From: a virus
Lineage: Duplodnaviria > Caudoviricetes
Virus record (IMG/VR): IMGVR_UViG_3300032011_004028
Span: 1 to 64,000 of that record
Direction: 5' to 3' (one strand)
DNA length: 64,000 nucleotides
Part shown: positions 1 to 64,000 of the stretch, one piece after another
Position numbering within the stretch: position 1 is the first letter of the stretch
How the letters are laid out: each line of letters starts with the position of its first letter
The notes under the pieces: model-generated
Told to the model about the DNA's origin: nothing
Databases searched by the model: none
Seen by the model: only the letters and a program-made list of their open reading frames with translations
Translations under genes and position numbers: made by a program

Positions 1-1495
1 AGTTTTCATCAGAGTTATCGGGGTTGGCGATATCAAAACTTTGCTGTTCATGCCTAATTATATCATGGAGAGAGCCTTCTTCGCTAACCTTGAAATTTTC
101 TACCCTAAAATTAAGGAAATTATTTACGAATCTTTCACTTACAACTTCATTACCGTTGACATTCTCCGTAGTGGTCCGACGAACCAAGTCTTGGTGGCCC
201 GCCGCGTCTTTACCTTGGAAACGGGTTTTAAGGGGAATTAATTTATGAGTTCCAAAACGCGGTCCGTCCATAGCGATTTCATCTAAAGTTTTACGTCTGA
301 AAATAGCCACAAAAGTAGCAAACCATTGAAGCCTATCTGATAAAGAGATAGCCGAACTGTCATCAACCAAATTACTTGAATTACGATTGTGAGTTTCGCC
401 TGAACGATTCATTTGCATAGCTGTGATAAGAGGCGCTTTTATTTCCTCCGCTACTCTTTTGAGTTTATCAATTTTCTCTCCTATAGCTTGATGCTCTGCC
501 CAATTGTTTCCCACTCTTTCCCCTGTTAGTTTTACATAGTCGTAAGCTATTACGCATTTTTGGTCACGACCTACATGTTTCATGTGCCATCGTCGAATCA
601 AAGCGCAAACTTCATCTACTGTTTTGTTTCTAACGTGGTAGTGGTAATATTGATGCTTCTTAAAGTCTTGAAAGTACTCCCTAACTTTATCGCACATGTC
701 GCTATTGTTGCGCCAGTTGCCTGTTTCTAGAAACCACAAAGGAACCCCTGTGCGAGATGCTGCCATACGAAACTGAATTTCTTGAGTGGTCATCTCTGTA
801 TCTAGAACAAGCACGGGAACATTGTTTCTCATCGCGGCCCCTACGCACAGATCGTTAATGAAGGTCGTTTTACCTTGAGCCGGGCGAGAAACAATTGCAT
901 AAATATTGCCGTCCCTTAGACCTCCGTATAAACGGTTAAATTCATCATAGGTAGTGGCTAGTCCCGTGTCGTCTACAGGGTTGTCACCGCGTTCTTCTAT
1001 ATTTTCTTCAAGATTGTCGAAAACATTTTGGGGGTCATCGTCAAAACTGTAAGAAGAAACCTTCTCGCCGTAAATGGCATCGGTGGAAGCTATTATTTCA
1101 TCTATGTTACCGGTAGATTTTTTGGAAACGTGCTCTTTAATTTTGTCCGCAGTTTCTACTAAATCTCTTCTGACTCGGGTTTTTAAAAGTTCTTTGCAGG
1201 ATTCTATTACCCCCTCTCTGGTGATAGAGGTAAAATTTAACGTATTGATATAGTCAAAAATATCAATGTCGTCTTTAGACGATATGCCAAGATTGGCTAA
1301 TTTGTTAGCTACTAATACCCTGTCTACCTTCTCGTTGTTAAGGATAGACTCTCTTATAACGCAGTAAATAGTTTGATGGATATTGTTATAGAAGTCTTCC
1401 GCACTAAGGAAAGAATCTATCTCGGCTAATACATCGGGATGCTTAAGAAGCCCTCCCAGAACGTGGACTTCTACTTGATTAGAGAATATGGGCAT
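1..1495 (-). CDS. dnaB: Replicative DNA helicase DnaB-like (3' end runs off the window)
   Basis: Translated by hand from ATG at 1495: MPIFSNQVEVHVLGGLLKHPD..., Walker A IVSRPAQGKTT, then LVLDTEMT and SLSDRLQW. No stop before position 1, which is why the ORF track misses it. Confidence 0.9.
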   Translation of the reverse strand, partial: MPIFSNQVEVHVLGGLLKHPDVLAEIDSFLSAEDFYNNIHQTIYCVIRESILNNEKVDRVLVANKLANLGISSKDDIDIFDYINTLNFTSITREGVIESCKELLKTRVRRDLVETADKIKEHVSKKSTGNIDEIIASTDAIYGEKVSSYSFDDDPQNVFDNLEENIEERGDNPVDDTGLATTYDEFNRLYGGLRDGNIYAIVSRPAQGKTTFINDLCVGAAMRNNVPVLVLDTEMTTQEIQFRMAASRTGVPLWFLETGNWRNNSDMCDKVREYFQDFKKHQYYHYHVRNKTVDEVCALIRRWHMKHVGRDQKCVIAYDYVKLTGERVGNNWAEHQAIGEKIDKLKRVAEEIKAPLITAMQMNRSGETHNRNSSNLVDDSSAISLSDRLQWFATFVAIFRRKTLDEIAMDGPRFGTHKLIPLKTRFQGKDAAGHQDLVRRTTTENVNGNEVVSERFVNNFLNFRVENFKVSEEGSLHDIIRHEQQSFDIANPDNSDEN

Positions 1496-1498
1496 CTA

Positions 1499-2785
1499 CT
1501 ATTTATATACCCGGTCTACTTTAAAGAAGTAATCGAACAGGTTGTCTGGAGCCTGCAAGCCCCCGATGGCCGTATATACAGCCATGCCCTTTTTAGCTCC
1601 CGCATAAATACCGCGGTGAACAGTGGAGTTGGACCCCATCATTCGACTGAGCTGCTCGAAACCATGCTCTAGACTGGACTGAGGGATAGTGTCCAAAGAT
1701 TCCTTATCTCCAATAATGATACAAGCTGCTACGTTACCTGTGGAGACATCTACTCCTGCGAGAATGTTCTTGCGAAGGTTGTCTCTCACGGCGTAAGAAA
1801 TACCCGTTTCACTGAGGTCTTTGACGGGCGTTGCCCCAAACATGATAACGCCAGATGAAAATATAGTATCCAAATCAGCCTTGTCAAATGTCGTATAGGC
1901 AGATTCTTGCGCTGAGATTTTGTTAAATAGATGAAAGATAGAACAGATACTATTATTTGCTGTGCTCCAAAATTGATTAACACTCAACTTAGGGTAAAGC
2001 TGTTTAATTTTCTCGTTATCAAGGATAATAAGGGGAGATACTACTCCTGCCTTTTCTAGCTCTGTTACTTTGAGAACGGTTTTTTTGGAATTCTCCTGAA
2101 CCTTAACGCCTTCTCCTCGAGTGGGGAGAGCTAATACACAACCAACCTTTGCGTCTGTGTCTTTAGTTTCTTTACCAAGGGATTGGTTGAGGTCGTGGCA
2201 TATTTCTAAAACACGAGCTACTCCACCTGCCCCGGTTCCTCCACCGGCACCAGCGCAAACTAAAACTCTTTCATAACCTGCCCCAAAAGTTTTCTTCAGG
2301 AAGTCGAGGATATCTTCATAACGAGTCCTAAATACTTCATCCGCTGCGTCAGGGTTCTTGCCAGCTCCCCCTTCTCCAATAAGTAGTTTATTCTCATCCG
2401 GGATATTTATTAAAGAGAGATCTTGTTGGGCGGTATTTATAACCCCGACACGTCGATACCCTAAGTTCCAAAAAGACTCGGCTAAGCGAGATCCTCCTTG
2501 ACCAACGCCTACTATTGCAAAATTAAAAGCTGCATCATCAAACGTGTCCTTAACTCCGTCCTCAATAGGTTCATCATCCGGCAACGGAATATCAGGTAAA
2601 TCTATACCTAAATCTACTACCCCTTTCCCCGCACTAACGATGTCTTGAGGAGCATCAGTCGCTACCATCTCTGGTACCGAAGGCTCAGGGTTAGATTGTG
2701 GAGCCGGTGTTCCCGGCGCTTCTCCTGCTACTAGAGATTGTGGAACCTCTTCGGGATAATATTGGTTTATATTTGTATCACTCAT
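1499..2785 (-). CDS. Tubulin/FtsZ-family GTPase with Pro/acidic N-terminal extension
   Basis: T1 loop VGVGQGGSRLA, signature GAGGGTGAGG, ILDNEK, T7-like TTFDKADL. Confidence 0.9.
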   Translation of the reverse strand: MSDTNINQYYPEEVPQSLVAGEAPGTPAPQSNPEPSVPEMVATDAPQDIVSAGKGVVDLGIDLPDIPLPDDEPIEDGVKDTFDDAAFNFAIVGVGQGGSRLAESFWNLGYRRVGVINTAQQDLSLINIPDENKLLIGEGGAGKNPDAADEVFRTRYEDILDFLKKTFGAGYERVLVCAGAGGGTGAGGVARVLEICHDLNQSLGKETKDTDAKVGCVLALPTRGEGVKVQENSKKTVLKVTELEKAGVVSPLIILDNEKIKQLYPKLSVNQFWSTANNSICSIFHLFNKISAQESAYTTFDKADLDTIFSSGVIMFGATPVKDLSETGISYAVRDNLRKNILAGVDVSTGNVAACIIIGDKESLDTIPQSSLEHGFEQLSRMMGSNSTVHRGIYAGAKKGMAVYTAIGGLQAPDNLFDYFFKVDRVYK

Positions 2786-3062
2786 TTTCGTCGAATCCTT
2801 CTTCCTCTTCTTCCTCGTTAAAAGCCTTATCTATATTTTTGGAGAAACTATTACTATTCATTCCTTCCATAGCCTCTGACCAATGACTGACCAGATATTG
2901 CAGGGACATAGCGTTTCTTTCGTCCTCTGCCTTAGAATATACTTGAGGGTTGCCATCCTCGTCAAAGTTAAAAAGCATGAAGCCACCGCATGACCATTCG
3001 CTTATTTGGTCTAATATAATATCGGGGATTCTGCTGGTGTCCGTTACTTTCATACTGTTCAT
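2778..3062 (-). CDS. Hypothetical protein with acidic C-terminus (probable start 3053)
   Basis: 94-aa ORF coupled to the tubulin gene; the second ATG (3053) lies 8 nt after a GTGTAA motif. Confidence 0.7.
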   Translation of the reverse strand: MNSMKVTDTSRIPDIILDQISEWSCGGFMLFNFDEDGNPQVYSKAEDERNAMSLQYLVSHWSEAMEGMNSNSFSKNIDKAFNEEEEEEGFDENE

Positions 3063-3071
3063 TACACTATT

Positions 3072-3488
3072 TTAAATACTTATCTCGAATTTCTCTTCAA
3101 TATAAGCCTTAGACAATGAGGATAAATCTTCCTGCACTATCTCTAAAATTTTAAATTTATTATTTTCTAGCCACGTTCTCTTCTCGTAGTCTCGGGTAAT
3201 GGAGCGCAGGTAGTTGGCTCGAGAGTTGTTATGAAAGAACTTATTAAATTGATCGTGTTGAGCGCCTTGCACTTCCACTGCGATCCTTTTGGTCATATTG
3301 ATAAGATCTACTTTCATCCTAGTTCCGTAAACAGGAAACTCTTCATAGCAAATTTGTCCATACCAGTACTTTTTGAAGAACTGCTTAACCTCAAACTGAA
3401 AATTTGACCTACATTCACCATCCCATTTTATCCTATATTTTGTGATGCTTTTATTTACTAATCTTCCTTTAATGTCGTACAGCTTCAC
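3072..3488 (-). CDS. Putative PD-(D/E)xK / Vsr-DUF559-like endonuclease
   Basis: KVDLINMTKRIAVEVQGAQH motif; sits between the RecA and tubulin genes. Confidence 0.6.
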   Translation of the reverse strand: MKLYDIKGRLVNKSITKYRIKWDGECRSNFQFEVKQFFKKYWYGQICYEEFPVYGTRMKVDLINMTKRIAVEVQGAQHDQFNKFFHNNSRANYLRSITRDYEKRTWLENNKFKILEIVQEDLSSLSKAYIEEKFEISI

Positions 3489-3490
3489 TT

Positions 3491-4588
3491 TTAAATAGTA
3501 AGAGCATTGCGAAACTTTTTAAATAAATACCCAGTGACTTCCGGGCTTTTCTCTAAATATTTAACGAAATTGTCTTTACCTTGGTGCTTTGATTCCATTT
3601 CTATGTCGTGAGACTTTAACTCTTCGATTACAGAGTCCGCCACGATTATCCATGCCCCTTTACTTTCTAGCATCTCCCACTGGGTCATGAAGCCGTAAAC
3701 TTCATATTCTACCCATATACTCTTTCCGTTTTTTCTGCCATATTTGATAGGGTATCGCACGGTTTCTCCCGTTCTTTCATTAGCTGTTTTACGGAAAGTA
3801 ACCTTGCACATATGGCCTTCAGGTTTATCTGCTTTTGCCGGAATTAAATCTCCTCCGTATCTAGGTTGAAACTCTAAGATCCAATCTGAATAATGGAGCA
3901 GCGCGTTTCCTCCAGATGCGTTGGTAAGTTTAGGGTCAGTCTTTTCGTACTGATTTACGCTAACTTTACTTCTCACCTGAGATATCATAAAACAAATATG
4001 ACCTTTAGTGGAAAGTCCTAAAGCCATCTTTTTTAAAAAATTTGAACTTAATACGGACCCCCCTGCTACCTTGTCAGACTCCTCGAAGGAACGGTCTAAA
4101 TCCTTTTTAGGAACCATGGCATCCATGGAGTCAACAATAAAAAAATATTTACACTCAGTCGGGTTATTCATAATCAACTCCCTCATGAGCTGAAGAACGC
4201 TTTCAAAAATATTACTTTTATAAACGAACCATTTTTCGCTAGAAGTGTCTACTCCTGAGCGTTCGATCATTTCCGGAGACAGCCTTCCTTCAGATTTTAT
4301 ATAAACCGCCATGCCGTTATCTACTGATTGTTGGAAACTGCGGGCGAAAGATAAAGCGCATGAAGTTTTCCCACCTTCCGAAACACCAGAAGCCCTAATG
4401 ATTCCGGGGCGAATGCCACCCGACATCTCGTTATCTAGAAGAAGGCTACCGCTGGAAACAATATAGTGAGGCTCTTTCTCAAAATTAAAATGTTCATCTT
4501 TGTGGTCTTTAAGATAGCTTTGTATCTGGTCCACGGGATTGAACGTATCCGTAGTCTTCTTTTCAGTTGTTTTCTTTTTTGCTGCCAT
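3491..4588 (-). CDS. recA: RecA/UvsX-like recombinase
   Basis: Walker A GVSEGGKTS, Walker B FIVDSMDA, FMISQVR, ASGGNALLHYS. Confidence 0.85.
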   Translation of the reverse strand: MAAKKKTTEKKTTDTFNPVDQIQSYLKDHKDEHFNFEKEPHYIVSSGSLLLDNEMSGGIRPGIIRASGVSEGGKTSCALSFARSFQQSVDNGMAVYIKSEGRLSPEMIERSGVDTSSEKWFVYKSNIFESVLQLMRELIMNNPTECKYFFIVDSMDAMVPKKDLDRSFEESDKVAGGSVLSSNFLKKMALGLSTKGHICFMISQVRSKVSVNQYEKTDPKLTNASGGNALLHYSDWILEFQPRYGGDLIPAKADKPEGHMCKVTFRKTANERTGETVRYPIKYGRKNGKSIWVEYEVYGFMTQWEMLESKGAWIIVADSVIEELKSHDIEMESKHQGKDNFVKYLEKSPEVTGYLFKKFRNALTI

Positions 4589-5048
4589 TATTTAAAAAAT
4601 CCCTTAATGTCGTCGGTTTCCTTTTGAAGGTTTTATCCTCGCCGAATTTGACCGCTGCTATATTATGGGTAGTAGGGGGAGCTAAGTCAAGGGAAAATTT
4701 AGCGAACTCCACTTTAAGGTACTCTTTTCCTGCTGGGCAAAGATACCAAGCGAGCGTTTCCGTGGGAAAAGCCGGGGGAAGTGCCCTCCAAAAAATTTCA
4801 AGACTGTAGATTTCTATCATTTTTTTAGCTAAACCCAGTTCCCTGATTGCCGCTCCTTTATTGTTCCATATTGTCTTCGGGTGTTTTAAAAATTTATTTA
4901 TTATAAATTGATTTAAATTAACAGGATTCTGCGTCGAAGCACTCTTCCGGCACTTAGGGGAACAATACTTTTTTTGATGCGGCGAGGAAAACTCCTCCTC
5001 GCAATGAGCGCAGGAGTATTTTTTCTTATTCTTCTTTTTTATCGCCAC
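4563..5048 (-). CDS. Hypothetical protein with N-terminal Cys4 zinc-finger-like motif
   Basis: CAHC...CSPKC; GTG start; overlaps the recA start. Confidence 0.65.
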   Translation of the reverse strand: MAIKKKNKKKYSCAHCEEEFSSPHQKKYCSPKCRKSASTQNPVNLNQFIINKFLKHPKTIWNNKGAAIRELGLAKKMIEIYSLEIFWRALPPAFPTETLAWYLCPAGKEYLKVEFAKFSLDLAPPTTHNIAAVKFGEDKTFKRKPTTLRDFLNNGSKKENN

Positions 5049-5145
5049 GGATTAATTATGGCTTTAATGGGGTGCTGAAGCAACCTTTAAATTAGTATAG
5101 ATGGTGTGAAATACTACTAGAGTATAAACATTTTGAAATACTTAA

Positions 5146-6195
5146 CTAAAAGGCCTCGATATCGTTCTTTACCATTCTAGAGACTAAATCCTGAAAAGAA
5201 TACTTAGGTTTCCACCCGAGTTGCTCTCGTATGGGATTAGAGTCGCCGTGGAGAATCATGACTTCGGCGGGGCGGTAAAACTCTTCACTTATAGCTGCTA
5301 GAGTTTTAATCTCAGCTCCTCCCATGTCTATTTCTTGACACACAAAAGTTTCATCCATTCCTTCGCCGAACCATTTTCCATTTATGCCGACGCATTTAAA
5401 TGCTAAGTCAACAAATTCCCGAATAGAATGGGTTTCATTGCTAGATAAAATATATTCTTCAGGGACGTCTTGGTTGATCATCAGCCATATCCCTTCCATG
5501 AAATCTTCGGAGTCAGACCAGTCCCGCTTAGAGTCTACGTTTCCAAGTAGGAGAGGACTGAACTCCTTGCCTTGGTTGATTGCCGACTTAATTGCGGCAA
5601 CTCCCTTCGTAATCTTTCGGGTAACAAACTCTTCCCCTCTCCTGACGCCTTCATGGTTAAAAAGAATGCCGTGAACTGCAAAAATATCATAAGATTCACG
5701 GTAGACTTTAGTTAAAAAACGAGAAGCTACTTTAGAAACCCCGTAAGGACTCCTAGGTTTTGGTGGGTGAGCTTTGTCTTGGGGGCTATAATCTACGTCG
5801 CCCATTTCCTCTGAACTTCCGGCACTGTAGAACCTGCACTTAGGTTGAAATCTCCTAATAGATTCTAAACATCTTAAAGTTCCTAAGGCATTAGTATCCA
5901 TCACATGCTCAGGCATGTCCCAACTGCACCCTACAAACGAATTGGCAGCGAAGTTAATAAAGTAATCTGGCTGAATCTCTTGTACAAGTCTATCCAAAGA
6001 GCCTCCATCCGTAAGGTCTCCATAAACTAACTGAAACCTCTCGTTGTTCAGGAAAGATTCACAATTGGAGAGATTTATATTAGAAGATCTTCTGGTCATC
6101 CCGTAAACAAGATGGTCAGTCTCTTTCAAAAGGTAATCTACCATATTTGGGCCATCTTGGCCAGTTACTCCTGTAATAAGAACTTTTTTCTTCAT
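5146..6195 (-). CDS. gmd: GDP-mannose 4,6-dehydratase
   Basis: LITGVTGQDG, YSAGSSEEMG, PRSPYGVSK, ILFNHEGVRRGEEFVTRKIT, RDWSD. Confidence 0.95.
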   Translation of the reverse strand: MKKKVLITGVTGQDGPNMVDYLLKETDHLVYGMTRRSSNINLSNCESFLNNERFQLVYGDLTDGGSLDRLVQEIQPDYFINFAANSFVGCSWDMPEHVMDTNALGTLRCLESIRRFQPKCRFYSAGSSEEMGDVDYSPQDKAHPPKPRSPYGVSKVASRFLTKVYRESYDIFAVHGILFNHEGVRRGEEFVTRKITKGVAAIKSAINQGKEFSPLLLGNVDSKRDWSDSEDFMEGIWLMINQDVPEEYILSSNETHSIREFVDLAFKCVGINGKWFGEGMDETFVCQEIDMGGAEIKTLAAISEEFYRPAEVMILHGDSNPIREQLGWKPKYSFQDLVSRMVKNDIEAF

Positions 6196-6668
6196 TTTAG
6201 TATTGTAATTTTATTAGATTCACTGTTTTTATAATCTTCTATAACCTCTTTTACAAAAGGAGCTAGATTAGAAGGGACTTCATTTAGGGGGAAAAATTTT
6301 ACATTTAAACTCTCGTCACTCTTTTTAATGTTAAAGGAAGTGGGAGTAGCTAACAAATAAATATCTATAACCTGTTGAGCTTTCTTATCGCCCGAGTAAT
6401 GCCTTATTGTGCCGTATTGAGGGTCAGAATAAATCCCAAAAACTCCCTCTACTTCTATATCAACATTAGTTTCCTCTTTCGTTTCTCTTATTGCTGTCTG
6501 GCTTATGTTTTCTCCGGGCTCTAGTCGGCCTCCGGGGCATCCCCACAGAGAACAATCTTCCCTTTCTTCCAGTAAGATCTTGTCGTTATAAATAACTAAA
6601 GCTCCTATACCCACTTTTACCTCACTGTCTGGTGGAGCTTCTTTTAAAAAAAAAAGTTTATCACTCAT
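6192..6668 (-). CDS. NUDIX hydrolase
   Basis: Canonical Nudix box PGGRLEPGENISQTAIRETKEETNV. Confidence 0.9.
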   Translation of the reverse strand: MSDKLFFLKEAPPDSEVKVGIGALVIYNDKILLEEREDCSLWGCPGGRLEPGENISQTAIRETKEETNVDIEVEGVFGIYSDPQYGTIRHYSGDKKAQQVIDIYLLATPTSFNIKKSDESLNVKFFPLNEVPSNLAPFVKEVIEDYKNSESNKITILK

Positions 6669-7596
6669 GGTTCTTTTTGTACCAATTATAGGTTAGTTCA
6701 AGCCCTTCTTCTAGGGAATATTTATGGGTCCATCCTAACTTGTTCATCCGTGAGTTGTCCCCTACTCGCCGCAAAACTCCATCAGGCTTATCTGTTTGGA
6801 AAGTTATATCTCCTTGGTAATCAACGACTTGAGCAATTTTTTTAGCTAAATCTTCTATCGACCATTCCTCTCCGGTTCCGACATTTAGATGCGTCGCTCC
6901 GTTGCCGTAAACATCACTGGCTGTAATATTTTCTACGGCGAAAGCGCATGCGTCGGCCAAATCATCGACATACTGAAACTCTCTTTTAGCTTTTCCTGTC
7001 CCCCATACTTCTACTGATTCGGTGTTGTTAATCTTGGCTTCGTGAAACTTTCTCAGCAGAGCGGGTAAAACATGAGAGTTTTCCAAATGAAAATTGTCTC
7101 CGGGGCCATATTGATTTGTTGGCATAAGAGAAAAGAAATCACACCCATGCTGGCGGTAATAGCTTTGACACATTTTTATTCCTGCTATCTTAGAAACTGC
7201 ATAAGGCTCATTAGTTGGTTCCAGAGGAGAGGTTAGTAAATATTCTTCTTTTATCGGTTGTTCTGCAAATTTCGGATAAATGCAAATGCTGCCTAAGAAA
7301 ATTAATTTTTTAACCCCATGTTTGTAAGCGTTATGAATTATGTTATTTTGAATCTGGAGGTTTTGATAAATGAAATCAGCGGGATAAGCATTATTGGCGT
7401 GAATGCCCCCTACTTTTGCTGCTGCATCAATAACTATATCTGGTTTATGGGCTTCAAAAAATAAGTCAGTCATTTTCTGATCCATTAAGTCTAAACTGTT
7501 TCTGTCAGCAAAAAGAAGAGATACGTCTTCATTATCGAGCCTTCGCTTGACGGCCGATCCGACTAGTCCGTTATGTCCGGCTATGAATATTTTCAT
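6661..7596 (-). CDS. fcl: GDP-L-fucose synthase
   Basis: IAGHNGLVGSA, AAAKVGGIHAN, FLGSICIYPK, EPTNEPYAVSKIAG, SHVLPALLRK. Confidence 0.95.
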   Translation of the reverse strand: MKIFIAGHNGLVGSAVKRRLDNEDVSLLFADRNSLDLMDQKMTDLFFEAHKPDIVIDAAAKVGGIHANNAYPADFIYQNLQIQNNIIHNAYKHGVKKLIFLGSICIYPKFAEQPIKEEYLLTSPLEPTNEPYAVSKIAGIKMCQSYYRQHGCDFFSLMPTNQYGPGDNFHLENSHVLPALLRKFHEAKINNTESVEVWGTGKAKREFQYVDDLADACAFAVENITASDVYGNGATHLNVGTGEEWSIEDLAKKIAQVVDYQGDITFQTDKPDGVLRRVGDNSRMNKLGWTHKYSLEEGLELTYNWYKKNHE

Positions 7597-7600
7597 TTAT

Positions 7601-7678
7601 TTAATAAAGTTTTCTTAACTGTTTGTTCATCTTGGAAAGGGGGGGTTGTATTGAGCCGCTATCCAGTATCTGATTCAT
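7601..7678 (-). CDS. 25-aa mini-ORF starting inside the left 43-bp repeat (possible relic or coupling peptide)
   Basis: MNQILDSGSIQPPLSKMNKQLRKLY*; its stop is 4 nt upstream of the fcl ATG. Confidence 0.25.
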   Translation of the reverse strand: MNQILDSGSIQPPLSKMNKQLRKLY

Positions 7679-7712
7679 TTCTTAATATTTTGCAAAACTC
7701 CTCTTTATTTCT
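7670..7712. repeat. 43-bp direct repeat, copy A
   Basis: ctgattcatttcttaatattttgcaaaactcctctttatttct; 42/43 identical to 11544-11586. Confidence 0.9.
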
Positions 7713-7766
7713 AATCTTTTTGGAAGATATTTAATGAGCCCACCAAAACATCAGCAATTTCTTGAT

Positions 7767-8843
7767 TCATACAGCGGTACTGCTAACTAAATCTTCTAGT
7801 TTTTTTAGATCTACTTTCCACGGAGAATTCATCCCCCCTGCGATAGACAGAGAGTTTTTATCTATTATAACATCTTTTTGACGGCCCGCGAATTCGGTGT
7901 CGTCAAAATGATATAATTCAGTATGAGTCATAGCATGCTCCAGCCTTTTATTAACCTCAAAAAATTCAGGGCTATTAATGGAGATGACCTTAGTATCTGG
8001 GCCGCAGAAAAGAACGTTAGACATTCCCCCTCCACTAGCCCCAGCTACTACTTTAGCATGACGGAAAGCCCCTACTTTCTCTTTCATAGTTAAGTTTTCG
8101 CAGAATATTTCTTTAAATCCATATTTTTTAAAAATATCAACGACTTGATCTTCATTTACGCATTTTCTCTTTTGGGTATAATCTGTTCCGATGTTTGAGC
8201 TATGTGGTTGAGTCCACGTCCGGCGAGAAACATAAATTTTTTCCTCTACTCCTTCAGAGCCTTTTATTTGCCCGAGAACTTCATAAAGCCCTTTATGGGG
8301 AGGACCTAGAGAAAGTCGGTTATGAGTGAGGGAAGATCCTATGAGTATCTTCTTGTAACAAGTATAAGGGCCTAAAAAGATAAGATCGCTTTTGTGGATT
8401 CCTAATAGCTCTAAAGACTCATAAACAAACGGGTATAAATCCTTTTCTCCTTCAGGGGGGCTAACGAGAAGTTTTAGGGAAGGGTCCTTTTGTTTTTCTA
8501 GAAAATAAACGTACAGGTAAGGAAGTGTGTCATATATCCAGTGAAAATAATTGGCGCAATTATAAACAAAGTAAAAGACATTATTCTCTTCTAGCGTCTT
8601 TATTTGGGGCTGCTTAGGTTCAAACTCCATTGTTTCTTCATAAACGGTGCCCCTGCCTAAAGACATAAATCTTTCAATGGTCGGAAGTATTAACTCCTCC
8701 TCTTTTCTTAATAAGGGTTGGGGGTAATGGGTATTATACCCATCAATCGTGCATCCCAAAAAAGATCCAAGTTTTATATTTCTATCAGGACAAATAGTTT
8801 CAATGTCCCCAAGTTTTGATTCATCCCAGTATTGGATTTTCAT
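7767..8843 (-). CDS. Glycosyltransferase family 61-like (DUF563)
   Basis: NYFHWIYDTLP, IYVSRR, FRHAKVVAGASGGGMSNVLFC. Confidence 0.75.
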   Translation of the reverse strand: MKIQYWDESKLGDIETICPDRNIKLGSFLGCTIDGYNTHYPQPLLRKEEELILPTIERFMSLGRGTVYEETMEFEPKQPQIKTLEENNVFYFVYNCANYFHWIYDTLPYLYVYFLEKQKDPSLKLLVSPPEGEKDLYPFVYESLELLGIHKSDLIFLGPYTCYKKILIGSSLTHNRLSLGPPHKGLYEVLGQIKGSEGVEEKIYVSRRTWTQPHSSNIGTDYTQKRKCVNEDQVVDIFKKYGFKEIFCENLTMKEKVGAFRHAKVVAGASGGGMSNVLFCGPDTKVISINSPEFFEVNKRLEHAMTHTELYHFDDTEFAGRQKDVIIDKNSLSIAGGMNSPWKVDLKKLEDLVSSTAV

Positions 8844-9564
8844 TTTTGTTTTTGTTCCATTCTTCAGGCGTCCCCCAACAATAATAATTATCTACTTCAA
8901 ACATATTAACTTTTAATTCCGTGATAGTGTTAAATATATTATCAATATAATACTCTCCATTGCTACGAATCTTTTTTTTGTAAATTACTTTTGCAGCATT
9001 AATAAAATCTGACGCTCGGGAAAAATAAAAAGTTCCAACAATAGCGTGGTTATTATAAGGATCATCAAAAACACTCTTTTTAACATGAGTCTTTAATAAA
9101 GTGTCGCCATCTACTTCCAGCCAACTATAGGAGGATGGATTAGATGCAAAGGATTCATTACGTATGGTTGACCAAACTATAATATCTGCATCCCGTTTTA
9201 CTTTCTCAAATTTAGGCCTAGACCATTCTAGCCCATAATCACAACAGCTAATTATAATAGGGTCGTCATTCTTTATAGATGACTTTTCTATACCTATTTG
9301 AGCGGAGCAAGCTTGCCCTTCAGTGGTTTCATCTACGGTTACAAACTCGCAGTTTGGGTAGTGAATCCTTAATAGCTCATCTATTTGATATTTTTTTAAA
9401 TGTTCGCTCCTGCAAACAAACACATATTTTTCAAAAGTCGGCAAACAGTTTACTGCTTTAATTATCATTGGGTCACCCCCGACTTCTAGCAAAGGTTTGG
9501 GAACCTCTTCCCCTGCTTGGCTAAACCTTTTTCCGTCACCGGCCAGTGTTATAAGTCCCGTCAT
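8821..9564 (-). CDS. Sugar-phosphate nucleotidyltransferase
   Basis: LAGDGKRFSQAGEEVPKPLLEV, TTEGQACS, ISCCD, WGTPEE. Confidence 0.85.
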   Translation of the reverse strand: MTGLITLAGDGKRFSQAGEEVPKPLLEVGGDPMIIKAVNCLPTFEKYVFVCRSEHLKKYQIDELLRIHYPNCEFVTVDETTEGQACSAQIGIEKSSIKNDDPIIISCCDYGLEWSRPKFEKVKRDADIIVWSTIRNESFASNPSSYSWLEVDGDTLLKTHVKKSVFDDPYNNHAIVGTFYFSRASDFINAAKVIYKKKIRSNGEYYIDNIFNTITELKVNMFEVDNYYCWGTPEEWNKNKNENPILG

Positions 9565-10055
9565 CCTTTCATATCAGCCACATAATCTGAGCATACGCCC
9601 CAAATTTGTTTTTTGGGAAAATGATTAGATACGTCTTCTCGGGTCAATAAAGGGATAATACTTTTACAATTAATTTCCTCTAGGCAATGAGCCCAAATAA
9701 TTCCATCTATCACAATACCATGTGAATTGCGGCAGTTATGAACGAGGGAATACTTATCGTTTTCATGAAAAAAAACTGCCAACTCTTTATCGCGGTTAAG
9801 ATGGTGAAAAGTAAGAGCACTAAAAGCGTTGAAGTTCTTAGCATGAACTACTAGTTTACTCCTTCTTTCCTCTAGCCATTCATAGGGAATCTCTGCACTG
9901 GGAGCGTCGTGGCCGAGAAAAAATTTTTTATCATTTCTCCAAATATCCACTTCCACAGAAAAACCAGCAGATAGAGCCTCGTCTATATACGCAGGGGTAT
10001 TCTCCAGCTCTGGATTTTTTCCGTTTAAATTTCCACGATGCGAGTAAAGAATCAT
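9561..10055 (-). CDS. Glycerophosphodiester phosphodiesterase-like short protein
   Basis: SHRGNL...ENTPAYIDEALSAGFSVEVDIW...FFLGHD. Confidence 0.65.
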   Translation of the reverse strand: MILYSHRGNLNGKNPELENTPAYIDEALSAGFSVEVDIWRNDKKFFLGHDAPSAEIPYEWLEERRSKLVVHAKNFNAFSALTFHHLNRDKELAVFFHENDKYSLVHNCRNSHGIVIDGIIWAHCLEEINCKSIIPLLTREDVSNHFPKKQIWGVCSDYVADMKG

Positions 10056-10059
10056 AATT

Positions 10060-10878
10060 TTATAAGCGGTGGTAATCCGTCCAATAATTATAGCACTTTA
10101 AAAGGTCTTTTTCGGATTTTATTTGCCCTTTGGTCAAGATACTGGCCCAAGCCTCGAAGTTTTCAACTTCTTCAGGGGTACCCATCACTGTCGCGAAAGG
10201 CGTATCATAATAACCAACTTTCAACCCGTCTTGGATAAGTAAATTATAAACGAGAGTAACATAATATTCCCCATTGTAATTTATATTTTTTTCCATTGTT
10301 AGATCAAAATATTTCTTAATATAAGAGCCTTTCTTAAAGTAATAAGTCCCAGTAGAAGCGTGTTCGTTCATTGGGTTATCTGTATAGCATTCTTTTTCTT
10401 TTATTTCCGTCACTATCCCATCCTGATCTTTCATGAATGCCATTTTAGTATTGTTTAAGGTATGGGGGTGGAATCCGGTATGAGAAAGTACACATCCATC
10501 TAAATTATTATGGCGAACATGAGCCTCAAACTCTTCTCGGTTCCATATGTAGGGGTTGTCACAGTAAGATACGATTACCTCTTCATCGTCTTCTATCAGG
10601 TCGTAAACTTTCTGCACTGTGTAAACAGGGCCAAGTTTATGCATAGGCATTGAAACAATTGTAGATCGAGGAGCTAATCGCTTTAAAACATTTTCTATAT
10701 TTGTTTCTTCTAGATGCTTTTGATTGCAAATAAATACAAGTTCATCCTGTTCATTAAACATATCGAGGATATATTCAATAATCATCTTACCATTAACTTC
10801 TATTAATGGTTTTGGATCGGTGTATCCGGCAGTCATGAATCGGGAACCAATCCCTGCCATAGGTATGATAATTTTCAT
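10060..10878 (-). CDS. Sugar-phosphate nucleotidyltransferase (paralog of 8821-9564)
   Basis: IIPMAGIGSRFMTAGYTDPKPLIEVNG, VSYCD, ASTGTYYF, MGTPEE. Confidence 0.85.
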   Translation of the reverse strand: MKIIIPMAGIGSRFMTAGYTDPKPLIEVNGKMIIEYILDMFNEQDELVFICNQKHLEETNIENVLKRLAPRSTIVSMPMHKLGPVYTVQKVYDLIEDDEEVIVSYCDNPYIWNREEFEAHVRHNNLDGCVLSHTGFHPHTLNNTKMAFMKDQDGIVTEIKEKECYTDNPMNEHASTGTYYFKKGSYIKKYFDLTMEKNINYNGEYYVTLVYNLLIQDGLKVGYYDTPFATVMGTPEEVENFEAWASILTKGQIKSEKDLLKCYNYWTDYHRL

Positions 10879-10880
10879 CT

Positions 10881-11552
10881 TTATTCAATACTTATCCACT
10901 CGTCTTTGTATTCAAAGGTTCTGTCTCTCTTAGACCATTGAGGGGTTCCTAGAACAATATCTGCTCCAGATTGGTAAAGCTGTTTTTTGAAGTTAAAGGG
11001 GGCTAATGATATTTTTTTACGAGATAAAGTATTGTCTATAACCTGATGAGGGTTTATTACGTTAAAGTTTACCCCTTCAGTAGAAAACATTTTCATTGCT
11101 ACTTGAGGAGAGCATAAGGCAATGTTATCAAAAGTCCCCCACTCAAGCGACGGGGCGTAGTAAGTGTCTTGTTTTATTTCTTCTGGTATTTCAATTTCGA
11201 GCAGCTCGCAATCGATTCTATGTCTTAATACAACCTTATAATCTAAAAAATTATCTACGTGAGAGATAAGCAGTTCAATACTCTTAAACATTCGATAATT
11301 ATTCCCGCTCTGACCCCCTTGCGCTGCAGTTATGGGATCGATTAGATAAAAACTAACATCTAGGGATGATCGGTTGAGCTGTTTTTCTAGCTCTTCTGCT
11401 TCAGGACTGCGATATGTTAGAATGTATACATCACAATTAACCGCGCCAACAGTTTCGATAGTGTTTTTAATATTCTTAAAAACTCTGTCGGTGTCGGGTC
11501 GCACAACTCCAGTTATCAGAACGCAGATGTTTTTCATTTTAGCCTGATTCAT
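10881..11552 (-). CDS. Hypothetical, possibly glycosyltransferase/WavE-like
   Basis: 223-aa ORF in the island; LITGVVR, VLRHRID. Confidence 0.5.
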   Translation of the reverse strand: MNQAKMKNICVLITGVVRPDTDRVFKNIKNTIETVGAVNCDVYILTYRSPEAEELEKQLNRSSLDVSFYLIDPITAAQGGQSGNNYRMFKSIELLISHVDNFLDYKVVLRHRIDCELLEIEIPEEIKQDTYYAPSLEWGTFDNIALCSPQVAMKMFSTEGVNFNVINPHQVIDNTLSRKKISLAPFNFKKQLYQSGADIVLGTPQWSKRDRTFEYKDEWISIE

Positions 11553-11931
11553 TTCTTAATATTTTGTAAAACTCCTCTTTATTTCTGATGTATTCGTCTT
11601 CATTGAAGTTTTCGGAGCAAAAACATAATAAAATAGTATCTTCCTCTTCATAAGTCTGTTCCGACCAAACTAATTTATCTAGAAAAAAACATTCGTTAGG
11701 CAGTAAGGTCTCTTTATTAAAAACTCCTTCCACGGCCTCATTGTTTAAAGTTATTTTTCCCTTAAGACATATAAGAACTTGACTTTCTTCGCGGTGGGCG
11801 TGGTATCCCCGGGTTTCTCCTTTGCCTACGCCGCTTACCACAAAAAACCTTTTAGGGCTAAAGGGAAAGTTTTGAAATTCTTGAACAACGAGTTGTCCTT
11901 TTGGTGATTTATTAACTTTGAGGGGTTTCAT
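11539..11931 (-). CDS. FdtA/QdtA-like cupin (dTDP-4-keto-6-deoxyglucose 3,4-ketoisomerase)
   Basis: FPFSPKRFFVV, ETRGYHAH, QVLICLKG; start reassigned to the ATGA overlap at 11931. Confidence 0.8.
   Translation of the reverse strand: MKPLKVNKSPKGQLVVQEFQNFPFSPKRFFVVSGVGKGETRGYHAHREESQVLICLKGKITLNNEAVEGVFNKETLLPNECFFLDKLVWSEQTYEEEDTILLCFCSENFNEDEYIRNKEEFYKILRNESG
11544..11586. repeat. 43-bp direct repeat, copy B
   Basis: ctgattcatttcttaatattttgtaaaactcctctttatttct; encodes the cupin C-terminus and the next gene's start. Confidence 0.9.
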
Positions 11932-12824
11932 TTTTTTAAAGATGCTGGAGGGGGAGTTCCGTAAGATTTTTTTTGCTCTTCTATTAATTTGTTTAAGTGT
12001 TTTTTTGCGGGACCTTGTAGGTGTAACCCGTTGAAAAGGATGAAGTCGCCCAGAACTTGATGGTAGCAATAAGGTTTGCCGTCATAAAATTTTACATCTT
12101 TGTGCTCGCCAGTGTGGTTGTAGACACCATCGTCTACATTAAAGTTGTGATCGTAAGCCGTTCCTCCGATTACGTGCATCATTTCCCCAATACGACATGG
12201 TCCTCCGCCATCATCCGCATTATAGTGAAAGGCTTCGAGCAGTGTCATGTCACACACCCCTCCATTAAGGCCAAAATTTAAACGGGTGAGGTAAACGTTT
12301 TTCATTTTAGCGAATTCGTAAGAATTTTTGTTTTGATAATGATTAAATACGAAATCACAAAACTTTTTCAAAGATTTTTGGGTTATAAAAGAAGAGGCCC
12401 CACACGAACGATGGACTAACGTCATTTCAAATTGGCTGTATTTGCGTTTGTACTCTTCCGTCACGTCTGTATAAATCATAACGTCCGTATCCGAATGAAA
12501 AACAATAGGGAGGTCATTCTTTTCCATAAAATCCAAAAGTATAAACCATCGAAGAAAACAGATTAGTTCTATCTGAGCGTCGTTTGTGCTTAAGTTTTCA
12601 TAATTCTTTTGAAAGGCGTTTACTGTTTCGGGCCAATAGTCTTTCAGGTGAGCATAAGAAAAGTTTTTATCTTCGATTTGAAGCTCTTCGTTAGAAATGA
12701 GACGTACCTCGTTTCCCGTTCGGAGGGCCTGCTCGCTGGTCGCCTTGAATATACCGTCACGAAAAGGTTCCACATGATTAGAGGGGCGATTGAAATGTAT
12801 AAAAACAACAGGGATATTTTTCAT
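11928..12824 (-). CDS. Putative GT-A fold glycosyltransferase
   Basis: ICFLRWFIL, FHSDTDV (DxD), GVCDMTLL. Confidence 0.55.
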   Translation of the reverse strand: MKNIPVVFIHFNRPSNHVEPFRDGIFKATSEQALRTGNEVRLISNEELQIEDKNFSYAHLKDYWPETVNAFQKNYENLSTNDAQIELICFLRWFILLDFMEKNDLPIVFHSDTDVMIYTDVTEEYKRKYSQFEMTLVHRSCGASSFITQKSLKKFCDFVFNHYQNKNSYEFAKMKNVYLTRLNFGLNGGVCDMTLLEAFHYNADDGGGPCRIGEMMHVIGGTAYDHNFNVDDGVYNHTGEHKDVKFYDGKPYCYHQVLGDFILFNGLHLQGPAKKHLNKLIEEQKKSYGTPPPASLKK

Positions 12825-13567
12825 TTAAGTTTCATGTAACAAATCCAAGTATAACTGCCGATTTCAGAATCGGTTTCAAATAAGGGATAATCACCGGTTT
12901 CACTACAGATAGAAGGAGGGGTCTCGTAGTCAGCCCAAGGATTTCCCCATCGAGTTTTTTCTTTACTAAAAATAGGGGGGAATTCTACGTATTCCTCTAC
13001 CGTCCTTTCAAAGAGCATTTCTTCTTCTGGCTGAACGGTGTGAAAACTTTTTTGACCATTTGCGTCTAAAACATAAGGTCCTCCAGCTCTTATTTTCTTG
13101 GGGGAGAGGCAGTCCCCTTGGTTAGACGGGTAGTTGTCCTCACATACGATATGTTTGAAGGGGGAGTTTTTCAGGAAGACGAGTCTCTCTGCGAAGTTTT
13201 GGTGGTCGTCCAGAAAAACTAGAGCATCTTCCGGTCTAATCTTAGGGTTATCATTAAATACGGTATCCCAATTTATGTTCTTAATATCGTTTTGAACGTA
13301 ATTCACCTCTGGGTCTTTATAGACTAAATTGCCAAAGTCTACATCAAAGGAAAGAATATTAACTTGAGGCAACGCTTGTTTCATTAGCCATGTACCCTGT
13401 CCTTTCCATACGCCGCTCTCTACTATTAATAAGGGTTTAAGTTTTCTTAAAAGGTTAAAAGTGGCAAAAAGGTGGGGCGACTTCATTCCTCCTTCATTGT
13501 CGTCTATAGGACGTCTCTCGTAAAGATCGTGAAACTCTTTTAGATATTTAGTATAATCTATCTCCAT
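12821..13567 (-). CDS. Putative class I SAM-dependent methyltransferase
   Basis: IVESGVWKGQGT motif I-like, LVFLDDHQ. Confidence 0.55.
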   Translation of the reverse strand: MEIDYTKYLKEFHDLYERRPIDDNEGGMKSPHLFATFNLLRKLKPLLIVESGVWKGQGTWLMKQALPQVNILSFDVDFGNLVYKDPEVNYVQNDIKNINWDTVFNDNPKIRPEDALVFLDDHQNFAERLVFLKNSPFKHIVCEDNYPSNQGDCLSPKKIRAGGPYVLDANGQKSFHTVQPEEEMLFERTVEEYVEFPPIFSKEKTRWGNPWADYETPPSICSETGDYPLFETDSEIGSYTWICYMKLK

Positions 13568-13569
13568 GA

Positions 13570-14709
13570 TTAAGATCTAAAGCTATTTATTGCATTTATT
13601 ATATGCTCTACTTGAGCGTTTGACAAAAAAGGATGCATAGGCAAGCTTAAAAGCTTGTCAGCAAACTCATCGGTATTGGTGGGTGGCCCCGAAAAATACT
13701 CGGCACGATCTTTCAGGCCTTCAAAAGGGGCGCTTTTGTAGGGGGGAATGGGGTAATGAATCAGGGTTGGAACTTTACGTTCGTTTAAGTGATTTTGTAT
13801 AGCTTCCCTTTCGTCAACTAGAAGGGGGTATATGTGGTAAGAATTACGCGTAACATGGGGAGCGTTTTTTGGAGTAACTACGTAGGATGAGTTGATTCCT
13901 TCGGCGTATTTGTTGGCAATCTCCTTTCTTTTCAAATTCCATCTATCAAGGTGAGGAAGTTTATGTTTTAAAAAAACGGCCTGAATGGGATCTAAACGAT
14001 TATTCCATCCTATATCATTATTGTGGTATTTTTTAGGTGACCCATAATTTCTTAACTCACAAATCTTTTTGTAATAATCCGGGTTATCTGTTGTTATGAT
14101 TCCCGCGTCTCCCATCGCCCCTAGGTTCTTACCGGGATACAGGGAATAAACGCATAAATCAGCGTAAGACCCGACCATTTCGTCATCACTTAATGCTCCA
14201 TGCGCTTGGGAAGCGTCTTCTACGATTTTACAATTATATTTATCAGCTAAACATTTGAGTTTTTGTATGTGAACGGGGTGCCCGTAAAGATGAACCGCCA
14301 GTATAATACAATTATTATACTTTTTCCGCCACCGCTTCAAATGCTTTTCTACCTTATCTAAGTCGAGCTGAAAGAAATTATCACAATCGATTAAAGATAT
14401 ATCAAAGTTACCCTGCGTTTGGTGAGCCACTCCTAATACATCTGCAATGTAGCCGTTAGCTGGCATAATAACGTCAGTAGAATCCTTGTAAAATTCAAAC
14501 GATTGGATTGCTAATTTAAGACCATCTGTACCGTTGGATACACCGGCCGCATATTTACGCCCAGTATAGCAAGCGAACGCCTCCTCGAACTCCTCAAGAG
14601 CCTCCCCTCCTATATACATTCCAGAGTCTAATAATTTTTCAAGCGAAGGAGCGCAGTTGTCCTTGATTTCTTTCCACTGACTGGCTAAATCATTAAATAG
14701 TATCTTCAT
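13570..14709 (-). CDS. DegT/DnrJ/EryC1/StrS PLP aminotransferase (FdtB/QdtB-like)
   Basis: GVSNGTDGL, VHLYGH, VEDASQAHGA, SLYPGKNLGAMGDAG, NNRLDPIQA. Confidence 0.92.
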   Translation of the reverse strand: MKILFNDLASQWKEIKDNCAPSLEKLLDSGMYIGGEALEEFEEAFACYTGRKYAAGVSNGTDGLKLAIQSFEFYKDSTDVIMPANGYIADVLGVAHQTQGNFDISLIDCDNFFQLDLDKVEKHLKRWRKKYNNCIILAVHLYGHPVHIQKLKCLADKYNCKIVEDASQAHGALSDDEMVGSYADLCVYSLYPGKNLGAMGDAGIITTDNPDYYKKICELRNYGSPKKYHNNDIGWNNRLDPIQAVFLKHKLPHLDRWNLKRKEIANKYAEGINSSYVVTPKNAPHVTRNSYHIYPLLVDEREAIQNHLNERKVPTLIHYPIPPYKSAPFEGLKDRAEYFSGPPTNTDEFADKLLSLPMHPFLSNAQVEHIINAINSFRS

Positions 14710-14713
14710 TATA

Positions 14714-15532
14714 TTACCAATAGCATCCGTTTTCTACGAGAGATTGATTTTCTGGAGTTTCTTCTTTTGACGGGCGAATCCAGCTGTCATTAATAAACTT
14801 AGATATATCCTCGTGATCATCCCATCTGGCGCCCTTTATTCCGAATAAAATTTGCGTGCCTCCTCCCATGTGAATCCCCGAAATCCCCTTTGTTTTTAAT
14901 TTATGAATAAGGGGCAGTGCAAAAGCCCCCGCTCCCACAATCACAATATCGGGATCAAAATCGACACATTTATTATATAGGTCGTCTAACGCCTCAAACC
15001 AATCACTATACTCACTCTTTCTCATGCTGTGAAAAGGAGATTTCACCACGGAAAGGTTGAAGGCGGGAAGAGTATTTTTACTTCCCCACACCTTATCTCT
15101 TCGCTCGTACTGAGACAAGACGCTTTTATCAAATGGAGTCACAACAGTAACAGACTTGCCTTCTAGGGCCGTACTCCATCCTTCTTCAAAGTAGTAAGGT
15201 TCTAAAGACCTCATGGGACAAGTAGAAAAATTTGAATTGCCCAGCGAAACAAATTCTTCATCTCTGTCTATCCAGCTTGCGAGAATATCCAAGCTTGAAG
15301 TAGATTCAATGTAGAGATCCAAAAAAGAATTCAATACATCGGTTTGGTCGGGGAAAACTCCAGCATTCACGGTAAGTAGCTGTCGAATATGAGGGGGGAA
15401 AGGGACTTTCGCTAATTTAACCTGTACTCCGAGAAATTCTGACATTCCCAATTTCCCTGCCGAAAAAACTTCACCGGAAAGAATTTTATTTTTTACAACA
15501 AGGTTTCCTTTTAGTTGTCCTGCGTCACTCAT
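14714..15532 (-). CDS. Hypothetical glycan-island protein (possibly GT-D fold)
   Basis: 272-aa ORF; IVIVGAGAFALPL...GIHMGG; island context. Confidence 0.45.
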   Translation of the reverse strand: MSDAGQLKGNLVVKNKILSGEVFSAGKLGMSEFLGVQVKLAKVPFPPHIRQLLTVNAGVFPDQTDVLNSFLDLYIESTSSLDILASWIDRDEEFVSLGNSNFSTCPMRSLEPYYFEEGWSTALEGKSVTVVTPFDKSVLSQYERRDKVWGSKNTLPAFNLSVVKSPFHSMRKSEYSDWFEALDDLYNKCVDFDPDIVIVGAGAFALPLIHKLKTKGISGIHMGGGTQILFGIKGARWDDHEDISKFINDSWIRPSKEETPENQSLVENGCYW

Positions 15533-16412
15533 TATTTATTTGCTGCCGCTCTTTGTTGATTCTTTCTCTTAGAGGCTTGAGGTCCTCCTCTATAGCTTCT
15601 GGATGCTTCCCTTCGAAGGGTTTTGTAAAGCATTCCCCTCTTACTTCAGGCTTAAATTCGTGAACCCCGTGGTATACCTGTTCTATTATACTCCTTTCTT
15701 CCGGTAAATGAGCGTTTATCCAAGGTAAATAAATTTTTTCAAAATAATTGTCAATACAGTTTTCTTTACTGACTTTAGCTTTATAGTATTGTATTTTATT
15801 GTAAACCTGAAGAGGAAAAGTATAAGAGTAATGGTACATTTGCACCCCTGTCAAAGCTAAGAAAAATTCGCTATCTATATGCTTTTCTTCTATAGGGGTC
15901 GAGTGACCCATTGTCGGTGGGCGGTGGGTCAACCATTTACTGCCCGGGGTTACTTTAAAAATCCTCAAAAAGTTATCCTTATTAAGTTCAAACCCAGTTA
16001 AATAATCATCAAACCCTCCAAAAAAAGAACAGCTTCTTACTCCAACACTTGTAGGCTGTACCTCTTTAAGAAAGTTAATAGTGGATTCAATGTCATCGGT
16101 TTTGTAAATCTCGTCACTGTCAACCATCCATAAAAAGTCAGTGTCAGGGGCCAAGTTCTGCATATAAGCGTTGCACTGCTCATCTTTCCCTGAGTATTGA
16201 CCATGGGTCACTATAATCTTATTATCGGGATCGGGAAAGTTCTTAAGAATAGAGTTAGTTTTATCCGTGGAGGTTGTTCTTCCTTGATCTTGCCAATATT
16301 TTACCGGTCCTTCGGCAATTAAAATTTGAGAGGCAAAAGGATAGATTTGTTTTAAACATTGTTGAAGGACGAAATCGCCCTCAAAAACAATCATAGCAAA
16401 GGCAATCTTCAT
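15525..16412 (-). CDS. GT2-like glycosyltransferase
   Basis: FAMIVFEG...ILIAEG, WMVDSDE, MYHYSY. Confidence 0.65.
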   Translation of the reverse strand: MKIAFAMIVFEGDFVLQQCLKQIYPFASQILIAEGPVKYWQDQGRTTSTDKTNSILKNFPDPDNKIIVTHGQYSGKDEQCNAYMQNLAPDTDFLWMVDSDEIYKTDDIESTINFLKEVQPTSVGVRSCSFFGGFDDYLTGFELNKDNFLRIFKVTPGSKWLTHRPPTMGHSTPIEEKHIDSEFFLALTGVQMYHYSYTFPLQVYNKIQYYKAKVSKENCIDNYFEKIYLPWINAHLPEERSIIEQVYHGVHEFKPEVRGECFTKPFEGKHPEAIEEDLKPLRERINKERQQINNE

Positions 16413-17278
16413 TTTTTATAATAAGGTTTAATTTTGGAGAGGTAGTCCATATAAAAATGCCTAACGACAGGCATTTTAAATATTTCAAAATTAAAAGTAT
16501 GATCGGCGTACCATCCTGATGTAGGGCTTATATCACCTGTTTTTTCATCGATTGACAAACGGGAGAAATGGTTAAAAACTAAAGGCTGTTCTTTATCGCC
16601 CCATATAATAGTACCTTTAGAGGGGTAAGTGTCATAACAATAAAGCCTAAAGTTCCAAGGGGCTCCGTGGGCAAAAGTTTTGTCTAGAATAGCTACCGAG
16701 TCGCCATATATTTTAGGAAATTCTTCAAGATATTTTTGGTCACCAATAGTGGCTAAGTCGGGCCTCTTTTCTAATAACATTGTCTCATTCCACCATCTAG
16801 CGCATGACTTACCGTCTTCATCATTGTTAAAATAAACTATGCCTACGTTAAACTCTCCATCAGGAGAAAGAGAAGTATTGTGACGGTGACGTATTATTCC
16901 TATACTAGAATCTTTTATTTCATCATATACTATTTGGATGTCTTGATAAAAAAGAATATCCGAATCAATATAAAGAATATGCGATGTTTCTTCTTTTTCT
17001 AAAAGATGACGACAGAAAGTTGAAGCGAGGGACCAGCAGTACTCGTTATACGGTTTCTTTTTTTTATAGTTGACAGAGAGTGGGTTAAAATCTTCTACTT
17101 CAGAAAGTTTTATCCTTTGAACTGAAGCTTCATTTTCTAACGCATTAAAAGATTCGTCATCAAGGCATAAGAAAAATAGGGTGAATTCAGAAGAGGTGGT
17201 AGATCTTAGGGAGTCTAAAAGAGCTCTGCCGAAAGGTAAATATTTCTTATCAACTATAGTGCAAAAAAATTTATTCAT
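16409..17278 (-). CDS. GT-A (GT8-like) glycosyltransferase
   Basis: LYIDSDILF, FNVGIVYF, GDQKYLE, APWN, FNHFS. Confidence 0.75.
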   Translation of the reverse strand: MNKFFCTIVDKKYLPFGRALLDSLRSTTSSEFTLFFLCLDDESFNALENEASVQRIKLSEVEDFNPLSVNYKKKKPYNEYCWSLASTFCRHLLEKEETSHILYIDSDILFYQDIQIVYDEIKDSSIGIIRHRHNTSLSPDGEFNVGIVYFNNDEDGKSCARWWNETMLLEKRPDLATIGDQKYLEEFPKIYGDSVAILDKTFAHGAPWNFRLYCYDTYPSKGTIIWGDKEQPLVFNHFSRLSIDEKTGDISPTSGWYADHTFNFEIFKMPVVRHFYMDYLSKIKPYYKK

Positions 17279-18182
17279 TTGTAAAATTAAAAAGCTGCCC
17301 GGCTTTTGATGGCTCCCAGCTTAAAGTGTCTCTTATTTTTTTTGAAGAAATCTTGTAGCGTAAATCTTGACCAAGACGATTCTCAATAAACTGTATATGG
17401 TTTTCGTAGTCAGATATATCAAACCATCCACAAACTTCTTTAACTACTTCTATGTTATTAAGATGGTGGTAGGCTGATATATTCCAAATATTATTAATCT
17501 GTTCAGAGAAGCAAACTTTGTAGATAGCCGCCGCATTATCCTCTACGTATAACCAGTCCCTATAGTATAGGCCATCTCCATGCATGGGTATCTTGGATTT
17601 TTCTGTAATAGATTTTATTATCCGGGGTATGAGTTTTTCAGGGTATTGTCGCGGCCCATAATTATTACTGCTTCTTGTTATTTGATAATCTATACCATAC
17701 GTTCTTCCCCAAGCTAGAACTAACATATCGGCCGCTGCTTTACTGGCCGCGTAAGGGTTGCTTGGTGTTAATACGTCATCTTCAGTTCTGCCTAATACTT
17801 CTGAATCGTAATCTCCATAAACTTCATCCGTACTTACATGCACAAAAAGAGGCCTGTCATAAGGCTTCCCTCGGAGAAGATTTAGTAAGTTCAATGTTCC
17901 CTTAACGTTTGTTTCTACGAAAACATTTGGCGACGCTATAGCGTTATCCACGTGGCTCTCGGCTGCAAAATTAACTATGATATCGCATAGAGGTAGATGA
18001 TCTATGTCTTTTATATCTTTTTCAATAAAAGTATAATTAGGGTGGTCATCCCAAGGAAGAGATCTACTAGCCGCGTAAGTAAGTTTATCAACATCAATAA
18101 CGCTGTGGCCGTTTTTGAGGCAGAGTTCGACAAAATAACTACCGATAAAACCTCTGCCACCTGTAACTAGAAAAGTTTTCAT
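17271..18182 (-). CDS. rmlB: dTDP-glucose 4,6-dehydratase
   Basis: VTGGRGFIGS, DKLTYA, NFAAESHVD, HVSTDEVYGD, PSNPYAASKA, NNYGPRQYPEKLIP. Confidence 0.95.
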   Translation of the reverse strand: MKTFLVTGGRGFIGSYFVELCLKNGHSVIDVDKLTYAASRSLPWDDHPNYTFIEKDIKDIDHLPLCDIIVNFAAESHVDNAIASPNVFVETNVKGTLNLLNLLRGKPYDRPLFVHVSTDEVYGDYDSEVLGRTEDDVLTPSNPYAASKAAADMLVLAWGRTYGIDYQITRSSNNYGPRQYPEKLIPRIIKSITEKSKIPMHGDGLYYRDWLYVEDNAAAIYKVCFSEQINNIWNISAYHHLNNIEVVKEVCGWFDISDYENHIQFIENRLGQDLRYKISSKKIRDTLSWEPSKAGQLFNFTNE

Positions 18183-18197
18183 TTGTAATAAATCTTT

Positions 18198-18926
18198 CTA
18201 CATGTTCCTTTCATGAAACTTGCGCCTAACTTCTTCTTCTTCCTTAGCTTTCCATTCGTTGGTTTCTTTATTGGTAGACATACCAGCCGGGTTCATGTAA
18301 TAAAGACCTAGTGGAGCGTTAATTTTTCCAAATTTAGCTCCGTTCTCTAAAAAGCGCAACCACATATCTAGGTCTCCTGCTGATTTATACTTGTGGCTAA
18401 ACATGCCACTCTTTTCGTGAAGACTTTTCTTCCAAAGGGGATTATTGTGGGGGGCTCCTCGGTTTAGAATTGCATCCAAAGAGGCATCAGGTGGAGAAGG
18501 GTATACTCCTATAGCTGTGTTATTTTCAAAGGTTTCGTTGGGCGACTGCGTAACTAAAATGTCTCCATATATTACATCAGCTTTAGAGTTGTCCTCCATT
18601 ACTTTTAAATGTATCTCTAAGGACTTAACGCTCTTCCGGTCATCAACATTAGCATTAGTGAGAAACTGTCCTCGAGACATTTCTATCGCAGTGTTCCAGC
18701 AAGCGTAAATACCGGGGTCTTTATCTAATCTAGAATAAACAATATTCGGATATTTTTTTTGATATTCTAGAATAATATCCTTTTCATTATCTGGGGAATT
18801 AGCATCTACGATTATTAACTCACACTTTTCTTCAAAGATGGTTTGGTTGACTATGTCTTCCAAGAAGCCTTTAATATAAGCTCCCCCTTTGTAAAGGGAA
18901 GTTATTATAGAAATTTTAGGATTCAT
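18198..18926 (-). CDS. GT2 glycosyltransferase
   Basis: ISIITSLY, LIIVDANSPD, GIYACWN, NANVDD, GDLDMWLR. Confidence 0.85.
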   Translation of the reverse strand: MNPKISIITSLYKGGAYIKGFLEDIVNQTIFEEKCELIIVDANSPDNEKDIILEYQKKYPNIVYSRLDKDPGIYACWNTAIEMSRGQFLTNANVDDRKSVKSLEIHLKVMEDNSKADVIYGDILVTQSPNETFENNTAIGVYPSPPDASLDAILNRGAPHNNPLWKKSLHEKSGMFSHKYKSAGDLDMWLRFLENGAKFGKINAPLGLYYMNPAGMSTNKETNEWKAKEEEEVRRKFHERNM

Positions 18927-19770
18927 TTCTTCTTATTTCACTAATGAAATCAGCAAAAGTTTCTCTTTTGAGTCTCATTTTGTTTATCAAATCTTTTCCG
19001 CTAAGAGTGTACCAATCTTCATAAGAAGCCCCTATTAATTCATTTGTCACCACTTCCACGTTCATCATTTTAGCTTCAAGTACGAGCCTGCAGCAAGTTT
19101 CGGGCGTTGTAGGATGGAATACTAGCTTTGAGTAGCTGGACAACTTATTTAAAAAAGATTTATAATCGGGATCTTTAATAATGTCAAAGTTCCACTGTTT
19201 ATCTTTACAGAATTGAGCTGAAGCTTGGGTGCCTTTTTGGGGGTATGGAGATTCTATTACGACGGACCGATCATTTTTCTCCTTATCGCAATGGCTCTCT
19301 AGTAGGTCTAGACTCTCTTCAGACCAGAGATTGCCGGAAAAATTGACAGTTTTAAGTGGGCGCTCAAGATTTCTATCATAAATATCTTTTTGAAATTGAG
19401 TCTGGCAGATAATCCTATGAGCGTTCCAGTGAAAATCTACATTAATCAATTCATTTGGGGAAACGTGAAAATTAGGATAAAGGGCTGGGTTAGTATGCTG
19501 GACGAACTTGTAATCGTGACAGTAAAGAATATATTTGCAGTTTTTCTGTATCAGGTCTCTTAACTCGGGATTAACCCCGAAAAAGTTGGATATTATAAAA
19601 AAAGAATCGAGGTTCTCTTGGATGAACCCCTCGTACAGATAGCGACTTTTTATTTTGTAAACATCAAAGCGTTTCGATAAGAGCTTGAATATCTCCTCGT
19701 CGTTTAAAGCTGCGCCACCTACGAAATCATCGATAAAAAAGTCACTAACTAATATAATCTTGTCATTCAA
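18916..19770 (-). CDS. Putative GT-B glycosyltransferase
   Basis: FVGGAALND, YCHDY, PETCCRLVLEAKMM (ExxxxxxxE). Confidence 0.6.
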   Translation of the reverse strand: MNDKIILVSDFFIDDFVGGAALNDEEIFKLLSKRFDVYKIKSRYLYEGFIQENLDSFFIISNFFGVNPELRDLIQKNCKYILYCHDYKFVQHTNPALYPNFHVSPNELINVDFHWNAHRIICQTQFQKDIYDRNLERPLKTVNFSGNLWSEESLDLLESHCDKEKNDRSVVIESPYPQKGTQASAQFCKDKQWNFDIIKDPDYKSFLNKLSSYSKLVFHPTTPETCCRLVLEAKMMNVEVVTNELIGASYEDWYTLSGKDLINKMRLKRETFADFISEIRRNES

Positions 19771-20107
19771 ATTTACTTGGGTCTTTAGGGTGTTTTTTTC
19801 CCTTTCGTCTTTCAGCGTAGTCTTTGAAGTATTGCTGTTGGACGGGGTCTCTCCCTTCTTTATCTTTCCTTTTCTCAGAAAGCTCTTTGGAGCGATCCCA
19901 CATTTCTCCTACGTTCTGGACTTTCGCTTTTTCCCTGAAATCTTTAGCTGAATAAGGGTCTATTTTGGTGTCTATGGAAGCCTGAGGGATAGTGTAAACA
20001 CGATTATAAGTAATATCATCAACTTGGTAAACGTGCTCTTCATGAATACTCTGCCAAACAGTTATCTGTTCGCCACTGTCAGGATGTTCATAGATGTATT
20101 CAGGCAT
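19763..20107 (-). CDS. Hypothetical (FmdB-like N-terminus without Cys)
   Basis: MPEYIYEHPDSGEQITVWQSI pattern. Confidence 0.5.
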   Translation of the reverse strand: MPEYIYEHPDSGEQITVWQSIHEEHVYQVDDITYNRVYTIPQASIDTKIDPYSAKDFREKAKVQNVGEMWDRSKELSEKRKDKEGRDPVQQQYFKDYAERRKGKKHPKDPSKFE

Positions 20108-21188
20108 TAACTATCTTAGTTATTTGGTCGACGGTGTTGCTATAAGGGAACTGTTCTTGAAGGTTTAATCCTTCAGTGTTTACGGGAGATTCTTTGTATC
20201 TTTCCACGGCTTTCTCGCATCCTTCTATAAAAGCATCTTCGTTGAAATCATAAATCTGGCCTTGGTTGAAGGGGTTTCCTTTTTTAAAGAATATTCCGTC
20301 TTCAGAGTCTATTTTTCCACTAGGCTCCACCAAAATAGCATTTTCTGGCGTCGCCCAATCTTTATAAGAGGTGGTATTAAGTATTACGCCGTGCTTACCC
20401 AGCGCTATAGATTGAAATTCAGGCAGCCCCCATCCTTCGGCTCCCGACATTCCTAGAATTATATTTCCAGAATTTAAGAAGTCGTTGTAAAGGCTATTTT
20501 TTTGCATCATTCCTAGAAAATTGATATTAAAGTAGTTTTTACCTTCCAGTATTTGACTTATGCGAGCTTTAAATTCGTCCTCTTTCATGAAGGGGTTAGC
20601 GATGGCACACTGGAGAACGTAATCTTTATTGTTTCCGTATTTTTTAAGCCAAGCCTTAATTACTTTAGCGTGATGCTTCCTTTTCTCGAGCTTGCCTGTA
20701 ATGTTAAAAACTATCTTTCCTTCAAGATATTTTTCATTTTTTACATTAAAATTATATTTATCGAATCCGAGTGGCACGTAATGACAATTTTCTAAGCCGT
20801 GCTCTTCGAGAATGTTTTTGGCATAATTAGAACTAACAATTAAGTTCTTCTGGTTTCGCGCTATATTTATTTCGTAGCTGGTAGGGTGATCAAGTTCATA
20901 AAAGGTAAATAGTGTTTGATCTTTTCCGTAAGATGTTAAGCTTTCGTGGTTTAGATGCCACAGTTTAAAAATAGGAGTATCTCTATTGTACTCTTCAAAA
21001 GATTTTTTAATGCAAGACTCTATCCACTTGTTGAAGTCTTCATCTACTTCTTGAGAGCTTAAATCGGATTGACCTACTGTAAATAAAGAAGGCTGCACGC
21101 CCCTCTGGTGAAATTCACGCAGAAGGGCTGTGCTAACCTGACCAAAACTTACACCGTTAAGTGGTAGATGTAAGGCGAAGTCGGACAT
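20100..21188 (-). CDS. GT4-like glycosyltransferase
   Basis: YVPLGFD, FNITGKLEKRKH, EGWGLPEFQSIALGK. Confidence 0.8.
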   Translation of the reverse strand: MSDFALHLPLNGVSFGQVSTALLREFHQRGVQPSLFTVGQSDLSSQEVDEDFNKWIESCIKKSFEEYNRDTPIFKLWHLNHESLTSYGKDQTLFTFYELDHPTSYEINIARNQKNLIVSSNYAKNILEEHGLENCHYVPLGFDKYNFNVKNEKYLEGKIVFNITGKLEKRKHHAKVIKAWLKKYGNNKDYVLQCAIANPFMKEDEFKARISQILEGKNYFNINFLGMMQKNSLYNDFLNSGNIILGMSGAEGWGLPEFQSIALGKHGVILNTTSYKDWATPENAILVEPSGKIDSEDGIFFKKGNPFNQGQIYDFNEDAFIEGCEKAVERYKESPVNTEGLNLQEQFPYSNTVDQITKIVNA

Positions 21189-21493
21189 TAAAACTCCAGT
21201 GATTCGCTAGTGGCACTAGCCTGTGCGGCTGGTGCAGAAGCGTTAGTGTTTTGTTTGCCCTCTTCGCGGCCCTCGCTCATATACAAGCGAAAATCGGGAG
21301 CCTTGTCGTTAGCAACGCTTCCGTCTTCATTGTATTTGTGTTTGTTTTTGAAGACGACCAACTGAACCTTACCTGACGCGTCTTTTAATTCGACGTGACC
21401 TGTCATGTATTGAGTTCCAGTTAGGCTCTTCTTTACCCATAGAGCACCTAATTCGCGCTCCTTCCAGTCGTTGTTCTTTTGTTCTTCAGACAT
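21188..21493 (-). CDS. DUF736-like small protein (possible ssDNA binding)
   Basis: LGALWVKKS...YMTGHVEL...VFKN...DKAPDFRLY. Confidence 0.5.
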   Translation of the reverse strand: MSEEQKNNDWKERELGALWVKKSLTGTQYMTGHVELKDASGKVQLVVFKNKHKYNEDGSVANDKAPDFRLYMSEGREEGKQNTNASAPAAQASATSESLEF

Positions 21494-21503
21494 AAGAGTC
21501 TTT

Positions 21504-21532
21504 ATATTATAGAGGGCGGGTCACGTTGTCAA
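21504..21532 (-). promoter_or_regulatory. Sigma70-type promoter heading the glycan island
   Basis: Minus strand TTGACA-N17-TAATAT (or N15-TATAAT), ending 11-13 nt before the ATG at 21493. Confidence 0.7.
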
Positions 21533-21540
21533 CACTTTTT

Positions 21541-22143
21541 TTAAATAGAATCGAGAAATTTTTCGCTTCCTATTTTTTTTCTTAATACCGCTAGCCCTCT
21601 ATTGTGCAGATTGATTGCGGTTTGAGTGCTGATCTCTAAGTTTTGAGCTATTTTAGCCCACGAGGGTTTTTTGGTGACATTCGAATACCTTAGAGAGAAT
21701 ATTTTTTTTATCCGAGTGTCTCTTAGTTGGGCAAGAATATTACCTGTGAATTCAAATAGGTCCTCAGTGGGGGCATCTCCTTCTTTTTCTTTTAAGGCGT
21801 CTAGTATTTCGTCCTCTGTGCTTACTAAACGGTCTTTAACTTTTTTATTTATGGAATTTAAGCAAAAATATTTAATTTGATTAGCTAGCCACGTCGAAAA
21901 TTTTACGTTTTTATGAATACTGAAACTTTTTGCTGAATTCCAGATAATTAAATTTTTATCCATAGAAGTTTCGTTTATGTCGATGTTGTTGGCATAAAAA
22001 CTACTGGAATATTTTTTTAATATCTTAAAACAGAGGGGGGAGTGCCTCTTGATAAGCTCAGTGAGGCTTCTTTCGCAGTTATTTAAGCGAATTCTTTCTA
22101 CTAAATAGTTGTCGCTTACCTTATCCCAGCAGCTTTCTTCCAT
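21541..22143 (-). CDS. Phage RNA polymerase sigma factor (regions 2 and 4)
   Basis: LIKRHSPLCFKI, KFSTWLANQIKY, C-terminal HTH SWAKIAQNLEISTQTAINLHNRGL. Confidence 0.75.
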   Translation of the reverse strand: MEESCWDKVSDNYLVERIRLNNCERSLTELIKRHSPLCFKILKKYSSSFYANNIDINETSMDKNLIIWNSAKSFSIHKNVKFSTWLANQIKYFCLNSINKKVKDRLVSTEDEILDALKEKEGDAPTEDLFEFTGNILAQLRDTRIKKIFSLRYSNVTKKPSWAKIAQNLEISTQTAINLHNRGLAVLRKKIGSEKFLDSI

Positions 22144-22559
22144 AATTCTATCTTAACCGTAAAGTCCTCGAAAGAACAGTCCTTATCTCTTTCTAAGTCA
22201 AGAACATAACGACGATGCCTCTTAAACATACGTGGTAAAATTATAAAGTATTCGATCATATCGTCAAAATTATTTTCTAAAAAAATATTTGCATCCCTAA
22301 AATCTGTCTCGTTAGGGTCGTCAGATTTAACGGAAGTTTGAATCAAGAAAGCATAATTAAGCTCCAAGTTATCAGAGAATAACATACTGTCAAAGCGACA
22401 TATACTGACGTCATAAGCGTAAACTGCGTCTATTTTGCTGAATTTTAAATGATGAAATTGAGATAGATTTTCCGAAGTTAACAAAAGGTTAGCTCCTCTT
22501 CCTGAATAAGCTACCATGGGACGGCATTGCTTCTGCGCAATGGAAGAATCTTCAAACAT
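22116..22559 (-). CDS. Hypothetical protein
   Basis: 147-aa ORF overlapping both neighbours in the operon. Confidence 0.55.
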   Translation of the reverse strand: MFEDSSIAQKQCRPMVAYSGRGANLLLTSENLSQFHHLKFSKIDAVYAYDVSICRFDSMLFSDNLELNYAFLIQTSVKSDDPNETDFRDANIFLENNFDDMIEYFIILPRMFKRHRRYVLDLERDKDCSFEDFTVKIELWKKAAGIR

Positions 22560-23145
22560 ATAACTTCTTTACCCATTTTAATAATTTTTGGGCTGAAATT
22601 ATTTTTTTTACGTCTTCTTTCTCTGTTCTCCAGTTCAGTTTAAAGTCAGCGACCTCCTTTACTAAGGGGTCGTTAATCGTTTCCGTATCGTTTGCTGGGG
22701 GCATGTAAATACGCTTCCCTCCCACTTCATCATACCGAGAAACGTGAATCAAAACCCCGTTTATTTCTTCTTTTAACCAAAAAACTTCATCTTTCTCGTA
22801 TTTGTTAAATCTGATGTCAGTTATAATATTTATTTTTTCGGGGGCTAATTCTTTAGATATTTGATCTATCCAGTGTCTACCGTTTGATAAATCTCTTTTT
22901 ATTTCTCCATGAGATACGAGAAAAGGCCGTATCGTATTCTTTTCGTCCCGGGTACAGTCAGTAGAATCTATTCCATAAAGTTCACGGGAAACGCATGATA
23001 CTTCCTTTTTTAAGTTCTTAGCAATTGAAAGCTCCCTGTACGGGAGCTCCATTCTTTGCAATAATTTAATTATTATCTCAGCAACCGTATTCTTCCCACA
23101 ACCGGCTACTCCCCCTATTCCTATGTTCTTAAACTTGTAGTTCAT
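22552..23145 (-). CDS. Deoxynucleoside monophosphate kinase-like
   Basis: P-loop IGIGGVAGCGKNT, HWID, IITDIRFN. Confidence 0.8.
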   Translation of the reverse strand: MNYKFKNIGIGGVAGCGKNTVAEIIIKLLQRMELPYRELSIAKNLKKEVSCVSRELYGIDSTDCTRDEKNTIRPFLVSHGEIKRDLSNGRHWIDQISKELAPEKINIITDIRFNKYEKDEVFWLKEEINGVLIHVSRYDEVGGKRIYMPPANDTETINDPLVKEVADFKLNWRTEKEDVKKIISAQKLLKWVKKLYV

Positions 23146-23328
23146 TTAAATTAAATTTATTAATAAAATATTATATAAACTTTTCCCTAGAAAGTCGAAG
23201 TGAAACGGAGACTTTCCCCGTATTTGGAGGTTAACCAAAACATCGGCAATCTTTCTTCCTTTTCCCTGAGAATACTCCCCGGCTAGTCTTTTTCGGGTGT
23301 GTGGTAGTTTCCACCCATATGACATCAC
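23146..23328 (-). CDS. Possible small hypothetical protein (or part of a structured leader)
   Basis: 60-aa ORF whose stop abuts the kinase start. Confidence 0.3.
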   Translation of the reverse strand: MMSYGWKLPHTRKRLAGEYSQGKGRKIADVLVNLQIRGKSPFHFDFLGKSLYNILLINLI

Positions 23329-23460
23329 CTTTACTACCCGCCCAATAAATTTAGTTTATCGGTTCCCCCACTTGCAAGTCTCCGACAGCAGCGGTGGGCA
23401 CAATAGATTGCGGACCTGTCTACCTTTTTTATGTAACAAGACAGAAATGCTACAAAAAGA

Positions 23461-23489
23461 GTTTTAAGTTCCGCGGGGCACGATGTCAA
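23461..23489 (-). promoter_or_regulatory. Sigma70-type leftward promoter
   Basis: TTGACA-N17-TAAAAC on the minus strand. Confidence 0.5.
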
Positions 23490-23556
23490 CTTTTTTAATA
23501 AAGATTTTTGAAAAAAACAAAGAGGAACCCCTTTTCGGGAAAAAATCCGTTTTTTC

Positions 23557-23584
23557 TTGACTAGGTGCCCCTTTGATGAAAACT
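23557..23584 (+). promoter_or_regulatory. Possible rightward promoter
   Basis: TTGACT-N16-AAAACT ending 6 nt before ATG 23591; the -10 is weak. Confidence 0.3.
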
Positions 23585-23590
23585 CAACGC

Positions 23591-24001
23591 ATGCGCCTTT
23601 CATGGGAAGAGTACGCCTTGAACATCGCCGCCACAGCAGCGGAGAGAAGTGAGGATATCTACCAAAAGGTAGGGGCGTGTGCCTTGAACGAAAAGAACAT
23701 GGTTATAGCTATTGGCTATAACGGACTTGCGCCGGGAAAAAATGTCTCCTACGGTTTCATGAAAAACCGAAATCACCGCCGCCCATTTATGATTCACGCA
23801 GAGGTTAACTGTTTAAGCTTAATAAAACGAGGAGAAGCTAAAATGCTTGCCTCCACCCTGCTGCCATGTTCTTCTTGCGCCACTGCGATAGCCGCCTACG
23901 GAATCGAGAAGGTGATTTACAAAGAAATCTACAAAAGAGATAAAAGCGCTTTAGAAATTTTTGAATTCTACCAAATAAAATGCATCCAGTATGGAAATTA
24001 A
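23591..24001 (+). CDS. dCMP deaminase
   Basis: MRLSWEEYAL, IGYNG, HAEVNCL, PCSSCA zinc motif. Confidence 0.9.
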   Translation: MRLSWEEYALNIAATAAERSEDIYQKVGACALNEKNMVIAIGYNGLAPGKNVSYGFMKNRNHRRPFMIHAEVNCLSLIKRGEAKMLASTLLPCSSCATAIAAYGIEKVIYKEIYKRDKSALEIFEFYQIKCIQYGN

Positions 24002-24464
24002 ATACAGCAAACTACACCCTGACGGAAAAGAGCCTTTCAGGGCTAACCCCGCTGACGCCGGTTACGATTTGTTTTCAACCCAATACGAAACGCTGGAGCC
24101 CTTTCAGAGGAAACTCATTTCTACAGGTATAAATATAAAAATACCTGAAGGTTTTTATGGCCGCATCGCCCCAAGAAGCGGTTTAGCGTGTAAAAAAGGA
24201 ATAGATGTAATGGCGGGAGTAATAGATTCTGGCTATCGCGGAGAAATAAAAGTTTTATTGATAAACTTGAACTTCGAGAGTTATAATCTAAAACCTAACG
24301 CTTTTGAAGCAATGTTTGGATCAGCAAACAAAATAGATATAAAACCGGGCGACAGAATAGCTCAATTAATTATTGAGAAATGTCACAGCGCCGACTGGAA
24401 AGTCGTTAGTTCTCTCGATGAATCGAAAAGGGGAGAAAAAGGCTTCGGAAGCTCCGGAAACTAA
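23991..24464 (+). CDS. dut: Trimeric dUTPase
   Basis: AGYDL, RIAPRSGLA, GVIDSGYRGEI, RIAQL, RGEKGFGSSG. Confidence 0.95.
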   Translation: MEIKYSKLHPDGKEPFRANPADAGYDLFSTQYETLEPFQRKLISTGINIKIPEGFYGRIAPRSGLACKKGIDVMAGVIDSGYRGEIKVLLINLNFESYNLKPNAFEAMFGSANKIDIKPGDRIAQLIIEKCHSADWKVVSSLDESKRGEKGFGSSGN

Positions 24465-24470
24465 CACCCC

Positions 24471-24695
24471 ATGCAAAACACTAATTCTTCCCCCGCGGAA
24501 ATGATATCATACAACTCCAAAATGGTCGGCACCGACGTGCAAGTAGTACGTTCTCAAGGCGGTGCCACATGGAGAGGAAAAGTAGAGAAAGTAGTAGATG
24601 AGGAATATTTTGAAATATCCAAATTCGAAAACCCACTGGAAACCGAAGTGGTGTCAATGTATGATATCCGCTCCCTATCGTACGATACCATCTGA
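24471..24695 (+). CDS. Small hypothetical beta-barrel-like protein
   Basis: 74-aa ORF; VGTDVQV...WRGKVEKV. Confidence 0.5.
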   Translation: MQNTNSSPAEMISYNSKMVGTDVQVVRSQGGATWRGKVEKVVDEEYFEISKFENPLETEVVSMYDIRSLSYDTI

Positions 24696-24762
24696 CCCAC
24701 TTGTCCCATTTTTTTTTGGGTAAAATTGAGTTTTCCCTAAGAAACAGGCCCGTGTCCCACTT

Positions 24763-24778
24763 TGGCACAACCCTTGCT
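24763..24778 (+). promoter_or_regulatory. Sigma54 (-24/-12) promoter of Hsp20
   Basis: TGGCAC-AACCC-TTGCT: exact consensus and spacing, ending 11 nt before the ATG. Confidence 0.75.
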
Positions 24779-24789
24779 ATAAAGAAGGC

Positions 24790-25158
24790 ATGTACGCACC
24801 AACAACGTTTGGAAGGGGCTTGCTAGATTTTGCAACGCCGTTATTCGCTGAAATAGACCGCTCGCTATACAAAGACTATCAGAACTCTTTCCTTGAGGAA
24901 GATAGTTCTTATATTTTTGAGGTAGAAATGCCCGGATTCACAAAAGATGATGTAAAAGTCCACGTGGATTCTTCCGGACACCTCAACTTACAAGGAAAGA
25001 CAACAAGACGAGGGAAAGAAGTTAAGTTTGGAGAAACTTATCCCATCCCTGAAAAAGCCGATCCAGCAACCGCTGAAGCTACCCTGAAAGACGGGATATT
25101 TAGGCTACTGTTTAAAAAGAAAAATAAACACAAACCCAAAGAAATCACAATTAAGTAA
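24790..25158 (+). CDS. Small heat-shock protein Hsp20/alpha-crystallin
   Basis: EVEMPGFTKDDVKV, AEATLKDGIFRL, KPKEITIK (IxI). Confidence 0.9.
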   Translation: MYAPTTFGRGLLDFATPLFAEIDRSLYKDYQNSFLEEDSSYIFEVEMPGFTKDDVKVHVDSSGHLNLQGKTTRRGKEVKFGETYPIPEKADPATAEATLKDGIFRLLFKKKNKHKPKEITIK

Positions 25159-25170
25159 AGGGTTTTAAAG

Positions 25171-25195
25171 AACCGGGCTTCGGCCCGGTTTTTTT
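25171..25195 (+). terminator. Intrinsic terminator with C(UUCG)G loop
   Basis: AACCGGGC-TTCG-GCCCGGTT followed by a T tract. Confidence 0.9.
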
Positions 25196-25210
25196 GTGTA
25201 ATTATATTAT

Positions 25211-25405
25211 ATGCCTCTTCCAACGCCAAAAAAGGGCCAGCAAAAAGAAGACTTTATTAATTCTTGCATGGCTAGCCCAACAATGACCAGCGAATACAAA
25301 GACCCAAAACAACGGATGGCTGTGTGCCACTCCCAACATCGAAGGTCTTCAGCATCAGCAACTTGGAGAGAAATTGAATTTGACAAATTCTTACTTTTAA
25401 AATAG
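25211..25405 (+). CDS. Hypothetical protein
   Basis: MPLPTPKKGQQKEDFINSCM; GTGTAA 9 nt upstream. Confidence 0.65.
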   Translation: MPLPTPKKGQQKEDFINSCMASPTMTSEYKDPKQRMAVCHSQHRRSSASATWREIEFDKFLLLK

Positions 25406-25416
25406 AATTTTCTTAA

Positions 25417-25608
25417 ATGAGCGAAGATAAAACTATTTCGCATACTTCTTACCAGCAGGTACTTACGCTACTGAATCAGGTGATAGAAGCTTCTATTTGG
25501 GAAGACGCAAAGCTTAAAAGCAAGGACCCTATTAAAAATCCGGGAGAAAGCTTCACGACAAATAAATTAAAACTAATAAGAGAGACCTTGGAAAATGAGT
25601 CTAAATAA
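25417..25608 (+). CDS. Hypothetical protein
   Basis: 63-aa ORF in the operon. Confidence 0.55.
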   Translation: MSEDKTISHTSYQQVLTLLNQVIEASIWEDAKLKSKDPIKNPGESFTTNKLKLIRETLENESK

Positions 25609-25924
25609 AACCCTAAAAAAACTTCTCGCTGAAAAAGAAGAACTTGTTGCCTCCATTACTTTATGCTGTAAAAGCGTTGAGTTTTGGGAAAAAAGAGCAG
25701 ATATAATCTTTGAAAAGATAGATGAGGCCGATGAAGAGTTTGGGTTTGAGGATGATTTTGATACGGAGAAGAAAAATACTCGCCTTATGCAGGAGTCTGC
25801 CCGACTTGTGAGCCGTATAGCTTTTGAAAATAATCAGCTAGATATGCTAGAGGTTCAAATTTTAGATCTAGAAGAAAAAATAGTAAAATCTTTAGCCCAG
25901 TATGCCAAGAAACAAAAAAAATAA
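25595..25924 (+). CDS. Hypothetical coiled-coil protein
   Basis: 109-aa charged helical ORF. Confidence 0.6.
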   Translation: MSLNKTLKKLLAEKEELVASITLCCKSVEFWEKRADIIFEKIDEADEEFGFEDDFDTEKKNTRLMQESARLVSRIAFENNQLDMLEVQILDLEEKIVKSLAQYAKKQKK

Positions 25925-26069
25925 AAAATACTATTTGATAGAGTCTAAAAAAAGAAGGTGGTCATATGGAGCTTTCCCCCACACAGAAGAAGGGCTGCAG
26001 CAAGCAAAAAAGTATTTAGGGGCGCTTCAAAAAAAAACGGATGAGAAACTAGAGATAGTTGAAAAATAA
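25902..26069 (+). CDS. 55-aa basic hypothetical protein (not in ORF track)
   Basis: MPRNKKNKKYYLIESKKRRWSYGAFPHTEEGLQQAKKYL...EIVEK*; fills the gap on the coding strand. Confidence 0.55.
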   Translation: MPRNKKNKKYYLIESKKRRWSYGAFPHTEEGLQQAKKYLGALQKKTDEKLEIVEK

Positions 26070-26070
26070 C

Positions 26071-26099
26071 TTGACGGCTCACCCCGTCTAACATAAAGT
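26071..26099 (+). promoter_or_regulatory. Sigma70-type promoter of nrdA
   Basis: TTGACG-N17-TAAAGT. Confidence 0.55.
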
Positions 26100-26140
26100 A
26101 AATCACACACCTGATTAAGGGTGTATTTTTTTCTACCAAG

Positions 26141-28555
26141 ATGGAAATAAAAGTAAAAAAAAGAAACGGAAAACTAGAACAATTCGACGTAGAAAAGATA
26201 AATAAATGCGTTTATCGTGCTTGCGCAGGTATTGACGGAAACAACGTGTCAGCCAGCGAGGTCATTCTCGACGCTCAATTACAACTTTACGACAAAATCA
26301 CAACTAAGGAGATTGATGAAGCTCTGATTCTGTCAGCTCGCGCTAAGATAGAAAAAGAGCCCAACTACAGCAATGTCGCGTCAGCTTTGGCGGTAAACGC
26401 TCTTTACAAGGAAGTTTTTAGAGAAAGCGTCGACTCCGACACCTTCGACCTGCAATACAAAAAATCTTTTGTTCAAGGTGTCAAGAAGCTAGTAAAGAAC
26501 GAGATCTTAAATGAAAAACTTTTAGATTACGACCTTAAGAAACTATCTGAAGCTATTGCGCCAGAAAGAGATAAGAAATTTAAATATCTTGGATTACAAA
26601 TTTTAATAGATAGATATTTCATCCGCACTAATAATAAAATAATTGAATCGCCTCAAGCGTTCTGGATGAGAATAGCAATGGGGTTAGCTTTAAATGAAGA
26701 AAACAAAGAAGAAAGAGCAATTGAGTTCTACAACCTATTTAGCAATCTGCTATACACTCCTTCCACTCCTACATTATTCAATAGCGGAACTACTCACTCA
26801 CAACTAAGTTCATGTTACCTAAATACATTTGATGACAGCATTGACGGAATATTCGAAGGGGTCTGGCAAGAAGCCAGAAAAAGTAAGTACGCTGGAGGTC
26901 TTGGCTTTGACGTTACTAATTTTCGTGCTTCTGGGGCTTATATCAAAGGCACAAACGGGATTTCTGGAGGCCTTGTGCCATGGCTCAAAATCCTCAACGA
27001 CACACTTGTCGCGGTAAACCAAGGCGGAAAAAGGCCCGGAGCTGGATGCGCCTATCTGGAGCCTTGGCATTTAGACTTTGAAGACTTTTTAAACCTCCGG
27101 AGGAACACTGGGGACGAAAGGTTACGTTGCCATGACATGAATACCGCATCATGGGTTCCTGACCTTTTTATGAAAAGGGTTCAAGAAGATGGAGATTGGT
27201 ACATGTTTTGCCCATCAGACTCTAGAGATTTGCATGAAGCTTTCGGCGATTGCTTTACGGCCGTCTATGAACAAATGGTAGATAGAGCTGAAGCAGGAGA
27301 ACTTAAAAATTTCCGTAAGGTAAAAGCAAAAGACCTGTGGAAGAAGATGTTGAAAGTTTTATTTGAAACGTCGCATCCTTGGGTGACCTTTAAAGACCCC
27401 TCTAATATTAGATACAGTAATCAACACCAAGGAACAGTCCACTCAAGTAATCTGTGCACTGAAATTCTTTTGCATACTAAACCGTCCAAATATAAAGACG
27501 GGGAAAAAGTAGAAATAGGAGAAACTGCTGTCTGTAATCTTGGTAGCGTCAATTTGAAAAACCACCTTACTGATGATGGCTTAAATAGGGATTTATTAGC
27601 GTCTACAATTAAGACTGCTATTAGACTTCTGGATAATGTAATTGATTTAAATTTTTACCCAACCAAGGAAGCCGAAAACGCTAACCTCCAACATCGACCA
27701 ATCGGACTAGGTATGATGGCGACTCATGACGTTCTACAAATTCTGGATATACAGTACGATTCAGATAAAGCTGTAAAATTTATTGATGAGCTAACTGAAT
27801 TCTTTTCTTATAACGCGATCCTGTCTTCTAGTGAATTAGCGAAGGAAAGAGGAAGTTATAAAACTTACGCAGGTTCTTTGTGGGAAAAAGGGCAATTGCC
27901 AATCGATACCTACAATGCCCTCTTAGATTTTAGAAAAAAAACTCCAAAGACACCCGTGCGGGGAAAACTTGATTGGAAAAAAGTAAGAGAACACATTTTA
28001 AAATATGGAATCAGAAATAGTAACACTATGGCAATTGCTCCTACTGCCACTATTGGTTATATTAACGGTGTGGAGCAGAGCATCGAACCGAACTTCTCGG
28101 TGATGTTCGTGTACGAATGTAAGAGTGGAAACTTTTACGTTGTTAATGAGCAGTTTGTAAACGATATGAAGAAGGAAGGGTTATGGAGCCCTCAACTTGC
28201 AGAAGCGGTTAAGGAAGTTGACGGTGATGTCATGCTTCTTGATATTCCGGAAAAGTATCGTGAAAAATATAAGACTGCTTTTGATCGCGATATGTTTAAG
28301 CTAATTGAATGTAATGCGGCTCGCCAGAAATGGATTGACCAAGGCATATCTTTTAACCTGTACAACAAGGGGACGAGTCTTAAATACTTGAACGATATTT
28401 ATATGGCCGCGTGGGAAGCCGGATTAAAAACTACCTATTACTTACGTAACAGGGGGGCATCTAAGGTTGAGAAATCAACTAAAAAAGAATATACCGAAGA
28501 AGAACAAATAGCATGCTCTATCGCCAACCCTGAAGCGTGTGAGGCTTGTCAGTAA
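26141..28555 (+). CDS. nrdA: Class Ia ribonucleotide reductase alpha subunit with ATP cone
   Basis: VKKRNG ATP cone, PSTPTLFNSG, SSCYL, SSNLCTEI, VCNLGS, IAPTATI, LKTTYYLR, C-terminal CxxC. Confidence 0.97.
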   Translation: MEIKVKKRNGKLEQFDVEKINKCVYRACAGIDGNNVSASEVILDAQLQLYDKITTKEIDEALILSARAKIEKEPNYSNVASALAVNALYKEVFRESVDSDTFDLQYKKSFVQGVKKLVKNEILNEKLLDYDLKKLSEAIAPERDKKFKYLGLQILIDRYFIRTNNKIIESPQAFWMRIAMGLALNEENKEERAIEFYNLFSNLLYTPSTPTLFNSGTTHSQLSSCYLNTFDDSIDGIFEGVWQEARKSKYAGGLGFDVTNFRASGAYIKGTNGISGGLVPWLKILNDTLVAVNQGGKRPGAGCAYLEPWHLDFEDFLNLRRNTGDERLRCHDMNTASWVPDLFMKRVQEDGDWYMFCPSDSRDLHEAFGDCFTAVYEQMVDRAEAGELKNFRKVKAKDLWKKMLKVLFETSHPWVTFKDPSNIRYSNQHQGTVHSSNLCTEILLHTKPSKYKDGEKVEIGETAVCNLGSVNLKNHLTDDGLNRDLLASTIKTAIRLLDNVIDLNFYPTKEAENANLQHRPIGLGMMATHDVLQILDIQYDSDKAVKFIDELTEFFSYNAILSSSELAKERGSYKTYAGSLWEKGQLPIDTYNALLDFRKKTPKTPVRGKLDWKKVREHILKYGIRNSNTMAIAPTATIGYINGVEQSIEPNFSVMFVYECKSGNFYVVNEQFVNDMKKEGLWSPQLAEAVKEVDGDVMLLDIPEKYREKYKTAFDRDMFKLIECNAARQKWIDQGISFNLYNKGTSLKYLNDIYMAAWEAGLKTTYYLRNRGASKVEKSTKKEYTEEEQIACSIANPEACEACQ

Positions 28556-29322
28556 TGGATTATTCTAAAGTAAATATATTCTACCCGGTTATTGGTTATA
28601 CGGGAATGGTTCATTCGGACTATATGATGAGCACTATCGATCTAATGTCCGTGTGCCGACAGCAAGGAGTAAAGATAGGACTGCGCTCTATATGGTTTGA
28701 AAGCTTAATAAGCAGGGCGCGAAACGCCTCGGTAGCTTTTATGCTAAACAAGGACTACTCTCATTTATTATTTATAGATACGGATACCCAGTTTTCTGCG
28801 TTTGACGTAATGAAGCTTATCGATGCGGACCAAGACGTAACAGTGGGGGTTTATCCGAAGAAGTACTTTAATGGCCAAAAAATAGAAGCAATGGCTTCTA
28901 CAGGTAAAATGCCCGAACACTGGAGACATTTAGCCACGGATTTTTCGACGGAGATAGAAAATGAAGAGTTAAAGAAAGCTAAAAAGCAAGATATAGTGCA
29001 AGCCAACTACGCAGCCACGGGCTTTATGTTAATAAAACGTGAATGCATAGAAAAAATAATCGCTGCTAAGCCGGAAATAAAATACGTCAATGATATTGAT
29101 GGCTATATGCAAGCTGGGGATAATTTTTATGATATCTTTCGCTGCGAAGTGAACCCCAAAACAAAGAAGTACGAAAGTGAAGATTATGGTTTCTGCAAGC
29201 TGTGGAAATCTTTAGGTGGAGAAATAAATGTCGTGACCGACATAAGTCTAGGTCACAGAGGGTTCAACACTTATATGGGAAATTTAAAACTACAATCACA
29301 TTACTATACGTCAAATGAGTGA
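28555..29322 (+). CDS. GT-A fold glycosyltransferase-like protein between nrdA and nrdB
   Basis: ESLISRARN, LLFIDTD, GVYPKK, ATGFMLIKR, SEDYGFC. Confidence 0.65.
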   Translation: MDYSKVNIFYPVIGYTGMVHSDYMMSTIDLMSVCRQQGVKIGLRSIWFESLISRARNASVAFMLNKDYSHLLFIDTDTQFSAFDVMKLIDADQDVTVGVYPKKYFNGQKIEAMASTGKMPEHWRHLATDFSTEIENEELKKAKKQDIVQANYAATGFMLIKRECIEKIIAAKPEIKYVNDIDGYMQAGDNFYDIFRCEVNPKTKKYESEDYGFCKLWKSLGGEINVVTDISLGHRGFNTYMGNLKLQSHYYTSNE

Positions 29323-30331
29323 CTCAAAGACTGGACAAATACTAGGGAAAGATATAGCTGGGGTTAATTGTATTCTACCCCACAAACACAAAACAGCTTG
29401 GGATTTATTCCTCAAAGGGTGTGCTAACAATTGGATGCCTACAGAGATTTCTATGGCTGAAGATATTAAGCAGTGGAAGAATGGAGACATTACAGATGAT
29501 GAAAAACTTTTGGTTAAACGTTCGCTTGGCTTTTTTGCTGGGAGCGAATCTCTTGTTGGGAATAATCTTTTGCTTAGTGGTTTTCGTTACATTACTGATG
29601 CTGAGTGTCGCCAGTATATTTTACGACAAGCGTTTGAGGAGAGCCTTCATAACCTTACTATTGTTTATGTTTGCGATTCTTTGGATCTTAAAATAGATGA
29701 AGTTTATCGTGCTTACGAAAACATCCCTTCTATAAAAGCTAAAGATGATTTCTTAATGGAAATTACTACCGACTTGAGCAGAAAGGATTTTAACCCGCAT
29801 ACTCAAGAAGGAAAAAAGGAAATTTTACGAAATTTTATTACTTACTGGATTGTATGTGAAGGCATATTTTTCTTTAGTGGTTTTGCTATGCTACTAGCTT
29901 TGGGGCGGCAAAATAAAATGCAAGGTATCGCGGATCAGATTAAATATACCCTACGCGACGAAAGCTCCCATATCCAGTTTGGTACCTATGCCATTAATCA
30001 AATTATAGAACAAAATCCTAAGCTTTGGTCCAAGACCTTCCAAGAAGAAATTACGGAGTGGATTAAGAAAGCAGTGGAACTAGAGATAACTTACGCCAAA
30101 GACGTGCTCCCGAGAGGAATCCTTGGACTTAATGCTGATATGTTTGTAGACTATATGCATTATATCGGCAACCGTAGGCTAGAAGGAATCGGGCTAGACT
30201 ACCGCTTCCCCAGTGACAAAAATCCCTTCCCTTGGCTTGGTGAAGTCGTTGATGTTCAAGCTATGGGGAACTTTTTTGAGCGCCGAGTGAGGGAATATCA
30301 ACAATCGGGTTCCCTTGAAGACGACTTTTGA
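29315..30331 (+). CDS. nrdB: Class I ribonucleotide reductase beta subunit
   Basis: NWMPTEI, FEESLH, CEGIFFFSGF, RDESSH, NFFERRV. Confidence 0.95.
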   Translation: MSDSKTGQILGKDIAGVNCILPHKHKTAWDLFLKGCANNWMPTEISMAEDIKQWKNGDITDDEKLLVKRSLGFFAGSESLVGNNLLLSGFRYITDAECRQYILRQAFEESLHNLTIVYVCDSLDLKIDEVYRAYENIPSIKAKDDFLMEITTDLSRKDFNPHTQEGKKEILRNFITYWIVCEGIFFFSGFAMLLALGRQNKMQGIADQIKYTLRDESSHIQFGTYAINQIIEQNPKLWSKTFQEEITEWIKKAVELEITYAKDVLPRGILGLNADMFVDYMHYIGNRRLEGIGLDYRFPSDKNPFPWLGEVVDVQAMGNFFERRVREYQQSGSLEDDF

Positions 30332-30352
30332 TGTAACATCTTATGAACGACT

Positions 30353-30544
30353 ATGTCACAATCCAAATTCTCCACAGCGGCGTTTATGTTGGGTCAAATA
30401 TCTTGCGAAATGATAGCCCTATCTCAGGAACTGAGTCAAAACCGAGGCAAAAAACTCAATGGAGAATTAACTGATTTAGACAAAATAATAAACCGCGTTG
30501 ATCGCGTTAAAAAACTAATACTTAAAAAAGATGAACTTATCTGA
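30353..30544 (+). CDS. Hypothetical protein
   Basis: 63-aa ORF. Confidence 0.5.
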   Translation: MSQSKFSTAAFMLGQISCEMIALSQELSQNRGKKLNGELTDLDKIINRVDRVKKLILKKDELI

Positions 30545-30725
30545 ATTTGAAAGGACTAAACCCACGGAAACTTACAAAGCTATCATAAAGGCAAAGGATA
30601 AGTATGAGACTTTACTTAAAGAAACCGTGATTATGGAAGATACAGATGCCGTCCGAGTGGAGATGGCTAGAGTTTTCTTAAGAGATTTAAAAGAAATTTT
30701 TCTAAAATTCAAATCTGGCAAATAA
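30531..30725 (+). CDS. Hypothetical protein
   Basis: 64-aa ORF overlapping the previous one. Confidence 0.55.
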   Translation: MNLSEFERTKPTETYKAIIKAKDKYETLLKETVIMEDTDAVRVEMARVFLRDLKEIFLKFKSGK

Positions 30726-30743
30726 TATTGTGTAACAATATAC

Positions 30744-31358
30744 ATGGCTAGTATAGCAGATCAATTCAAAGGACTCCCTATTGGGACACTCATCGCGGAA
30801 CCATTGCTTGGAGCGGCAAAAGCACAGGGTCAACTCGCTCACACGACAGAAAATTTTATAAAAGATATCGGGCTGCAAGACGACGGCAAAGGTAATCTTA
30901 GCGCACGTACCGTAGAATTTGATTATGATGCCCCAGTTGAATCTAAAGATGCAAAAGGAGCCTTAACGACAACAATCGAAAACCGTAAACTCAAAGTCCC
31001 CCTTCTCTCTATTATACAAACGCCTAACCTAGGTGTTAAAAAAGCCACCGTTGACTTCGACATGGAGGTTAAATCCAGCACTCAGGACACTAGCTCTGTT
31101 GATACTAAAACCGACCTTAGTGTCAAATATGACAACTGGTGGTCTCCTGTTAAAGTAGATTTAACCGCTTCCGTATCCACGAAAAGCGAAAACATTCGCA
31201 AGACTGATAACTCCGCCAAATATACAGTTCACGTAGAAGCGCGGGATGACGGGGCTCCAGAGGGGCTTATGAAAGTTCTTGACATTCTTGGAGCAGCTAT
31301 TCAGCCTGTTCCTGCTGGCGGAGGAAGCAACACTCCCGCCACGCCGCCTAGTAATTAA
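30744..31358 (+). CDS. DUF2589-like protein A (with Ser/Thr-rich beta-hairpin insert)
   Basis: QFKGLPIGTLIAEPLLGAAKAQ, VPLLSIIQTPNLGVKKATVDFDMEV, PEGLMKVLDIL. Confidence 0.75.
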   Translation: MASIADQFKGLPIGTLIAEPLLGAAKAQGQLAHTTENFIKDIGLQDDGKGNLSARTVEFDYDAPVESKDAKGALTTTIENRKLKVPLLSIIQTPNLGVKKATVDFDMEVKSSTQDTSSVDTKTDLSVKYDNWWSPVKVDLTASVSTKSENIRKTDNSAKYTVHVEARDDGAPEGLMKVLDILGAAIQPVPAGGGSNTPATPPSN

Positions 31359-31834
31359 TGGCTGACGATAAACTACCTTATTCAAAATCTGGATCATTTA
31401 GAGGTGCTCCGGCGCTAAAGACGTTCGATCACCTTATCCAATGTCTCTATAACTCTGTAGTTTATGCTCAACGTTATGTGGAAACTGAGCATTTAAAGCG
31501 GGTTATAGGGACGTATTTTGACGACCACGGACGTCCAGTAACCAAAAAGATAATCTTACCCACTACAGAGGGGGAACAGGAGGTGGAAATACCCATCATG
31601 ACCCTTGCTGGGCACAACCACTTAAAGATAGATAGTTTAGATATGGAGTTTGAAGTGGATTTGGGTCAATTTGAGAACTCAGATAACCATCAAAAAAGAA
31701 GAATGATAGCTATGATAGGGAGAAAAGACCCAAAAAATACCCTCGCTAAAGTTAAGCTTACAATTAAAAACGGCGACACCCCTGAAGGGATAGCTCGAAT
31801 AAACGATAAAATTGTAAAAACCATCCCTAGTTAA
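31358..31834 (+). CDS. DUF2589-like protein B (paralog of A)
   Basis: IPIMTLAGHNHLKIDSLDMEFEV, TPEGIARIND; TAATG overlap with A. Confidence 0.7.
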   Translation: MADDKLPYSKSGSFRGAPALKTFDHLIQCLYNSVVYAQRYVETEHLKRVIGTYFDDHGRPVTKKIILPTTEGEQEVEIPIMTLAGHNHLKIDSLDMEFEVDLGQFENSDNHQKRRMIAMIGRKDPKNTLAKVKLTIKNGDTPEGIARINDKIVKTIPS

Positions 31835-31846
31835 TATAATAAAAAT

Positions 31847-32083
31847 ATGGCCAGTGGTTATTTAAGATTAATGTTGGATTCAGCTCGTCGTTGCGCCTCG
31901 GCTACTCAAGACGCAGCAGAAGATGCTCGAAAAGCCTCGGAAGAAGCTAGGCACGAAGCTCAGGAGATTGATCAAATGGCTCAAGATGCAGCGTCTAAAG
32001 CTGTAGAAGCCAGTGAAAGAGTCAAAGTCCTTGAGGCTAAAGTGCTTAAACATGACAATATGGGCGATGAACCCAACACCTAA
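31847..32083 (+). CDS. Ala-rich coiled-coil small protein
   Basis: DAAEDARKASEEARHEA...AQDAASKAVEAS. Confidence 0.6.
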   Translation: MASGYLRLMLDSARRCASATQDAAEDARKASEEARHEAQEIDQMAQDAASKAVEASERVKVLEAKVLKHDNMGDEPNT

Positions 32084-32642
32084 TCTCGTTAACGACATCC
32101 CAATTACTTGCGATGGGTTTGCCCACGTTAGCTGTATAGTAGAAATCCCGAAAGGGACAAATACCAAATACGAATACAACGAGGAATATAATATTTTTGA
32201 ATTAAATAGATGCCTTGTATCATCTTTGCAGTATCCCATCAATTACGGCTTTATAAGCCAAACTTTCGCATTAGATAGGGACCCTCTAGACGTGCTTATT
32301 TTTAACCACGATCCTATAGACAGGGGAAGTTTGGTTAGGTGTAGAGTTTTGGGGGTGTTAGATTTTGTTGACAATGATGAAATAGATTATAAAGTCATAG
32401 CGGTTCCTCACTGGACGCCTAAAAGTCGCTACCCTCGCTTAAACTCTATTGAAGCGGAGCACCTTAAGATATTTAAACAGTTCTTTAGGATTTACAAAAT
32501 AGATCGCTCTGACAGCGTGAAAGTAGGAGAATGGAAGAACGGCCGGGCTGCAAGCAAGGTAGTCTCCGAGGCTCACAATCGGTGGTCTTTAAAAAAATAC
32601 GAAGAAACAAGAAAGGAAACGGAAAGACATGGGAATGTTTGA
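32067..32642 (+). CDS. ppa: Family I inorganic pyrophosphatase
   Basis: VEIPKG..KYE, YPINYGFI, DRDPLDV, DYKVIAV. Confidence 0.92.
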   Translation: MNPTPNLVNDIPITCDGFAHVSCIVEIPKGTNTKYEYNEEYNIFELNRCLVSSLQYPINYGFISQTFALDRDPLDVLIFNHDPIDRGSLVRCRVLGVLDFVDNDEIDYKVIAVPHWTPKSRYPRLNSIEAEHLKIFKQFFRIYKIDRSDSVKVGEWKNGRAASKVVSEAHNRWSLKKYEETRKETERHGNV

Positions 32643-33138
32643 CAATATAAAAGTACCTAAAGCTTATTTAAAAAGCTTATTAACTAAAGAGCAGGAAAAG
32701 TTAGTCGACAGGACTGATTTTCAAACAAAGAGTCTAGATAATTCTCTTTTTGACTATAAAGTATATAAGCAGCATCTTTTCCTAAAGAGTTCAAAAAAGA
32801 ACAGTCCTAAAGAAAAGTGGGATAAAGTTTATCATACAGGAGAAGTAACTTTCTACAACCTCCTCAAGGAAGAGGGCGACGTCTCTTATTGGGTTGTATT
32901 CCGCTTTACTTTTGAGCACGGAAAGGTAGATAAAAAAGAACTGATCACTTTGGAACTTCACCAATCACCAAAAAATTCTGACCGCGTAGTCCCAGAAGAG
33001 GAACAAGAATGGCTGTCAGAAAGAGACGCTTTTAATAAGACTTTCAAATATAAATTTTTTTTAAGGCTACTTAGAACTTTTACTCGTATCCACAACTGGA
33101 TAGCCAACAAAACTATCCCTATTCACAAGAAAAAATAA
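32629..33138 (+). CDS. Hypothetical phage protein
   Basis: MGMFDNIKV...FQTKSLDNSL. Confidence 0.6.
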   Translation: MGMFDNIKVPKAYLKSLLTKEQEKLVDRTDFQTKSLDNSLFDYKVYKQHLFLKSSKKNSPKEKWDKVYHTGEVTFYNLLKEEGDVSYWVVFRFTFEHGKVDKKELITLELHQSPKNSDRVVPEEEQEWLSERDAFNKTFKYKFFLRLLRTFTRIHNWIANKTIPIHKKK

Positions 33139-33176
33139 AGTGTAATAACCCTTGTAAACTAGCAGGAGCTTTAGTT

Positions 33177-33860
33177 ATGAAAAAAATAATTGTATTCTTC
33201 TTTATAGTAACGGCCGTCGGCGGCCAAAATGAATATAACTCAATTAACGAAAGAAACGCCTTTTCCCTAACCGAAGGAATTCTACCTCCCATCGACACAA
33301 TCCTCGCGCCCCCAAAACCCTCAGCAAAACTTTACTTAACCGGTATAATGAGATACCAAGGACTTACCAACGTCTTCCTCTACTCCAAAGATACTCCTAA
33401 AAGATTCCTCACCCTCAACCACCAACAACGGAGTGACAGCGGGATTCAGCTTCTCAGCGTAAAGAAAGGAACAGTTGAAGTCCTTAATAACGGAGTGGTG
33501 GAAAAACTCTCCTTTGCTACTCATAAAATGCCTACGACTATAGGCCCTGCCCCGGTCTTCAACCGGCCCACCGTGATAAAAAAGAGTGAGAAGGACGATA
33601 AAAATAAAAATAAAGAGAAAAAAAGTGCCCCTTCTTCTCCGCGACCTTCTGTTATTAAGGTTCCCTCTCGCCAACCCAAGGTAGACCCAAGTATAATTCA
33701 GAAGAGTCTGGAGTACTTGAGCAAAACAGAAGATAAAGAAAAAAGAGAATACCTCATCCAAAGACTGGAACTGCTTCAAAGTAGCCAAAACAATCTCGAT
33801 AGAAAAATTGACACTAATGAAAGACGTCGCCAATACGATGAGCGTCGGCGCGACAAATGA
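33177..33860 (+). CDS. Exported/membrane-anchored hypothetical protein (GspC/PilP-like beta domain)
   Basis: N-terminal MKKIIVFFFIVTAVGG; ERNAFSL, LYLTGI, VEVLNNG..EKLSF; Pro/Lys linker. Confidence 0.5.
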   Translation: MKKIIVFFFIVTAVGGQNEYNSINERNAFSLTEGILPPIDTILAPPKPSAKLYLTGIMRYQGLTNVFLYSKDTPKRFLTLNHQQRSDSGIQLLSVKKGTVEVLNNGVVEKLSFATHKMPTTIGPAPVFNRPTVIKKSEKDDKNKNKEKKSAPSSPRPSVIKVPSRQPKVDPSIIQKSLEYLSKTEDKEKREYLIQRLELLQSSQNNLDRKIDTNERRRQYDERRRDK

Positions 33861-34069
33861 ATATCCCCAAAGAAGGACTAATAGAGTTTGTTAATTTTGT
33901 TAATGAGTGTTGCGCTGTTATGGAGGATAGTTATGTGGCTGAATGGCTCAATAAGCCTCATCCAGATTTGAACATGGACAGTCCTATGGATCTAGTTAAT
34001 GATGAAGCCGGTAGAGAGAAACTTTATCGCCTCCTTTATTTTATTGATATAAACGAAGCTGACCTTTAA
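33857..34069 (+). CDS. Stand-alone Xre/MbcA/ParS-type antitoxin C-terminal domain (DUF2384-like)
   Basis: AEWLNKPHPDLNMDSPMDLVNDEAGREKLYRLL matches the W-L-x-x-P-x3-L-x3-P-x-DL-x5-G pattern. Confidence 0.6.
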   Translation: MNIPKEGLIEFVNFVNECCAVMEDSYVAEWLNKPHPDLNMDSPMDLVNDEAGREKLYRLLYFIDINEADL

Positions 34070-37000
34070 GACTTAGGGATACTGCTGACTAACATTGTGG
34101 TTCCGTCTGGGAACTTAGTTCTGGTGACTAAAAAGATAATTCCACCTACATTTTCTTCCATAGTGTAATTTGTCGTGCTGCCTTGAGGTGGAGCAGGGGC
34201 CATTGCGCCTGTGGAGATGATATTGTAGTTTATTCCTTCTGTTCCTACTCTTACTCCAACATGTATAAGAGCAGGTTCACTATCACTGTTTCGTACCCCG
34301 GATGAAGTCATCCCAAGATGAGACGCGTAAGTACTTACCCCATCGCCTACCAGTTCGAGAAAATTCTCTCCTACAAACTCCAGATCATAAGGGAGAGCAA
34401 CCTGAGCTTCATTCGAATTCCCCGACACATATTGTGAAGGCTCCCTATTTTGACCATTTATTAAATTGTACCCTGTCACCCTGTCTAAGTACTGCCCACT
34501 TAAATTAATAAGCCCTCCTTGCTGAACCGTGACGGGGTGAAATCCGGTGACACAAAAAGAGTCCCCTGTGATAGCAAGCGAGCCGCCGTTTCCTGTTCCA
34601 TAAAAGCTTAACTTTTTATCGACTATACTATAAGCATGCGAGGGAGCGCCCAGATCGCTATCTCCTAGTACGGCTCCTGTTATAGTGGGAGAAGGAAGCT
34701 GAAAATCAGCGTAAGAAGTGTTTAAGGTATACTCGCTTGGAGTATAAAGAAGATCCCCGGTCCCTACAGAAGGCGCAGTTGAGATGTACGACTGAGTCCA
34801 CCATGGATCAATTATAAAAGGGGTGCCTGTCTCTATGGCTTCCCTCGGAAACTCCACCTCTATCTTTGTATAAAAGGTATTAGCGACTCCCCCTATAGTA
34901 GCTGTTCCCGTGGAATAACTTTTTATACCGAAAGGCTCTTCGTAACCGGGCGCGGGCGGTGCCATCACTACTCCGACATGGGGGTACACGGGATTTCTCC
35001 ACCCACTAAATCCCACAATCTTCACACCACTTCCACTTTCCGAAATGGATGAAACAGAGCCGATATTAGGGTCAAATGAATTAATACCTGTGATAGAGAC
35101 GACGGTGTTAGGGGAAACTTGCCTATGCAAGTTCAACCCTTCCATGCCTGTGACGACCCCCACGGGGTAAAAAGGATTACTATCTATCGCATTGGACCTT
35201 CCTGTCACTCTTATATCCCCTTCTATTATTCCTGTTGGAACTTGAGTTTCTAGGGCGTAGGCGCCATCACTTAAAAGGGTTGTTGAGTGAGCCGTCGTCT
35301 TAATGTATCCTCCAGTTGGAGAAACGAATAGAAAGTCCATGCCACTAATGTTATAGCCCGTCATTTTCATCGTTTCGGCAGGAGCTAAATAATTATCAAA
35401 GCCTGAAACACTAATTAAATTGATCCCGGTAGGGTTACTGTCAGTGACCCTACCTAAAGAATCTAAAAGTTGGAACTTACCACTTGCCCCATTGATGGCA
35501 TTGGGCACTTCTAACCCTAAAACAGAATAATTCTGCTCAACAAAATTACTGAAATCTAAAGAACCAGACTGCCCAGAGAATCTTACACCTGTGACAAGGT
35601 TCATACGTGCTCCCGAAATAGTTAGCCGGTCTCCTTCCGCGAAGACCTGTTCGTAATCAATTATATTAGGAGCCCTAACTCCACTGTAATAACCGCTTAT
35701 ATCTGGCGCACTTGGGGTGACACTTAGGAATCCCGTCGACTCAACAAATCCGCCGCTAGTAGCTATTGATATGAGGTCGCTTTGAGTATTTGGTGGGATG
35801 GTAAAACGAAACCCAGTGGTGCCAGTTTGGGTGAAGTCGCTAACGGTAGAAAGACCCACCGACAAACCACTCTCCACAATATTTTCTAAATGGCCCGAAA
35901 CCGTTATGACTTCTCCAAATTCTCCACTTAAGGGCTCAAACCCACTGATAAAAGGAGTACTTAATACGGTTATGTGAGAATCAGCGTCTGTATGCGGAGA
36001 TGCACTCCTCCTGTTACGTGCTCTTAGTCGATATTCAATTCCTGTCTCGAAACTGGCGGGGTATTGGAATTTCAATACGTCGTGATTGGTTAAATCATAC
36101 CCGCTCACAGGCAGGTTCGAGTAATACTTAAAGGTCGACGTAGGACCTGTACCTGTCCATAATTCTAGAGTAGTACCACTATATAGACACGTTCCCTCAA
36201 ACAATCCAGTGACACCGGGCACGACTTCGATAGACGGGGTTACGGAAGAGACTGTAGGATTTCCGAATACAAAAAAGATATTTTCCCCAGTAACCGATCC
36301 ATAAAAACCAGAGAGAACCATATCGAAAGATTCTCCGTAGCTACTCCCCAAACTAGCGGCGCTTCCTATCTCAAAAGCTAGCTCAAAACCGGGGGAAATC
36401 TCGGCTATCGACCCAGCATCATATGTCCCAATACCCACGTTTGAGTATGGGGTAAAATTTACGCCGGTTATTCCATAAAGGTCATTTCCCTTTATAGTTA
36501 CGGTGTCCCCCTGTATACCGGAAGATGGTGTGATGCTTGTAATTTTAGGTAAACCTATAGTTGGCGTAAAATAAGACTCCGATGGATAGCTTTCGGGATA
36601 ATTGTCAGAAAATAACGTGACTAACCCAGATGATACCTCAGGGCTTATCCCCACATTCCCTCCAGAGGTGGCAATAGGGATACCTGTAGGGATTAGACCG
36701 GAAACAAGAGTGTCGCTAATTAATTTAAACTCACCCGTTTGACCCATTATTGAGCCGAGATAGTTACTCCCTGTTTTATACAAGATGCCCGTAGTAAAAT
36801 TTTCTCCTGATACTAACAACAAGGTTCCCGTACTTCCTGCCGGTTTAGAAGCGTTAACCCCTACGGTTGAATATGCTGTTCCCGTAATTCGAGCCAATGG
36901 AGATAAAGGGAAATCGTCTATTGGGGAAACCTGACCGCTCTGCAAAAGCAAATCAGCTTTACCACGAATATTCCCAGAAGGAACAATGGCTGTAACGGTA

Positions 37001-37635
37001 TTAGGCGAAAGAGTTGTAGCGGCAATTAAATTATTATTTTGAGCAAAGCGAATCCCGGTAACCCCACTCAAGGAGAACCCTGTAATAAATAACGATTCTC
37101 CCGAAGCTAACTGATAAGAGTTAAGGCCTGAAATTGCAGGGATAGGAACGAATTCATCCACGCTAAGACCACTAGCCAACGTTTGATTACCATTTAACCC
37201 GGTCCGTAAGGAAGAAAAGACGGTGACCCCCCTATAGTCTGCGTCTTGAGGAACCACTGACTCGATAGTATTAGGGTCTACTAACTGAAAACTACTTTCT
37301 ACATCTCCAAATTTTACATTAGTTATTTGATAAAAATTTTCTCCTGAAATTGTAAAGATATTACCAGCTGCCCCGCTTATCGAAGGAAGAGTTCCGACTA
37401 AAACCTGATCATCTGTTGTCAAAATAATATCCTGCACTCCTAATGAAAAGGTCCCATGAGAAGTTAAGGCTAAAATCTCTTGAGTGTAAGCGTCTAAAGG
37501 GACTGTGCCGGATATTCCTGTTGCGCCTATGAGCTCAAGATCCGTAACGAAACTCTCTCCAAACTTAACGTCACGGATGAAGTTGAGGTTACTTCCGCTT
37601 ATCGAGAATGGGGTATTTGGACTTAAATACGACAT
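34066..37635 (-). CDS. Ig-like (IPT/TIG) repeat virion protein, probable tail fibre/appendage
   Basis: Repeats such as PKITSITPSSGIQGDTVTIKG and PFISGFEPLSGEFGEVITVSG; Gly/Ser/Thr-rich; 1189 aa. Confidence 0.7.
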   Translation of the reverse strand: MSYLSPNTPFSISGSNLNFIRDVKFGESFVTDLELIGATGISGTVPLDAYTQEILALTSHGTFSLGVQDIILTTDDQVLVGTLPSISGAAGNIFTISGENFYQITNVKFGDVESSFQLVDPNTIESVVPQDADYRGVTVFSSLRTGLNGNQTLASGLSVDEFVPIPAISGLNSYQLASGESLFITGFSLSGVTGIRFAQNNNLIAATTLSPNTVTAIVPSGNIRGKADLLLQSGQVSPIDDFPLSPLARITGTAYSTVGVNASKPAGSTGTLLLVSGENFTTGILYKTGSNYLGSIMGQTGEFKLISDTLVSGLIPTGIPIATSGGNVGISPEVSSGLVTLFSDNYPESYPSESYFTPTIGLPKITSITPSSGIQGDTVTIKGNDLYGITGVNFTPYSNVGIGTYDAGSIAEISPGFELAFEIGSAASLGSSYGESFDMVLSGFYGSVTGENIFFVFGNPTVSSVTPSIEVVPGVTGLFEGTCLYSGTTLELWTGTGPTSTFKYYSNLPVSGYDLTNHDVLKFQYPASFETGIEYRLRARNRRSASPHTDADSHITVLSTPFISGFEPLSGEFGEVITVSGHLENIVESGLSVGLSTVSDFTQTGTTGFRFTIPPNTQSDLISIATSGGFVESTGFLSVTPSAPDISGYYSGVRAPNIIDYEQVFAEGDRLTISGARMNLVTGVRFSGQSGSLDFSNFVEQNYSVLGLEVPNAINGASGKFQLLDSLGRVTDSNPTGINLISVSGFDNYLAPAETMKMTGYNISGMDFLFVSPTGGYIKTTAHSTTLLSDGAYALETQVPTGIIEGDIRVTGRSNAIDSNPFYPVGVVTGMEGLNLHRQVSPNTVVSITGINSFDPNIGSVSSISESGSGVKIVGFSGWRNPVYPHVGVVMAPPAPGYEEPFGIKSYSTGTATIGGVANTFYTKIEVEFPREAIETGTPFIIDPWWTQSYISTAPSVGTGDLLYTPSEYTLNTSYADFQLPSPTITGAVLGDSDLGAPSHAYSIVDKKLSFYGTGNGGSLAITGDSFCVTGFHPVTVQQGGLINLSGQYLDRVTGYNLINGQNREPSQYVSGNSNEAQVALPYDLEFVGENFLELVGDGVSTYASHLGMTSSGVRNSDSEPALIHVGVRVGTEGINYNIISTGAMAPAPPQGSTTNYTMEENVGGIIFLVTRTKFPDGTTMLVSSIPKS

Positions 37636-37638
37636 TTT

Positions 37639-38505
37639 TTATCCTTGGAACGTAGTGCTCCCCATTCCGACATTCCCTCCCGCTGAATTAAACAGGATCA
37701 CCGGATTTACTATTTTTATTTGACTATCATTTTGGATAACGTTAATGCTTTGCTTAATATAAGCTCCCGCAGCAGAAGCTAAATTGCGAGATTGCATAAC
37801 TCCCGAACATGAAAAAACATCTAAATTGGTAAAGTCATTGACCGCTCCTCCTCTTAATTTAACTTCTATTTTAGCCTCACTTCCGTCAACGGGGAGATTC
37901 CCAGTCGGGTTATCTACTTCAAAATTCATGCTTGTAGTTTTTTTACCAAAGCTAATACTACTAGGTTTAGTTTCCCCCATTAAATAAACAGGAGCTACTT
38001 CCGAACTATAATTATACCCCCCCGCAATAAAATTGTTTATTATGTCTGTCTCAAAGTCTGAAGTTACCGCAATTCTGGAAGTGTTCAATACGGTAGCCGC
38101 TTGGGCTTGCTCCTCTGTGGGCGTAAACGTTCCTTGGAGATCGTCAAAAAAAGCAATAGACACACTCGCTGTGACCGGGGAATTAGGCGAAAAGTCGACG
38201 TTATAGGAAGTCAAATATCCACTATCAAAATTCAACCCCCCAAAGTTTCCAGAGATGGTTTGGCTGGCGCTTTGAGGAATTTCCCCTTGCCCAGTGATAA
38301 AAGATTTAAAATAATCATTCCCCGTTAAAAAATAATTGAACTGCAGTGACCCCGCAATACCGTTAGACGCTGCATAAAAGTTAGTGTTTCTATCCCCTAT
38401 TACATAATTAGCCTCAAGAGAAGCACTTAAAGAAAGAGAAGCATTAGAGGCTAGTATTTCTGTCCCATTGATTTTAAGAGTGGCGTTGTTTGCGGAATAT
38501 AGCAC
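37639..38505 (-). CDS. Tail-tube-like paralog 1 (tandem tube fold)
   Basis: Similar by eye to 38507-39403, 39434-40276 and the major tail protein; GYLTSYNVDF. Confidence 0.6.
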   Translation of the reverse strand: MLYSANNATLKINGTEILASNASLSLSASLEANYVIGDRNTNFYAASNGIAGSLQFNYFLTGNDYFKSFITGQGEIPQSASQTISGNFGGLNFDSGYLTSYNVDFSPNSPVTASVSIAFFDDLQGTFTPTEEQAQAATVLNTSRIAVTSDFETDIINNFIAGGYNYSSEVAPVYLMGETKPSSISFGKKTTSMNFEVDNPTGNLPVDGSEAKIEVKLRGGAVNDFTNLDVFSCSGVMQSRNLASAAGAYIKQSINVIQNDSQIKIVNPVILFNSAGGNVGMGSTTFQG

Positions 38506-38506
38506 A

Positions 38507-39403
38507 TTAATAAGCTGCTGTTAAAGTTTTTTGGCTTCGGATTATATCGTCCAGCCCCGCCGTAGCTGATGTAGAAACCTGTACGCCACTTATCATCTTG
38601 ACCTCCATTTGTTGAAGAGCGTTACCGTCCACACTTCTTAACTCTATTAAATAATCTGCGGGAACTCCTGTGTATGCCAGCCCCGAATTAAATATATCCT
38701 CCGCAACGTTTACAGATTCGGAAGCGTTGGTATAAAGAGTTAACTCTGGAAATTCTTGCCCTACCCTGTATATAGGATTGTGACTAAAAGAGATAGAATA
38801 GTCGGCAGAATAAACTACCCCTGCTTGATTCCCCCCTCCTGCAGCTGGCGCGTTAATAGTGGTTTGAAGTCCCTCCACATTTATATATCTACCATGGGCA
38901 ACTCCGGTTGCTACCGCGACCCCTCCGGGATTTGATAAGTTCACAGTGTCCCCGCTAAGCCGACCACTGATAGGAAGACCCTGATGACCATCCCCGTCTA
39001 TACCTCCAAAAAAACTAAATGAAGCGCTAGAAGTAGATACGGAATTACTTGCCGTGTTAAAAGCATAAGAGTTTAAAAATCCAATACCGCTTACCCCCGC
39101 GCATTTGACAATAATACCGGAACCCGTAGACCCAATAGAATGCTTTAGACCACTTGCAAGATAGTTTATGACGTTACCTGCATGACCATGTGTAGAGCCT
39201 GTTATACTAGTGAGGAAATTAAAAGATATATCACCCGCTCGTGGTCCTGCTGGCACGTGGCCTAGGCTCCCTTTATTTCCTATCACATAGAGAGGTTGCA
39301 GAGAATTATTGAAGTTTATACTACAATCCGACGCTAAAAGGGTTTCACTCACCCCCGCAACCGTGACTTCTACCGCCGCCTTATCATAAAATACCTGTGC
39401 CAT
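38507..39403 (-). CDS. Tail-tube-like paralog 2
   Basis: LQPLYVIG, GFLNSYAF, HNPIYRVG. Confidence 0.6.
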   Translation of the reverse strand: MAQVFYDKAAVEVTVAGVSETLLASDCSINFNNSLQPLYVIGNKGSLGHVPAGPRAGDISFNFLTSITGSTHGHAGNVINYLASGLKHSIGSTGSGIIVKCAGVSGIGFLNSYAFNTASNSVSTSSASFSFFGGIDGDGHQGLPISGRLSGDTVNLSNPGGVAVATGVAHGRYINVEGLQTTINAPAAGGGNQAGVVYSADYSISFSHNPIYRVGQEFPELTLYTNASESVNVAEDIFNSGLAYTGVPADYLIELRSVDGNALQQMEVKMISGVQVSTSATAGLDDIIRSQKTLTAAY

Positions 39404-39433
39404 ATCCTTTAGTAGTTAGTTATTACACTCTTT

Positions 39434-40276
39434 TCACCTCAAAATGAAAGATCTTAAGTTAAAATTAACCCCCGCATTGCCTTGGTCGCTAGCTTGGAAA
39501 GACTCCGAGGTTAAAAGCATATCATCAAAAGAGTACTCTAATAATTTAGTCTGAGAGTTGTTTTTATTCAAAGTTATTTTAGTATTCTTGAAAACTGTTT
39601 CTTCAGGAACAAACCTCATATTTTTAATCTCGTAGTCATCTACATCTAATACGAAATTCACATTTACCTCCACAGGAGTGCCCGCTATCACTCCCGTCGG
39701 GACATCCAAGCCCACAGCATAGAGAGGAACCCGAGGGGTAGCTATTTCAATACTGAAAGAAAGCATCCTATTAGTATTGAATTCACCCAAATTCACTTCC
39801 ATTGAATTGTAACTGGGGATACTCAGGACCGGCTCCGTTGGACTTCCCTGCTCCCAAGACGAAACGTAATTTCCTGTACCCATTTGTCCATAAATAACGG
39901 AGGTGGTTGATGTACTCGGTACCTCCCCGATACCGCATGACATAGTGTAGGTCTCCAAATAAGCTTCCGTAAAGTCGATTCTCTCACTTCCATACCTTAC
40001 TATTCCACTAAAAGATAAATCTCCGGTAAAATTCAGTAGCGGGTCAGAGGCCGTTATGTCACTATAATTTTCTGGATAATAGTGAGTAAGAAGCGTATTC
40101 AGCTGCAAACTTGCCGTCTGGGGGCCTTGAGGAGCGTATTTTATGCTATTTATACCTAAATTAGAGAGCGGAGATCCAGCTACTGAGTCATAACTTAACT
40201 GAGCAGAGGTTAAACTCTGTATCCCCGTGCCGTTAATAGTAACGTTCTCCGCATTTCGCCTAATTCTTCCTAACAT
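39434..40276 (-). CDS. Tail-tube-like paralog 3
   Basis: AYLETYTMS, RVPLYAVG, LLTSESF. Confidence 0.6.
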   Translation of the reverse strand: MLGRIRRNAENVTINGTGIQSLTSAQLSYDSVAGSPLSNLGINSIKYAPQGPQTASLQLNTLLTHYYPENYSDITASDPLLNFTGDLSFSGIVRYGSERIDFTEAYLETYTMSCGIGEVPSTSTTSVIYGQMGTGNYVSSWEQGSPTEPVLSIPSYNSMEVNLGEFNTNRMLSFSIEIATPRVPLYAVGLDVPTGVIAGTPVEVNVNFVLDVDDYEIKNMRFVPEETVFKNTKITLNKNNSQTKLLEYSFDDMLLTSESFQASDQGNAGVNFNLRSFILR

Positions 40277-40291
40277 TGCCTTATCTTTATT

Positions 40292-40313
40292 TTACACTTC
40301 TTTTTACGTGTAA
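40292..40313. promoter_or_regulatory. Back-to-back GTGTAA motifs (TTACAC-N10-GTGTAA) in the divergent tail intergenic region
   Basis: Perfect 6-bp inverted repeat between divergent starts at 40276 and 40338. Confidence 0.65.
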
Positions 40314-40337
40314 TATAATAAAAAGGAATAAGGAAGT

Positions 40338-40925
40338 ATGGCATTTGACAATAGCGTTTATAATGTGGAGAAGTGGATCTCGGGTAAATCGTATTCAAAA
40401 AACGATATCGTCGCTCGCATAGAGTACGTAGGAGGCACTGCAAGCCTTAACCGTGTCCCTCGAAACATTAAGTATTATTACAATTTAACCGGTGCTAATA
40501 CCTCCACAGCTCCCGAAAATGACGCGACGAACTGGGGAGGATACACCTCTGTTAATAACAAAGAAATCCCCTTTTTCCTTTGGAAACCTTCTTATAATAT
40601 CTCCACAAGGCACAACCCCCGGGTTAATGTAGTTCAATTTGGTAATGGCTACGAGCAACGTAATCCAAATGGCCTCTTTAGCCAATTAATAACTTTAGAT
40701 ATAAATTTCGAGAAAAGAACTGAAGACGAGGCTCGGGCTATTATCCATTTTTTAAAGGCCCGGAAGGCTGTGGAAAGCTTTGCAATAAAAGAACTACCTA
40801 ATTTATACGCCGATAATACGGCTGGAGGATGGAAAAAAAGGTTCGTATGCCCTACTTTTAATAGTAATTATATTTTTTATAACAACTACAGCGTCACAGC
40901 AACCTTTAATCAAGAAAATAACTAA
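40338..40925 (+). CDS. Lambda gpM-like minor (distal) tail protein
   Basis: PRVNVVQFGNGYEQR..NG, ARAIIHFL; first gene of the M-L-K-I-J order. Confidence 0.8.
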   Translation: MAFDNSVYNVEKWISGKSYSKNDIVARIEYVGGTASLNRVPRNIKYYYNLTGANTSTAPENDATNWGGYTSVNNKEIPFFLWKPSYNISTRHNPRVNVVQFGNGYEQRNPNGLFSQLITLDINFEKRTEDEARAIIHFLKARKAVESFAIKELPNLYADNTAGGWKKRFVCPTFNSNYIFYNNYSVTATFNQENN

Positions 40926-40933
40926 AAATTTTC

Positions 40934-42184
40934 ATGAATAAAAGCCAAGCACACTCTTCGATTAAATCTCTCGCTCATGAAATGAGCAATTTGACGCCTT
41001 CTGCAATGGTGACCCTGTTTGAAATAGATCTTAGCGATATTTTAGATGCCGCGTCTCAACCGTCCCTTCAGGCTGAAGCGGCGAACATGGGTTTCCCCGG
41101 CGCTGTAGATAAGATCTTACGCTTTCATAATAATATTAAGGTCTTTAATTCCAAAATTATATGGAATGGCGAAGACTACTGGCCAGTACCGATCCAAGGG
41201 AGTGGTTTTGAAACTTCCAGCAAGGGAGCGCTTCCCACCCCTACTCTTACTATAGCCAGTCAAAGTAGTGAAGCTGTCACTCTTTTAACGCTGTTGAAGC
41301 ATTCTATTCTAAAGTTTGGGGATATCATCGGGGCAAAAGTGACCAGAAGACGTACCTTCGCCAAATATTTAGATTGGGAGAATTTTGATTTCAATACAAT
41401 TATAAGATCCAATCCTCGTGACAGAGTTTTCTCACCCAGAATGCAAGAACTTCCCGAGGGGTATGAACCAGATCCTAACGCCGAGCTCCCTCAGGACATT
41501 TACTATATCGAAAGAAAGACTTCGGAGAACAAGAATACTCTTCAATACCAACTTTCCTCTAGTCTGGATCTTGAAGGGGTAAAAATCCCCCGCCGCGTCA
41601 TTATCTCGGATAGATGCAATTGGGAATACCGAGGCCCGGGATGTTGGTATGAATGTGTAAATAAAAGTGAAATTGAAGATGGGAAACAAGGTGTTCCCGT
41701 CTTACAGAAAGCCCAGCTTTCAACCCACCAAATAACATTACCAGACCATGCTCCCCCTGTAGCAACCGACAATGACGAACTAATAAAATCTATTACAGGA
41801 AATACGGCTGGTTACAAAGGGTCAGTGCTGGATGAATGGGACCGCGACCAACAAGCAACAAATTCAACAGGAGGGATCATAAAAGATGTTAGCTACTCGA
41901 AGGATGAAGTAGTATATATAATTAAAGACAAGATCAAATACTATTTCGTGGCTAAAGGAGATGTCCCCCTTGCTACCCCTCCCCCTAATAGCGATTATTG
42001 GATCGCGGACGAGTGCTCCAAAACGTTACGTGGCTGCAGATTAAGATGGGGGGTCAATGGGCAGGCGGCCACGGGAGGTGGCTGCCTTATTGGAGGGGAC
42101 GCTGGAAGAGATGAAAATTCTAAAGCTGGAGGCCTCCCTTTTGGAGGGTTCCCTGCTGCGCGGAAAGTAGCCCGAGGAGGATAA
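40934..42184 (+). CDS. Lambda gpL-like minor tail protein
   Basis: VTLFEIDL, GAKVTRRRTFAKYLD, RCNWEYRGPGC, DECSKTLRGCRLR, LPFGGFP. Confidence 0.9.
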   Translation: MNKSQAHSSIKSLAHEMSNLTPSAMVTLFEIDLSDILDAASQPSLQAEAANMGFPGAVDKILRFHNNIKVFNSKIIWNGEDYWPVPIQGSGFETSSKGALPTPTLTIASQSSEAVTLLTLLKHSILKFGDIIGAKVTRRRTFAKYLDWENFDFNTIIRSNPRDRVFSPRMQELPEGYEPDPNAELPQDIYYIERKTSENKNTLQYQLSSSLDLEGVKIPRRVIISDRCNWEYRGPGCWYECVNKSEIEDGKQGVPVLQKAQLSTHQITLPDHAPPVATDNDELIKSITGNTAGYKGSVLDEWDRDQQATNSTGGIIKDVSYSKDEVVYIIKDKIKYYFVAKGDVPLATPPPNSDYWIADECSKTLRGCRLRWGVNGQAATGGGCLIGGDAGRDENSKAGGLPFGGFPAARKVARGG

Positions 42185-42984
42185 TGATGATCGCTGACTA
42201 TATTAAAAAACAAATAAGGACCCATGCTCAAGAAAATTCAGAACAGGAATGCTGCGGCTTCGTCTTCGAAAAAGAAGCGTTACAATGTTACAATAGGTCC
42301 GAAAATCCCAGTGCTCACTTCAGTATTTCCCCGCGAGACTATCTCCAAGCGTCTCGCAAAGGGGAGATAAGAGGGGTCTATCATTCTCATATCGGGAATA
42401 ATAAAGAATTTTCCATGGAGGATAAACAAATGAGTCATGGACATAACGTACCTTACTTCCTTTACCATTTACCCACAGACAACTTTTTATGCTACGATCC
42501 TAAAAAAGAAAAAGTCGTAGATATTGATAAAAAATTCGAATTAGGAAAAAGAGATTGCTACACCTTAGTAAAAGATTATTACAAAGACTTAGGGGTAGAA
42601 GTTTCAGGAAACAACGATCTTGGTACTGACTGGTTAGAAAGGAATCCGGACTTAATAGAAAATCTTTTTGATCTTAATAAAATGGACACTGAAACGTTGG
42701 AGGCTTTAAAAGATAAAGACGACGACCTAACAGGACTGCCCATCTCAAGAATAGAATGGTGCGACTGCCCCTCTTGCGGCCTTAAGCTTCTCAAAAAACA
42801 TGACGTATTAGTTTTTGAGTTAATTAAGGGTGCTGGCCCATGTCACGTAGGAGTTTATATAGGAGAAGGAATGATGTACCATCATCCTCGCAAACGGTTT
42901 CCCACTACTGAAAAGCTTTCGGGGCTCATAAGAAAAAAAATCTTTAAAATATACAGATACAACAATTTAAATGAACAGAGTTAA
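42184..42984 (+). CDS. Lambda gpK-like tail assembly protein (JAB/MPN + NlpC/P60)
   Basis: ECCG, HSH-x7-S-x2-D JAMM motif, DCYTLVKDYY, HVGVY. Confidence 0.88.
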   Translation: MMIADYIKKQIRTHAQENSEQECCGFVFEKEALQCYNRSENPSAHFSISPRDYLQASRKGEIRGVYHSHIGNNKEFSMEDKQMSHGHNVPYFLYHLPTDNFLCYDPKKEKVVDIDKKFELGKRDCYTLVKDYYKDLGVEVSGNNDLGTDWLERNPDLIENLFDLNKMDTETLEALKDKDDDLTGLPISRIEWCDCPSCGLKLLKKHDVLVFELIKGAGPCHVGVYIGEGMMYHHPRKRFPTTEKLSGLIRKKIFKIYRYNNLNEQS

Positions 42985-43765
42985 AGTTACATTGCATGGA
43001 ATTCTTGCTGAGCAAGTCGGTGAAAAAGAATGGAATCTTAAAGCGGCGAATGTGCGAGACGCGATAAGGGGGGTCCAGTCTAGTTGTAAAAAATTCTATA
43101 CGTGCCTTCTAAATAATGACAAAAAGAATATTAAATATCGCGTTCTAATCAATGAGCAAGATTTCCTTATTGAGGAAGGTAAAGATCCGAGCACTCCCGA
43201 AGGACTGAAATCTTCCCAACTTTGTTTAGAAAAAATCTCAAATTTGAAATCTATTGATATAGTGCCCGTCATAGAAGGCTCTGAGGATTGGTTTGATTGG
43301 TTCACTATCATCTTGGGGGTAGCCTTAATTTGGATTGGTGCTCCAATGGCTATGGGAGCAGCTGGATGGGGTAGTATGTATGGGGCGGCAGTAGTAGCAG
43401 GTATAGGTCTTGTTGCTGCGGGGGTAGCAAACCTTCTGACTCCTGATCCAGAATTTGATGATTTTAGAGAGATAGAAGGAGGAGGGAGGCCTTCCTATAC
43501 TTTTTCGGGACCTCAAAACGTAACTAATGAAGGTGGGCCAGTTTTTGTAGGCTATGGAAGGCTCCTTGTAGGGAGCCAAGTAATACAAGCTTCTAACGAT
43601 ATTGCTGATGCTTCAGCCGGAGTTCCTTTTACAAAAAACCCTAATAAAGGTAACAATAATATCGTATGGGGCCGCACAGATTACGGCTTAAGATATAATA
43701 TAAGAGGAACCGACCAAAGGCTCTATAAGAGGATTCTCCAAATCAACAAACCTTTTGCAACATGA
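42971..43765 (+). CDS. Lambda gpI-like tail assembly protein
   Basis: VTLHGILAEQVG, IDIVPVIEG, hydrophobic segment, GGPVFVGYGRLLVGSQVI. Confidence 0.88.
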   Translation: MNRVKVTLHGILAEQVGEKEWNLKAANVRDAIRGVQSSCKKFYTCLLNNDKKNIKYRVLINEQDFLIEEGKDPSTPEGLKSSQLCLEKISNLKSIDIVPVIEGSEDWFDWFTIILGVALIWIGAPMAMGAAGWGSMYGAAVVAGIGLVAAGVANLLTPDPEFDDFREIEGGGRPSYTFSGPQNVTNEGGPVFVGYGRLLVGSQVIQASNDIADASAGVPFTKNPNKGNNNIVWGRTDYGLRYNIRGTDQRLYKRILQINKPFAT

Positions 43766-46700
43766 TAAGTGACATAGATATAATTATTGCGGCTATATGT
43801 TTCGTTTATGAAATACCTTTAATCTTATTGGATAACGCCGTGGATGTGATATGGGACTCTCTGACCATGGGGAGCCCTGCTTTGTTGGCGAATTTTTTTG
43901 GAGGAGGGTCGGTTCCCACTAATAGATCGCCGGTTACAGACCAACGAGGAGTGGTGTCCGGCAAAATTTCCTCGGACGAAAGCAAGGGGCAATTAGTAGT
44001 AGTAGATTCTGATGCAGAAGTTGTAGATTTAATAGGAGAAGGTTCTATAGAAGGCCTCGTCTCCGGGACATGGAGCTTCGAAGGAGCAAAGGGGGCCACT
44101 GGCTACACTACAACAACGCCTTGGATGGGGTCCAACGGGTTTACTCATTATATCGCGACGGGGACCCTCGTTGACTCAGACAGTGAGGAGGCCAAACAAC
44201 AGCGCAAGGACTTGGGCTTCTTGCAGTCTATATACTGGAACAACACTCCTGTAGCAGATAGAAACGGATTCTATAATTTCTCCAATATCAACGTTGAATA
44301 TACTAAGGGGCTACCAGAGGGCAATTTAGCAGCTTTAAATCCAGACCTCCCTTTTCAGGAATCGATGGATTTGACAGTTGAAAGACCTATTGGGGAAAGA
44401 TTGTACGGCCTTTCCCTCCAAGGGGGCAGTATCCCCAGCGCCACAAAAGACAGTACACCATCCCAGAGCGAATTGGCGGAAAGCGCCGCTATAGATACTG
44501 TTGCTAAAACTTATTCAATAATCAACAAAGAATGCGGCAAAGTTCAATTACGCGTGAGAGTGTCTCAGTTGTTCGAACAAATAAGAGACGATGATGCCCC
44601 TAGGAGTTATGATGAAGACGATGACATCCCAGCAGTGGGGTATGGAGACATTAAAGCTCGCTCTATTAGATACAATATTTATTACCGCCCTTTATTTGAC
44701 ACTTACTCAGACACTACCGACGGTACACCCCCAGAAATCCCTAAATGGGAATTTTACAAAACGGAAACTATACAAGGTCATGTAGATCAAGTATATGTGC
44801 GTTCTACAACTATAGACTTCCCTTCTGAATATTTTGATCAACCCGGCTTCAATGGATGGGAAATTAAAATCATCAGGACAACCCCAGAGTCTCTTACTGC
44901 TTATTTAAAAAACCAAAGCTTTGTAGATTCTATTGTAGAAATTTATGGCACTAAGCTGCGTTACCCTTATAGCAGCATGGTATACTCTAAATTTGATGCC
45001 GAATTTTTTAGCAGAATTCCTTCGCGCTCGTACGACACGAAGCTTTTAAAAGTTAAGATCCCTAACAATTACAACCCCATAAAGAAAACGTACGGCAGAA
45101 GTGATGCGCTAACCATACTAGACGCGGGATGGGGGCTAGGAGGCGGTACAATTAACTGTAAGGTTACTACTAAACTGAAAGAAGATCAATTAGTCTACTT
45201 TCAAAACGGGGCCATTATGAAAGTTGGGACCGAAACTCTCCCTACTGCTAGTACGTCTATACCCGCCGGGTCAACATGGGTAAGAGGAGGGTCACATGGA
45301 GCTCTCTATGGAAACTATCAATACCCCACTCTTGGAGACCAAGCAGCGACTACCGAAGGATACTCCGGAGGAACTGATAGCGATAATTTTTGGGATGGAG
45401 GCTTTAAGCAGATAGATCAGTGGCCCGCAGGGATGGCGGTTCCTTTTCCGACCCCTGCTCTTGTGGAAAAAGAATGGACCGATAATCCGGCGTGGTGTTT
45501 TTATGATTTATTAACTAATCCTAGATACGGTTTAGGAGACTTTTTGGAAGAATCCCAAGTGGATAAATGGGCCTTGTATGAAATTTCCCAATACTGTGAT
45601 GTTATAGTTCCTGATGGAAATGGGGGGTTAGAGCCCCGTTTTACCATGAACCATATAATCACTTCGCGCGAAGAAGCTTACAAGGTTGTCAATGACCTCT
45701 CTTCTATTTTTCGGGGAATTGTCTACTACTCTAATGGCCTCATACATGCAGTTCAAGACGCTTTCAAGCAACCCCTTTATCAATTTAACAATTCTAACGT
45801 GGTGGAGGGTAGTTTTAATTATTCCTCCTCCTCAAAGAAGTCTCGTCACAGCGTAGCAGTGGTAAGATATATAGATAAAACTAACCTATATCAACCCGCG
45901 GTAGAGTATGTAGAAGATCCAGAATCTATAAAAAGATATGGCTTACGTCAGATAGAAACTACCGCGCTGGGGTGTACTAGTCGCGGTCAAGCTCGAAGAT
46001 TTGGTCAATGGCTCCTAGCGAGCGAGTCTCAGGAGACCGAAAGTGTTTCATTTGACGTAGGTCAAGATGGAGCTTATTTGAAACCGGGCGATATAGTTCA
46101 AATATATGATCAATACCGCACCCCTTTGAAGTTTGGCGGAAGGACTAATATAGTTCAAGGAGTCGAATCTTCTCCGGCGGGACCGATAACCTACCCCGAG
46201 CCTGTAATAGTTGACGGCGAATATACTCTCGGCCCAGACCAAGGACCCGTAACGGGGAATAGTATTATAATTGATAATGCCGTAGCTTTTACCCCGGATA
46301 CTATTTATAAGTTCTCGCTTTTAACTCCTACTTACAATTATGAGTCTACGGAAATTAGCGACCTAGCCTCCACGGATGAAGTAAGAAGGTCCCAAATTCA
46401 AAATTTATATTTCGATGGAAGCCATACCCAGACGATCACAGGATCTTATGGCGATAACCTATTACGGTCCGACTATGAAGAAGGAGGAAGCGGGATTGCT
46501 ACTCAAATTTATTTCCATACCGGGCTTATGCTCACAGATGGAACCCCTATAGGAACAGGGAATCAGTTGGATTTCGACAATTATGTTATTACTGGCTACA
46601 CCAATGATTATGTCAAAGGGGACGTGGATGGAACCACAGATGTCCCCGCTTCTTATTCGGGGGGATGCTTTTCTGGAGAAAATCTAGTGTGGAGCGCTGA

Positions 46701-49700
46701 GGTAAACAACCCCACGGGAAGTGAATATATTAGTGGGCATTTTGCTAACTATCGTATTATAAACGTTGCTGAGAGTGACCAAGATAATAGCTACGGAGTA
46801 TCCGCTTTAGCCTATTCTACAGGAAAATATGACTACGTAGAGAATCGCTTAGCTTTTGAGGACGTGCAAGTAGATAAAAGACCGATTTGGCCTTATCTTC
46901 ATTATAACAGAACTATTCCACAGTCGGGTATTCAAGACTGGGCAACTATAGAGGCCGGGCACCCTAATGATAATACCGCTGGGTTTCCTGAAGCTCGGTA
47001 CGACGACTATTCAACGTTTGAAGTCACTTTCCCTCAAGCCTCCACCGCTCTCGAAGCTGGTATGGCAGCGGGCGTTAACACCCGGTATGACATACAGTCA
47101 GCAAGTAAATTTTCATTGCCCCAACGGATGAATTATCACATTTACGTAATGGAGCAGGATACATTGGGGAATGGTTTCAATGATGCTAGTCTTACAAAGA
47201 ACAGTTTTACTATCCCCATCAACGATGGCGGCGCTACTGAAAATGTAGGAGCCATCCTTCATGAAGTAACCGACGAGGAATATAATAAGAACTTTTTAAT
47301 GACCGATTCGGATAACCTTCCCCCTGAGCGGCCGGTTCTTTATTACTTAGACGGGGACCCTACAAAAAGCGCCTCCCAAAAAGGCTTTGCTATTGGGGCG
47401 ACAACAGTAGAAGATGGTAAGACACCCAAGGCGGTTCAGTTTTTCTTAGAAAAATTAATTACGAAAGACACTAATTATTGGTTTGCTATATTTGCATTCA
47501 ATAATCGAACCCGTTCCCGTGAAGCTATTGTCGGATTGATCCCTTCTACGACAGCGGTAGTCTCGAACGGTCTAATCTCCTCTAAAAGAATTAAATCTAA
47601 TCAAACTTTTTCTCTCGTTAAAGGGCTTAATATAGATGGGTTGTCGACTCAAAGCCTGATTGGTCCCTCCACTACGCGAAATGCCTTAAATGTATTAAAT
47701 TCCACTCAGCCTTCTTTTAACTGGGACCTTTCAAATATTTACGATGAAGATAACGTAGGTTTAATAGATTTTTATGACGATTACGGAAAGAGAATGGCTC
47801 TCTCAAGTACGCAGTTATACCGTATTACTATAAGAAAATATAACAAACGCTTCGAAACTAATAGCGCGGTTAATGACTGGACCCCTTCTTCCGATATATA
47901 TTTAGAAATAACGGGATATGAACAGCCAATATTTAACGCTTCTTTTGTCTTCTTACGAGACTATAACAGTCCCCATATAGTTTCCAGTCTTCATGAGAAT
48001 AGTGACGCCACCAAATATGACGCCCAAGGAAAAGCAGACGCTTCTCTCTCTCAAGAAGATACCGCATGGTATAAAGTAGATGAAAGTGGGGTTATATTCA
48101 AAAATAACCCTAATGCTTTCCCTCTAAGGCAGTTTGATGTTGTTGTAGAAGCTCATGACAGAGATGGGGCCACTAGCGCGGGCAACTTCGTTTGGAACGG
48201 AACAATTAACCCCGTGCTTACAGTGGGAGAGGAAACAACCAATACTTACCAAGAGATGAACGGGTATAACTTCTTGCCATGTTCTCTGGGAACACCTAGC
48301 GGTTTAGTGTTTGCTCAGTATGATGAAGACCCTAAGGATAGGTTGGATGATTATTCCTTCTTGACGCAAGGCCAAGCCCATACGAGAGAATACCCTTACT
48401 TGGCTCATGCAGCGGTTTATACAAATGGAGAACTTCACCTAAATTTGGATCTCTCCCAAGATCTGGCAGGCAATACTATTTTAGATCCCGCACAACTAAA
48501 GAATAGTTTTCCTGATGTAAGAGGTTTGGTTTATTATTATAGCACGGGAGACAACTCAAGTATTGACAGTGAAGTAGAAGGATTGAACGGGAAGAGTCAA
48601 ATAGTCTTCAACCCAAATAATAAGGCTCCCTTCTTTGACCTCCAGCCGGAAAACATAGCGAGCTCTTTTAATTTTGGGCGCCAAGGAAATGTTAAATATA
48701 TAAAAAGCAATGGCGATTACGGCGACTACGGAAAAAAGAATTCTCCAGCCGCGACTGAAGGTCAGCTGGCAGAAAATATAGCGGAGGAAGGGCAACCTCC
48801 GGTTTATCGCGACACAGGAAAAAATGTATTAGTTTATAGATATTTTCATCTTTTTGATAGTTCTACCGATCCCCGTAATATAATCATTAAGTTCCCTAAA
48901 ATTGCGGCAAGTAATGTACAAAATCTTTATTTGACCGTGGCTCTTTTTGATAGTCTATCTTTCTTAGAACATTTTGATGAACGGGGATTTCCTAAAACTA
49001 AAGCGTTAGATTTAAACGGCGCTGCTTCCGAGACAAGTAAAACACCAGTTCCGGGCGTAATAATAAAACCTAACGGAGATCCCGAGGTTGTAGCTCAAAC
49101 AGTTGAGACTATTCTTCTCGACGACACCCTGAATTTCTCTACCATTCCATATGACAGCCATGACGCTGCGGGCCAACCTGTTGACTGGAAGGATGAGCTT
49201 AGGAATGAAACAGTGAATCCCCCAGTAGGGTTCATGCTCCCTCCGGGATCCCCTATTTTCCTTAAAGAAAGGAGCTTACAGACCAAAGGTCAGTCGGCTC
49301 TAGCTTACAGGGCATGGTGGGATATAACCCTAGATCCGGGAGAGCAATATTTTGAAATGGATTTTGATCAGCCACTAGTAACTACAGAGGGAGACACGAC
49401 CCCATTCTACAGGGGGCCATATAAACTAAATCGAGCAGAGCTCCCTGAGAGCGAAGCTGCCATAGAGAAGATTTCTGGTCCTTTTGTGAAATATGCCGAG
49501 AGCGTCACGGCTGCCCTTAATAAAAATAAGTTTAAAGGAATATCCTCTATCGATTTTGAGGTGACACCCTCGAGTCTTCTTGAATATGGCACCCCGGGAG
49601 ACCGAAGGCATTTTCCTTTCGAGGGATACCTCACTATTAATTTTGAGACCGAGCAGGACCCGTCTAAATATACGGTGGATTTAGAATTCAAAGGAATGAC

Positions 49701-50535
49701 GGCGGCCTCCTCCCAGCAACAAGTAGTAAAAATAACAGATGGCCCCAATGAAACCAATCAAAATTCTAATTTAAGGGATTACGTCCCTAATGATTACCCC
49801 CTTGGAGACTGCCGCCTTGAAGAAAAGTCTAAAAAATATATTAAACTCTTTCTCTCCCCCTTCTATATAGGCAGCGTCTCACAAGGGGGAATGTCTGCGG
49901 AAGAAAAGGTGCAGTCAGGTGAATGGTGGTGGTGGAGAAAGTGGTGGGTGGCGAGCCCCGGGAGGGTCGATTACGGCACATATAGGAATCAGTGGAAAAG
50001 TGGTGGTTATCCTGCAAATGGCGCACGAACCAAGGTACAGTTAAGAGCGGGAGTTACCCTGAAGGCGCAGCCCTACGGAGCAAGGTACCTACAGTTTGAC
50101 TCTAGGGTTACTGCTGGTGTTACTACGAATGTGAGGTACTTTAGCACCTTCGGGTTTCAAGACTACCTGAAAAACGCCACAACCAACGAGATAATAAAAG
50201 GCTGGGTTCCTAACAATAAGACGTGGTACCCCAACTTTAATGGAGGAGGAGACGACCTTAATAACAATGGAAGATTTTACATGATGACAAACCTAAACTC
50301 TGAGGGATCCCTTGATTACATTCAAGAAGGTAAGTGGTCCATTGATACTTGGGTTACGGGTATGGAGGGCTCGGTGGAAGCAGAGGCTCTTTCTAAACAG
50401 CAGCAAAAGGTAAATACTTTTATCGCCAATGCTTACGGGAAATCCGGTTTGGCTAACTGGAACTTTTTAGGTCAACAAATCAAGATTAAAGGTGGTATAT
50501 TGCAGACGGATACTTTTGACGTCGTACCCCTTTAA
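43762..50535 (+). CDS. Lambda gpJ-like central tail fibre / host-specificity protein
   Basis: DLIGEGSIEGL, WTDNPAWCFYDLLTNPRYGLG, EPRFTMN, GCTSRGQARRFG, LKPGDIVQIYD. Confidence 0.9.
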   Translation: MISDIDIIIAAICFVYEIPLILLDNAVDVIWDSLTMGSPALLANFFGGGSVPTNRSPVTDQRGVVSGKISSDESKGQLVVVDSDAEVVDLIGEGSIEGLVSGTWSFEGAKGATGYTTTTPWMGSNGFTHYIATGTLVDSDSEEAKQQRKDLGFLQSIYWNNTPVADRNGFYNFSNINVEYTKGLPEGNLAALNPDLPFQESMDLTVERPIGERLYGLSLQGGSIPSATKDSTPSQSELAESAAIDTVAKTYSIINKECGKVQLRVRVSQLFEQIRDDDAPRSYDEDDDIPAVGYGDIKARSIRYNIYYRPLFDTYSDTTDGTPPEIPKWEFYKTETIQGHVDQVYVRSTTIDFPSEYFDQPGFNGWEIKIIRTTPESLTAYLKNQSFVDSIVEIYGTKLRYPYSSMVYSKFDAEFFSRIPSRSYDTKLLKVKIPNNYNPIKKTYGRSDALTILDAGWGLGGGTINCKVTTKLKEDQLVYFQNGAIMKVGTETLPTASTSIPAGSTWVRGGSHGALYGNYQYPTLGDQAATTEGYSGGTDSDNFWDGGFKQIDQWPAGMAVPFPTPALVEKEWTDNPAWCFYDLLTNPRYGLGDFLEESQVDKWALYEISQYCDVIVPDGNGGLEPRFTMNHIITSREEAYKVVNDLSSIFRGIVYYSNGLIHAVQDAFKQPLYQFNNSNVVEGSFNYSSSSKKSRHSVAVVRYIDKTNLYQPAVEYVEDPESIKRYGLRQIETTALGCTSRGQARRFGQWLLASESQETESVSFDVGQDGAYLKPGDIVQIYDQYRTPLKFGGRTNIVQGVESSPAGPITYPEPVIVDGEYTLGPDQGPVTGNSIIIDNAVAFTPDTIYKFSLLTPTYNYESTEISDLASTDEVRRSQIQNLYFDGSHTQTITGSYGDNLLRSDYEEGGSGIATQIYFHTGLMLTDGTPIGTGNQLDFDNYVITGYTNDYVKGDVDGTTDVPASYSGGCFSGENLVWSAEVNNPTGSEYISGHFANYRIINVAESDQDNSYGVSALAYSTGKYDYVENRLAFEDVQVDKRPIWPYLHYNRTIPQSGIQDWATIEAGHPNDNTAGFPEARYDDYSTFEVTFPQASTALEAGMAAGVNTRYDIQSASKFSLPQRMNYHIYVMEQDTLGNGFNDASLTKNSFTIPINDGGATENVGAILHEVTDEEYNKNFLMTDSDNLPPERPVLYYLDGDPTKSASQKGFAIGATTVEDGKTPKAVQFFLEKLITKDTNYWFAIFAFNNRTRSREAIVGLIPSTTAVVSNGLISSKRIKSNQTFSLVKGLNIDGLSTQSLIGPSTTRNALNVLNSTQPSFNWDLSNIYDEDNVGLIDFYDDYGKRMALSSTQLYRITIRKYNKRFETNSAVNDWTPSSDIYLEITGYEQPIFNASFVFLRDYNSPHIVSSLHENSDATKYDAQGKADASLSQEDTAWYKVDESGVIFKNNPNAFPLRQFDVVVEAHDRDGATSAGNFVWNGTINPVLTVGEETTNTYQEMNGYNFLPCSLGTPSGLVFAQYDEDPKDRLDDYSFLTQGQAHTREYPYLAHAAVYTNGELHLNLDLSQDLAGNTILDPAQLKNSFPDVRGLVYYYSTGDNSSIDSEVEGLNGKSQIVFNPNNKAPFFDLQPENIASSFNFGRQGNVKYIKSNGDYGDYGKKNSPAATEGQLAENIAEEGQPPVYRDTGKNVLVYRYFHLFDSSTDPRNIIIKFPKIAASNVQNLYLTVALFDSLSFLEHFDERGFPKTKALDLNGAASETSKTPVPGVIIKPNGDPEVVAQTVETILLDDTLNFSTIPYDSHDAAGQPVDWKDELRNETVNPPVGFMLPPGSPIFLKERSLQTKGQSALAYRAWWDITLDPGEQYFEMDFDQPLVTTEGDTTPFYRGPYKLNRAELPESEAAIEKISGPFVKYAESVTAALNKNKFKGISSIDFEVTPSSLLEYGTPGDRRHFPFEGYLTINFETEQDPSKYTVDLEFKGMTAASSQQQVVKITDGPNETNQNSNLRDYVPNDYPLGDCRLEEKSKKYIKLFLSPFYIGSVSQGGMSAEEKVQSGEWWWWRKWWVASPGRVDYGTYRNQWKSGGYPANGARTKVQLRAGVTLKAQPYGARYLQFDSRVTAGVTTNVRYFSTFGFQDYLKNATTNEIIKGWVPNNKTWYPNFNGGGDDLNNNGRFYMMTNLNSEGSLDYIQEGKWSIDTWVTGMEGSVEAEALSKQQQKVNTFIANAYGKSGLANWNFLGQQIKIKGGILQTDTFDVVPL

Positions 50536-50550
50536 AATTATAATTAATTG

Positions 50551-51417
50551 ATGGAATCGGCAGCTTTCTCAGCAAGTATAAAAAAAGATAGCAAGAATCT
50601 ATATCTTTCTACTAATTATTTAGTTTCCACTCCTAACGGGACTTACGTTAAAGTTGGTAAAAATGAAATATTTTATCAGGTAGAATCCTCCCGTACCCTT
50701 CAACTAAAGAAGAAGTTCGTATGCCATGGGGATTATATCACAATAAAAGGAGATTATACCTCCCAGATAAGCCGAGGAGACTCTGCTAAGCTTTATTTCG
50801 CCGAAAAAGAGGCAGTTTCCATAGGTGAAGTAGTTAAAGGAGCGCCTAAAAGAGCTTTTGGAGAAATTTTTGCTGCTCAAGGTGGTCATCAATCTAGTTC
50901 TCGGGATAACCTTACAGGCTTTCCCGCTTCTATTAGGATAGGGTCGGTAGATAAAAAAGGCTTTCCTCAGGAATGCTTCATAAACGAGGGAGGTCGTTAT
51001 CTTACGCCGCCTTCTAATCCTGTGGAAGTTACCCATGAAGATGGCACTACCCTTGAATTAAATATTGAATTTGATGACGCATCAGAGACTTCGGTATTTG
51101 AAAGGGATTTTCAACACGTTGAGTTCCGTGGTGGACTAACAAAACTCCACATGAGCTACCCTTTTCCTACGGATATACAAGAGGGAGAGATGATCCTTTC
51201 TAAAACAGTTTTCTCTTTATCCCAACCTTATTCCGCTGAAGGTGTTGATAACGTACCTTGCCAGACTAGCTCCGACTTTTCCCCTATTAATAAAATCCCC
51301 CTCATGCCGCCTAGCTGCATAGCTCCCCATTCGATATATAATAAAGCGATGGAAACTATTGATATAAGGCTCATGGAGCTTGAGCGGGAAATAACCCGCT
51401 TAAAAGCAAAGAATTAA
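50551..51417 (+). CDS. Hypothetical tail-associated protein with C-terminal coiled coil
   Basis: Follows J; ends METIDIRLMELEREITRLK. Confidence 0.55.
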   Translation: MESAAFSASIKKDSKNLYLSTNYLVSTPNGTYVKVGKNEIFYQVESSRTLQLKKKFVCHGDYITIKGDYTSQISRGDSAKLYFAEKEAVSIGEVVKGAPKRAFGEIFAAQGGHQSSSRDNLTGFPASIRIGSVDKKGFPQECFINEGGRYLTPPSNPVEVTHEDGTTLELNIEFDDASETSVFERDFQHVEFRGGLTKLHMSYPFPTDIQEGEMILSKTVFSLSQPYSAEGVDNVPCQTSSDFSPINKIPLMPPSCIAPHSIYNKAMETIDIRLMELEREITRLKAKN

Positions 51418-54400
51418 ACTGACCCAAACTTGGTAGTATTTTGGAGAAGCCCCCCGGGTCGCTGCTGCTTTATAATTTCCTGAACGACGACAGTCTGTAA
51501 AGCGGCACCCAGTTGTTTGTTTTTCTCAGCCTCTTTCACTGACCCCTCGGAAGATGCATTGCTACTGTCCTGAGAGGCATCTACGCTAGCATTTCCTCGT
51601 TTATCAACATTGACGTTGATGCTAACGTTATTGTTAATGCCAGCTCCTACTGTACCTGCCGAACCAACATACCCTCCATTGGCGTAACCGGGAACATTAC
51701 CACGATTGAGCTCGTTCATAAAACCCAATCCGTGAGTACGGACGGTATCAGGACTCATTACGTATTCACCACCCATTAACATAGCTGGAGAACGTTTAGC
51801 CGATCCACCTTGCGCCATATCAGGTAAGCCGCTATCGTTTATACCCACTCCCGCATCCAAATAATCACGAGCGCTCATGCCGCCCCGTTGTGAAGCGCTC
51901 AAGGCATTAAAGTTTTTCCTGCCTCCTCCGCTTACACTGGCACCCGTTAATTCGGATGTCAGTGGTCCGGTTTTCCCCATCATATAACTTCCGCCGATTA
52001 ACATGGCTGCATTAGCGTAGGCGCTTATGAGCCTTCCCCTTTTTTTAGCCTCATGAGCTCTCACTACTTCTTTGCGACGACGAGTCTCATCAGTTAAATA
52101 GTCCTGATAACCCCCCATAGCCTCTTCCCTACTAAACATTCTAGCGGTTTGAGGGTCATCGGCTCCTAACCTTCCTGCTAATGATAAACCGCTACTTACA
52201 TCGTAGGCACCTTCAGTGGGGCGAGACCTCTCACTTACCAAACGTCCAGTCGCGGGATCTCTACGGTAAAAATTGAACCCCTTACTCAAGGAAATAGCAG
52301 CGCTCTGAGATGAACCACCCGCAAAGCTAGCCCCTGTAGCGTTAACATCCGGCCCTCCGTAATAACCGTAAGCCCCTCGACCATGACCGTAATCCTGCCC
52401 CCTCCAAGGGGAGGCCTGCTTTTGATTACTTTGATTAATTAATCCTGACACAGCGCTTGCTCCAGCCGAAACCGCAAACATCCCCCCCATACTGTACCCC
52501 GGCGCTCCACCATTAATTGCATTTAAAGCACTATAGCCAATCTTTTGAGCTGCAGATTTTTTAATAACAAACTCCCCGCCATTCATCATGGCTGGAACAT
52601 CATCTTTGTAACCAGAACCACCAGTTACTATCCCCCCTCTATTATACCCCGGAACCGAACCCCCCCGTGAAAAACCCATTTGAGAGAACAGCATGTTAGT
52701 TCCGATACGTGCTGTGATGTCTGAAATTGTATTTAATATACTATCGGCAAACTGAGCTATTGCGCTACGGGCATCTGTAGCTCCGCTTGTTATACTCTTA
52801 AACGCGTCGGCAAAAGAAGACTTCATGGATGCAGCGGCATCGGCTCCTCCTGACTTTAAATCATCGAATAAAGCGTAGTCGTCATAAGTCATTCCACCAC
52901 GGAAACCTCGGCCAAAAGCGCCCCCTATATCACTCTGGTTAATGCCTTCTGTACGCATTCTATTTCTTTGCGTGATATCTTGTTGCGACAAAACATCAGC
53001 AGCACTCATTTTCCCGGCCGCTCTAAGATCCTCGTAATATACTAGTTTCTTCTGGTCTACTATTTGCTTAGTTATGGCGAGCTCATTAGCTTTATCTTTA
53101 TTGAACTGGCGAGAGATTTCAAGCATCTTCTTATCAATAGCATTCTGTTTTTCTGCTAAAGTTTTTGCGTTGCTATTCTGTATACCGAGCTCTTTCATTT
53201 TTTGATCGAGCTCCTCGCTTCTTGTGAGCAGCTTATCTAAAACTTTTGGTCCAAATTCTTTTACTATCTGCTCTTCAATAGTGAGGGTACCTTTTTTTCT
53301 CTCTTTTTCTTGAACAGCTAAAATTCTCTCTTGCAATGCGTCAGTACCACCTCGGCCCAAACTTTGGAAAGTGCTACGAGCGATATCTATATTAGGAACG
53401 TCTACACCGCCGCCGAATGGCAGACCGAAGGCACCCTTAGGTAAAGCCCTTCCGGTCTTAGGGTCGAAAGCTGTCCCTGTGCGACCCCAAGTCCCTTTGT
53501 CGAATTTTGAGGCAAAAGTTTCAAATTCTTTAGCAAATCCTGCCACATCAGAGGCCATTTGAGAGTCAAAAGTCTCTCTGGCCACGCGGCTCGCATTTTC
53601 AAAATTCTTAGCAGCTTCGTTAAGGGATTGCGCTAGCTTTGCGTCGGCTACCCCGAAAGTATCCTTAGTAGCTTTCGCTAAAGCCATGTCATAATTATTT
53701 TGAACTTTTCTTAATTCAGTACTTTGTTTTATTTCAAGTTGAGTTTCTTTAACTCGATTTTTACTGGCTACTGAAGCTTGCCTGAGCCCCTCAACAAAAG
53801 ACCGAGTCTCTCTAGCTCCGATTCTTGCGGCTGCCTTCTGCTCTTCTGGGGCTAGTTTGGATGCTGATTCTGCGAGTCCTATATCTTGTTTTATGGATTG
53901 CGGGCTAAATTGACTAGCAAAGGGCTTAGCCTTCCTACCCTTAACGTCAGTGGAAATCCAGCCACTACCCGCTCCCGGGATGCCCCTTCCTGACAGCATG
54001 TTTATAAAAGCTATCCTAGCTTCCGGTGTATTTACAGTTTTCTTAAAAGCGGTGCGCGCGTCCGAAGCTATACCAGCTACGTCCATAGCTTTATCCATTC
54101 TCTTTTCAAAACCTCCTCCGGCAGCCATCAGCGGACTGGATCTAAATATATCATAATTTCGACCCCCAGATGGGCCTAACCTCGAGGTTTGGGCGGTCAA
54201 CCCCTGAATAATGCTTAACGCTTCTGGGTTATTCCTTAAGACGGTTCCTATGTCCCCTTTCTGATCCAGAGCCTTTGTTCCCATAAACTTACTATAAAAA
54301 TCCGGAGTGGCACGAGCGGCTCTAGCTTTTCGCGCTGAACCAATCTCCCTTTGAAATTCCTCCATCATACCCTCGCCAGCAAGGTGCTTTAGCACCGGAA

Positions 54401-57400
54401 CGTCGAAATCTTTTGCTACACGAAACGGCAGGTGAAGCGCTTCTAGTAGCGGCCACCCCGTTCCGGGCGCCAACATTTCCAGCCCTCTTCCGGTATTGCC
54501 TTGAGCAAATTCTTGCTGTATCGGGGCCGGGAGATACTGCTGAAACCCTCCTGCGTTGGCTGCCTCTTTTTCGGTTATAGAGGCAAGTTTTGAACCCATA
54601 ACCTCAAACTTCTTAGATCTTAAACCTTTTTGATATTCTCTGTTAGCGTCTGTTTGTATTTGTTCAAGCTCCTGATATGAAGTGAAGCCTCCCCCTCCCG
54701 TTATCCTATCCAACATACCTTGAACATTTTTTTGCGCGGTAGGGGAGCCTTCTAATTTAGAGATCAAACCTCTTATATTACTAGTGACTTCGCGTCCTTT
54801 AGCTAGTCTTTTTTCAGGAGTAGTTTCTACCCTTAATTGCGCCAAGTTAGATCCAAGGTTCGCTATAGCCTCCGAAACCTGCGATCCTTTCTTTTCCATC
54901 TCGGCTAATTCAGCAGATAAAACCTCAAAAGATCGAGTAGCTGCATAAGTATGCTGGGTCACTAAATCCATCCCTAAACTGGCGGCCCCAAGGGCTCCTC
55001 CGGCAGCTGCTCCCCACGGACCACCCATCATCATTCCCATTCCGGCAAAACCCGCTATACCACCGCCACCCCGAGTAAGTGTCTGCTCTATACTCCCCTC
55101 TTCCATTTTTGAGGCTGCAGCCCCGGCGGCCATCTGTACCAGCATGCCACCCATTGCAGCACCCATTCTTCGGGTTTGCGAAGTGGCCGCTTTACTAGCT
55201 TTGGCTGAATCTTTGGCAGCTTTGCCTGCATCTTTCAATCCTTTATCAAGGTCTTTGTAACGGTCTACATCAACGCTCCCTGTGTGTGGCCTACCCGCGC
55301 CGGTAGTTTCATCAAAAAAGTTTGGAACTCCATGAGATTTAGGATTAATACCGCGAGACCGTGCTCTCGAAATACCTTGACCTAATCCTGCGGGTTCATG
55401 TATAGTATTATATACTCCCAATCCTCCCGGGTTACCCCCCGAAACCAAAGAATTACTGCTACCTACCCTTATAGCTGAAGAAGGAACTCCGGCTGAGAGT
55501 TCTCTACCTATTGCATTAGTTAGTGGAGAGACAGCAAAGTTGGGGATATGGCCCAAAGCCTTGTTCATACCTCGAGTAGGAGCTTTCCCAGTAGTGTTCA
55601 AAACCCCTACTGTTCCTCCAGCTGTGGCTTCATACTTCGTTGCTATGGCTTTTACTATATTATTTATATTTGGCCCTACGTTCATTCCGGCTGCGAGAGC
55701 ATCGTTAACAACTTTCTTAGGTATGTTTCCGCTCATCGCCGCCTCTGTTCCAATTTTAGCTTCGATTTTGCTTCTTGTAGGCTTTAACCTTCCCCCTTTT
55801 TTATTAATGAAAGCTATTAAGTCTTTATTGGCATAGTTAGGCCCGTTGTAATCAAAAGCCGCTGATCTATCAGCTAAAGATTGTTCGTCTACGGCCGCCC
55901 TCATCCCTTCTTCAAATATGTCCCCTTCGGTTCCTTTACTCAAGGCTTTCATGTTGAATTTACGAGCCTTAGAATTCGGAAAAAGTTGACGAGATAAATC
56001 TTTTGCGTATTTAGTGAAAGACCTTTGGAGTGAGGGAAATTCGCCAACAGTATTCGAGAAAGTATCTGTACCTTGGCTAAACGGGAATATAGGAACCGCT
56101 GGAAGTGGAGACATCCTTAACATTAGACTCTGAAGAATCTTCCCATCTTTTCCATCAAACATCTTTCTAGGCAACATCTTCTGAAGAGCTGGGATACCTT
56201 TCGGCCCGAGGGCTTGCTGGCTGAACATTATAGGGGTAGTAGCGGTGCCTTCTTCTGTGATAATCCCTATATCTTTCATTTTAGAGATATCAACAGCAAC
56301 ATCTAAATTAACGGGAGCTGGTTTACCTTGTTTTCTGGCCAACTCCGCTTGTATACCTAAAGTTCTTGCGCCTTTATTCCTATTAAGGGTGCTAGCGATA
56401 GCTGACCCTGCCGCGAAGTTGGGGACAAACCCTTCAGCTGCATAAGGATTAAATCCGTGAGCCGCACTAAAAGCGGATTTGTAATTGGCCCCTGCGAGGC
56501 TACGCCTAGGAGGCATTATGGCTGACTGAGACATACCGGGGAACCGTTTAACGGTTTCCGCCGAATTATACATAACCCTACTACCTCCCGGTTGGGTCAT
56601 AGTCCTAATAGCTCCCGCTTTATATCCTCCTGCGGCCGCTCCTGCTCTTTCTGCTCCCGCACTGGCGAAGTTAGGTATAAAACCCGCCGACCCCATATAG
56701 AGGCCTCCGCTACGACCAATTCTTGCACCTTTAGCGGCAACACTTGCAGCGATGGGAGCAGCTATAGTTGTCATAGCGGCCCGTGCTAAAGTCTGAGCTT
56801 GAAGGGTTTTTAGTATTTGCTGCTCTAGACTTAAAATGCTAGTGTCTTTCCTTAAGACCGATTGGAGGAGTAGTGGTTCTTTAGCTAAAGTCTCCACGAT
56901 AGCCGTCTGAATACCCTGCCTCTGTTGAGAGGCTTTATTGATATTCATTATATCCGCAAAAGCTTTTCCCGTGAATTTTGTTAAATTGTAGAAAAGTTTA
57001 CTAACAGTAGCGGTTATAACAACAAGGCCGGGACCAGCGATGAAGTCTCCCAACCCCTGCATTATCCCCTTGCCCCAATTCTTGCCGAAATCTGCCAAAG
57101 CCCCTCCCTCTCCGAAACTCTCTAAAACTCCATTTACAACCCCCAAGGTCCTCCTGATGGCTGGCTCAATTGTAGCCCCTCCTAAACCTGCTCCGGCTTG
57201 AGTCAGGTTCGACATAGTCCGGTTCACTAAGGCGTCTAAACTTTGATTTAACTGTTCGTTTCTTCTATAGGCTTCGTCAGTGGCACTACTGGCCGTTCTT
57301 AACGCCCTTCCATAGTTGGAGGTAGTTGACGATAAGTCGGCCATTGCAGCTTTAAGTATATTAACTTGAAAAACTCCAGCTACCTGCTCCGCAGTTTGAG

Positions 57401-58349
57401 CTTGGGTCGCTTTAGATAACGTACTAAAACCACCTGCTAAATTCTGCAAGACTTGTATCCCACTCAGCGCCTCCCCATTAAAATCGGTAACAGCAATACC
57501 TAAATTTCTTAAATTCTGTAAAACGTCTTTACGCTGCAACCTTGTAAAAATAGTTTTGAAGGCGTTACCAATAACAGCTCCGCCTCGAGCAGTTCTTTGT
57601 TGCACGGCGGTAGTTATAGCTAACAACTCGTCCATACTGACCCCCGCAGAAACTGCAGAAGCGCCTACACGAGATATAGATTTAGCCAAGTCATCGGAAC
57701 TAACAGCAAAAGCTGCATCAACTTTTGCCATTTTGTTGATTACTTGAGCAGAAGTCACCCCTTCTTTATTGAAAGAGTTAACGGCGGCAGTGAGAGATTT
57801 AACGGCTTCTGCCGCATCCATGCCGGTTAATCGAGTAAGAATCAATGCGTCTTTTGTACGCATTAATGTTTTTTCCATCCCTAAACCTTGACGGGCTAAC
57901 TCTGTAGCGGCTTCCGCCACCGTATCAAACCCTTGAGCAGTTTGTTTACCCACTTGAAACATCCCTTGCCCAAATTTTTTGAGGCTCTTCTGGGAGGCGT
58001 TCATCACCACGTTGACATCAAGGAGGGCTTTTTCTACCTTGAGAGTGCTAGAGACCATACCTTTAAAGGCGCGGTCAATTTGCATGATGATTCCGGCTGA
58101 AGCGCCGAAAGCTACAACACGTGCGTTAGAGGCTTCGAGGGACTTGGTAAACTCATCGGCTTTAACCGTAGCCTTAGAGAGGCCGGAGCCTAATGCACGG
58201 ACTTTCTCCCCTCCTGTGCCTCCAAACCCTTTGAGAGCTTTACCGCTAGCGACCCCAAGCCTCTCCATTTCCTTTCGGATACGGGCTAAATCTCTGTCTG
58301 CATCTCGGGTATTGAGTAAGAAATCAATTGTTACGCTATCTTTTGCCAT
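51414..58349 (-). CDS. Tail tape measure protein (TP901-type core)
   Basis: 2311 aa, Ala/Gly-rich; EAATELARQG, KVDAAFAVSSDDLA, IGNAFKTIF; C-terminal VPAMMNGGEFV. Confidence 0.92.
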   Translation of the reverse strand: MAKDSVTIDFLLNTRDADRDLARIRKEMERLGVASGKALKGFGGTGGEKVRALGSGLSKATVKADEFTKSLEASNARVVAFGASAGIIMQIDRAFKGMVSSTLKVEKALLDVNVVMNASQKSLKKFGQGMFQVGKQTAQGFDTVAEAATELARQGLGMEKTLMRTKDALILTRLTGMDAAEAVKSLTAAVNSFNKEGVTSAQVINKMAKVDAAFAVSSDDLAKSISRVGASAVSAGVSMDELLAITTAVQQRTARGGAVIGNAFKTIFTRLQRKDVLQNLRNLGIAVTDFNGEALSGIQVLQNLAGGFSTLSKATQAQTAEQVAGVFQVNILKAAMADLSSTTSNYGRALRTASSATDEAYRRNEQLNQSLDALVNRTMSNLTQAGAGLGGATIEPAIRRTLGVVNGVLESFGEGGALADFGKNWGKGIMQGLGDFIAGPGLVVITATVSKLFYNLTKFTGKAFADIMNINKASQQRQGIQTAIVETLAKEPLLLQSVLRKDTSILSLEQQILKTLQAQTLARAAMTTIAAPIAASVAAKGARIGRSGGLYMGSAGFIPNFASAGAERAGAAAGGYKAGAIRTMTQPGGSRVMYNSAETVKRFPGMSQSAIMPPRRSLAGANYKSAFSAAHGFNPYAAEGFVPNFAAGSAIASTLNRNKGARTLGIQAELARKQGKPAPVNLDVAVDISKMKDIGIITEEGTATTPIMFSQQALGPKGIPALQKMLPRKMFDGKDGKILQSLMLRMSPLPAVPIFPFSQGTDTFSNTVGEFPSLQRSFTKYAKDLSRQLFPNSKARKFNMKALSKGTEGDIFEEGMRAAVDEQSLADRSAAFDYNGPNYANKDLIAFINKKGGRLKPTRSKIEAKIGTEAAMSGNIPKKVVNDALAAGMNVGPNINNIVKAIATKYEATAGGTVGVLNTTGKAPTRGMNKALGHIPNFAVSPLTNAIGRELSAGVPSSAIRVGSSNSLVSGGNPGGLGVYNTIHEPAGLGQGISRARSRGINPKSHGVPNFFDETTGAGRPHTGSVDVDRYKDLDKGLKDAGKAAKDSAKASKAATSQTRRMGAAMGGMLVQMAAGAAASKMEEGSIEQTLTRGGGGIAGFAGMGMMMGGPWGAAAGGALGAASLGMDLVTQHTYAATRSFEVLSAELAEMEKKGSQVSEAIANLGSNLAQLRVETTPEKRLAKGREVTSNIRGLISKLEGSPTAQKNVQGMLDRITGGGGFTSYQELEQIQTDANREYQKGLRSKKFEVMGSKLASITEKEAANAGGFQQYLPAPIQQEFAQGNTGRGLEMLAPGTGWPLLEALHLPFRVAKDFDVPVLKHLAGEGMMEEFQREIGSARKARAARATPDFYSKFMGTKALDQKGDIGTVLRNNPEALSIIQGLTAQTSRLGPSGGRNYDIFRSSPLMAAGGGFEKRMDKAMDVAGIASDARTAFKKTVNTPEARIAFINMLSGRGIPGAGSGWISTDVKGRKAKPFASQFSPQSIKQDIGLAESASKLAPEEQKAAARIGARETRSFVEGLRQASVASKNRVKETQLEIKQSTELRKVQNNYDMALAKATKDTFGVADAKLAQSLNEAAKNFENASRVARETFDSQMASDVAGFAKEFETFASKFDKGTWGRTGTAFDPKTGRALPKGAFGLPFGGGVDVPNIDIARSTFQSLGRGGTDALQERILAVQEKERKKGTLTIEEQIVKEFGPKVLDKLLTRSEELDQKMKELGIQNSNAKTLAEKQNAIDKKMLEISRQFNKDKANELAITKQIVDQKKLVYYEDLRAAGKMSAADVLSQQDITQRNRMRTEGINQSDIGGAFGRGFRGGMTYDDYALFDDLKSGGADAAASMKSSFADAFKSITSGATDARSAIAQFADSILNTISDITARIGTNMLFSQMGFSRGGSVPGYNRGGIVTGGSGYKDDVPAMMNGGEFVIKKSAAQKIGYSALNAINGGAPGYSMGGMFAVSAGASAVSGLINQSNQKQASPWRGQDYGHGRGAYGYYGGPDVNATGASFAGGSSQSAAISLSKGFNFYRRDPATGRLVSERSRPTEGAYDVSSGLSLAGRLGADDPQTARMFSREEAMGGYQDYLTDETRRRKEVVRAHEAKKRGRLISAYANAAMLIGGSYMMGKTGPLTSELTGASVSGGGRKNFNALSASQRGGMSARDYLDAGVGINDSGLPDMAQGGSAKRSPAMLMGGEYVMSPDTVRTHGLGFMNELNRGNVPGYANGGYVGSAGTVGAGINNNVSINVNVDKRGNASVDASQDSSNASSEGSVKEAEKNKQLGAALQTVVVQEIIKQQRPGGLLQNTTKFGSV

Positions 58350-58380
58350 ATTCCTAGTGTATTATTACACTATTTTTGGC

Positions 58381-59376
58381 TTACGTTCCGTGAATTTTCA
58401 TCATATCATCCATACTAAGCCTTCCTCCCTTTTCTGCGGCTTTCTTAGCGAGACTTATAGTTTCCCCCGGATTATCTAAACCTAAACGTTTAAGATCGTC
58501 TTTTGTTGCTCCAACAAGCGATGTAGCTCCGTGCTCTCCCGCTTTAGCTTCAGATTTTTCAAGAGTTTCAGCGGCGCTTTTTGTCGACTCAAACCACTCT
58601 ACAAGCTTTTCTGGGTGTTCGGCGATATGATCTGGCGGCTTCTTCTCTGAATTCTGGATCATGCTCTTGTAATAACGCCCATAACCGAATAATTCAAGCT
58701 GGTAAAAACTCAAATTGACTAAAGGTTTCCCAAAAAATACATGAGCATTGTCTTCGCATAAATAAAAGATGTTAGTAAAGAACGCGGAGACGGAAATCCT
58801 CTTTAAAAGAGGGGATTTAAATTTTTCTACCGACTTATTATATAACCCGATTAAACTTACAAGTTTTTGTTCCTCTAAATCCTCATATTCCTCAGCCGTA
58901 AACAAGCTCTCCCCTCCTTCAGTTTTCAAGGCATTGTAAATGTAATGTTCATTGATCCTACGTGAAGCATAGGCTTCGGCAGTAAATCCTATTAACTCTT
59001 CTTTCTCGTGCTCTAGTTCTATTAGCTTGGTTCGTTGAATTTTAAGCTCCTCATTAGCTTGATTTACGTGGGCCTGAAGAAAAACTTTCTTTTTTGTATT
59101 TTCCAATCCTGCTATGTGTGATTTAGTATTTAAAACCTCTTTATTTTTTTCTTCGGTCCAAATTTCCTGTTCCAGAAGGTCGTCGATTCGTTGTTTTCTG
59201 GAGGGGAGACCTTCGTCAATAGCTTTTTTATAGAAGGCGCGATTTTTAATATCTAATTCAGCAGAATCAAAATTAGTAAAATGTTTAATCCTAACTGTTT
59301 TATAATATTCAGACTGAACTAGGGAAAAACCCCTAAGTATTTCGGAAAAAGTAACCTTTAAGTCTATAGGGTCCAT
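58381..59376 (-). CDS. Putative tail assembly chaperone
   Basis: Immediately upstream of the TMP; charged and helical. Confidence 0.5.
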   Translation of the reverse strand: MDPIDLKVTFSEILRGFSLVQSEYYKTVRIKHFTNFDSAELDIKNRAFYKKAIDEGLPSRKQRIDDLLEQEIWTEEKNKEVLNTKSHIAGLENTKKKVFLQAHVNQANEELKIQRTKLIELEHEKEELIGFTAEAYASRRINEHYIYNALKTEGGESLFTAEEYEDLEEQKLVSLIGLYNKSVEKFKSPLLKRISVSAFFTNIFYLCEDNAHVFFGKPLVNLSFYQLELFGYGRYYKSMIQNSEKKPPDHIAEHPEKLVEWFESTKSAAETLEKSEAKAGEHGATSLVGATKDDLKRLGLDNPGETISLAKKAAEKGGRLSMDDMMKIHGT

Positions 59377-60152
59377 CACCCATCTGTCTTTTCTTCCTCT
59401 TCGGCTTCTTCATCTAACTTAAGGGCTAGATCTACCATTTCTTGGAATTCTTTTTGAGTATTAGGCCTTCCCACGAACCAAAAGCTGACATAATAGGCGA
59501 ACTTACGAGCTACGACAATCTCAAAGATATCGTCTCCCTCGTCTATGTCGTCATAGGTCTTTAATTTACTCTCAAGGTCGCCAGAACCAAAAAATTCTAC
59601 GTCTTTTCCGTCTTGTTCTGAGTGAGCCAAGTGAAGCATCCACCACAATATAACCTTGTTGCGAGCACGACTTTCCGCGGTTTCTTCATAAAGGCTGTCT
59701 TCCTCTAATTGGAGATCTCGCAGTTCCTTACGCGCAGGACGGACCTCTTTTTCGAGCTCTTTAAGCCTTTTCTTTTGGGAAGTGGTTCTTTTTTTCTCGG
59801 TGATGTCTAGGATTTTAGACTGCTCTTCATAGAAGTTTTTAAGCCTATCTGTAATAGCTTTATATTTCTTAGTATCTTGTTCGCTCCGGGTTCCCCCGTC
59901 GTTTTCAAAGCGTTTTTCAAGCAATGCTCGCGTTAAGAGCCCAGCTTTAATTCCTTCAGCTAGTTTTACTCCATAATATAACTCGGCCTCATCAGTCATA
60001 GCGCGAGTAGGTCGTCTTAAAAAGAATTTATGAGGGACCTCTTTTACTACATCTTTAGAAGTGGTTACTTCGCTACCGTCTTTTTTCTTTTCAACGGACT
60101 TTTCTTGAACGGTCTCTTCCTTATTTACGGTGAACTCGTATATGCGCTTCAT
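59376..60152 (-). CDS. Putative tail assembly chaperone
   Basis: Between the tail tube and TMP genes; charged and helical. Confidence 0.5.
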   Translation of the reverse strand: MKRIYEFTVNKEETVQEKSVEKKKDGSEVTTSKDVVKEVPHKFFLRRPTRAMTDEAELYYGVKLAEGIKAGLLTRALLEKRFENDGGTRSEQDTKKYKAITDRLKNFYEEQSKILDITEKKRTTSQKKRLKELEKEVRPARKELRDLQLEEDSLYEETAESRARNKVILWWMLHLAHSEQDGKDVEFFGSGDLESKLKTYDDIDEGDDIFEIVVARKFAYYVSFWFVGRPNTQKEFQEMVDLALKLDEEAEEEEKTDG

Positions 60153-60403
60153 TTTGGTTTATTATTGTTGTATTCGACGAATTTTTCAAAATATTCCTCC
60201 AAATCGCGAATTGTATCATTTCCTAAATCTAGGATTCTTTTACGGATTCTTTGGTGGGTTTCTTCGGGAATTTTGAGTCCATCGACCTGAAGATCTTCGA
60301 GGATAAAAAAGAATTGTTTATAGAGATTTGTTATTTTCCGCTTTGTTTGAAAAGCAAAAAAATTATTGATTATGTCCCTATCCTTTCCTTCTTCCTTAGA
60401 CAT
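60149..60403 (-). CDS. Hypothetical protein
   Basis: 84-aa ORF with GTGTAA upstream. Confidence 0.6.
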   Translation of the reverse strand: MSKEEGKDRDIINNFFAFQTKRKITNLYKQFFFILEDLQVDGLKIPEETHQRIRKRILDLGNDTIRDLEEYFEKFVEYNNNKPK

Positions 60404-60445
60404 GCCTTCTACCTTATATCCTACTATAAATTACACTATTTGAAC

Positions 60446-60474
60446 AAAAAAAATCCCCCAAAAGGGGGATTTTT
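60446..60474 (-). terminator. Intrinsic terminator after the major tail gene
   Basis: AAAAATCCCCC-TTTT-GGGGGATTTTT plus T tract on the minus strand. Confidence 0.85.
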
Positions 60475-60494
60475 GCAAAATATAAAACGGGACA

Positions 60495-61844
60495 TTAGAA
60501 CCCTCTATTTGTAGTGATATTATTAAATCCACTCATAAAAATACCAACATCAGTCTGCTCAGGTCCACCAATCTGGTTACTGAAATCAAGAGTTACTGAT
60601 TTGTTATCACCGATAGAAGACGTAAACGATTCACTGTCAAGTTTCAGCTTACGCATTAAGATAGCCGCTACAACCGGTTTGTCGGCGGGAACATTGCAAT
60701 TTCCTGCAGTCTTCATCTTGATTACAGCATCGTAAGATTCGTCACAATTAATATAGTCCGCTATACTGCCACTCGTCAAATCTGCCAACACGGCATCGAC
60801 GCTTAAACTTGAAGTAATTGGGAAGTCAACCACACGAGCGAAAGCGAATCGTGAGCCAAGTCTTTCAATTGGTGTACGACTAAGATCGAAACTTACGTTA
60901 TAGCTCTGGATATGAGCATCAGCAATGTCTGCACCATTAATAAGGTCTTCCGAGGTAGCACCTCCGTTCATCAAGGCTTCGTCAATATTAGCTGACGCAT
61001 CGTGAGCATAGAGACTTAGAGTAATGTCACCCGGACGAAGAGAGCTAATGTCAGAGCCAGCATCCATCGTAGCGTTTCCGCTATAAACCGGTAGAGCGAC
61101 GTTCTCACTTACCTTCGTTCCATCGGTAGCGTTAACCGCTGGGCTTATTCCTGAGATATATTGAAGCTGCTCATGCACCCCATTTACAGTCCCGGTCCGG
61201 AAACCCGGATTTAGCGGAGACGCCCCAACTTGATTAACATTGTCACCACTTTTAATAGGAAGGTTTACAAAATTCATGTTTTGGCCTTCCACAGAAACAC
61301 TTGCGGTTGGCAGGCCTCCTACAGAAGCTTCTGTGCTGTAAGAAGTAATAAACCCATTACCAATACCAATAATACTCTCGTAATTACCAGTCACCATAAG
61401 ATCGGCTGCATCTGCGCCTTCTTTAGTAGTTAGGACAAAGTAATCTTTTTGGTTTGCCGTAGTGGCTGAGTTAATAATACCTGAAATACAAGAGGTCATT
61501 TCCGGACCTATATTTGGCTCAGCGCCCGCCGTTCCTTGTGTAGCGCTCCCTGACATAGGAACTCCACTTGGGGTTATCTCAAATCCAAGGGCCTCCTCGT
61601 TACCAAAACCATTCACATAATAGCTCGTATCAAAACTGACAGTAGGAGTATCGATAATGATACGGTCAATAGCAGCTAGCTCACCGAACTGGTTAACGTC
61701 CTGACGAGCAACGCTAAAACTATAGTTTGCGCTTTGAACACGTTGTAGAGCGACTACGTCTCCGGACTGGGTAAGGTCGCTGTCGTATGCAGCTTGACTG
61801 GCGTATACAGCCTGACTTTGGTAAATTACTCGATTTCTTGCCAT
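60495..61844 (-). CDS. Major tail tube protein (tandem duplicated tube domain)
   Basis: Two internal repeats RVQSANYSFSVARQDVNQFG / HIQSYNVSFDLSRTPIERLG; position before chaperones and TMP; own terminator. Confidence 0.8.
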   Translation of the reverse strand: MARNRVIYQSQAVYASQAAYDSDLTQSGDVVALQRVQSANYSFSVARQDVNQFGELAAIDRIIIDTPTVSFDTSYYVNGFGNEEALGFEITPSGVPMSGSATQGTAGAEPNIGPEMTSCISGIINSATTANQKDYFVLTTKEGADAADLMVTGNYESIIGIGNGFITSYSTEASVGGLPTASVSVEGQNMNFVNLPIKSGDNVNQVGASPLNPGFRTGTVNGVHEQLQYISGISPAVNATDGTKVSENVALPVYSGNATMDAGSDISSLRPGDITLSLYAHDASANIDEALMNGGATSEDLINGADIADAHIQSYNVSFDLSRTPIERLGSRFAFARVVDFPITSSLSVDAVLADLTSGSIADYINCDESYDAVIKMKTAGNCNVPADKPVVAAILMRKLKLDSESFTSSIGDNKSVTLDFSNQIGGPEQTDVGIFMSGFNNITTNRGF

Positions 61845-61907
61845 GTTAAAAATTCCTTATTGTTATTTTAATTTACAGTTAATATGTCTAAAAGTGAAAT
61901 TATTTTG

Positions 61908-62780
61908 TTATTCTCGGGGTAATCTGACGTTACTAAGCTCAAAATCAATTAAAGTAGAATAAACATTGGGGTTAAACTTCCTTACTTCATTCTCTAAAAC
62001 CCTGTCAAAACGGGACACGTTTACCTCTTCGATAAACATTCTATCCGCATAACCTTTGGTGCCTGCTATTCCTGTATAATTAAATTCATTATTTGTCCTA
62101 AAGTAACCAAAAGCATTAAAAGGCATATCAGACTCTTCAAATAAAGCTATTTCAGTTTTAACCTGATCGCGGAAAAGGCTACCTATAGCATCAATATCAA
62201 ATTGGCTATCGGCAATCACTATGGCTCGAGCCTTAACCCATGTGGTATCTTGGCCGCCAAGAGCGAAAGGCTCATTGTAAGTTCCGTTAGCCTTCAGATA
62301 AACTACGGGGTAAGTTTTTGTATCTGGCTCTAATCCCGTGGGGACCACACTAGAAATTTGATTACGGTTAGTATATTGAGTTTGAAATAATAACTCGTCC
62401 TCTGTCCTACTAGTAAGAAAGGTATTGAAATCCTTTATGGCAAAACTTCCTGTGATCGGGTCCGTATTATCTCCGGACCAGTAGGTTCTTCCATTATTGT
62501 AATCAATGGCATATAAACCAGTGGCTCCGCCTTCTCCCACGTTAACTAAATTGTCATTACTCCCAACGTACAATCCTGTGGGGATAGTGGCGCCATCAAT
62601 GGAGGAATCCGCAACAATTTGAGAGTAAGAACTGGCATAAGTTTCATATCCTGCAAAATCCTCAGAGACACTATAAAAACGACCAGTAGTATTCTGGTAA
62701 GCATCGCCTTTATCTAAGAGTTTGTTATCAAACCATAGAAGCAGGCTGGACATTACTTTATTATCAAATTGGGGCTTCAT
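61908..62780 (-). CDS. Putative tail terminator/neck protein
   Basis: Position upstream of the tail tube; YPVVYL. Confidence 0.5.
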   Translation of the reverse strand: MKPQFDNKVMSSLLLWFDNKLLDKGDAYQNTTGRFYSVSEDFAGYETYASSYSQIVADSSIDGATIPTGLYVGSNDNLVNVGEGGATGLYAIDYNNGRTYWSGDNTDPITGSFAIKDFNTFLTSRTEDELLFQTQYTNRNQISSVVPTGLEPDTKTYPVVYLKANGTYNEPFALGGQDTTWVKARAIVIADSQFDIDAIGSLFRDQVKTEIALFEESDMPFNAFGYFRTNNEFNYTGIAGTKGYADRMFIEEVNVSRFDRVLENEVRKFNPNVYSTLIDFELSNVRLPRE

Positions 62781-63376
62781 TTCAGTCGACGTTTAAATTT
62801 CATTAACATTGGGGTAATGTAGGGAGTAGGTGAAAAGTTGACGTAAGTAGAGCTAGATTTTCCCCCTTGAATAGCAAACCCAGACCTACTGTCTTCGCTT
62901 CTACCGAAAATGGTATTTGTAAAGTTTCCAATTCCTTTTTCTACCCCTTTAACCCAGCTCTGGCTTGTCCAAGGCAACGGCGTAACCCCATATATTTCGG
63001 TCATAGAAGGGTAGCTTATAGGGAAATCCCATTGCAAAATATTCGCAGTTGATTTCCTTAACCTAGGTTGTTTTTGCACCTGAATAAAATCTTCAAACCC
63101 TTGACGAATTATTTCTACCGGTTTGGCAGATTGCCGGAAGCCTAAAAAAGCGAAAAAGTTTCCATACCCCCCCATAAGAGGACTATTCATTCCAGAAACC
63201 CCCTGTTCTATCTCTTTTGTAACAGGGTGACTATTTAATTCTGCAAGAAGTTCTTTCTTTAATTTATTTACTTTCTTTAACGCAGCTCCGTAAGCTATAT
63301 TTTGCAGAGTCTTAGAGTTGGCAATTTTTTTCTTTAAAACCTGCTTTACTGTTAAGTTTTTAGGTTTGAGCTTCAT
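62777..63376 (-). CDS. Putative tail completion/neck protein
   Basis: Basic ORF in the neck gene position. Confidence 0.45.
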   Translation of the reverse strand: MKLKPKNLTVKQVLKKKIANSKTLQNIAYGAALKKVNKLKKELLAELNSHPVTKEIEQGVSGMNSPLMGGYGNFFAFLGFRQSAKPVEIIRQGFEDFIQVQKQPRLRKSTANILQWDFPISYPSMTEIYGVTPLPWTSQSWVKGVEKGIGNFTNTIFGRSEDSRSGFAIQGGKSSSTYVNFSPTPYITPMLMKFKRRLK

Positions 63377-63813
63377 TAAGTGGTAGCCTCCAAGTAATAA
63401 ACATAATAAGTTTGACCTATAAAAAATCGCGCTCCATCAGAACTAACAACGTTAAATAAGCTGCCATTGATTCCTATAGAGTTAGTTTTACCTTTCTCAA
63501 TGTAATTTTTACAATCTAGTTCAACTTTAATTCTTACGTCGCCCTTTTCTATCATAACTTTAAGTTCGTCTTGATACTCTAAGGGTTGATTTTCTTTGTA
63601 ATTAATTATAGCTGTAAAGTCCTGACTAACAGGGGTATAGGTCACGGTCTCTTTCGGCGCGCTGTAGCCTGCGTAAATATTTTGATCAGCGGCCAAAGTT
63701 ATTGTTTTCTTGGGATCTTTATTAACCGTGATCGTAGCCTTAAACGTGTCAAAATGATCGGCAAGAGCCGCCTTGAACGTTGTCTGAGCTGATGTTGGTA
63801 TAAGCGAAGGCAT
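63376..63813 (-). CDS. Putative head-closure (stopper) protein
   Basis: 145-aa beta-rich ORF; position in the neck cluster. Confidence 0.45.
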   Translation of the reverse strand: MPSLIPTSAQTTFKAALADHFDTFKATITVNKDPKKTITLAADQNIYAGYSAPKETVTYTPVSQDFTAIINYKENQPLEYQDELKVMIEKGDVRIKVELDCKNYIEKGKTNSIGINGSLFNVVSSDGARFFIGQTYYVYYLEATT

Positions 63814-64000
63814 TAATAAAAGTTAGGGGTTGTTCGGTTATAAGGGTACCCGTCGTAATCGTTTGAATAGAATCCAGCAACGGTATCATCTCCAGCTACC
63901 TGAACCGGTGAGGCCTTTCTTAGCTTGTAAGCGTTTATAAGATCAGTTAGTTCCATATATTCCTCCTTCTTTAAGGAGATGTAAGTCTTACTAAGTTCAT
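63813..64000 (-). CDS. C-terminal part of a probable head-tail adaptor (5' end outside window)
   Basis: Hand translation ...ELSKTYISLKKEEYMELTDLINAYKLRKASPVQVAGDD...FY*; TAATG overlap with the next gene. Confidence 0.5.
   Translation of the reverse strand, partial: ELSKTYISLKKEEYMELTDLINAYKLRKASPVQVAGDDTVAGFYSNDYDGYPYNRTTPNFY

Follow-up and report, generated by a model that had tools for sequence, protein, structure and literature searches.

A 43-bp direct repeat around a glycan gene module of an uncultured marine phage as a probable fossil recombination joint

In the 64-kb stretch of phage DNA analysed here (the window), two copies of a 43-bp sequence bracket five genes, in a slot between a cupin gene and fcl. 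The phage is marine, long-tailed and uncultured, and the slot is a hypervariable part of its glycan island; the repeat very probably represents a fossil recombination joint. The slot occurs naturally in at least four states: the two flanking genes overlap, are parted by a spacer, enclose one gene encoding 204 amino acids, or enclose a five-gene module plus scar. Repeat and module together are a well-documented example of known phage mosaicism, and no new mechanism. They provide an unusually complete natural record of a virus rebuilding its sugar-making gene set. One slot is seen empty (in two forms), with one gene and with five, and the seam keeps pieces of both parental arrangements. The features are listed in Table 1. 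Note that the repeat copies, the module and the flanking genes all lie on the minus strand.

Table 1. Repeat copies, module genes and flanking features in the window
Feature	Position	Strand	Remarks
FdtA/WxcM-like cupin, 130 aa	11539..11931	-	left flank of slot; Pfam PF05523, E 8e-28
Repeat copy B	11544..11586	-	native 3' end of FdtA-like cupin gene, ...RNKEEFYKILRNES; stop 11539-11541
hyp223	10881..11537 (alternative ATG at 11552, inside copy B)	-	first module gene; no family match
NT1, sugar-1-phosphate nucleotidyltransferase-like (GlmU N-domain-like)	10060..10878	-	Pfam NTP_transf_3, E 4e-9
164-aa protein, weakly GDPD-like	9561..10055	-	member of a large phage-only family
NT2, second nucleotidyltransferase-like protein	8821..9564	-	the other NTP-transferase of the module
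GT61-family glycosyltransferase	7767..8843	-	last module gene; Pfam PF04577, E 2.5e-18
SDR epimerase remnant	7713..7765	-	53 nt, between GT61 stop and copy A
Repeat copy A	7670..7712	-	non-coding relic of cupin 3' end; 42/43 to copy B
Spacer, copy A to fcl	7597..7669	-	73 nt; rest of the relic frame, stop 7659-7661
fcl-like GDP-fucose synthase (SDR)	6661..7596	-	right flank; Pfam Epimerase, GDP_Man_Dehyd

The copies match at 42 of 43 positions and start 3,874 bp apart, exactly as an earlier note on this DNA had described. The single mismatch (idx 20; G in copy A and A in copy B) leaves perfect runs of 19 and 23 nt. With up to three mismatches allowed, the pattern has only these two copies in the 64 kb, and none of 100 shuffles produced a second copy. 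An exact-pattern scan of viral_contigs returned no match. A like scan of metagenome_contigs for the junction of copy A and spacer had no hit either, but this collection evidently lacks even the samples of the window. Both copies are spanned by six distinct contigs, at 100% or 99.97% identity, drawn from ENA/MEGAHIT, Logan and JGI assemblies of different samples. Because these six independent assemblies hold both copies, the repeat is not an assembly artefact, which the earlier note had named as a possible refutation. The 43-bp repeat is thus confirmed as real, and not due to chance.

The two copies differ in status. Copy B encodes the cupin C-terminus, as had been proposed, and its minus strand translates as ...RNKEEFYKILRNESG*. 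Cupin homologues share the conserved C-terminal tail IRNK[DE]EFY..., and copy B is identical at 43 of 43 positions to the single copy in L085, a relative with an empty site. Copy A, previously described as an orphan relic, does read RNKEEFCKILRNESDTG* and is a duplicated, truncated, non-coding cupin end. Copy A and the adjoining spacer line up, in the same order, with the end of the L085 cupin gene and the intergenic spacer that follows it. The next gene had been taken to start at an ATG within copy B. This is probably incorrect; the ATG at 11537 fits better and is the likely true start of hyp223, in agreement with a 218-aa gene call (P0143) and with the homologue in L076. Furthermore, the copy-B ATG is also present in L085, where there is no gene for it to start. 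No promoter- or terminator-like site was found in either copy or in the scar, and the module ends carry no inverted repeats.

Between the module and copy A lies a piece of a different gene. The SDR remnant reads QEIADV, then a 1-nt frameshift, then FGGLIKYLPKRLE, and joins copy A at the microhomology AGAA. It is 81% identical to L038 over 58 nt by blastn. In blastx searches, it matches the intact SDRs of L038 and L028 in two adjacent frames (E 2e-5 and 6e-5). In most relatives, an intact SDR epimerase gene sits just upstream of fcl. The novel joint is built from fragments of genes that are intact elsewhere: a duplicated cupin end and a piece of an SDR gene.

On the other side of copy A, the 73-nt spacer matches the native cupin-fcl spacer of L085, and also the spacer of L053, a genome that carries the same module. 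It holds a C7 tract (7639-7645) and most of a 25-codon ORF (7601-7678). As noted earlier, this ORF runs from the copy-A ATG (7678) to 7601, which leaves 4 nt to the fcl ATG (7596). We rejected it as a real coupling ORF. It is not conserved, because spacer indels (+2 and -1 in L053; a poly-C of 7, 6 or 5 across the compared sequences, with 5 in L085) shift its frame and end in L053 and L085. Local alignment of the spacer with nine SDR tails gave scores no better than shuffles. Since this similarity is not significant, the idea that the spacer began as an SDR 3' tail and then decayed, copy A being a patch of the same length, is kept only as a minor alternative.

The earlier inventory of enclosed genes largely stands: the GT61 glycosyltransferase, two nucleotidyltransferases and a hypothetical protein are all present, and only the 'GDPD-like' label is weakly supported. 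It draws on an HRG..EN..E.D..HD motif, a PDB GDPD match at E=1.4 and leads from the Atlas. NCBIfam matches of NT1 are of the GlmU/RmlA-type N-terminal kind, and marine metagenomes contain 810 homologues of the GT61 protein that are at least 53% identical to it. The cupin gene overlaps its upstream gene by ATGA. Members of the fcl cluster have source names that read 'GDP-L-fucose synthase'. A RecA-like gene lies 3 kb away. The scan of the island ORFs, which covered all but a few short ones, found no integrase, transposase or recombinase domain; several of the ORFs covered lack any family match. Among cultured phages, megablast gave no match to the island.

Relatives in which the cupin gene directly precedes fcl were anticipated in the earlier note, and they exist: L085, a 32-kb JGI contig, and L091 and L092. 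In the first two, a 60-nt spacer parts cupin and fcl, collinear with copy A plus the spacer of the window. The 32-kb contig, which belongs to JGI 3300072015 and shares the RecA/tubulin/DnaB backbone of the window, has a 132-aa cupin (P0132, ...NESGTG), then the 60 nt, then fcl; this natural cupin variant was located via the cluster listing. In L085, the cupin is intact, and the DNA aligns to the window through the 43-bp sequence, the spacer and the start of fcl. L091 and L092 show a second empty form, with cupin and fcl joined by a plain ATGA overlap. Other cassettes at the site, similarly anticipated, also occur. The commonest relatives (L086-L090 and L054) carry the single 204-aa gene in the slot. 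Here, homology to the window stops on the left at about idx 39 of the repeat and resumes at the fcl ATG. Two further sets of relatives speak for an ancestral adjacency of GT61 and SDR. In L066 and the P0013 contig, GT61 is followed by an SDR gene, although one that is gmd-like, and not of the L038 type that matches the relic. In L064 and L065, GT61 is fused to an SDR tail, of which only the last ~12 nt are present, and fcl follows. A cupin protein search in IMG/VR gave no confirmed relative, and the cupin is absent altogether from the IMG/VR relatives found through RecA (L001-L042). The postulated donor arrangement, cupin-module-intact SDR-fcl, was not found in any genome examined.

L053, which represents a second lineage and comes from another project, carries the same scar as the window, with independent point differences. 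Module and scar are 97.4% identical between the two, while cupin and fcl are 16-20% diverged, which argues that the module moved as one block. Divergence across left flank, block and right flank is 15.9%, 2.6% and 19.8%. The maximum-likelihood breakpoints, 11507 (support interval 11564-11494) and 7579 (7681-7564), coincide with the repeats or lie close to them. The cupin tail of L053 follows the L091 type as far as idx 36 and the window type from there on; therefore, the left crossover falls inside the repeat. Copy A of L053 has the same idx-20 change as that of the window and resembles the window-type cupin, not the cupin of L053 itself. The two L053 copies agree at 36 of 43 positions and share no perfect run beyond 14 nt, yet the module is kept. 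Note that coincidence between breakpoints and repeats is no proof that the repeats were used; selection for intact genes also leaves breakpoints at gene ends.

We propose the following order of events. One parent would have been a genome with the arrangement cupin-hyp223-NT-x-NT-GT61-SDR(-fcl), and the other a near-identical genome with cupin-spacer-fcl. A crossover out of register, at the 4-nt AGAA microhomology, would have joined SDR codon ~300 to the cupin gene, 43 nt short of its stop. The product would be one genome, with the module bracketed by two cupin ends. By an equivalent route, a circle carrying the 43 bp could integrate by a single crossover and give the same structure. The useless 5' part of the SDR gene would have been deleted afterwards. 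Later, the whole block would have spread to another lineage, by crossovers in or beside the two copies. The repeat would now be a passive scar, although one that could still allow rare RecA-type deletion, to give the natural empty arrangement. The earlier note had offered two options, and it is the scar of a cassette insertion that has good support, from the truncated cupin end, the SDR piece, the empty-site relatives and the alternative occupant. It had also predicted that recombination between the copies would leave an intact cupin and a small ORF. Clean deletion would indeed recreate an arrangement found in nature, cupin-spacer-fcl, but the small ORF is not a conserved part of it.

The other option was a switchable module, giving alternative glycan types in the population. 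For this to apply, the RecA-like protein would have to recombine the 43-bp copies at an appreciable rate in present-day infections, excising the module as a 3.87-kb circle able to re-enter co-infecting relatives at the cupin end, with mixed glycan types as the result. We regard such activity as unlikely. Near-identity of the copies, with perfect runs of 19 and 23 nt, the nearby RecA-like gene and an excision product that would match a natural arrangement all speak for it. So do the left crossover of L053 inside the repeat (idx 27-36) and the sole difference in the L053 copy A, at idx 41, a pattern expected from a single Campbell-type crossover. The PeSL mini-circles of T4-type phages are a precedent (PMC2839356). 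Against this, all 16 distinct contigs of the strain are filled and show no deletion junction, a weak negative, as minority variants do not show up in assemblies. The relatives with an empty site come from other samples and represent other lineages, with fcl about 85% identical. At idx 44, L085 has G, and excision of the present alleles would give A, although this single diagnostic base is too little to tell an ancestral empty site from an early excision product. In L053, the module persists with copies matching at just 36 of 43 positions. Hence, with filled contigs throughout the strain and the degraded repeat of L053, present-day switching is unsupported. Perfect runs of 23 nt or less equal or fall short of the shortest length that usually suffices for efficient RecA-type exchange. 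A related and similarly doubtful idea is that the 43-bp cupin tail serves as a portable 'docking' homology, through which the 3.87-kb circle enters the cupin end of co-infecting relatives, by one short-homology crossover that the phage RecA-like protein catalyses. If so, surface-glycan modules would be exchanged and toggled within a natural phage population, and the crossover inside the repeat of L053 would be one such event.

A templated patch in cis is less probable still. Here, repair of a break in a decaying SDR gene would have changed template at AGAA, to the genome's own cupin end, 3.9 kb upstream; about 43 nt would have been copied, replacing an SDR segment of equal length, and empty-site relatives would have arisen later by deletion between the copies. 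The resemblance of the L053 copy A to the window-type cupin, rather than to its own, would be accounted for. Measured from the SDR landmark AGATTAGAA, the next SDR-like landmark lies 52 nt away in the window and 51 nt away in L038. Such spacing would suit a same-length templated patch better than a simple crossover. Similarly, the small ORF shares the SDR frame and, like L019-type SDRs, has its stop 4 nt ahead of fcl. Conversely, the spacer has no significant similarity to any SDR tail, the contiguous cupin, 43-bp sequence and spacer of L085 explain copy A and spacer directly, and two precise template switches would be needed. Finally, the reading of the repeat as an assembly chimera, or as a chance match between AT-rich stretches, is practically certain to be wrong: its sole point is that the window stems from a metagenome assembly, and it is refuted by the shuffles, by identical structures in MEGAHIT, Logan and JGI assemblies of different samples, and by the independently diverged scar of L053.

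Known mobile elements fit poorly. A site-specific cassette (integron attC, or integrase/att) was rejected because the scanned island ORFs encode no integrase or recombinase domain and the ends carry no inverted repeat. Transposon or IS insertion was rejected because terminal inverted repeats and a transposase are lacking, and the duplication is 43 bp, versus 2-14 bp for a target-site duplication. In the hyperplastic regions of T4-type phages, PeSLs mediate a shuffling of modules, and mini-circles occur (Arbiol et al. 2010, PMC2839356; PMC4122927). As in the window, the repeats there are short, direct and placed around accessory cassettes of a variable region, and recombination between them would free a circle and leave a clean deletion. 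However, PeSLs are multi-copy, intergenic promoter and terminator motifs (a sigma-70 promoter and a stem-loop), whereas the window repeat has two copies in 64 kb, is a coding 3' gene end, and contains no promoter or hairpin. These points tell against a PeSL-type mobile regulatory cassette.

The fossil joint is closest to phage mosaicism by illegitimate or short-homology recombination at gene boundaries (the Hendrix/Hatfull model), and phage recombinases are known for relaxed recombination (PMC2327257). Shared features are module-sized indels, joints at gene ends, the AGAA microhomology at the novel joint, leftover pseudogene fragments and sharp jumps in divergence between blocks. What differs is that the slot is caught in four or more natural states, and that the order of events can be read from the composite scar, with its SDR piece and its duplicated cupin end. 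The setting, an uncultured marine long-tailed phage, and the cargo, a nucleotide-sugar/GT61 module, also differ. In the marine cyanophage S-PM2, spontaneous 'ORFanage' deletion has been observed in culture (PMC4503421). There too, a multi-gene accessory block of a marine phage is cleanly lost, and the deletion can take over the population; here, we see only the end states, in different natural lineages.

Glycan genes are also exchanged as blocks between conserved flanks in bacteria. In O-antigen and capsule loci, cassettes are swapped between conserved flanking genes, and the variants have different surface sugars. Unlike those loci, the slot described here is in a virus genome, its flanks are themselves sugar-pathway genes (cupin and fcl), and the joint falls within the last 10-40 nt of the cupin gene. 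The slot thus pins module exchange in uncultured marine phages to the ends of genes, in joints that span between a few and a few tens of bases. The exact junction sequences could be used to measure rates of module gain and loss in existing read sets.

The repeat reported in the earlier note is present in the window: two 43-bp direct copies match at 42 of 43 positions and lie 3874 nt apart (see table). A pattern search allowing up to 3 mismatches found only these two copies, and 0 matches in 100 shuffles. The one mismatch is at repeat position 20, with uninterrupted matches of 19 and 23 nt on either side of it. As had been proposed, copy B encodes the cupin end (minus-strand reading ...RNKEEFYKILRNESG, then a stop). 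Copy A is a relic, reading RNKEEFCKILRNESDTG and a stop, and the gene body ahead of it is absent. Hyp223, two nucleotidyltransferases and GT61 stand as described among the five enclosed genes (the module); the GDPD assignment of the fifth is weaker. The ATG in copy B had been taken as the start of the next gene. However, the hyp223 homologue in contig L076 begins MNDKFC..., matching the ATG at 11537, so the copy B ATG is probably not the hyp223 start.

Features of the glycan island around the two repeat copies
Feature	Position	Strand	Remark
Island genes	5146-21188 region	minus	
FdtA/WxcM-like cupin	11539-11931	minus	3' end is copy B
Copy B	11544-11586		
hyp223	between copies	minus	likely start ATG 11537
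Two nucleotidyltransferases (NT1, NT2)	between copies	minus	GlmU-N-domain-like
164-aa protein	between copies	minus	GDPD likeness: motif and weak hits only
GT61 glycosyltransferase	between copies; stop at 7767	minus	
SDR epimerase gene fragment	7765-7713	minus	blastn, blastx, alignment to L038
Copy A	7670-7712		

The origin of copy A is apparent from relatives. The cupin 90% cluster has 32 members. One, P0132 (132 aa), has the C-terminus ...EEFYKILRNESGTG, a nearly exact match to the copy A reading. On a 32-kb JGI contig it lies in the order methyltransferase-like, cupin, 60 nt, fcl, NUDIX, gmd, RecA, tubulin, DnaB. P0132 is also on contig L085, which aligns to the window without a break from the cupin 3' end through the 43 bp and the spacer into the start of fcl. 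Identity is 98-100% over the final 140 nt of the cupin, 43/43 between the L085 repeat and copy B, 97% over 7712-7653, 90% over 7652-7593 and about 85% in fcl. Hence, copy A and the spacer correspond to the 3' end of a former cupin gene and its native downstream region. Judged from these alignments, they derive from a cupin formerly placed directly ahead of fcl.

Relatives with the cupin followed directly by fcl had been predicted, as had relatives with other content in this slot. Both were found. In addition to the P0132 contigs, L091/L092 have a cupin/fcl ATGA overlap and no spacer. In the commonest relatives (L086-L090 and L054; their cupin, P0129, occurs in 164 index blocks) one unrelated 204-aa gene separates cupin and fcl, with homology to the window ending at about repeat position 39 and restarting at the fcl ATG. 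In L055 another, different gene follows the cupin. Module boundaries recur at the cupin tail. Comparison of window 11544-11586 with the tails of L054/L086, L055, L091 and L085 places at least 4 different downstream junctions inside the final ~20 nt of the cupin gene or immediately beyond it (repeat positions ~22, ~36-39 and 44, the last being the base just after the repeat).

A patchwork of 170 nt separates the GT61 stop (7767) from fcl (7596). Next to GT61 is the SDR fragment (blastn 81% over 58 nt; blastx E 2e-5). It reads QEIADV, a 1-nt deletion, then FGGLIKYLPKRLE, where L038 has QEIADVFGGVVEYLPKRLE. This SDR gene is intact, and lies just upstream of fcl, in L002, L014, L019-L021, L028, L038 and L041. 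The fragment ends ...AGATTAGAA and copy A starts AGAAATAAAG..., so the two meet in a 4-nt microhomology, AGAA. The small ORF said to lead into fcl does open at the copy A ATG (25 codons, 7678-7601, stop 4 nt ahead of fcl). However, its frame and length differ in L053 and L085, so it is not a gene. A poly-C tract in the spacer (7639-7645) has seven C in the window, six in L053 and five in L085.

NT1, the 164-aa protein, NT2 and GT61 form a conserved module, widespread among marine viral contigs (protein identity 40-78%). In L066 and the P0013 contig, an SDR follows GT61; this SDR is gmd-like (34%) and not of the L038 type, to which the relic corresponds. In L064/L065, carrying the closest GT61 relative (89%), GT61 is fused to the final ~12 nt of an SDR tail, then fcl. 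We read these arrangements as pointing to an older GT61-SDR-fcl order, trimmed independently more than once. Many relatives (L067-L075; L067 ~4288-5709) have a 457-473-aa fusion of a PRK-like kinase with a class II aldolase-like protein preceding NT-x-x-NT-GT61, and an additional ~115-aa gene after NT1. The window's module has neither.

Most likely, an out-of-register crossover at AGAA would have joined two near-identical genomes, one ordered cupin-module-GT61-SDR and the other cupin-spacer-fcl. Most of the truncated SDR, on its 5' side, would then have been lost. Copy A has since gained changes at positions 20 and 44. Integration of a circle, carrying the 43 bp, at the cupin end would give the same structure. 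No inverted repeats were found at the module ends, and no recombinase domain among the island ORFs scanned. Both copy A changes are shared by L053; hence, the scar arose before the two copies of the module diverged.

L053 comes from a different project and carries a cupin, the five module genes found in the window, this scar and fcl. Divergence from the window is 15.9% in the cupin, 2.6% from about 11507 to 7579 and 19.8% in fcl. The breakpoint support intervals (11564-11494 and 7681-7564) each touch a repeat copy. L053 copy A differs from that of the window only at position 41, while L053 copy B has five L053-specific differences, all at or before position 26; hence, the L053 copies are only 36/43 alike. 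The L053 cupin tail is identical to the L091 type to position 36 and window-type after, which places the crossover that put the module behind that cupin inside the repeat, to within about 10 nt. Single-crossover (Campbell-type) entry fits this pattern, and so, equally, does ordinary selection that favours gene ends as joints. Separately, L053 (9400-9461 against window 11985-12819) lacks a 298-aa gene (11928-12824). In its place is a 20-codon in-frame mini-ORF, comprising the start codon and last 17 codons, which still has ATGA overlaps with the gene on either side. Such a remnant resembles the scar of a 'clean' deletion in which translational coupling has been kept.

Exact-protein look-up in ENA, Logan and JGI sources found the window's cupin on 12 contigs and its fcl on 10, and every contig retrieved was 99.9-100% identical to the window. 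Both copies are spanned in six distinct assemblies (L043, L044/L057, L045, L046, L058 and L059), ruling out an assembly artefact. The cupin-spacer junction expected from excision is on no contig of this strain; note that these are assembled contigs, and only reads can measure the frequency of rare events. Relatives with an empty site belong to other lineages and come from other samples, and L085 has G at position 44, where the alleles now present would leave A on excision. Rare RecA-type deletion between the copies is possible and, if it occurs, would restore a naturally viable arrangement.

Single stop-creating changes were seen in two contigs. L063 (JGI 3300032032), otherwise identical to the window, has G-to-T at 7967 (GAA to TAA, GT61 codon 293). 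L043 (ENA ERZ27251043) has G-to-T at 18596 (GAG to TAG, codon 111 of the GT2 gene at 18198-18926). Therefore, knock-out point mutations, rather than cassette loss, may underlie glycan variation in the clonal strain; sequencing error is an alternative. L043 also has six clustered substitutions in 84 nt of gmd (5465-5548), with one other across 20 kb. The cluster resembles a short tract gained by gene conversion from a related phage.

The gene content (DnaB, tubulin-like, RecA-like, ribonucleotide reductase and tail genes) is that of a large uncultured marine phage, with ~16 kb of glycan genes upstream of RecA. The helicase-to-gmd backbone is common to 42 IMG/VR relatives (protein identity 70-90%), and they are mosaic in gene content upstream of gmd/fcl. 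The system is phage mosaicism at a module boundary: a clear multi-state example, not a new kind of element. The nearest parallel, in spirit, is the shuffling that T4-type phages show in their hyperplastic regions (PMC2839356); the swapping of glycan-locus cassettes by bacteria is also similar. The seam showed no promoter-like or terminator-like site; because the repeat lacks both and is present only twice, it does not have the defining PeSL features. Between the DnaB helicase and RecA-like genes, window 1499-2785 encodes a Tubulin/FtsZ-family protein (Pfam PF00091, E 2e-12), kept in all relatives.

Follow-up and report, generated by a model that had tools for sequence, protein, structure and literature searches.

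We analysed a 64,000-nucleotide stretch of DNA (the window) from a large, uncultured marine phage. A string of co-directional, tightly packed genes runs through the region of interest in the order nrdA, glycosyltransferase, nrdB, two small ORFs, A, B, C and pyrophosphatase. The features are as follows.

GTGTAA core, 30730..30735, + strand: candidate phage promoter element, 8 nt before the ATG of A
Protein A, 30744..31358, + strand: 204 aa, hairpin-bearing DUF2589 protein (PF11655, E 7e-34)
Hairpin of A, 31071..31214, + strand: residues 110-157, amphipathic and Ser/Thr-rich, with a WWSP tip
Protein B, 31358..31834, + strand: 158 aa, divergent DUF2589 paralogue (PF11655, E 2.2e-15)
Protein C, 31847..32083, + strand: 78 aa, Ala-rich coiled coil (Alanine_zipper, 22.6 bits)

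Spacing between these genes is minimal: A is preceded by an ORF only 18 nt away, the TAA stop of A and the ATG of B overlap by 1 nt in a TAATG junction, and the end of C overlaps the start of a likely pyrophosphatase at 32067. Both A and B belong to DUF2589 according to the Pfam profile PF11655, which A matched with 117.8 bits (E 7e-34, model positions 1-152 of 154) and B with 57.7 bits (E 2.2e-15, positions 2-153 of 154), each passing the curated gathering threshold of 23 bits. Pairwise BLASTP of A against B gave no match (E 37). Profile-profile comparison of the A family with B using hhalign gave 97.8% (E 1.2e-12, 149 columns, 13% identity) and paired VPLLSI.. with IPIMTL.. and APEGL with TPEGI, the motifs that an initial annotation, made from the sequence alone, had read as a shared core. 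Judged from these profiles, A and B are true but distant paralogues, and the DUF2589 pair of that annotation is confirmed.

The Ala-rich coiled-coil ORF noticed after the pair, C, is a genuine coding gene with a third-position bias (variable sites per codon position 25/8/65), and its Alanine_zipper score of 22.6 bits is slightly below the cut-off of 23.1. It is restricted to the 18 closest viral loci and is therefore no core part of the module; we class it as a lineage-specific accessory gene. No transmembrane segment was found in A, B or C by hydropathy (19-residue window, Kyte-Doolittle mean of at least 1.6). A and B also carry no signal peptide, the N-terminus of A being a conserved amphipathic helix with no hydrophobic segment, and are therefore not secreted toxins.

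Homologues of A number 973, with identities of 58-66% between unlike phages and 37-49% to bacterial homologues. The motifs in the pair comprise an N-terminal FxGLP..LI..PL.AA..AQ helix, a VPLL strand, FDMEV, ENTRxTDNSAKY and PEGL..VLD. Across the family only prolines are invariant, and the sole nearly invariant polar residue is Glu173; this sequence pattern, devoid of a catalytic signature, is more in keeping with a part in a structure or an oligomer than with enzymatic activity. Among 1.84 billion library representatives, DUF2589 forms 2,133 clusters at the 50% identity level. Neither A nor B matched a family in PHROGs, PADLOC or NCBIfam, and two sequence profiles gave no match to solved structures. 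In the full-text library searched, two papers mention DUF2589, both in passing, and none mentions PF11655. Searches of cultured phages gave no match by blastn and, by tblastn, one faecal phage fragment at 28% identity. Fused DUF2589 forms of at least 717 aa were not found, which is weak evidence; forms of 349-409 aa have coiled-coil extensions only, without a Pfam domain, and long bacterial forms bear a C-terminal coiled coil.

The most distinctive part of A is the stretch between FDMEV and SAKY, which is 39-62 aa long, contains 35% Ser+Thr and is present in 107/107 diverse family members. Each of its strands has about 10 residues that strictly alternate between polar and hydrophobic, with five hydrophobic positions, and the two are joined by an aromatic tip, GWGxF or WWSP. 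The family pattern per column reads pHpHpHpHpH-GWGxF-HpHpHp.pH, and the period-2 amphipathic moment lies above that of shuffled sequences (z 2.5 for A, family median 1.86). A polar Ser/Thr-rich linker comes before the hairpin and a conserved polar ENTRSTDNSAKY after it. In 29 phage homologues WWSPV and its flanking motifs are invariant, and members of the phage clade bear a strong charge (D/K) on the polar face of the hairpin. The counterpart in B is a charged loop about 20 aa shorter, without alternation. The initial annotation had described the Ser/Thr-rich stretch as an insert carried by A only: the stretch (residues 110-157) is real and conserved in homologues, and the idea of an insert peculiar to A was rejected because the hairpin is present family-wide, B being the deviant member. 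Stems of beta pore-forming toxins of the aerolysin and alpha-hemolysin families have this same alternating, aromatic-tipped and Ser/Thr-flanked pattern. The hairpin is a candidate element for membrane insertion or for contacts between subunits; amphipathic character would be expected just as much of a hairpin that packs against a core or lines a tube.

Structure prediction by AF2 with the 107-sequence alignment yielded a model of A with an overall pLDDT of 73.9, with core blocks mostly above 90 and residues 112-153 below 50. With 29 close homologues the pLDDT was 39, and a usable core was obtained from the 107-sequence alignment only. The predicted layout comprises a long N-terminal helix (13-43), four long beta strands, a C-terminal helix (173-186) and a variable Pro/Gly/Ser tail, the core being modelled as two long helices on a four-stranded sheet. 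A low-confidence hairpin beside a confident core is as expected, in such a model, for a segment that folds only upon assembly. Foldseek against the PDB gave no significant match (best E 0.48); tail-tube chains appear among its weak matches, at E values of 1-4 that are not significant. VIA-align over 48,161 chains reached a best Z of 4.0 on the N-terminal helix only, a second look at solved structures likewise gave no relative, and the sole significant BFVD match was a viral homologue (E 1.7e-10, 37% identity). The fold of A, as modelled, is without a solved relative. Of the pore-former-like hairpin first proposed, the sequence pattern of a beta-pore stem is retained, and the structure searches, run on the model of A, found no resemblance in fold to toxins of the aerolysin or bicomponent type.

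Upstream of A, the GTGTAA reported 8 nt before the start is indeed found at 30730-30735, and its core is kept in all close relatives while the neighbouring bases vary. The sequence AGTGTAAT is placed 14-30 nt ahead of the gene starts at 33177(+), 39403(-), 40276(-) and 58349(-), and a related CGTGTAAT precedes 40338(+). The copy before A deviates (TGTGTAAC) and sits inside the 18-nt gap after the preceding ORF. The total motif count is not above chance (7 versus 5.0 expected); it is the placement of the motif, not its count, that is telling. A late-type promoter, as first suggested, is no more than plausible: the core is conserved and AGTGTAAT is present before tail genes, but the copy of A deviates, is only 8 nt from the ATG and falls within the narrow gap. 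A 7-bp palindrome around GTGTAA (30725-30741) was also considered as a conserved element and rejected, as relatives do not conserve its right arm.

We then turn to the distribution of the pair in other genomes. A and B occur together in 78 of 81 viral sets, adjacent in most, in either order and between unrelated flanks, and they co-occur in all of the 31 bacterial genera sampled; on these sequence grounds A+B is a conserved two-gene module. A third small partner (~90 aa) lies next to A in 60 of 61 bacterial loci, and an HMM of 60 such partners, run against six-frame translations of the window and of six related phage loci, found none (best E 3.1). A small zinc-ribbon gene, recognised from sequence only, stands upstream of the pair in certain other phage groups, which is not the case in the phage studied here. 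DUF2589 is hosted by bacteria of many phyla, tailed phages and giant-virus MAG contigs, where the neighbour set includes an NCLDV capsid family, and the related genes AF0414-0417 are found in the archaeon Archaeoglobus fulgidus (PMC3949148). A lipid membrane is a target common to the bacterial, archaeal, phage and giant-virus hosts.

In other genomes, genes beside the module often encode cell-wall hydrolases. The viral neighbour seen most often, at 36-38 loci and in three gene arrangements, is a protein without a signal peptide that contains a PG_binding_1 domain (E 5e-22) and is similar to a PHROG endolysin family (E 1.6e-14); small one-TM and coiled-coil proteins come next. Flanks across the 31 bacterial genera include GH108, GH25, Pesticin, VgrG3-like_C, PG-binding domains, Peptidase_C58 and Patatin. 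In several bacteria the flanking genes are of the lysozyme type, and the bacterial cassettes adjoin dedicated regulators (LuxR, AraC). Like the phage pair, other DUF2589 cassettes combine one paralogue that bears the hairpin with one that is poor in it, side by side on one strand. Unlike the bacterial ones, the phage version does without the ~90-aa third protein; it carries a coiled-coil ORF specific to its lineage and lies within a string of nucleotide-metabolism genes. DUF2589 A/B cassettes as a whole, in bacteria and archaea as well as in phages and giant viruses, are uncharacterised.

No endolysin family was found in the window among the 25 commonest of 39 Pfam families, tblastn of the window with the relatives' lysin gave no match, and no small transmembrane protein was found there, in line with the initial remark that neither holin nor endolysin is visible. 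In a complete 170-kb relative the sole lysin family found is Hydrolase_2, about 67 kb from the pair, and the Hydrolase_2 lysin of the lineage has its own N-terminal hydrophobic export segment. Two near-complete relatives gave no match to Amidase_2, Phage_lysozyme, PG_binding_1, Peptidase_M15_4 or SLT, nor to the lysin-like viral neighbour protein; GH108 gave none in them either, and its control was likewise silent. In this lineage the pair is located outside any lysis cassette and within a nucleotide-metabolism string. Phages with the pair beside a lysin also carry ordinary-looking small TM proteins there, and the pair is therefore not simply a holin. The lysis role proposed at the outset keeps the lysin-like and cell-wall-enzyme neighbours seen elsewhere in its favour, against the distance from the only lysin family found here.

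Taken together, the hairpin pattern, the confident core with its unmodelled hairpin, the paired module, the cell-wall-enzyme neighbours elsewhere, the host range and the lack of a catalytic signature lead us to propose that A+B may be a soluble two-component cytoplasmic module whose action is to perforate a lipid membrane or destabilise it from inside, to which we assign a probability of roughly 0.4. In the proposed mechanism, A would oligomerise, its hairpin of ~48 residues being presumably disordered in the monomer. In the oligomer, the hairpin would prolong two central strands of the core sheet and join neighbouring hairpins, and the joined hairpins may build up a beta-barrel or beta-sheet and insert it into the bilayer, anchored by the WW tip. 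B, with the same core and a short charged loop, would itself stay out of the membrane and would nucleate, cap or restrain A, and C would be a putative local accessory. For this phage we propose that the module depolarises the inner membrane or breaks through it, probably at the end of infection, and so aids the export-signal lysin; alternatively it may serve another membrane event. Against perforation stand the conservation of A, which is far better than that of holins, the charged polar face in the phage clade, the distant lysin and the lack of a fold match. The wider claim, that DUF2589 A/B proteins form an unrecognised class of membrane perforators, soluble, without a TM helix and with a beta-pore hairpin in one paralogue, used by bacteria, archaea, tailed phages and giant viruses from the cytoplasmic side and acting here as the depolarising trigger for an export-signal lysin, the job of a pinholin, is possible and on the doubtful side.

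A and B do not appear to belong to the aerolysin, leukocidin or holin families, and comparison with known membrane-active systems gives partial likenesses. A resembles beta pore-forming toxins in its hairpin, which is amphipathic, rich in Ser/Thr, tipped with aromatic residues, potentially long enough to cross a bilayer and framed by polar stretches, and the pair resembles bicomponent toxins in having two related components. Secreted beta pore-forming toxins act from outside the target cell; unlike them, A has a core that is not all-beta and no signal peptide, and no fold or sequence similarity was found. In bicomponent leukocidins the stem hairpin is contributed by both components, whereas here it occurs in A only, the loop of B being short and charged. 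As B lacks a comparable hairpin, a leukocidin-style barrel built from both partners is unlikely.

Gasdermins are soluble cytoplasmic proteins whose core-sheet beta-hairpins enter the inner membrane from inside and, including the bacterial ones, they would by analogy be closest to the proposed mechanism. The fold searches with the model of A gave no gasdermin match. Unlike gasdermins, A and B have neither a C-terminal inhibitory peptide nor an adjacent protease, none being found beside the pair among the window ORFs and their Pfam matches; the position of the gasdermin regulator may be filled here by the paralogous partner protein. Holins are small, poorly conserved proteins with at least one transmembrane helix, unlike A, B and C, which have no TM helix, and A, which is highly conserved. 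By analogy, the job proposed for the pair, opening the inner membrane from the cytoplasmic side, would be like that of lysis cassettes and T10SS. Holin-endolysin-spanin cassettes and their domesticated form, type 10 secretion, have been reviewed (PMC9527704), an example of the latter being the T10SS of Yersinia entomophaga (PMC10847048). The likeness to T10SS extends to the relatives of the pair, which adjoin signal-less cell-wall enzymes and, in bacteria, toxins and dedicated regulators; unlike in lysis cassettes, there is no adjacent lysin in this phage.

Several other explanations were weighed. A and B could be building blocks of a non-membrane assembly such as a tube, sheet, filament or virion decoration, with the hairpin providing inter-subunit beta-augmentation as in tail-tube or Hcp-type rings and B a minor cap or adaptor. 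Very high conservation for a small protein without catalytic residues agrees with this, as do the paralogue pairs and multi-paralogue clusters, which are typical of hetero-oligomeric assemblies, the C-terminal coiled coil of long bacterial forms, the hairpin left unmodelled in the AF2 monomer, the tail-tube chains in the weak Foldseek list (non-significant, E 1-4) and the upstream GTGTAA-type motif, which resembles those before tail genes. However, tube and sheath proteins gave no significant fold match, bacterial modules adjoin LuxR/AraC regulators and lytic or toxic enzymes rather than phage structural operons, and the phage module sits in unrelated neighbourhoods, untied to head or tail genes. 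Five alternating hydrophobic residues per strand with an aromatic tip would also be unusual for lumen hairpins, and we consider such an assembly unlikely.

Rather improbable in our estimate is a type-10-secretion-like helper for export or release, which would carry signal-less cargo (lysins, toxins) across the inner membrane instead of triggering lethal lysis, the cargo here possibly being encoded elsewhere. The variety of bacterial neighbours (GH108, GH25, Pesticin, VgrG3-like_C, Peptidase_C58, Patatin), the dedicated LuxR and AraC regulators of bacterial cassettes and the signal-less lysin-like gene adjoining the pair in many phages speak for it. Yet in this phage the pair is surrounded by a pyrophosphatase gene, RNR genes and small ORFs, with no cargo gene beside it, and the lysin of the lineage has its own export segment; moreover, this explanation is a sub-case of membrane perforation and requires the same putative membrane activity.

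Finally, a function in host take-over, superinfection exclusion or counter-defence, with early or middle expression and a host protein or the membrane potential rather than lysis as the target, would suit the tight same-strand packing of the pair in an RNR/pyrophosphatase string (18-nt gap), the far-away lysin and the different accessory regions that the pair occupies in different phages, but appears very improbable to us, given that no PADLOC defence model or PHROG family is matched, that the conserved GTGTAA core resembles a motif before tail genes and that the module is chromosomal in many bacteria with its own regulators, a setting that does not point to anti-defence.

Returning to the perforation of a membrane by A+B, its interest lies in the family itself: DUF2589 is strongly conserved and ranges over bacteria, archaea, phages and giant viruses, and no structure has been solved or matched for it. 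As the window shows, the pair can occur by itself, without the third bacterial protein or the zinc-ribbon partner and far from a lysin; its position far from the lysin and inside a metabolic string constrains models that are bound strictly to lysis cassettes. If A forms pores in a membrane from inside, this would add a new route of lysis or protein release beside holins and gasdermins. It would also account for the gene pairs that hundreds of uncultured phages from the sea carry and would represent a compact two-gene tool for the controlled opening of membranes.

The genes studied here come from a large, uncultured tailed phage. They lie on the + strand, preceded by nrdA, a glycosyltransferase-like ORF, nrdB and two ORFs of 63-64 aa:

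30744-31358, +, gene A, DUF2589 protein, 204 aa
31358-31834, +, gene B, DUF2589 protein, 158 aa
31847-32083, +, gene C, Ala-rich coiled-coil protein, 78 aa
32067-32642, +, inorganic pyrophosphatase (Pfam E 1.5e-43), probable start

One base is common to the stop of A and the start of B. Both proteins pass the curated Pfam threshold for DUF2589. Their relationship is not seen by BLASTP; profiles built from 107 A-type and 31 B-type sequences align at 97.8% probability (E 1.2e-12, 149 columns) and, judged by these profiles, A and B are real paralogues, as the initial annotation had proposed, and old ones. The ORF behind the pair also holds up: variable sites of C among relatives concentrate at third codon positions (25/8/65 by position), a pattern that marks C as a genuine gene, confined to the 18 closest viral loci. 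The pyrophosphatase probably starts at 32067, overlapping the end of C, because its Pfam match begins 41 residues into a long ORF, and it is translationally coupled to A-B-C. A 169-aa ORF overlapping its 3' side recurs close to the DUF2589 genes of a second phage group (neighbour cluster c13: L107, L109, L114). A 258-aa ORF (28546-29322, +) without a Pfam match, which overlaps nrdA on one side and nrdB on the other, is kept in close relatives (cluster c10, 19 loci).

The Ser/Thr-rich alternating stretch of A was found at residues 110-157 and is conserved. It had been read as an insert peculiar to A, a reading we reject since the stretch is present in all 107 diverse family members, drawn from a search yielding 2,133 clusters at 50% identity. 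It spans 39-62 residues with 35% Ser+Thr, and the hairpin pattern itself is conserved in homologues, with a period-2 hydrophobic moment above that of shuffled controls (median z 1.86, 107 members). In the two commonest length classes, mean hydropathy per position reads pHpHpHpHpH, a GWG(G/P)F tip and finally HpHpHp.pH; about 12 polar Ser/Thr/acidic residues form a linker ahead of the hairpin, and a conserved ENTRSTDNSAKY comes after it. Across 29 phage homologues (57-91% identity), Y129, W133-S-P-V, A142-S143, K147, R152 and D155-N-S-A are invariant. The corresponding loop of B is about 20 residues shorter, charge-rich and non-alternating.

AlphaFold gave a pLDDT of 39 on a shallow alignment and a usable model of A from the 107 diverse sequences (pLDDT 73.9, pTM 0.57), with a long N-terminal helix (13-43), long strands at 56-68, 74-86, 97-108 and 157-167, and a C-terminal helix (173-186). 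Core blocks mostly exceed 90 and residues 112-153 fall below 50; from the strand layout, the hairpin is predicted to leave from and return to two central strands. Neither beta pore-forming toxins nor any other PDB structures were found to resemble the model: Foldseek gave a best E of 0.48, VIA-align over 48,161 chains a best Z of 4.0 confined to the helix, and profile searches of PDB sequences were empty. No segment of transmembrane-strength hydrophobicity occurs in A, B or C. An enzyme function of DUF2589 appears unlikely because only prolines are invariant across the family.

A GTGTAA lies upstream of A, where it had been placed. This copy reads TGTGTAAC and sits in an 18-nt gap behind the previous ORF, with no space left for a ribosome-binding site. 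AGTGTAAT occurs 14-30 nt upstream of starts at 33177(+), 39403(-), 40276(-) and 58349(-), and the related CGTGTAAT precedes 40338(+); with 7 matches in the window against 5.0 expected, no more than chance, only the placement is telling and not the total count. The GTGTAA core is kept in all close relatives while surrounding bases change, and a phage promoter or start signal is plausible; the label 'late' derives solely from the company of the motif. A palindrome around GTGTAA, seen in the window, is not kept in relatives and was rejected as a conserved element. Three tandem 280-298-aa ORFs (37639-40276, -), each with an AGTGTAA(T/A) motif before it or nearby, have no Pfam matches, nor has an adjoining 1,189-aa ORF.

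The window also encodes a DnaB-like helicase, RecA, dUTPase, class I ribonucleotide reductase, a tubulin-like protein, a block of sugar-nucleotide enzymes and lambda-type tail genes (tail L and M, a JAB-domain protein, a 2,257-aa protein with a GpJ domain); a minor-tail-protein family match probably belongs to a 2,311-aa ORF. The block (3494-23145, -) matches, as a whole and not per ORF, Pfam GDP-mannose dehydratase and epimerase types (3), glycosyltransferases, a DegT-type aminotransferase and nucleotidyl transferases, and would amount, by phage standards, to a large set of genes for sugar-nucleotide or glycan biosynthesis. A 428-aa ORF (1502-2785, -) carries GGGTGAG, the tubulin signature, at residue 181, and Pfam Tubulin/FtsZ is matched by one ORF of the window (E 2e-12); it looks as if this phage, about 170 kb long and equipped with lambda-type tail genes, encodes a tubulin-like protein of its own. 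Close relatives encode an A 91-95% identical to that of the window; their viral contigs measure 144 kb and 170 kb, the latter rated complete by CheckV. IMG/VR classes the 144-kb relative as a provirus; the phage group may be temperate, provided that this classification is correct.

Consistent with the initial annotation, no lysin was recognised in the window among the 25 commonest of its 39 Pfam families, and no small membrane protein was found there. Searches of two near-complete relatives with six lysin-related Pfam families, and with the lysin-like viral neighbour described below, gave no match; Hydrolase_2 gave a single match per relative (E 6e-16), located about 67 kb from the pair:

L168:1492-2007 (about 113.9-114.2 kb of the close relative G001), -, Hydrolase_2 (SleB-like) protein, 171 aa, sole lysin family detected in the complete relative

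Its N-terminal hydrophobic segment LIISVCLLPVVFQLFLIVNSVYAYA is a predicted signal peptide or signal-anchor-release domain, which points to an endolysin that is secreted or of the signal-anchor-release type; no holin is obvious next to the gene. Such lysins reach the periplasm unaided and need only membrane depolarisation to act. Since this lysin has its own export segment and lies so far away, the pair in this phage, located within a string of nucleotide-metabolism genes, neither adjoins this lysin nor is needed to export it.

Relatives are encoded by 342 IMG/VR contigs. Of the loci compared (80 fetched, plus the window), 79 contain A and 78 contain B; the two genes are direct neighbours on the same strand in 60 (B-A 35, A-B 25) and on opposite strands in 4, including the inspected giant-virus MAG loci L122 and L127. 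The pair behaves as a self-contained module, because its flanks differ wholly between phage groups. The cluster found most often next to the pair (36-38 loci, in three distinct gene arrangements) matches a PHROG endolysin family (E 1.6e-14); PG_binding_1 is detected in its longest member (E 5e-22), and it lacks a signal peptide. Together with the proteins that follow it (one coiled-coil protein with a single TM segment, another coiled-coil protein, and a Pro/Glu-rich protein with a signal anchor), it looks like an ordinary lysis cassette ending tail-to-tail against A. A 75-79-aa zinc-ribbon-like (CxxC...CxxC) protein, absent from the window, directly precedes B-A in some other phage groups (cluster c15; L121:5158-5394, L139). 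Giant-virus MAG contigs L122, L123, L125 and L127 carry A-type genes, with a 304-312-aa B-type gene beside A on the opposite strand in L122 and L127; NCLDV capsid and EsV-1-7 families occur among the neighbours scanned.

In bacteria, a third protein of about 90 aa (S), absent from phages and without a Pfam, PDB or PADLOC match, accompanies A-type and B-type genes in 60/61 loci, and across 31 genera (one locus each) the order is always B-A-S or A-S-B. The 108 flanking ORFs of these 31 loci include GH108, GH25, Pesticin, VgrG3-like_C, PG_binding_1 (3) and PG_binding_3 (2), besides Peptidase_C58 (2), Patatin and LuxR- and AraC-type regulators; as raw counts, these give an impression, not a statistic, of enrichment in wall-active enzymes.

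The best-supported reading, to which we tentatively give a probability of about 0.4, is a membrane perforator made in the cytoplasm, in which A would be the active subunit whose hairpin inserts into the membrane and B a non-inserting partner. It is favoured by the conservation of a stem-like hairpin pattern across a very wide family, by the status of the pair as a unit, and by the recurrence of wall-cutting enzymes and toxins as company elsewhere; it is weakened by the lack of a structural match, by the position of the pair in this phage, and by a conservation far above that of holins. A tube, lattice or other non-membrane assembly is unlikely, a release helper for cargo, itself a sub-case of the perforator, somewhat more so, and a take-over or exclusion function improbable. 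No test run placed the proteins in the aerolysin, leukocidin, gasdermin or holin families; in way of working, gasdermins, soluble cytoplasmic proteins whose hairpins grow from a core sheet, may come closest to the perforator. The window is a case of the pair without its third bacterial partner and without an adjacent lysin, and the range of the family, which extends to giant viruses, suggests that the target shared by all is a lipid bilayer.
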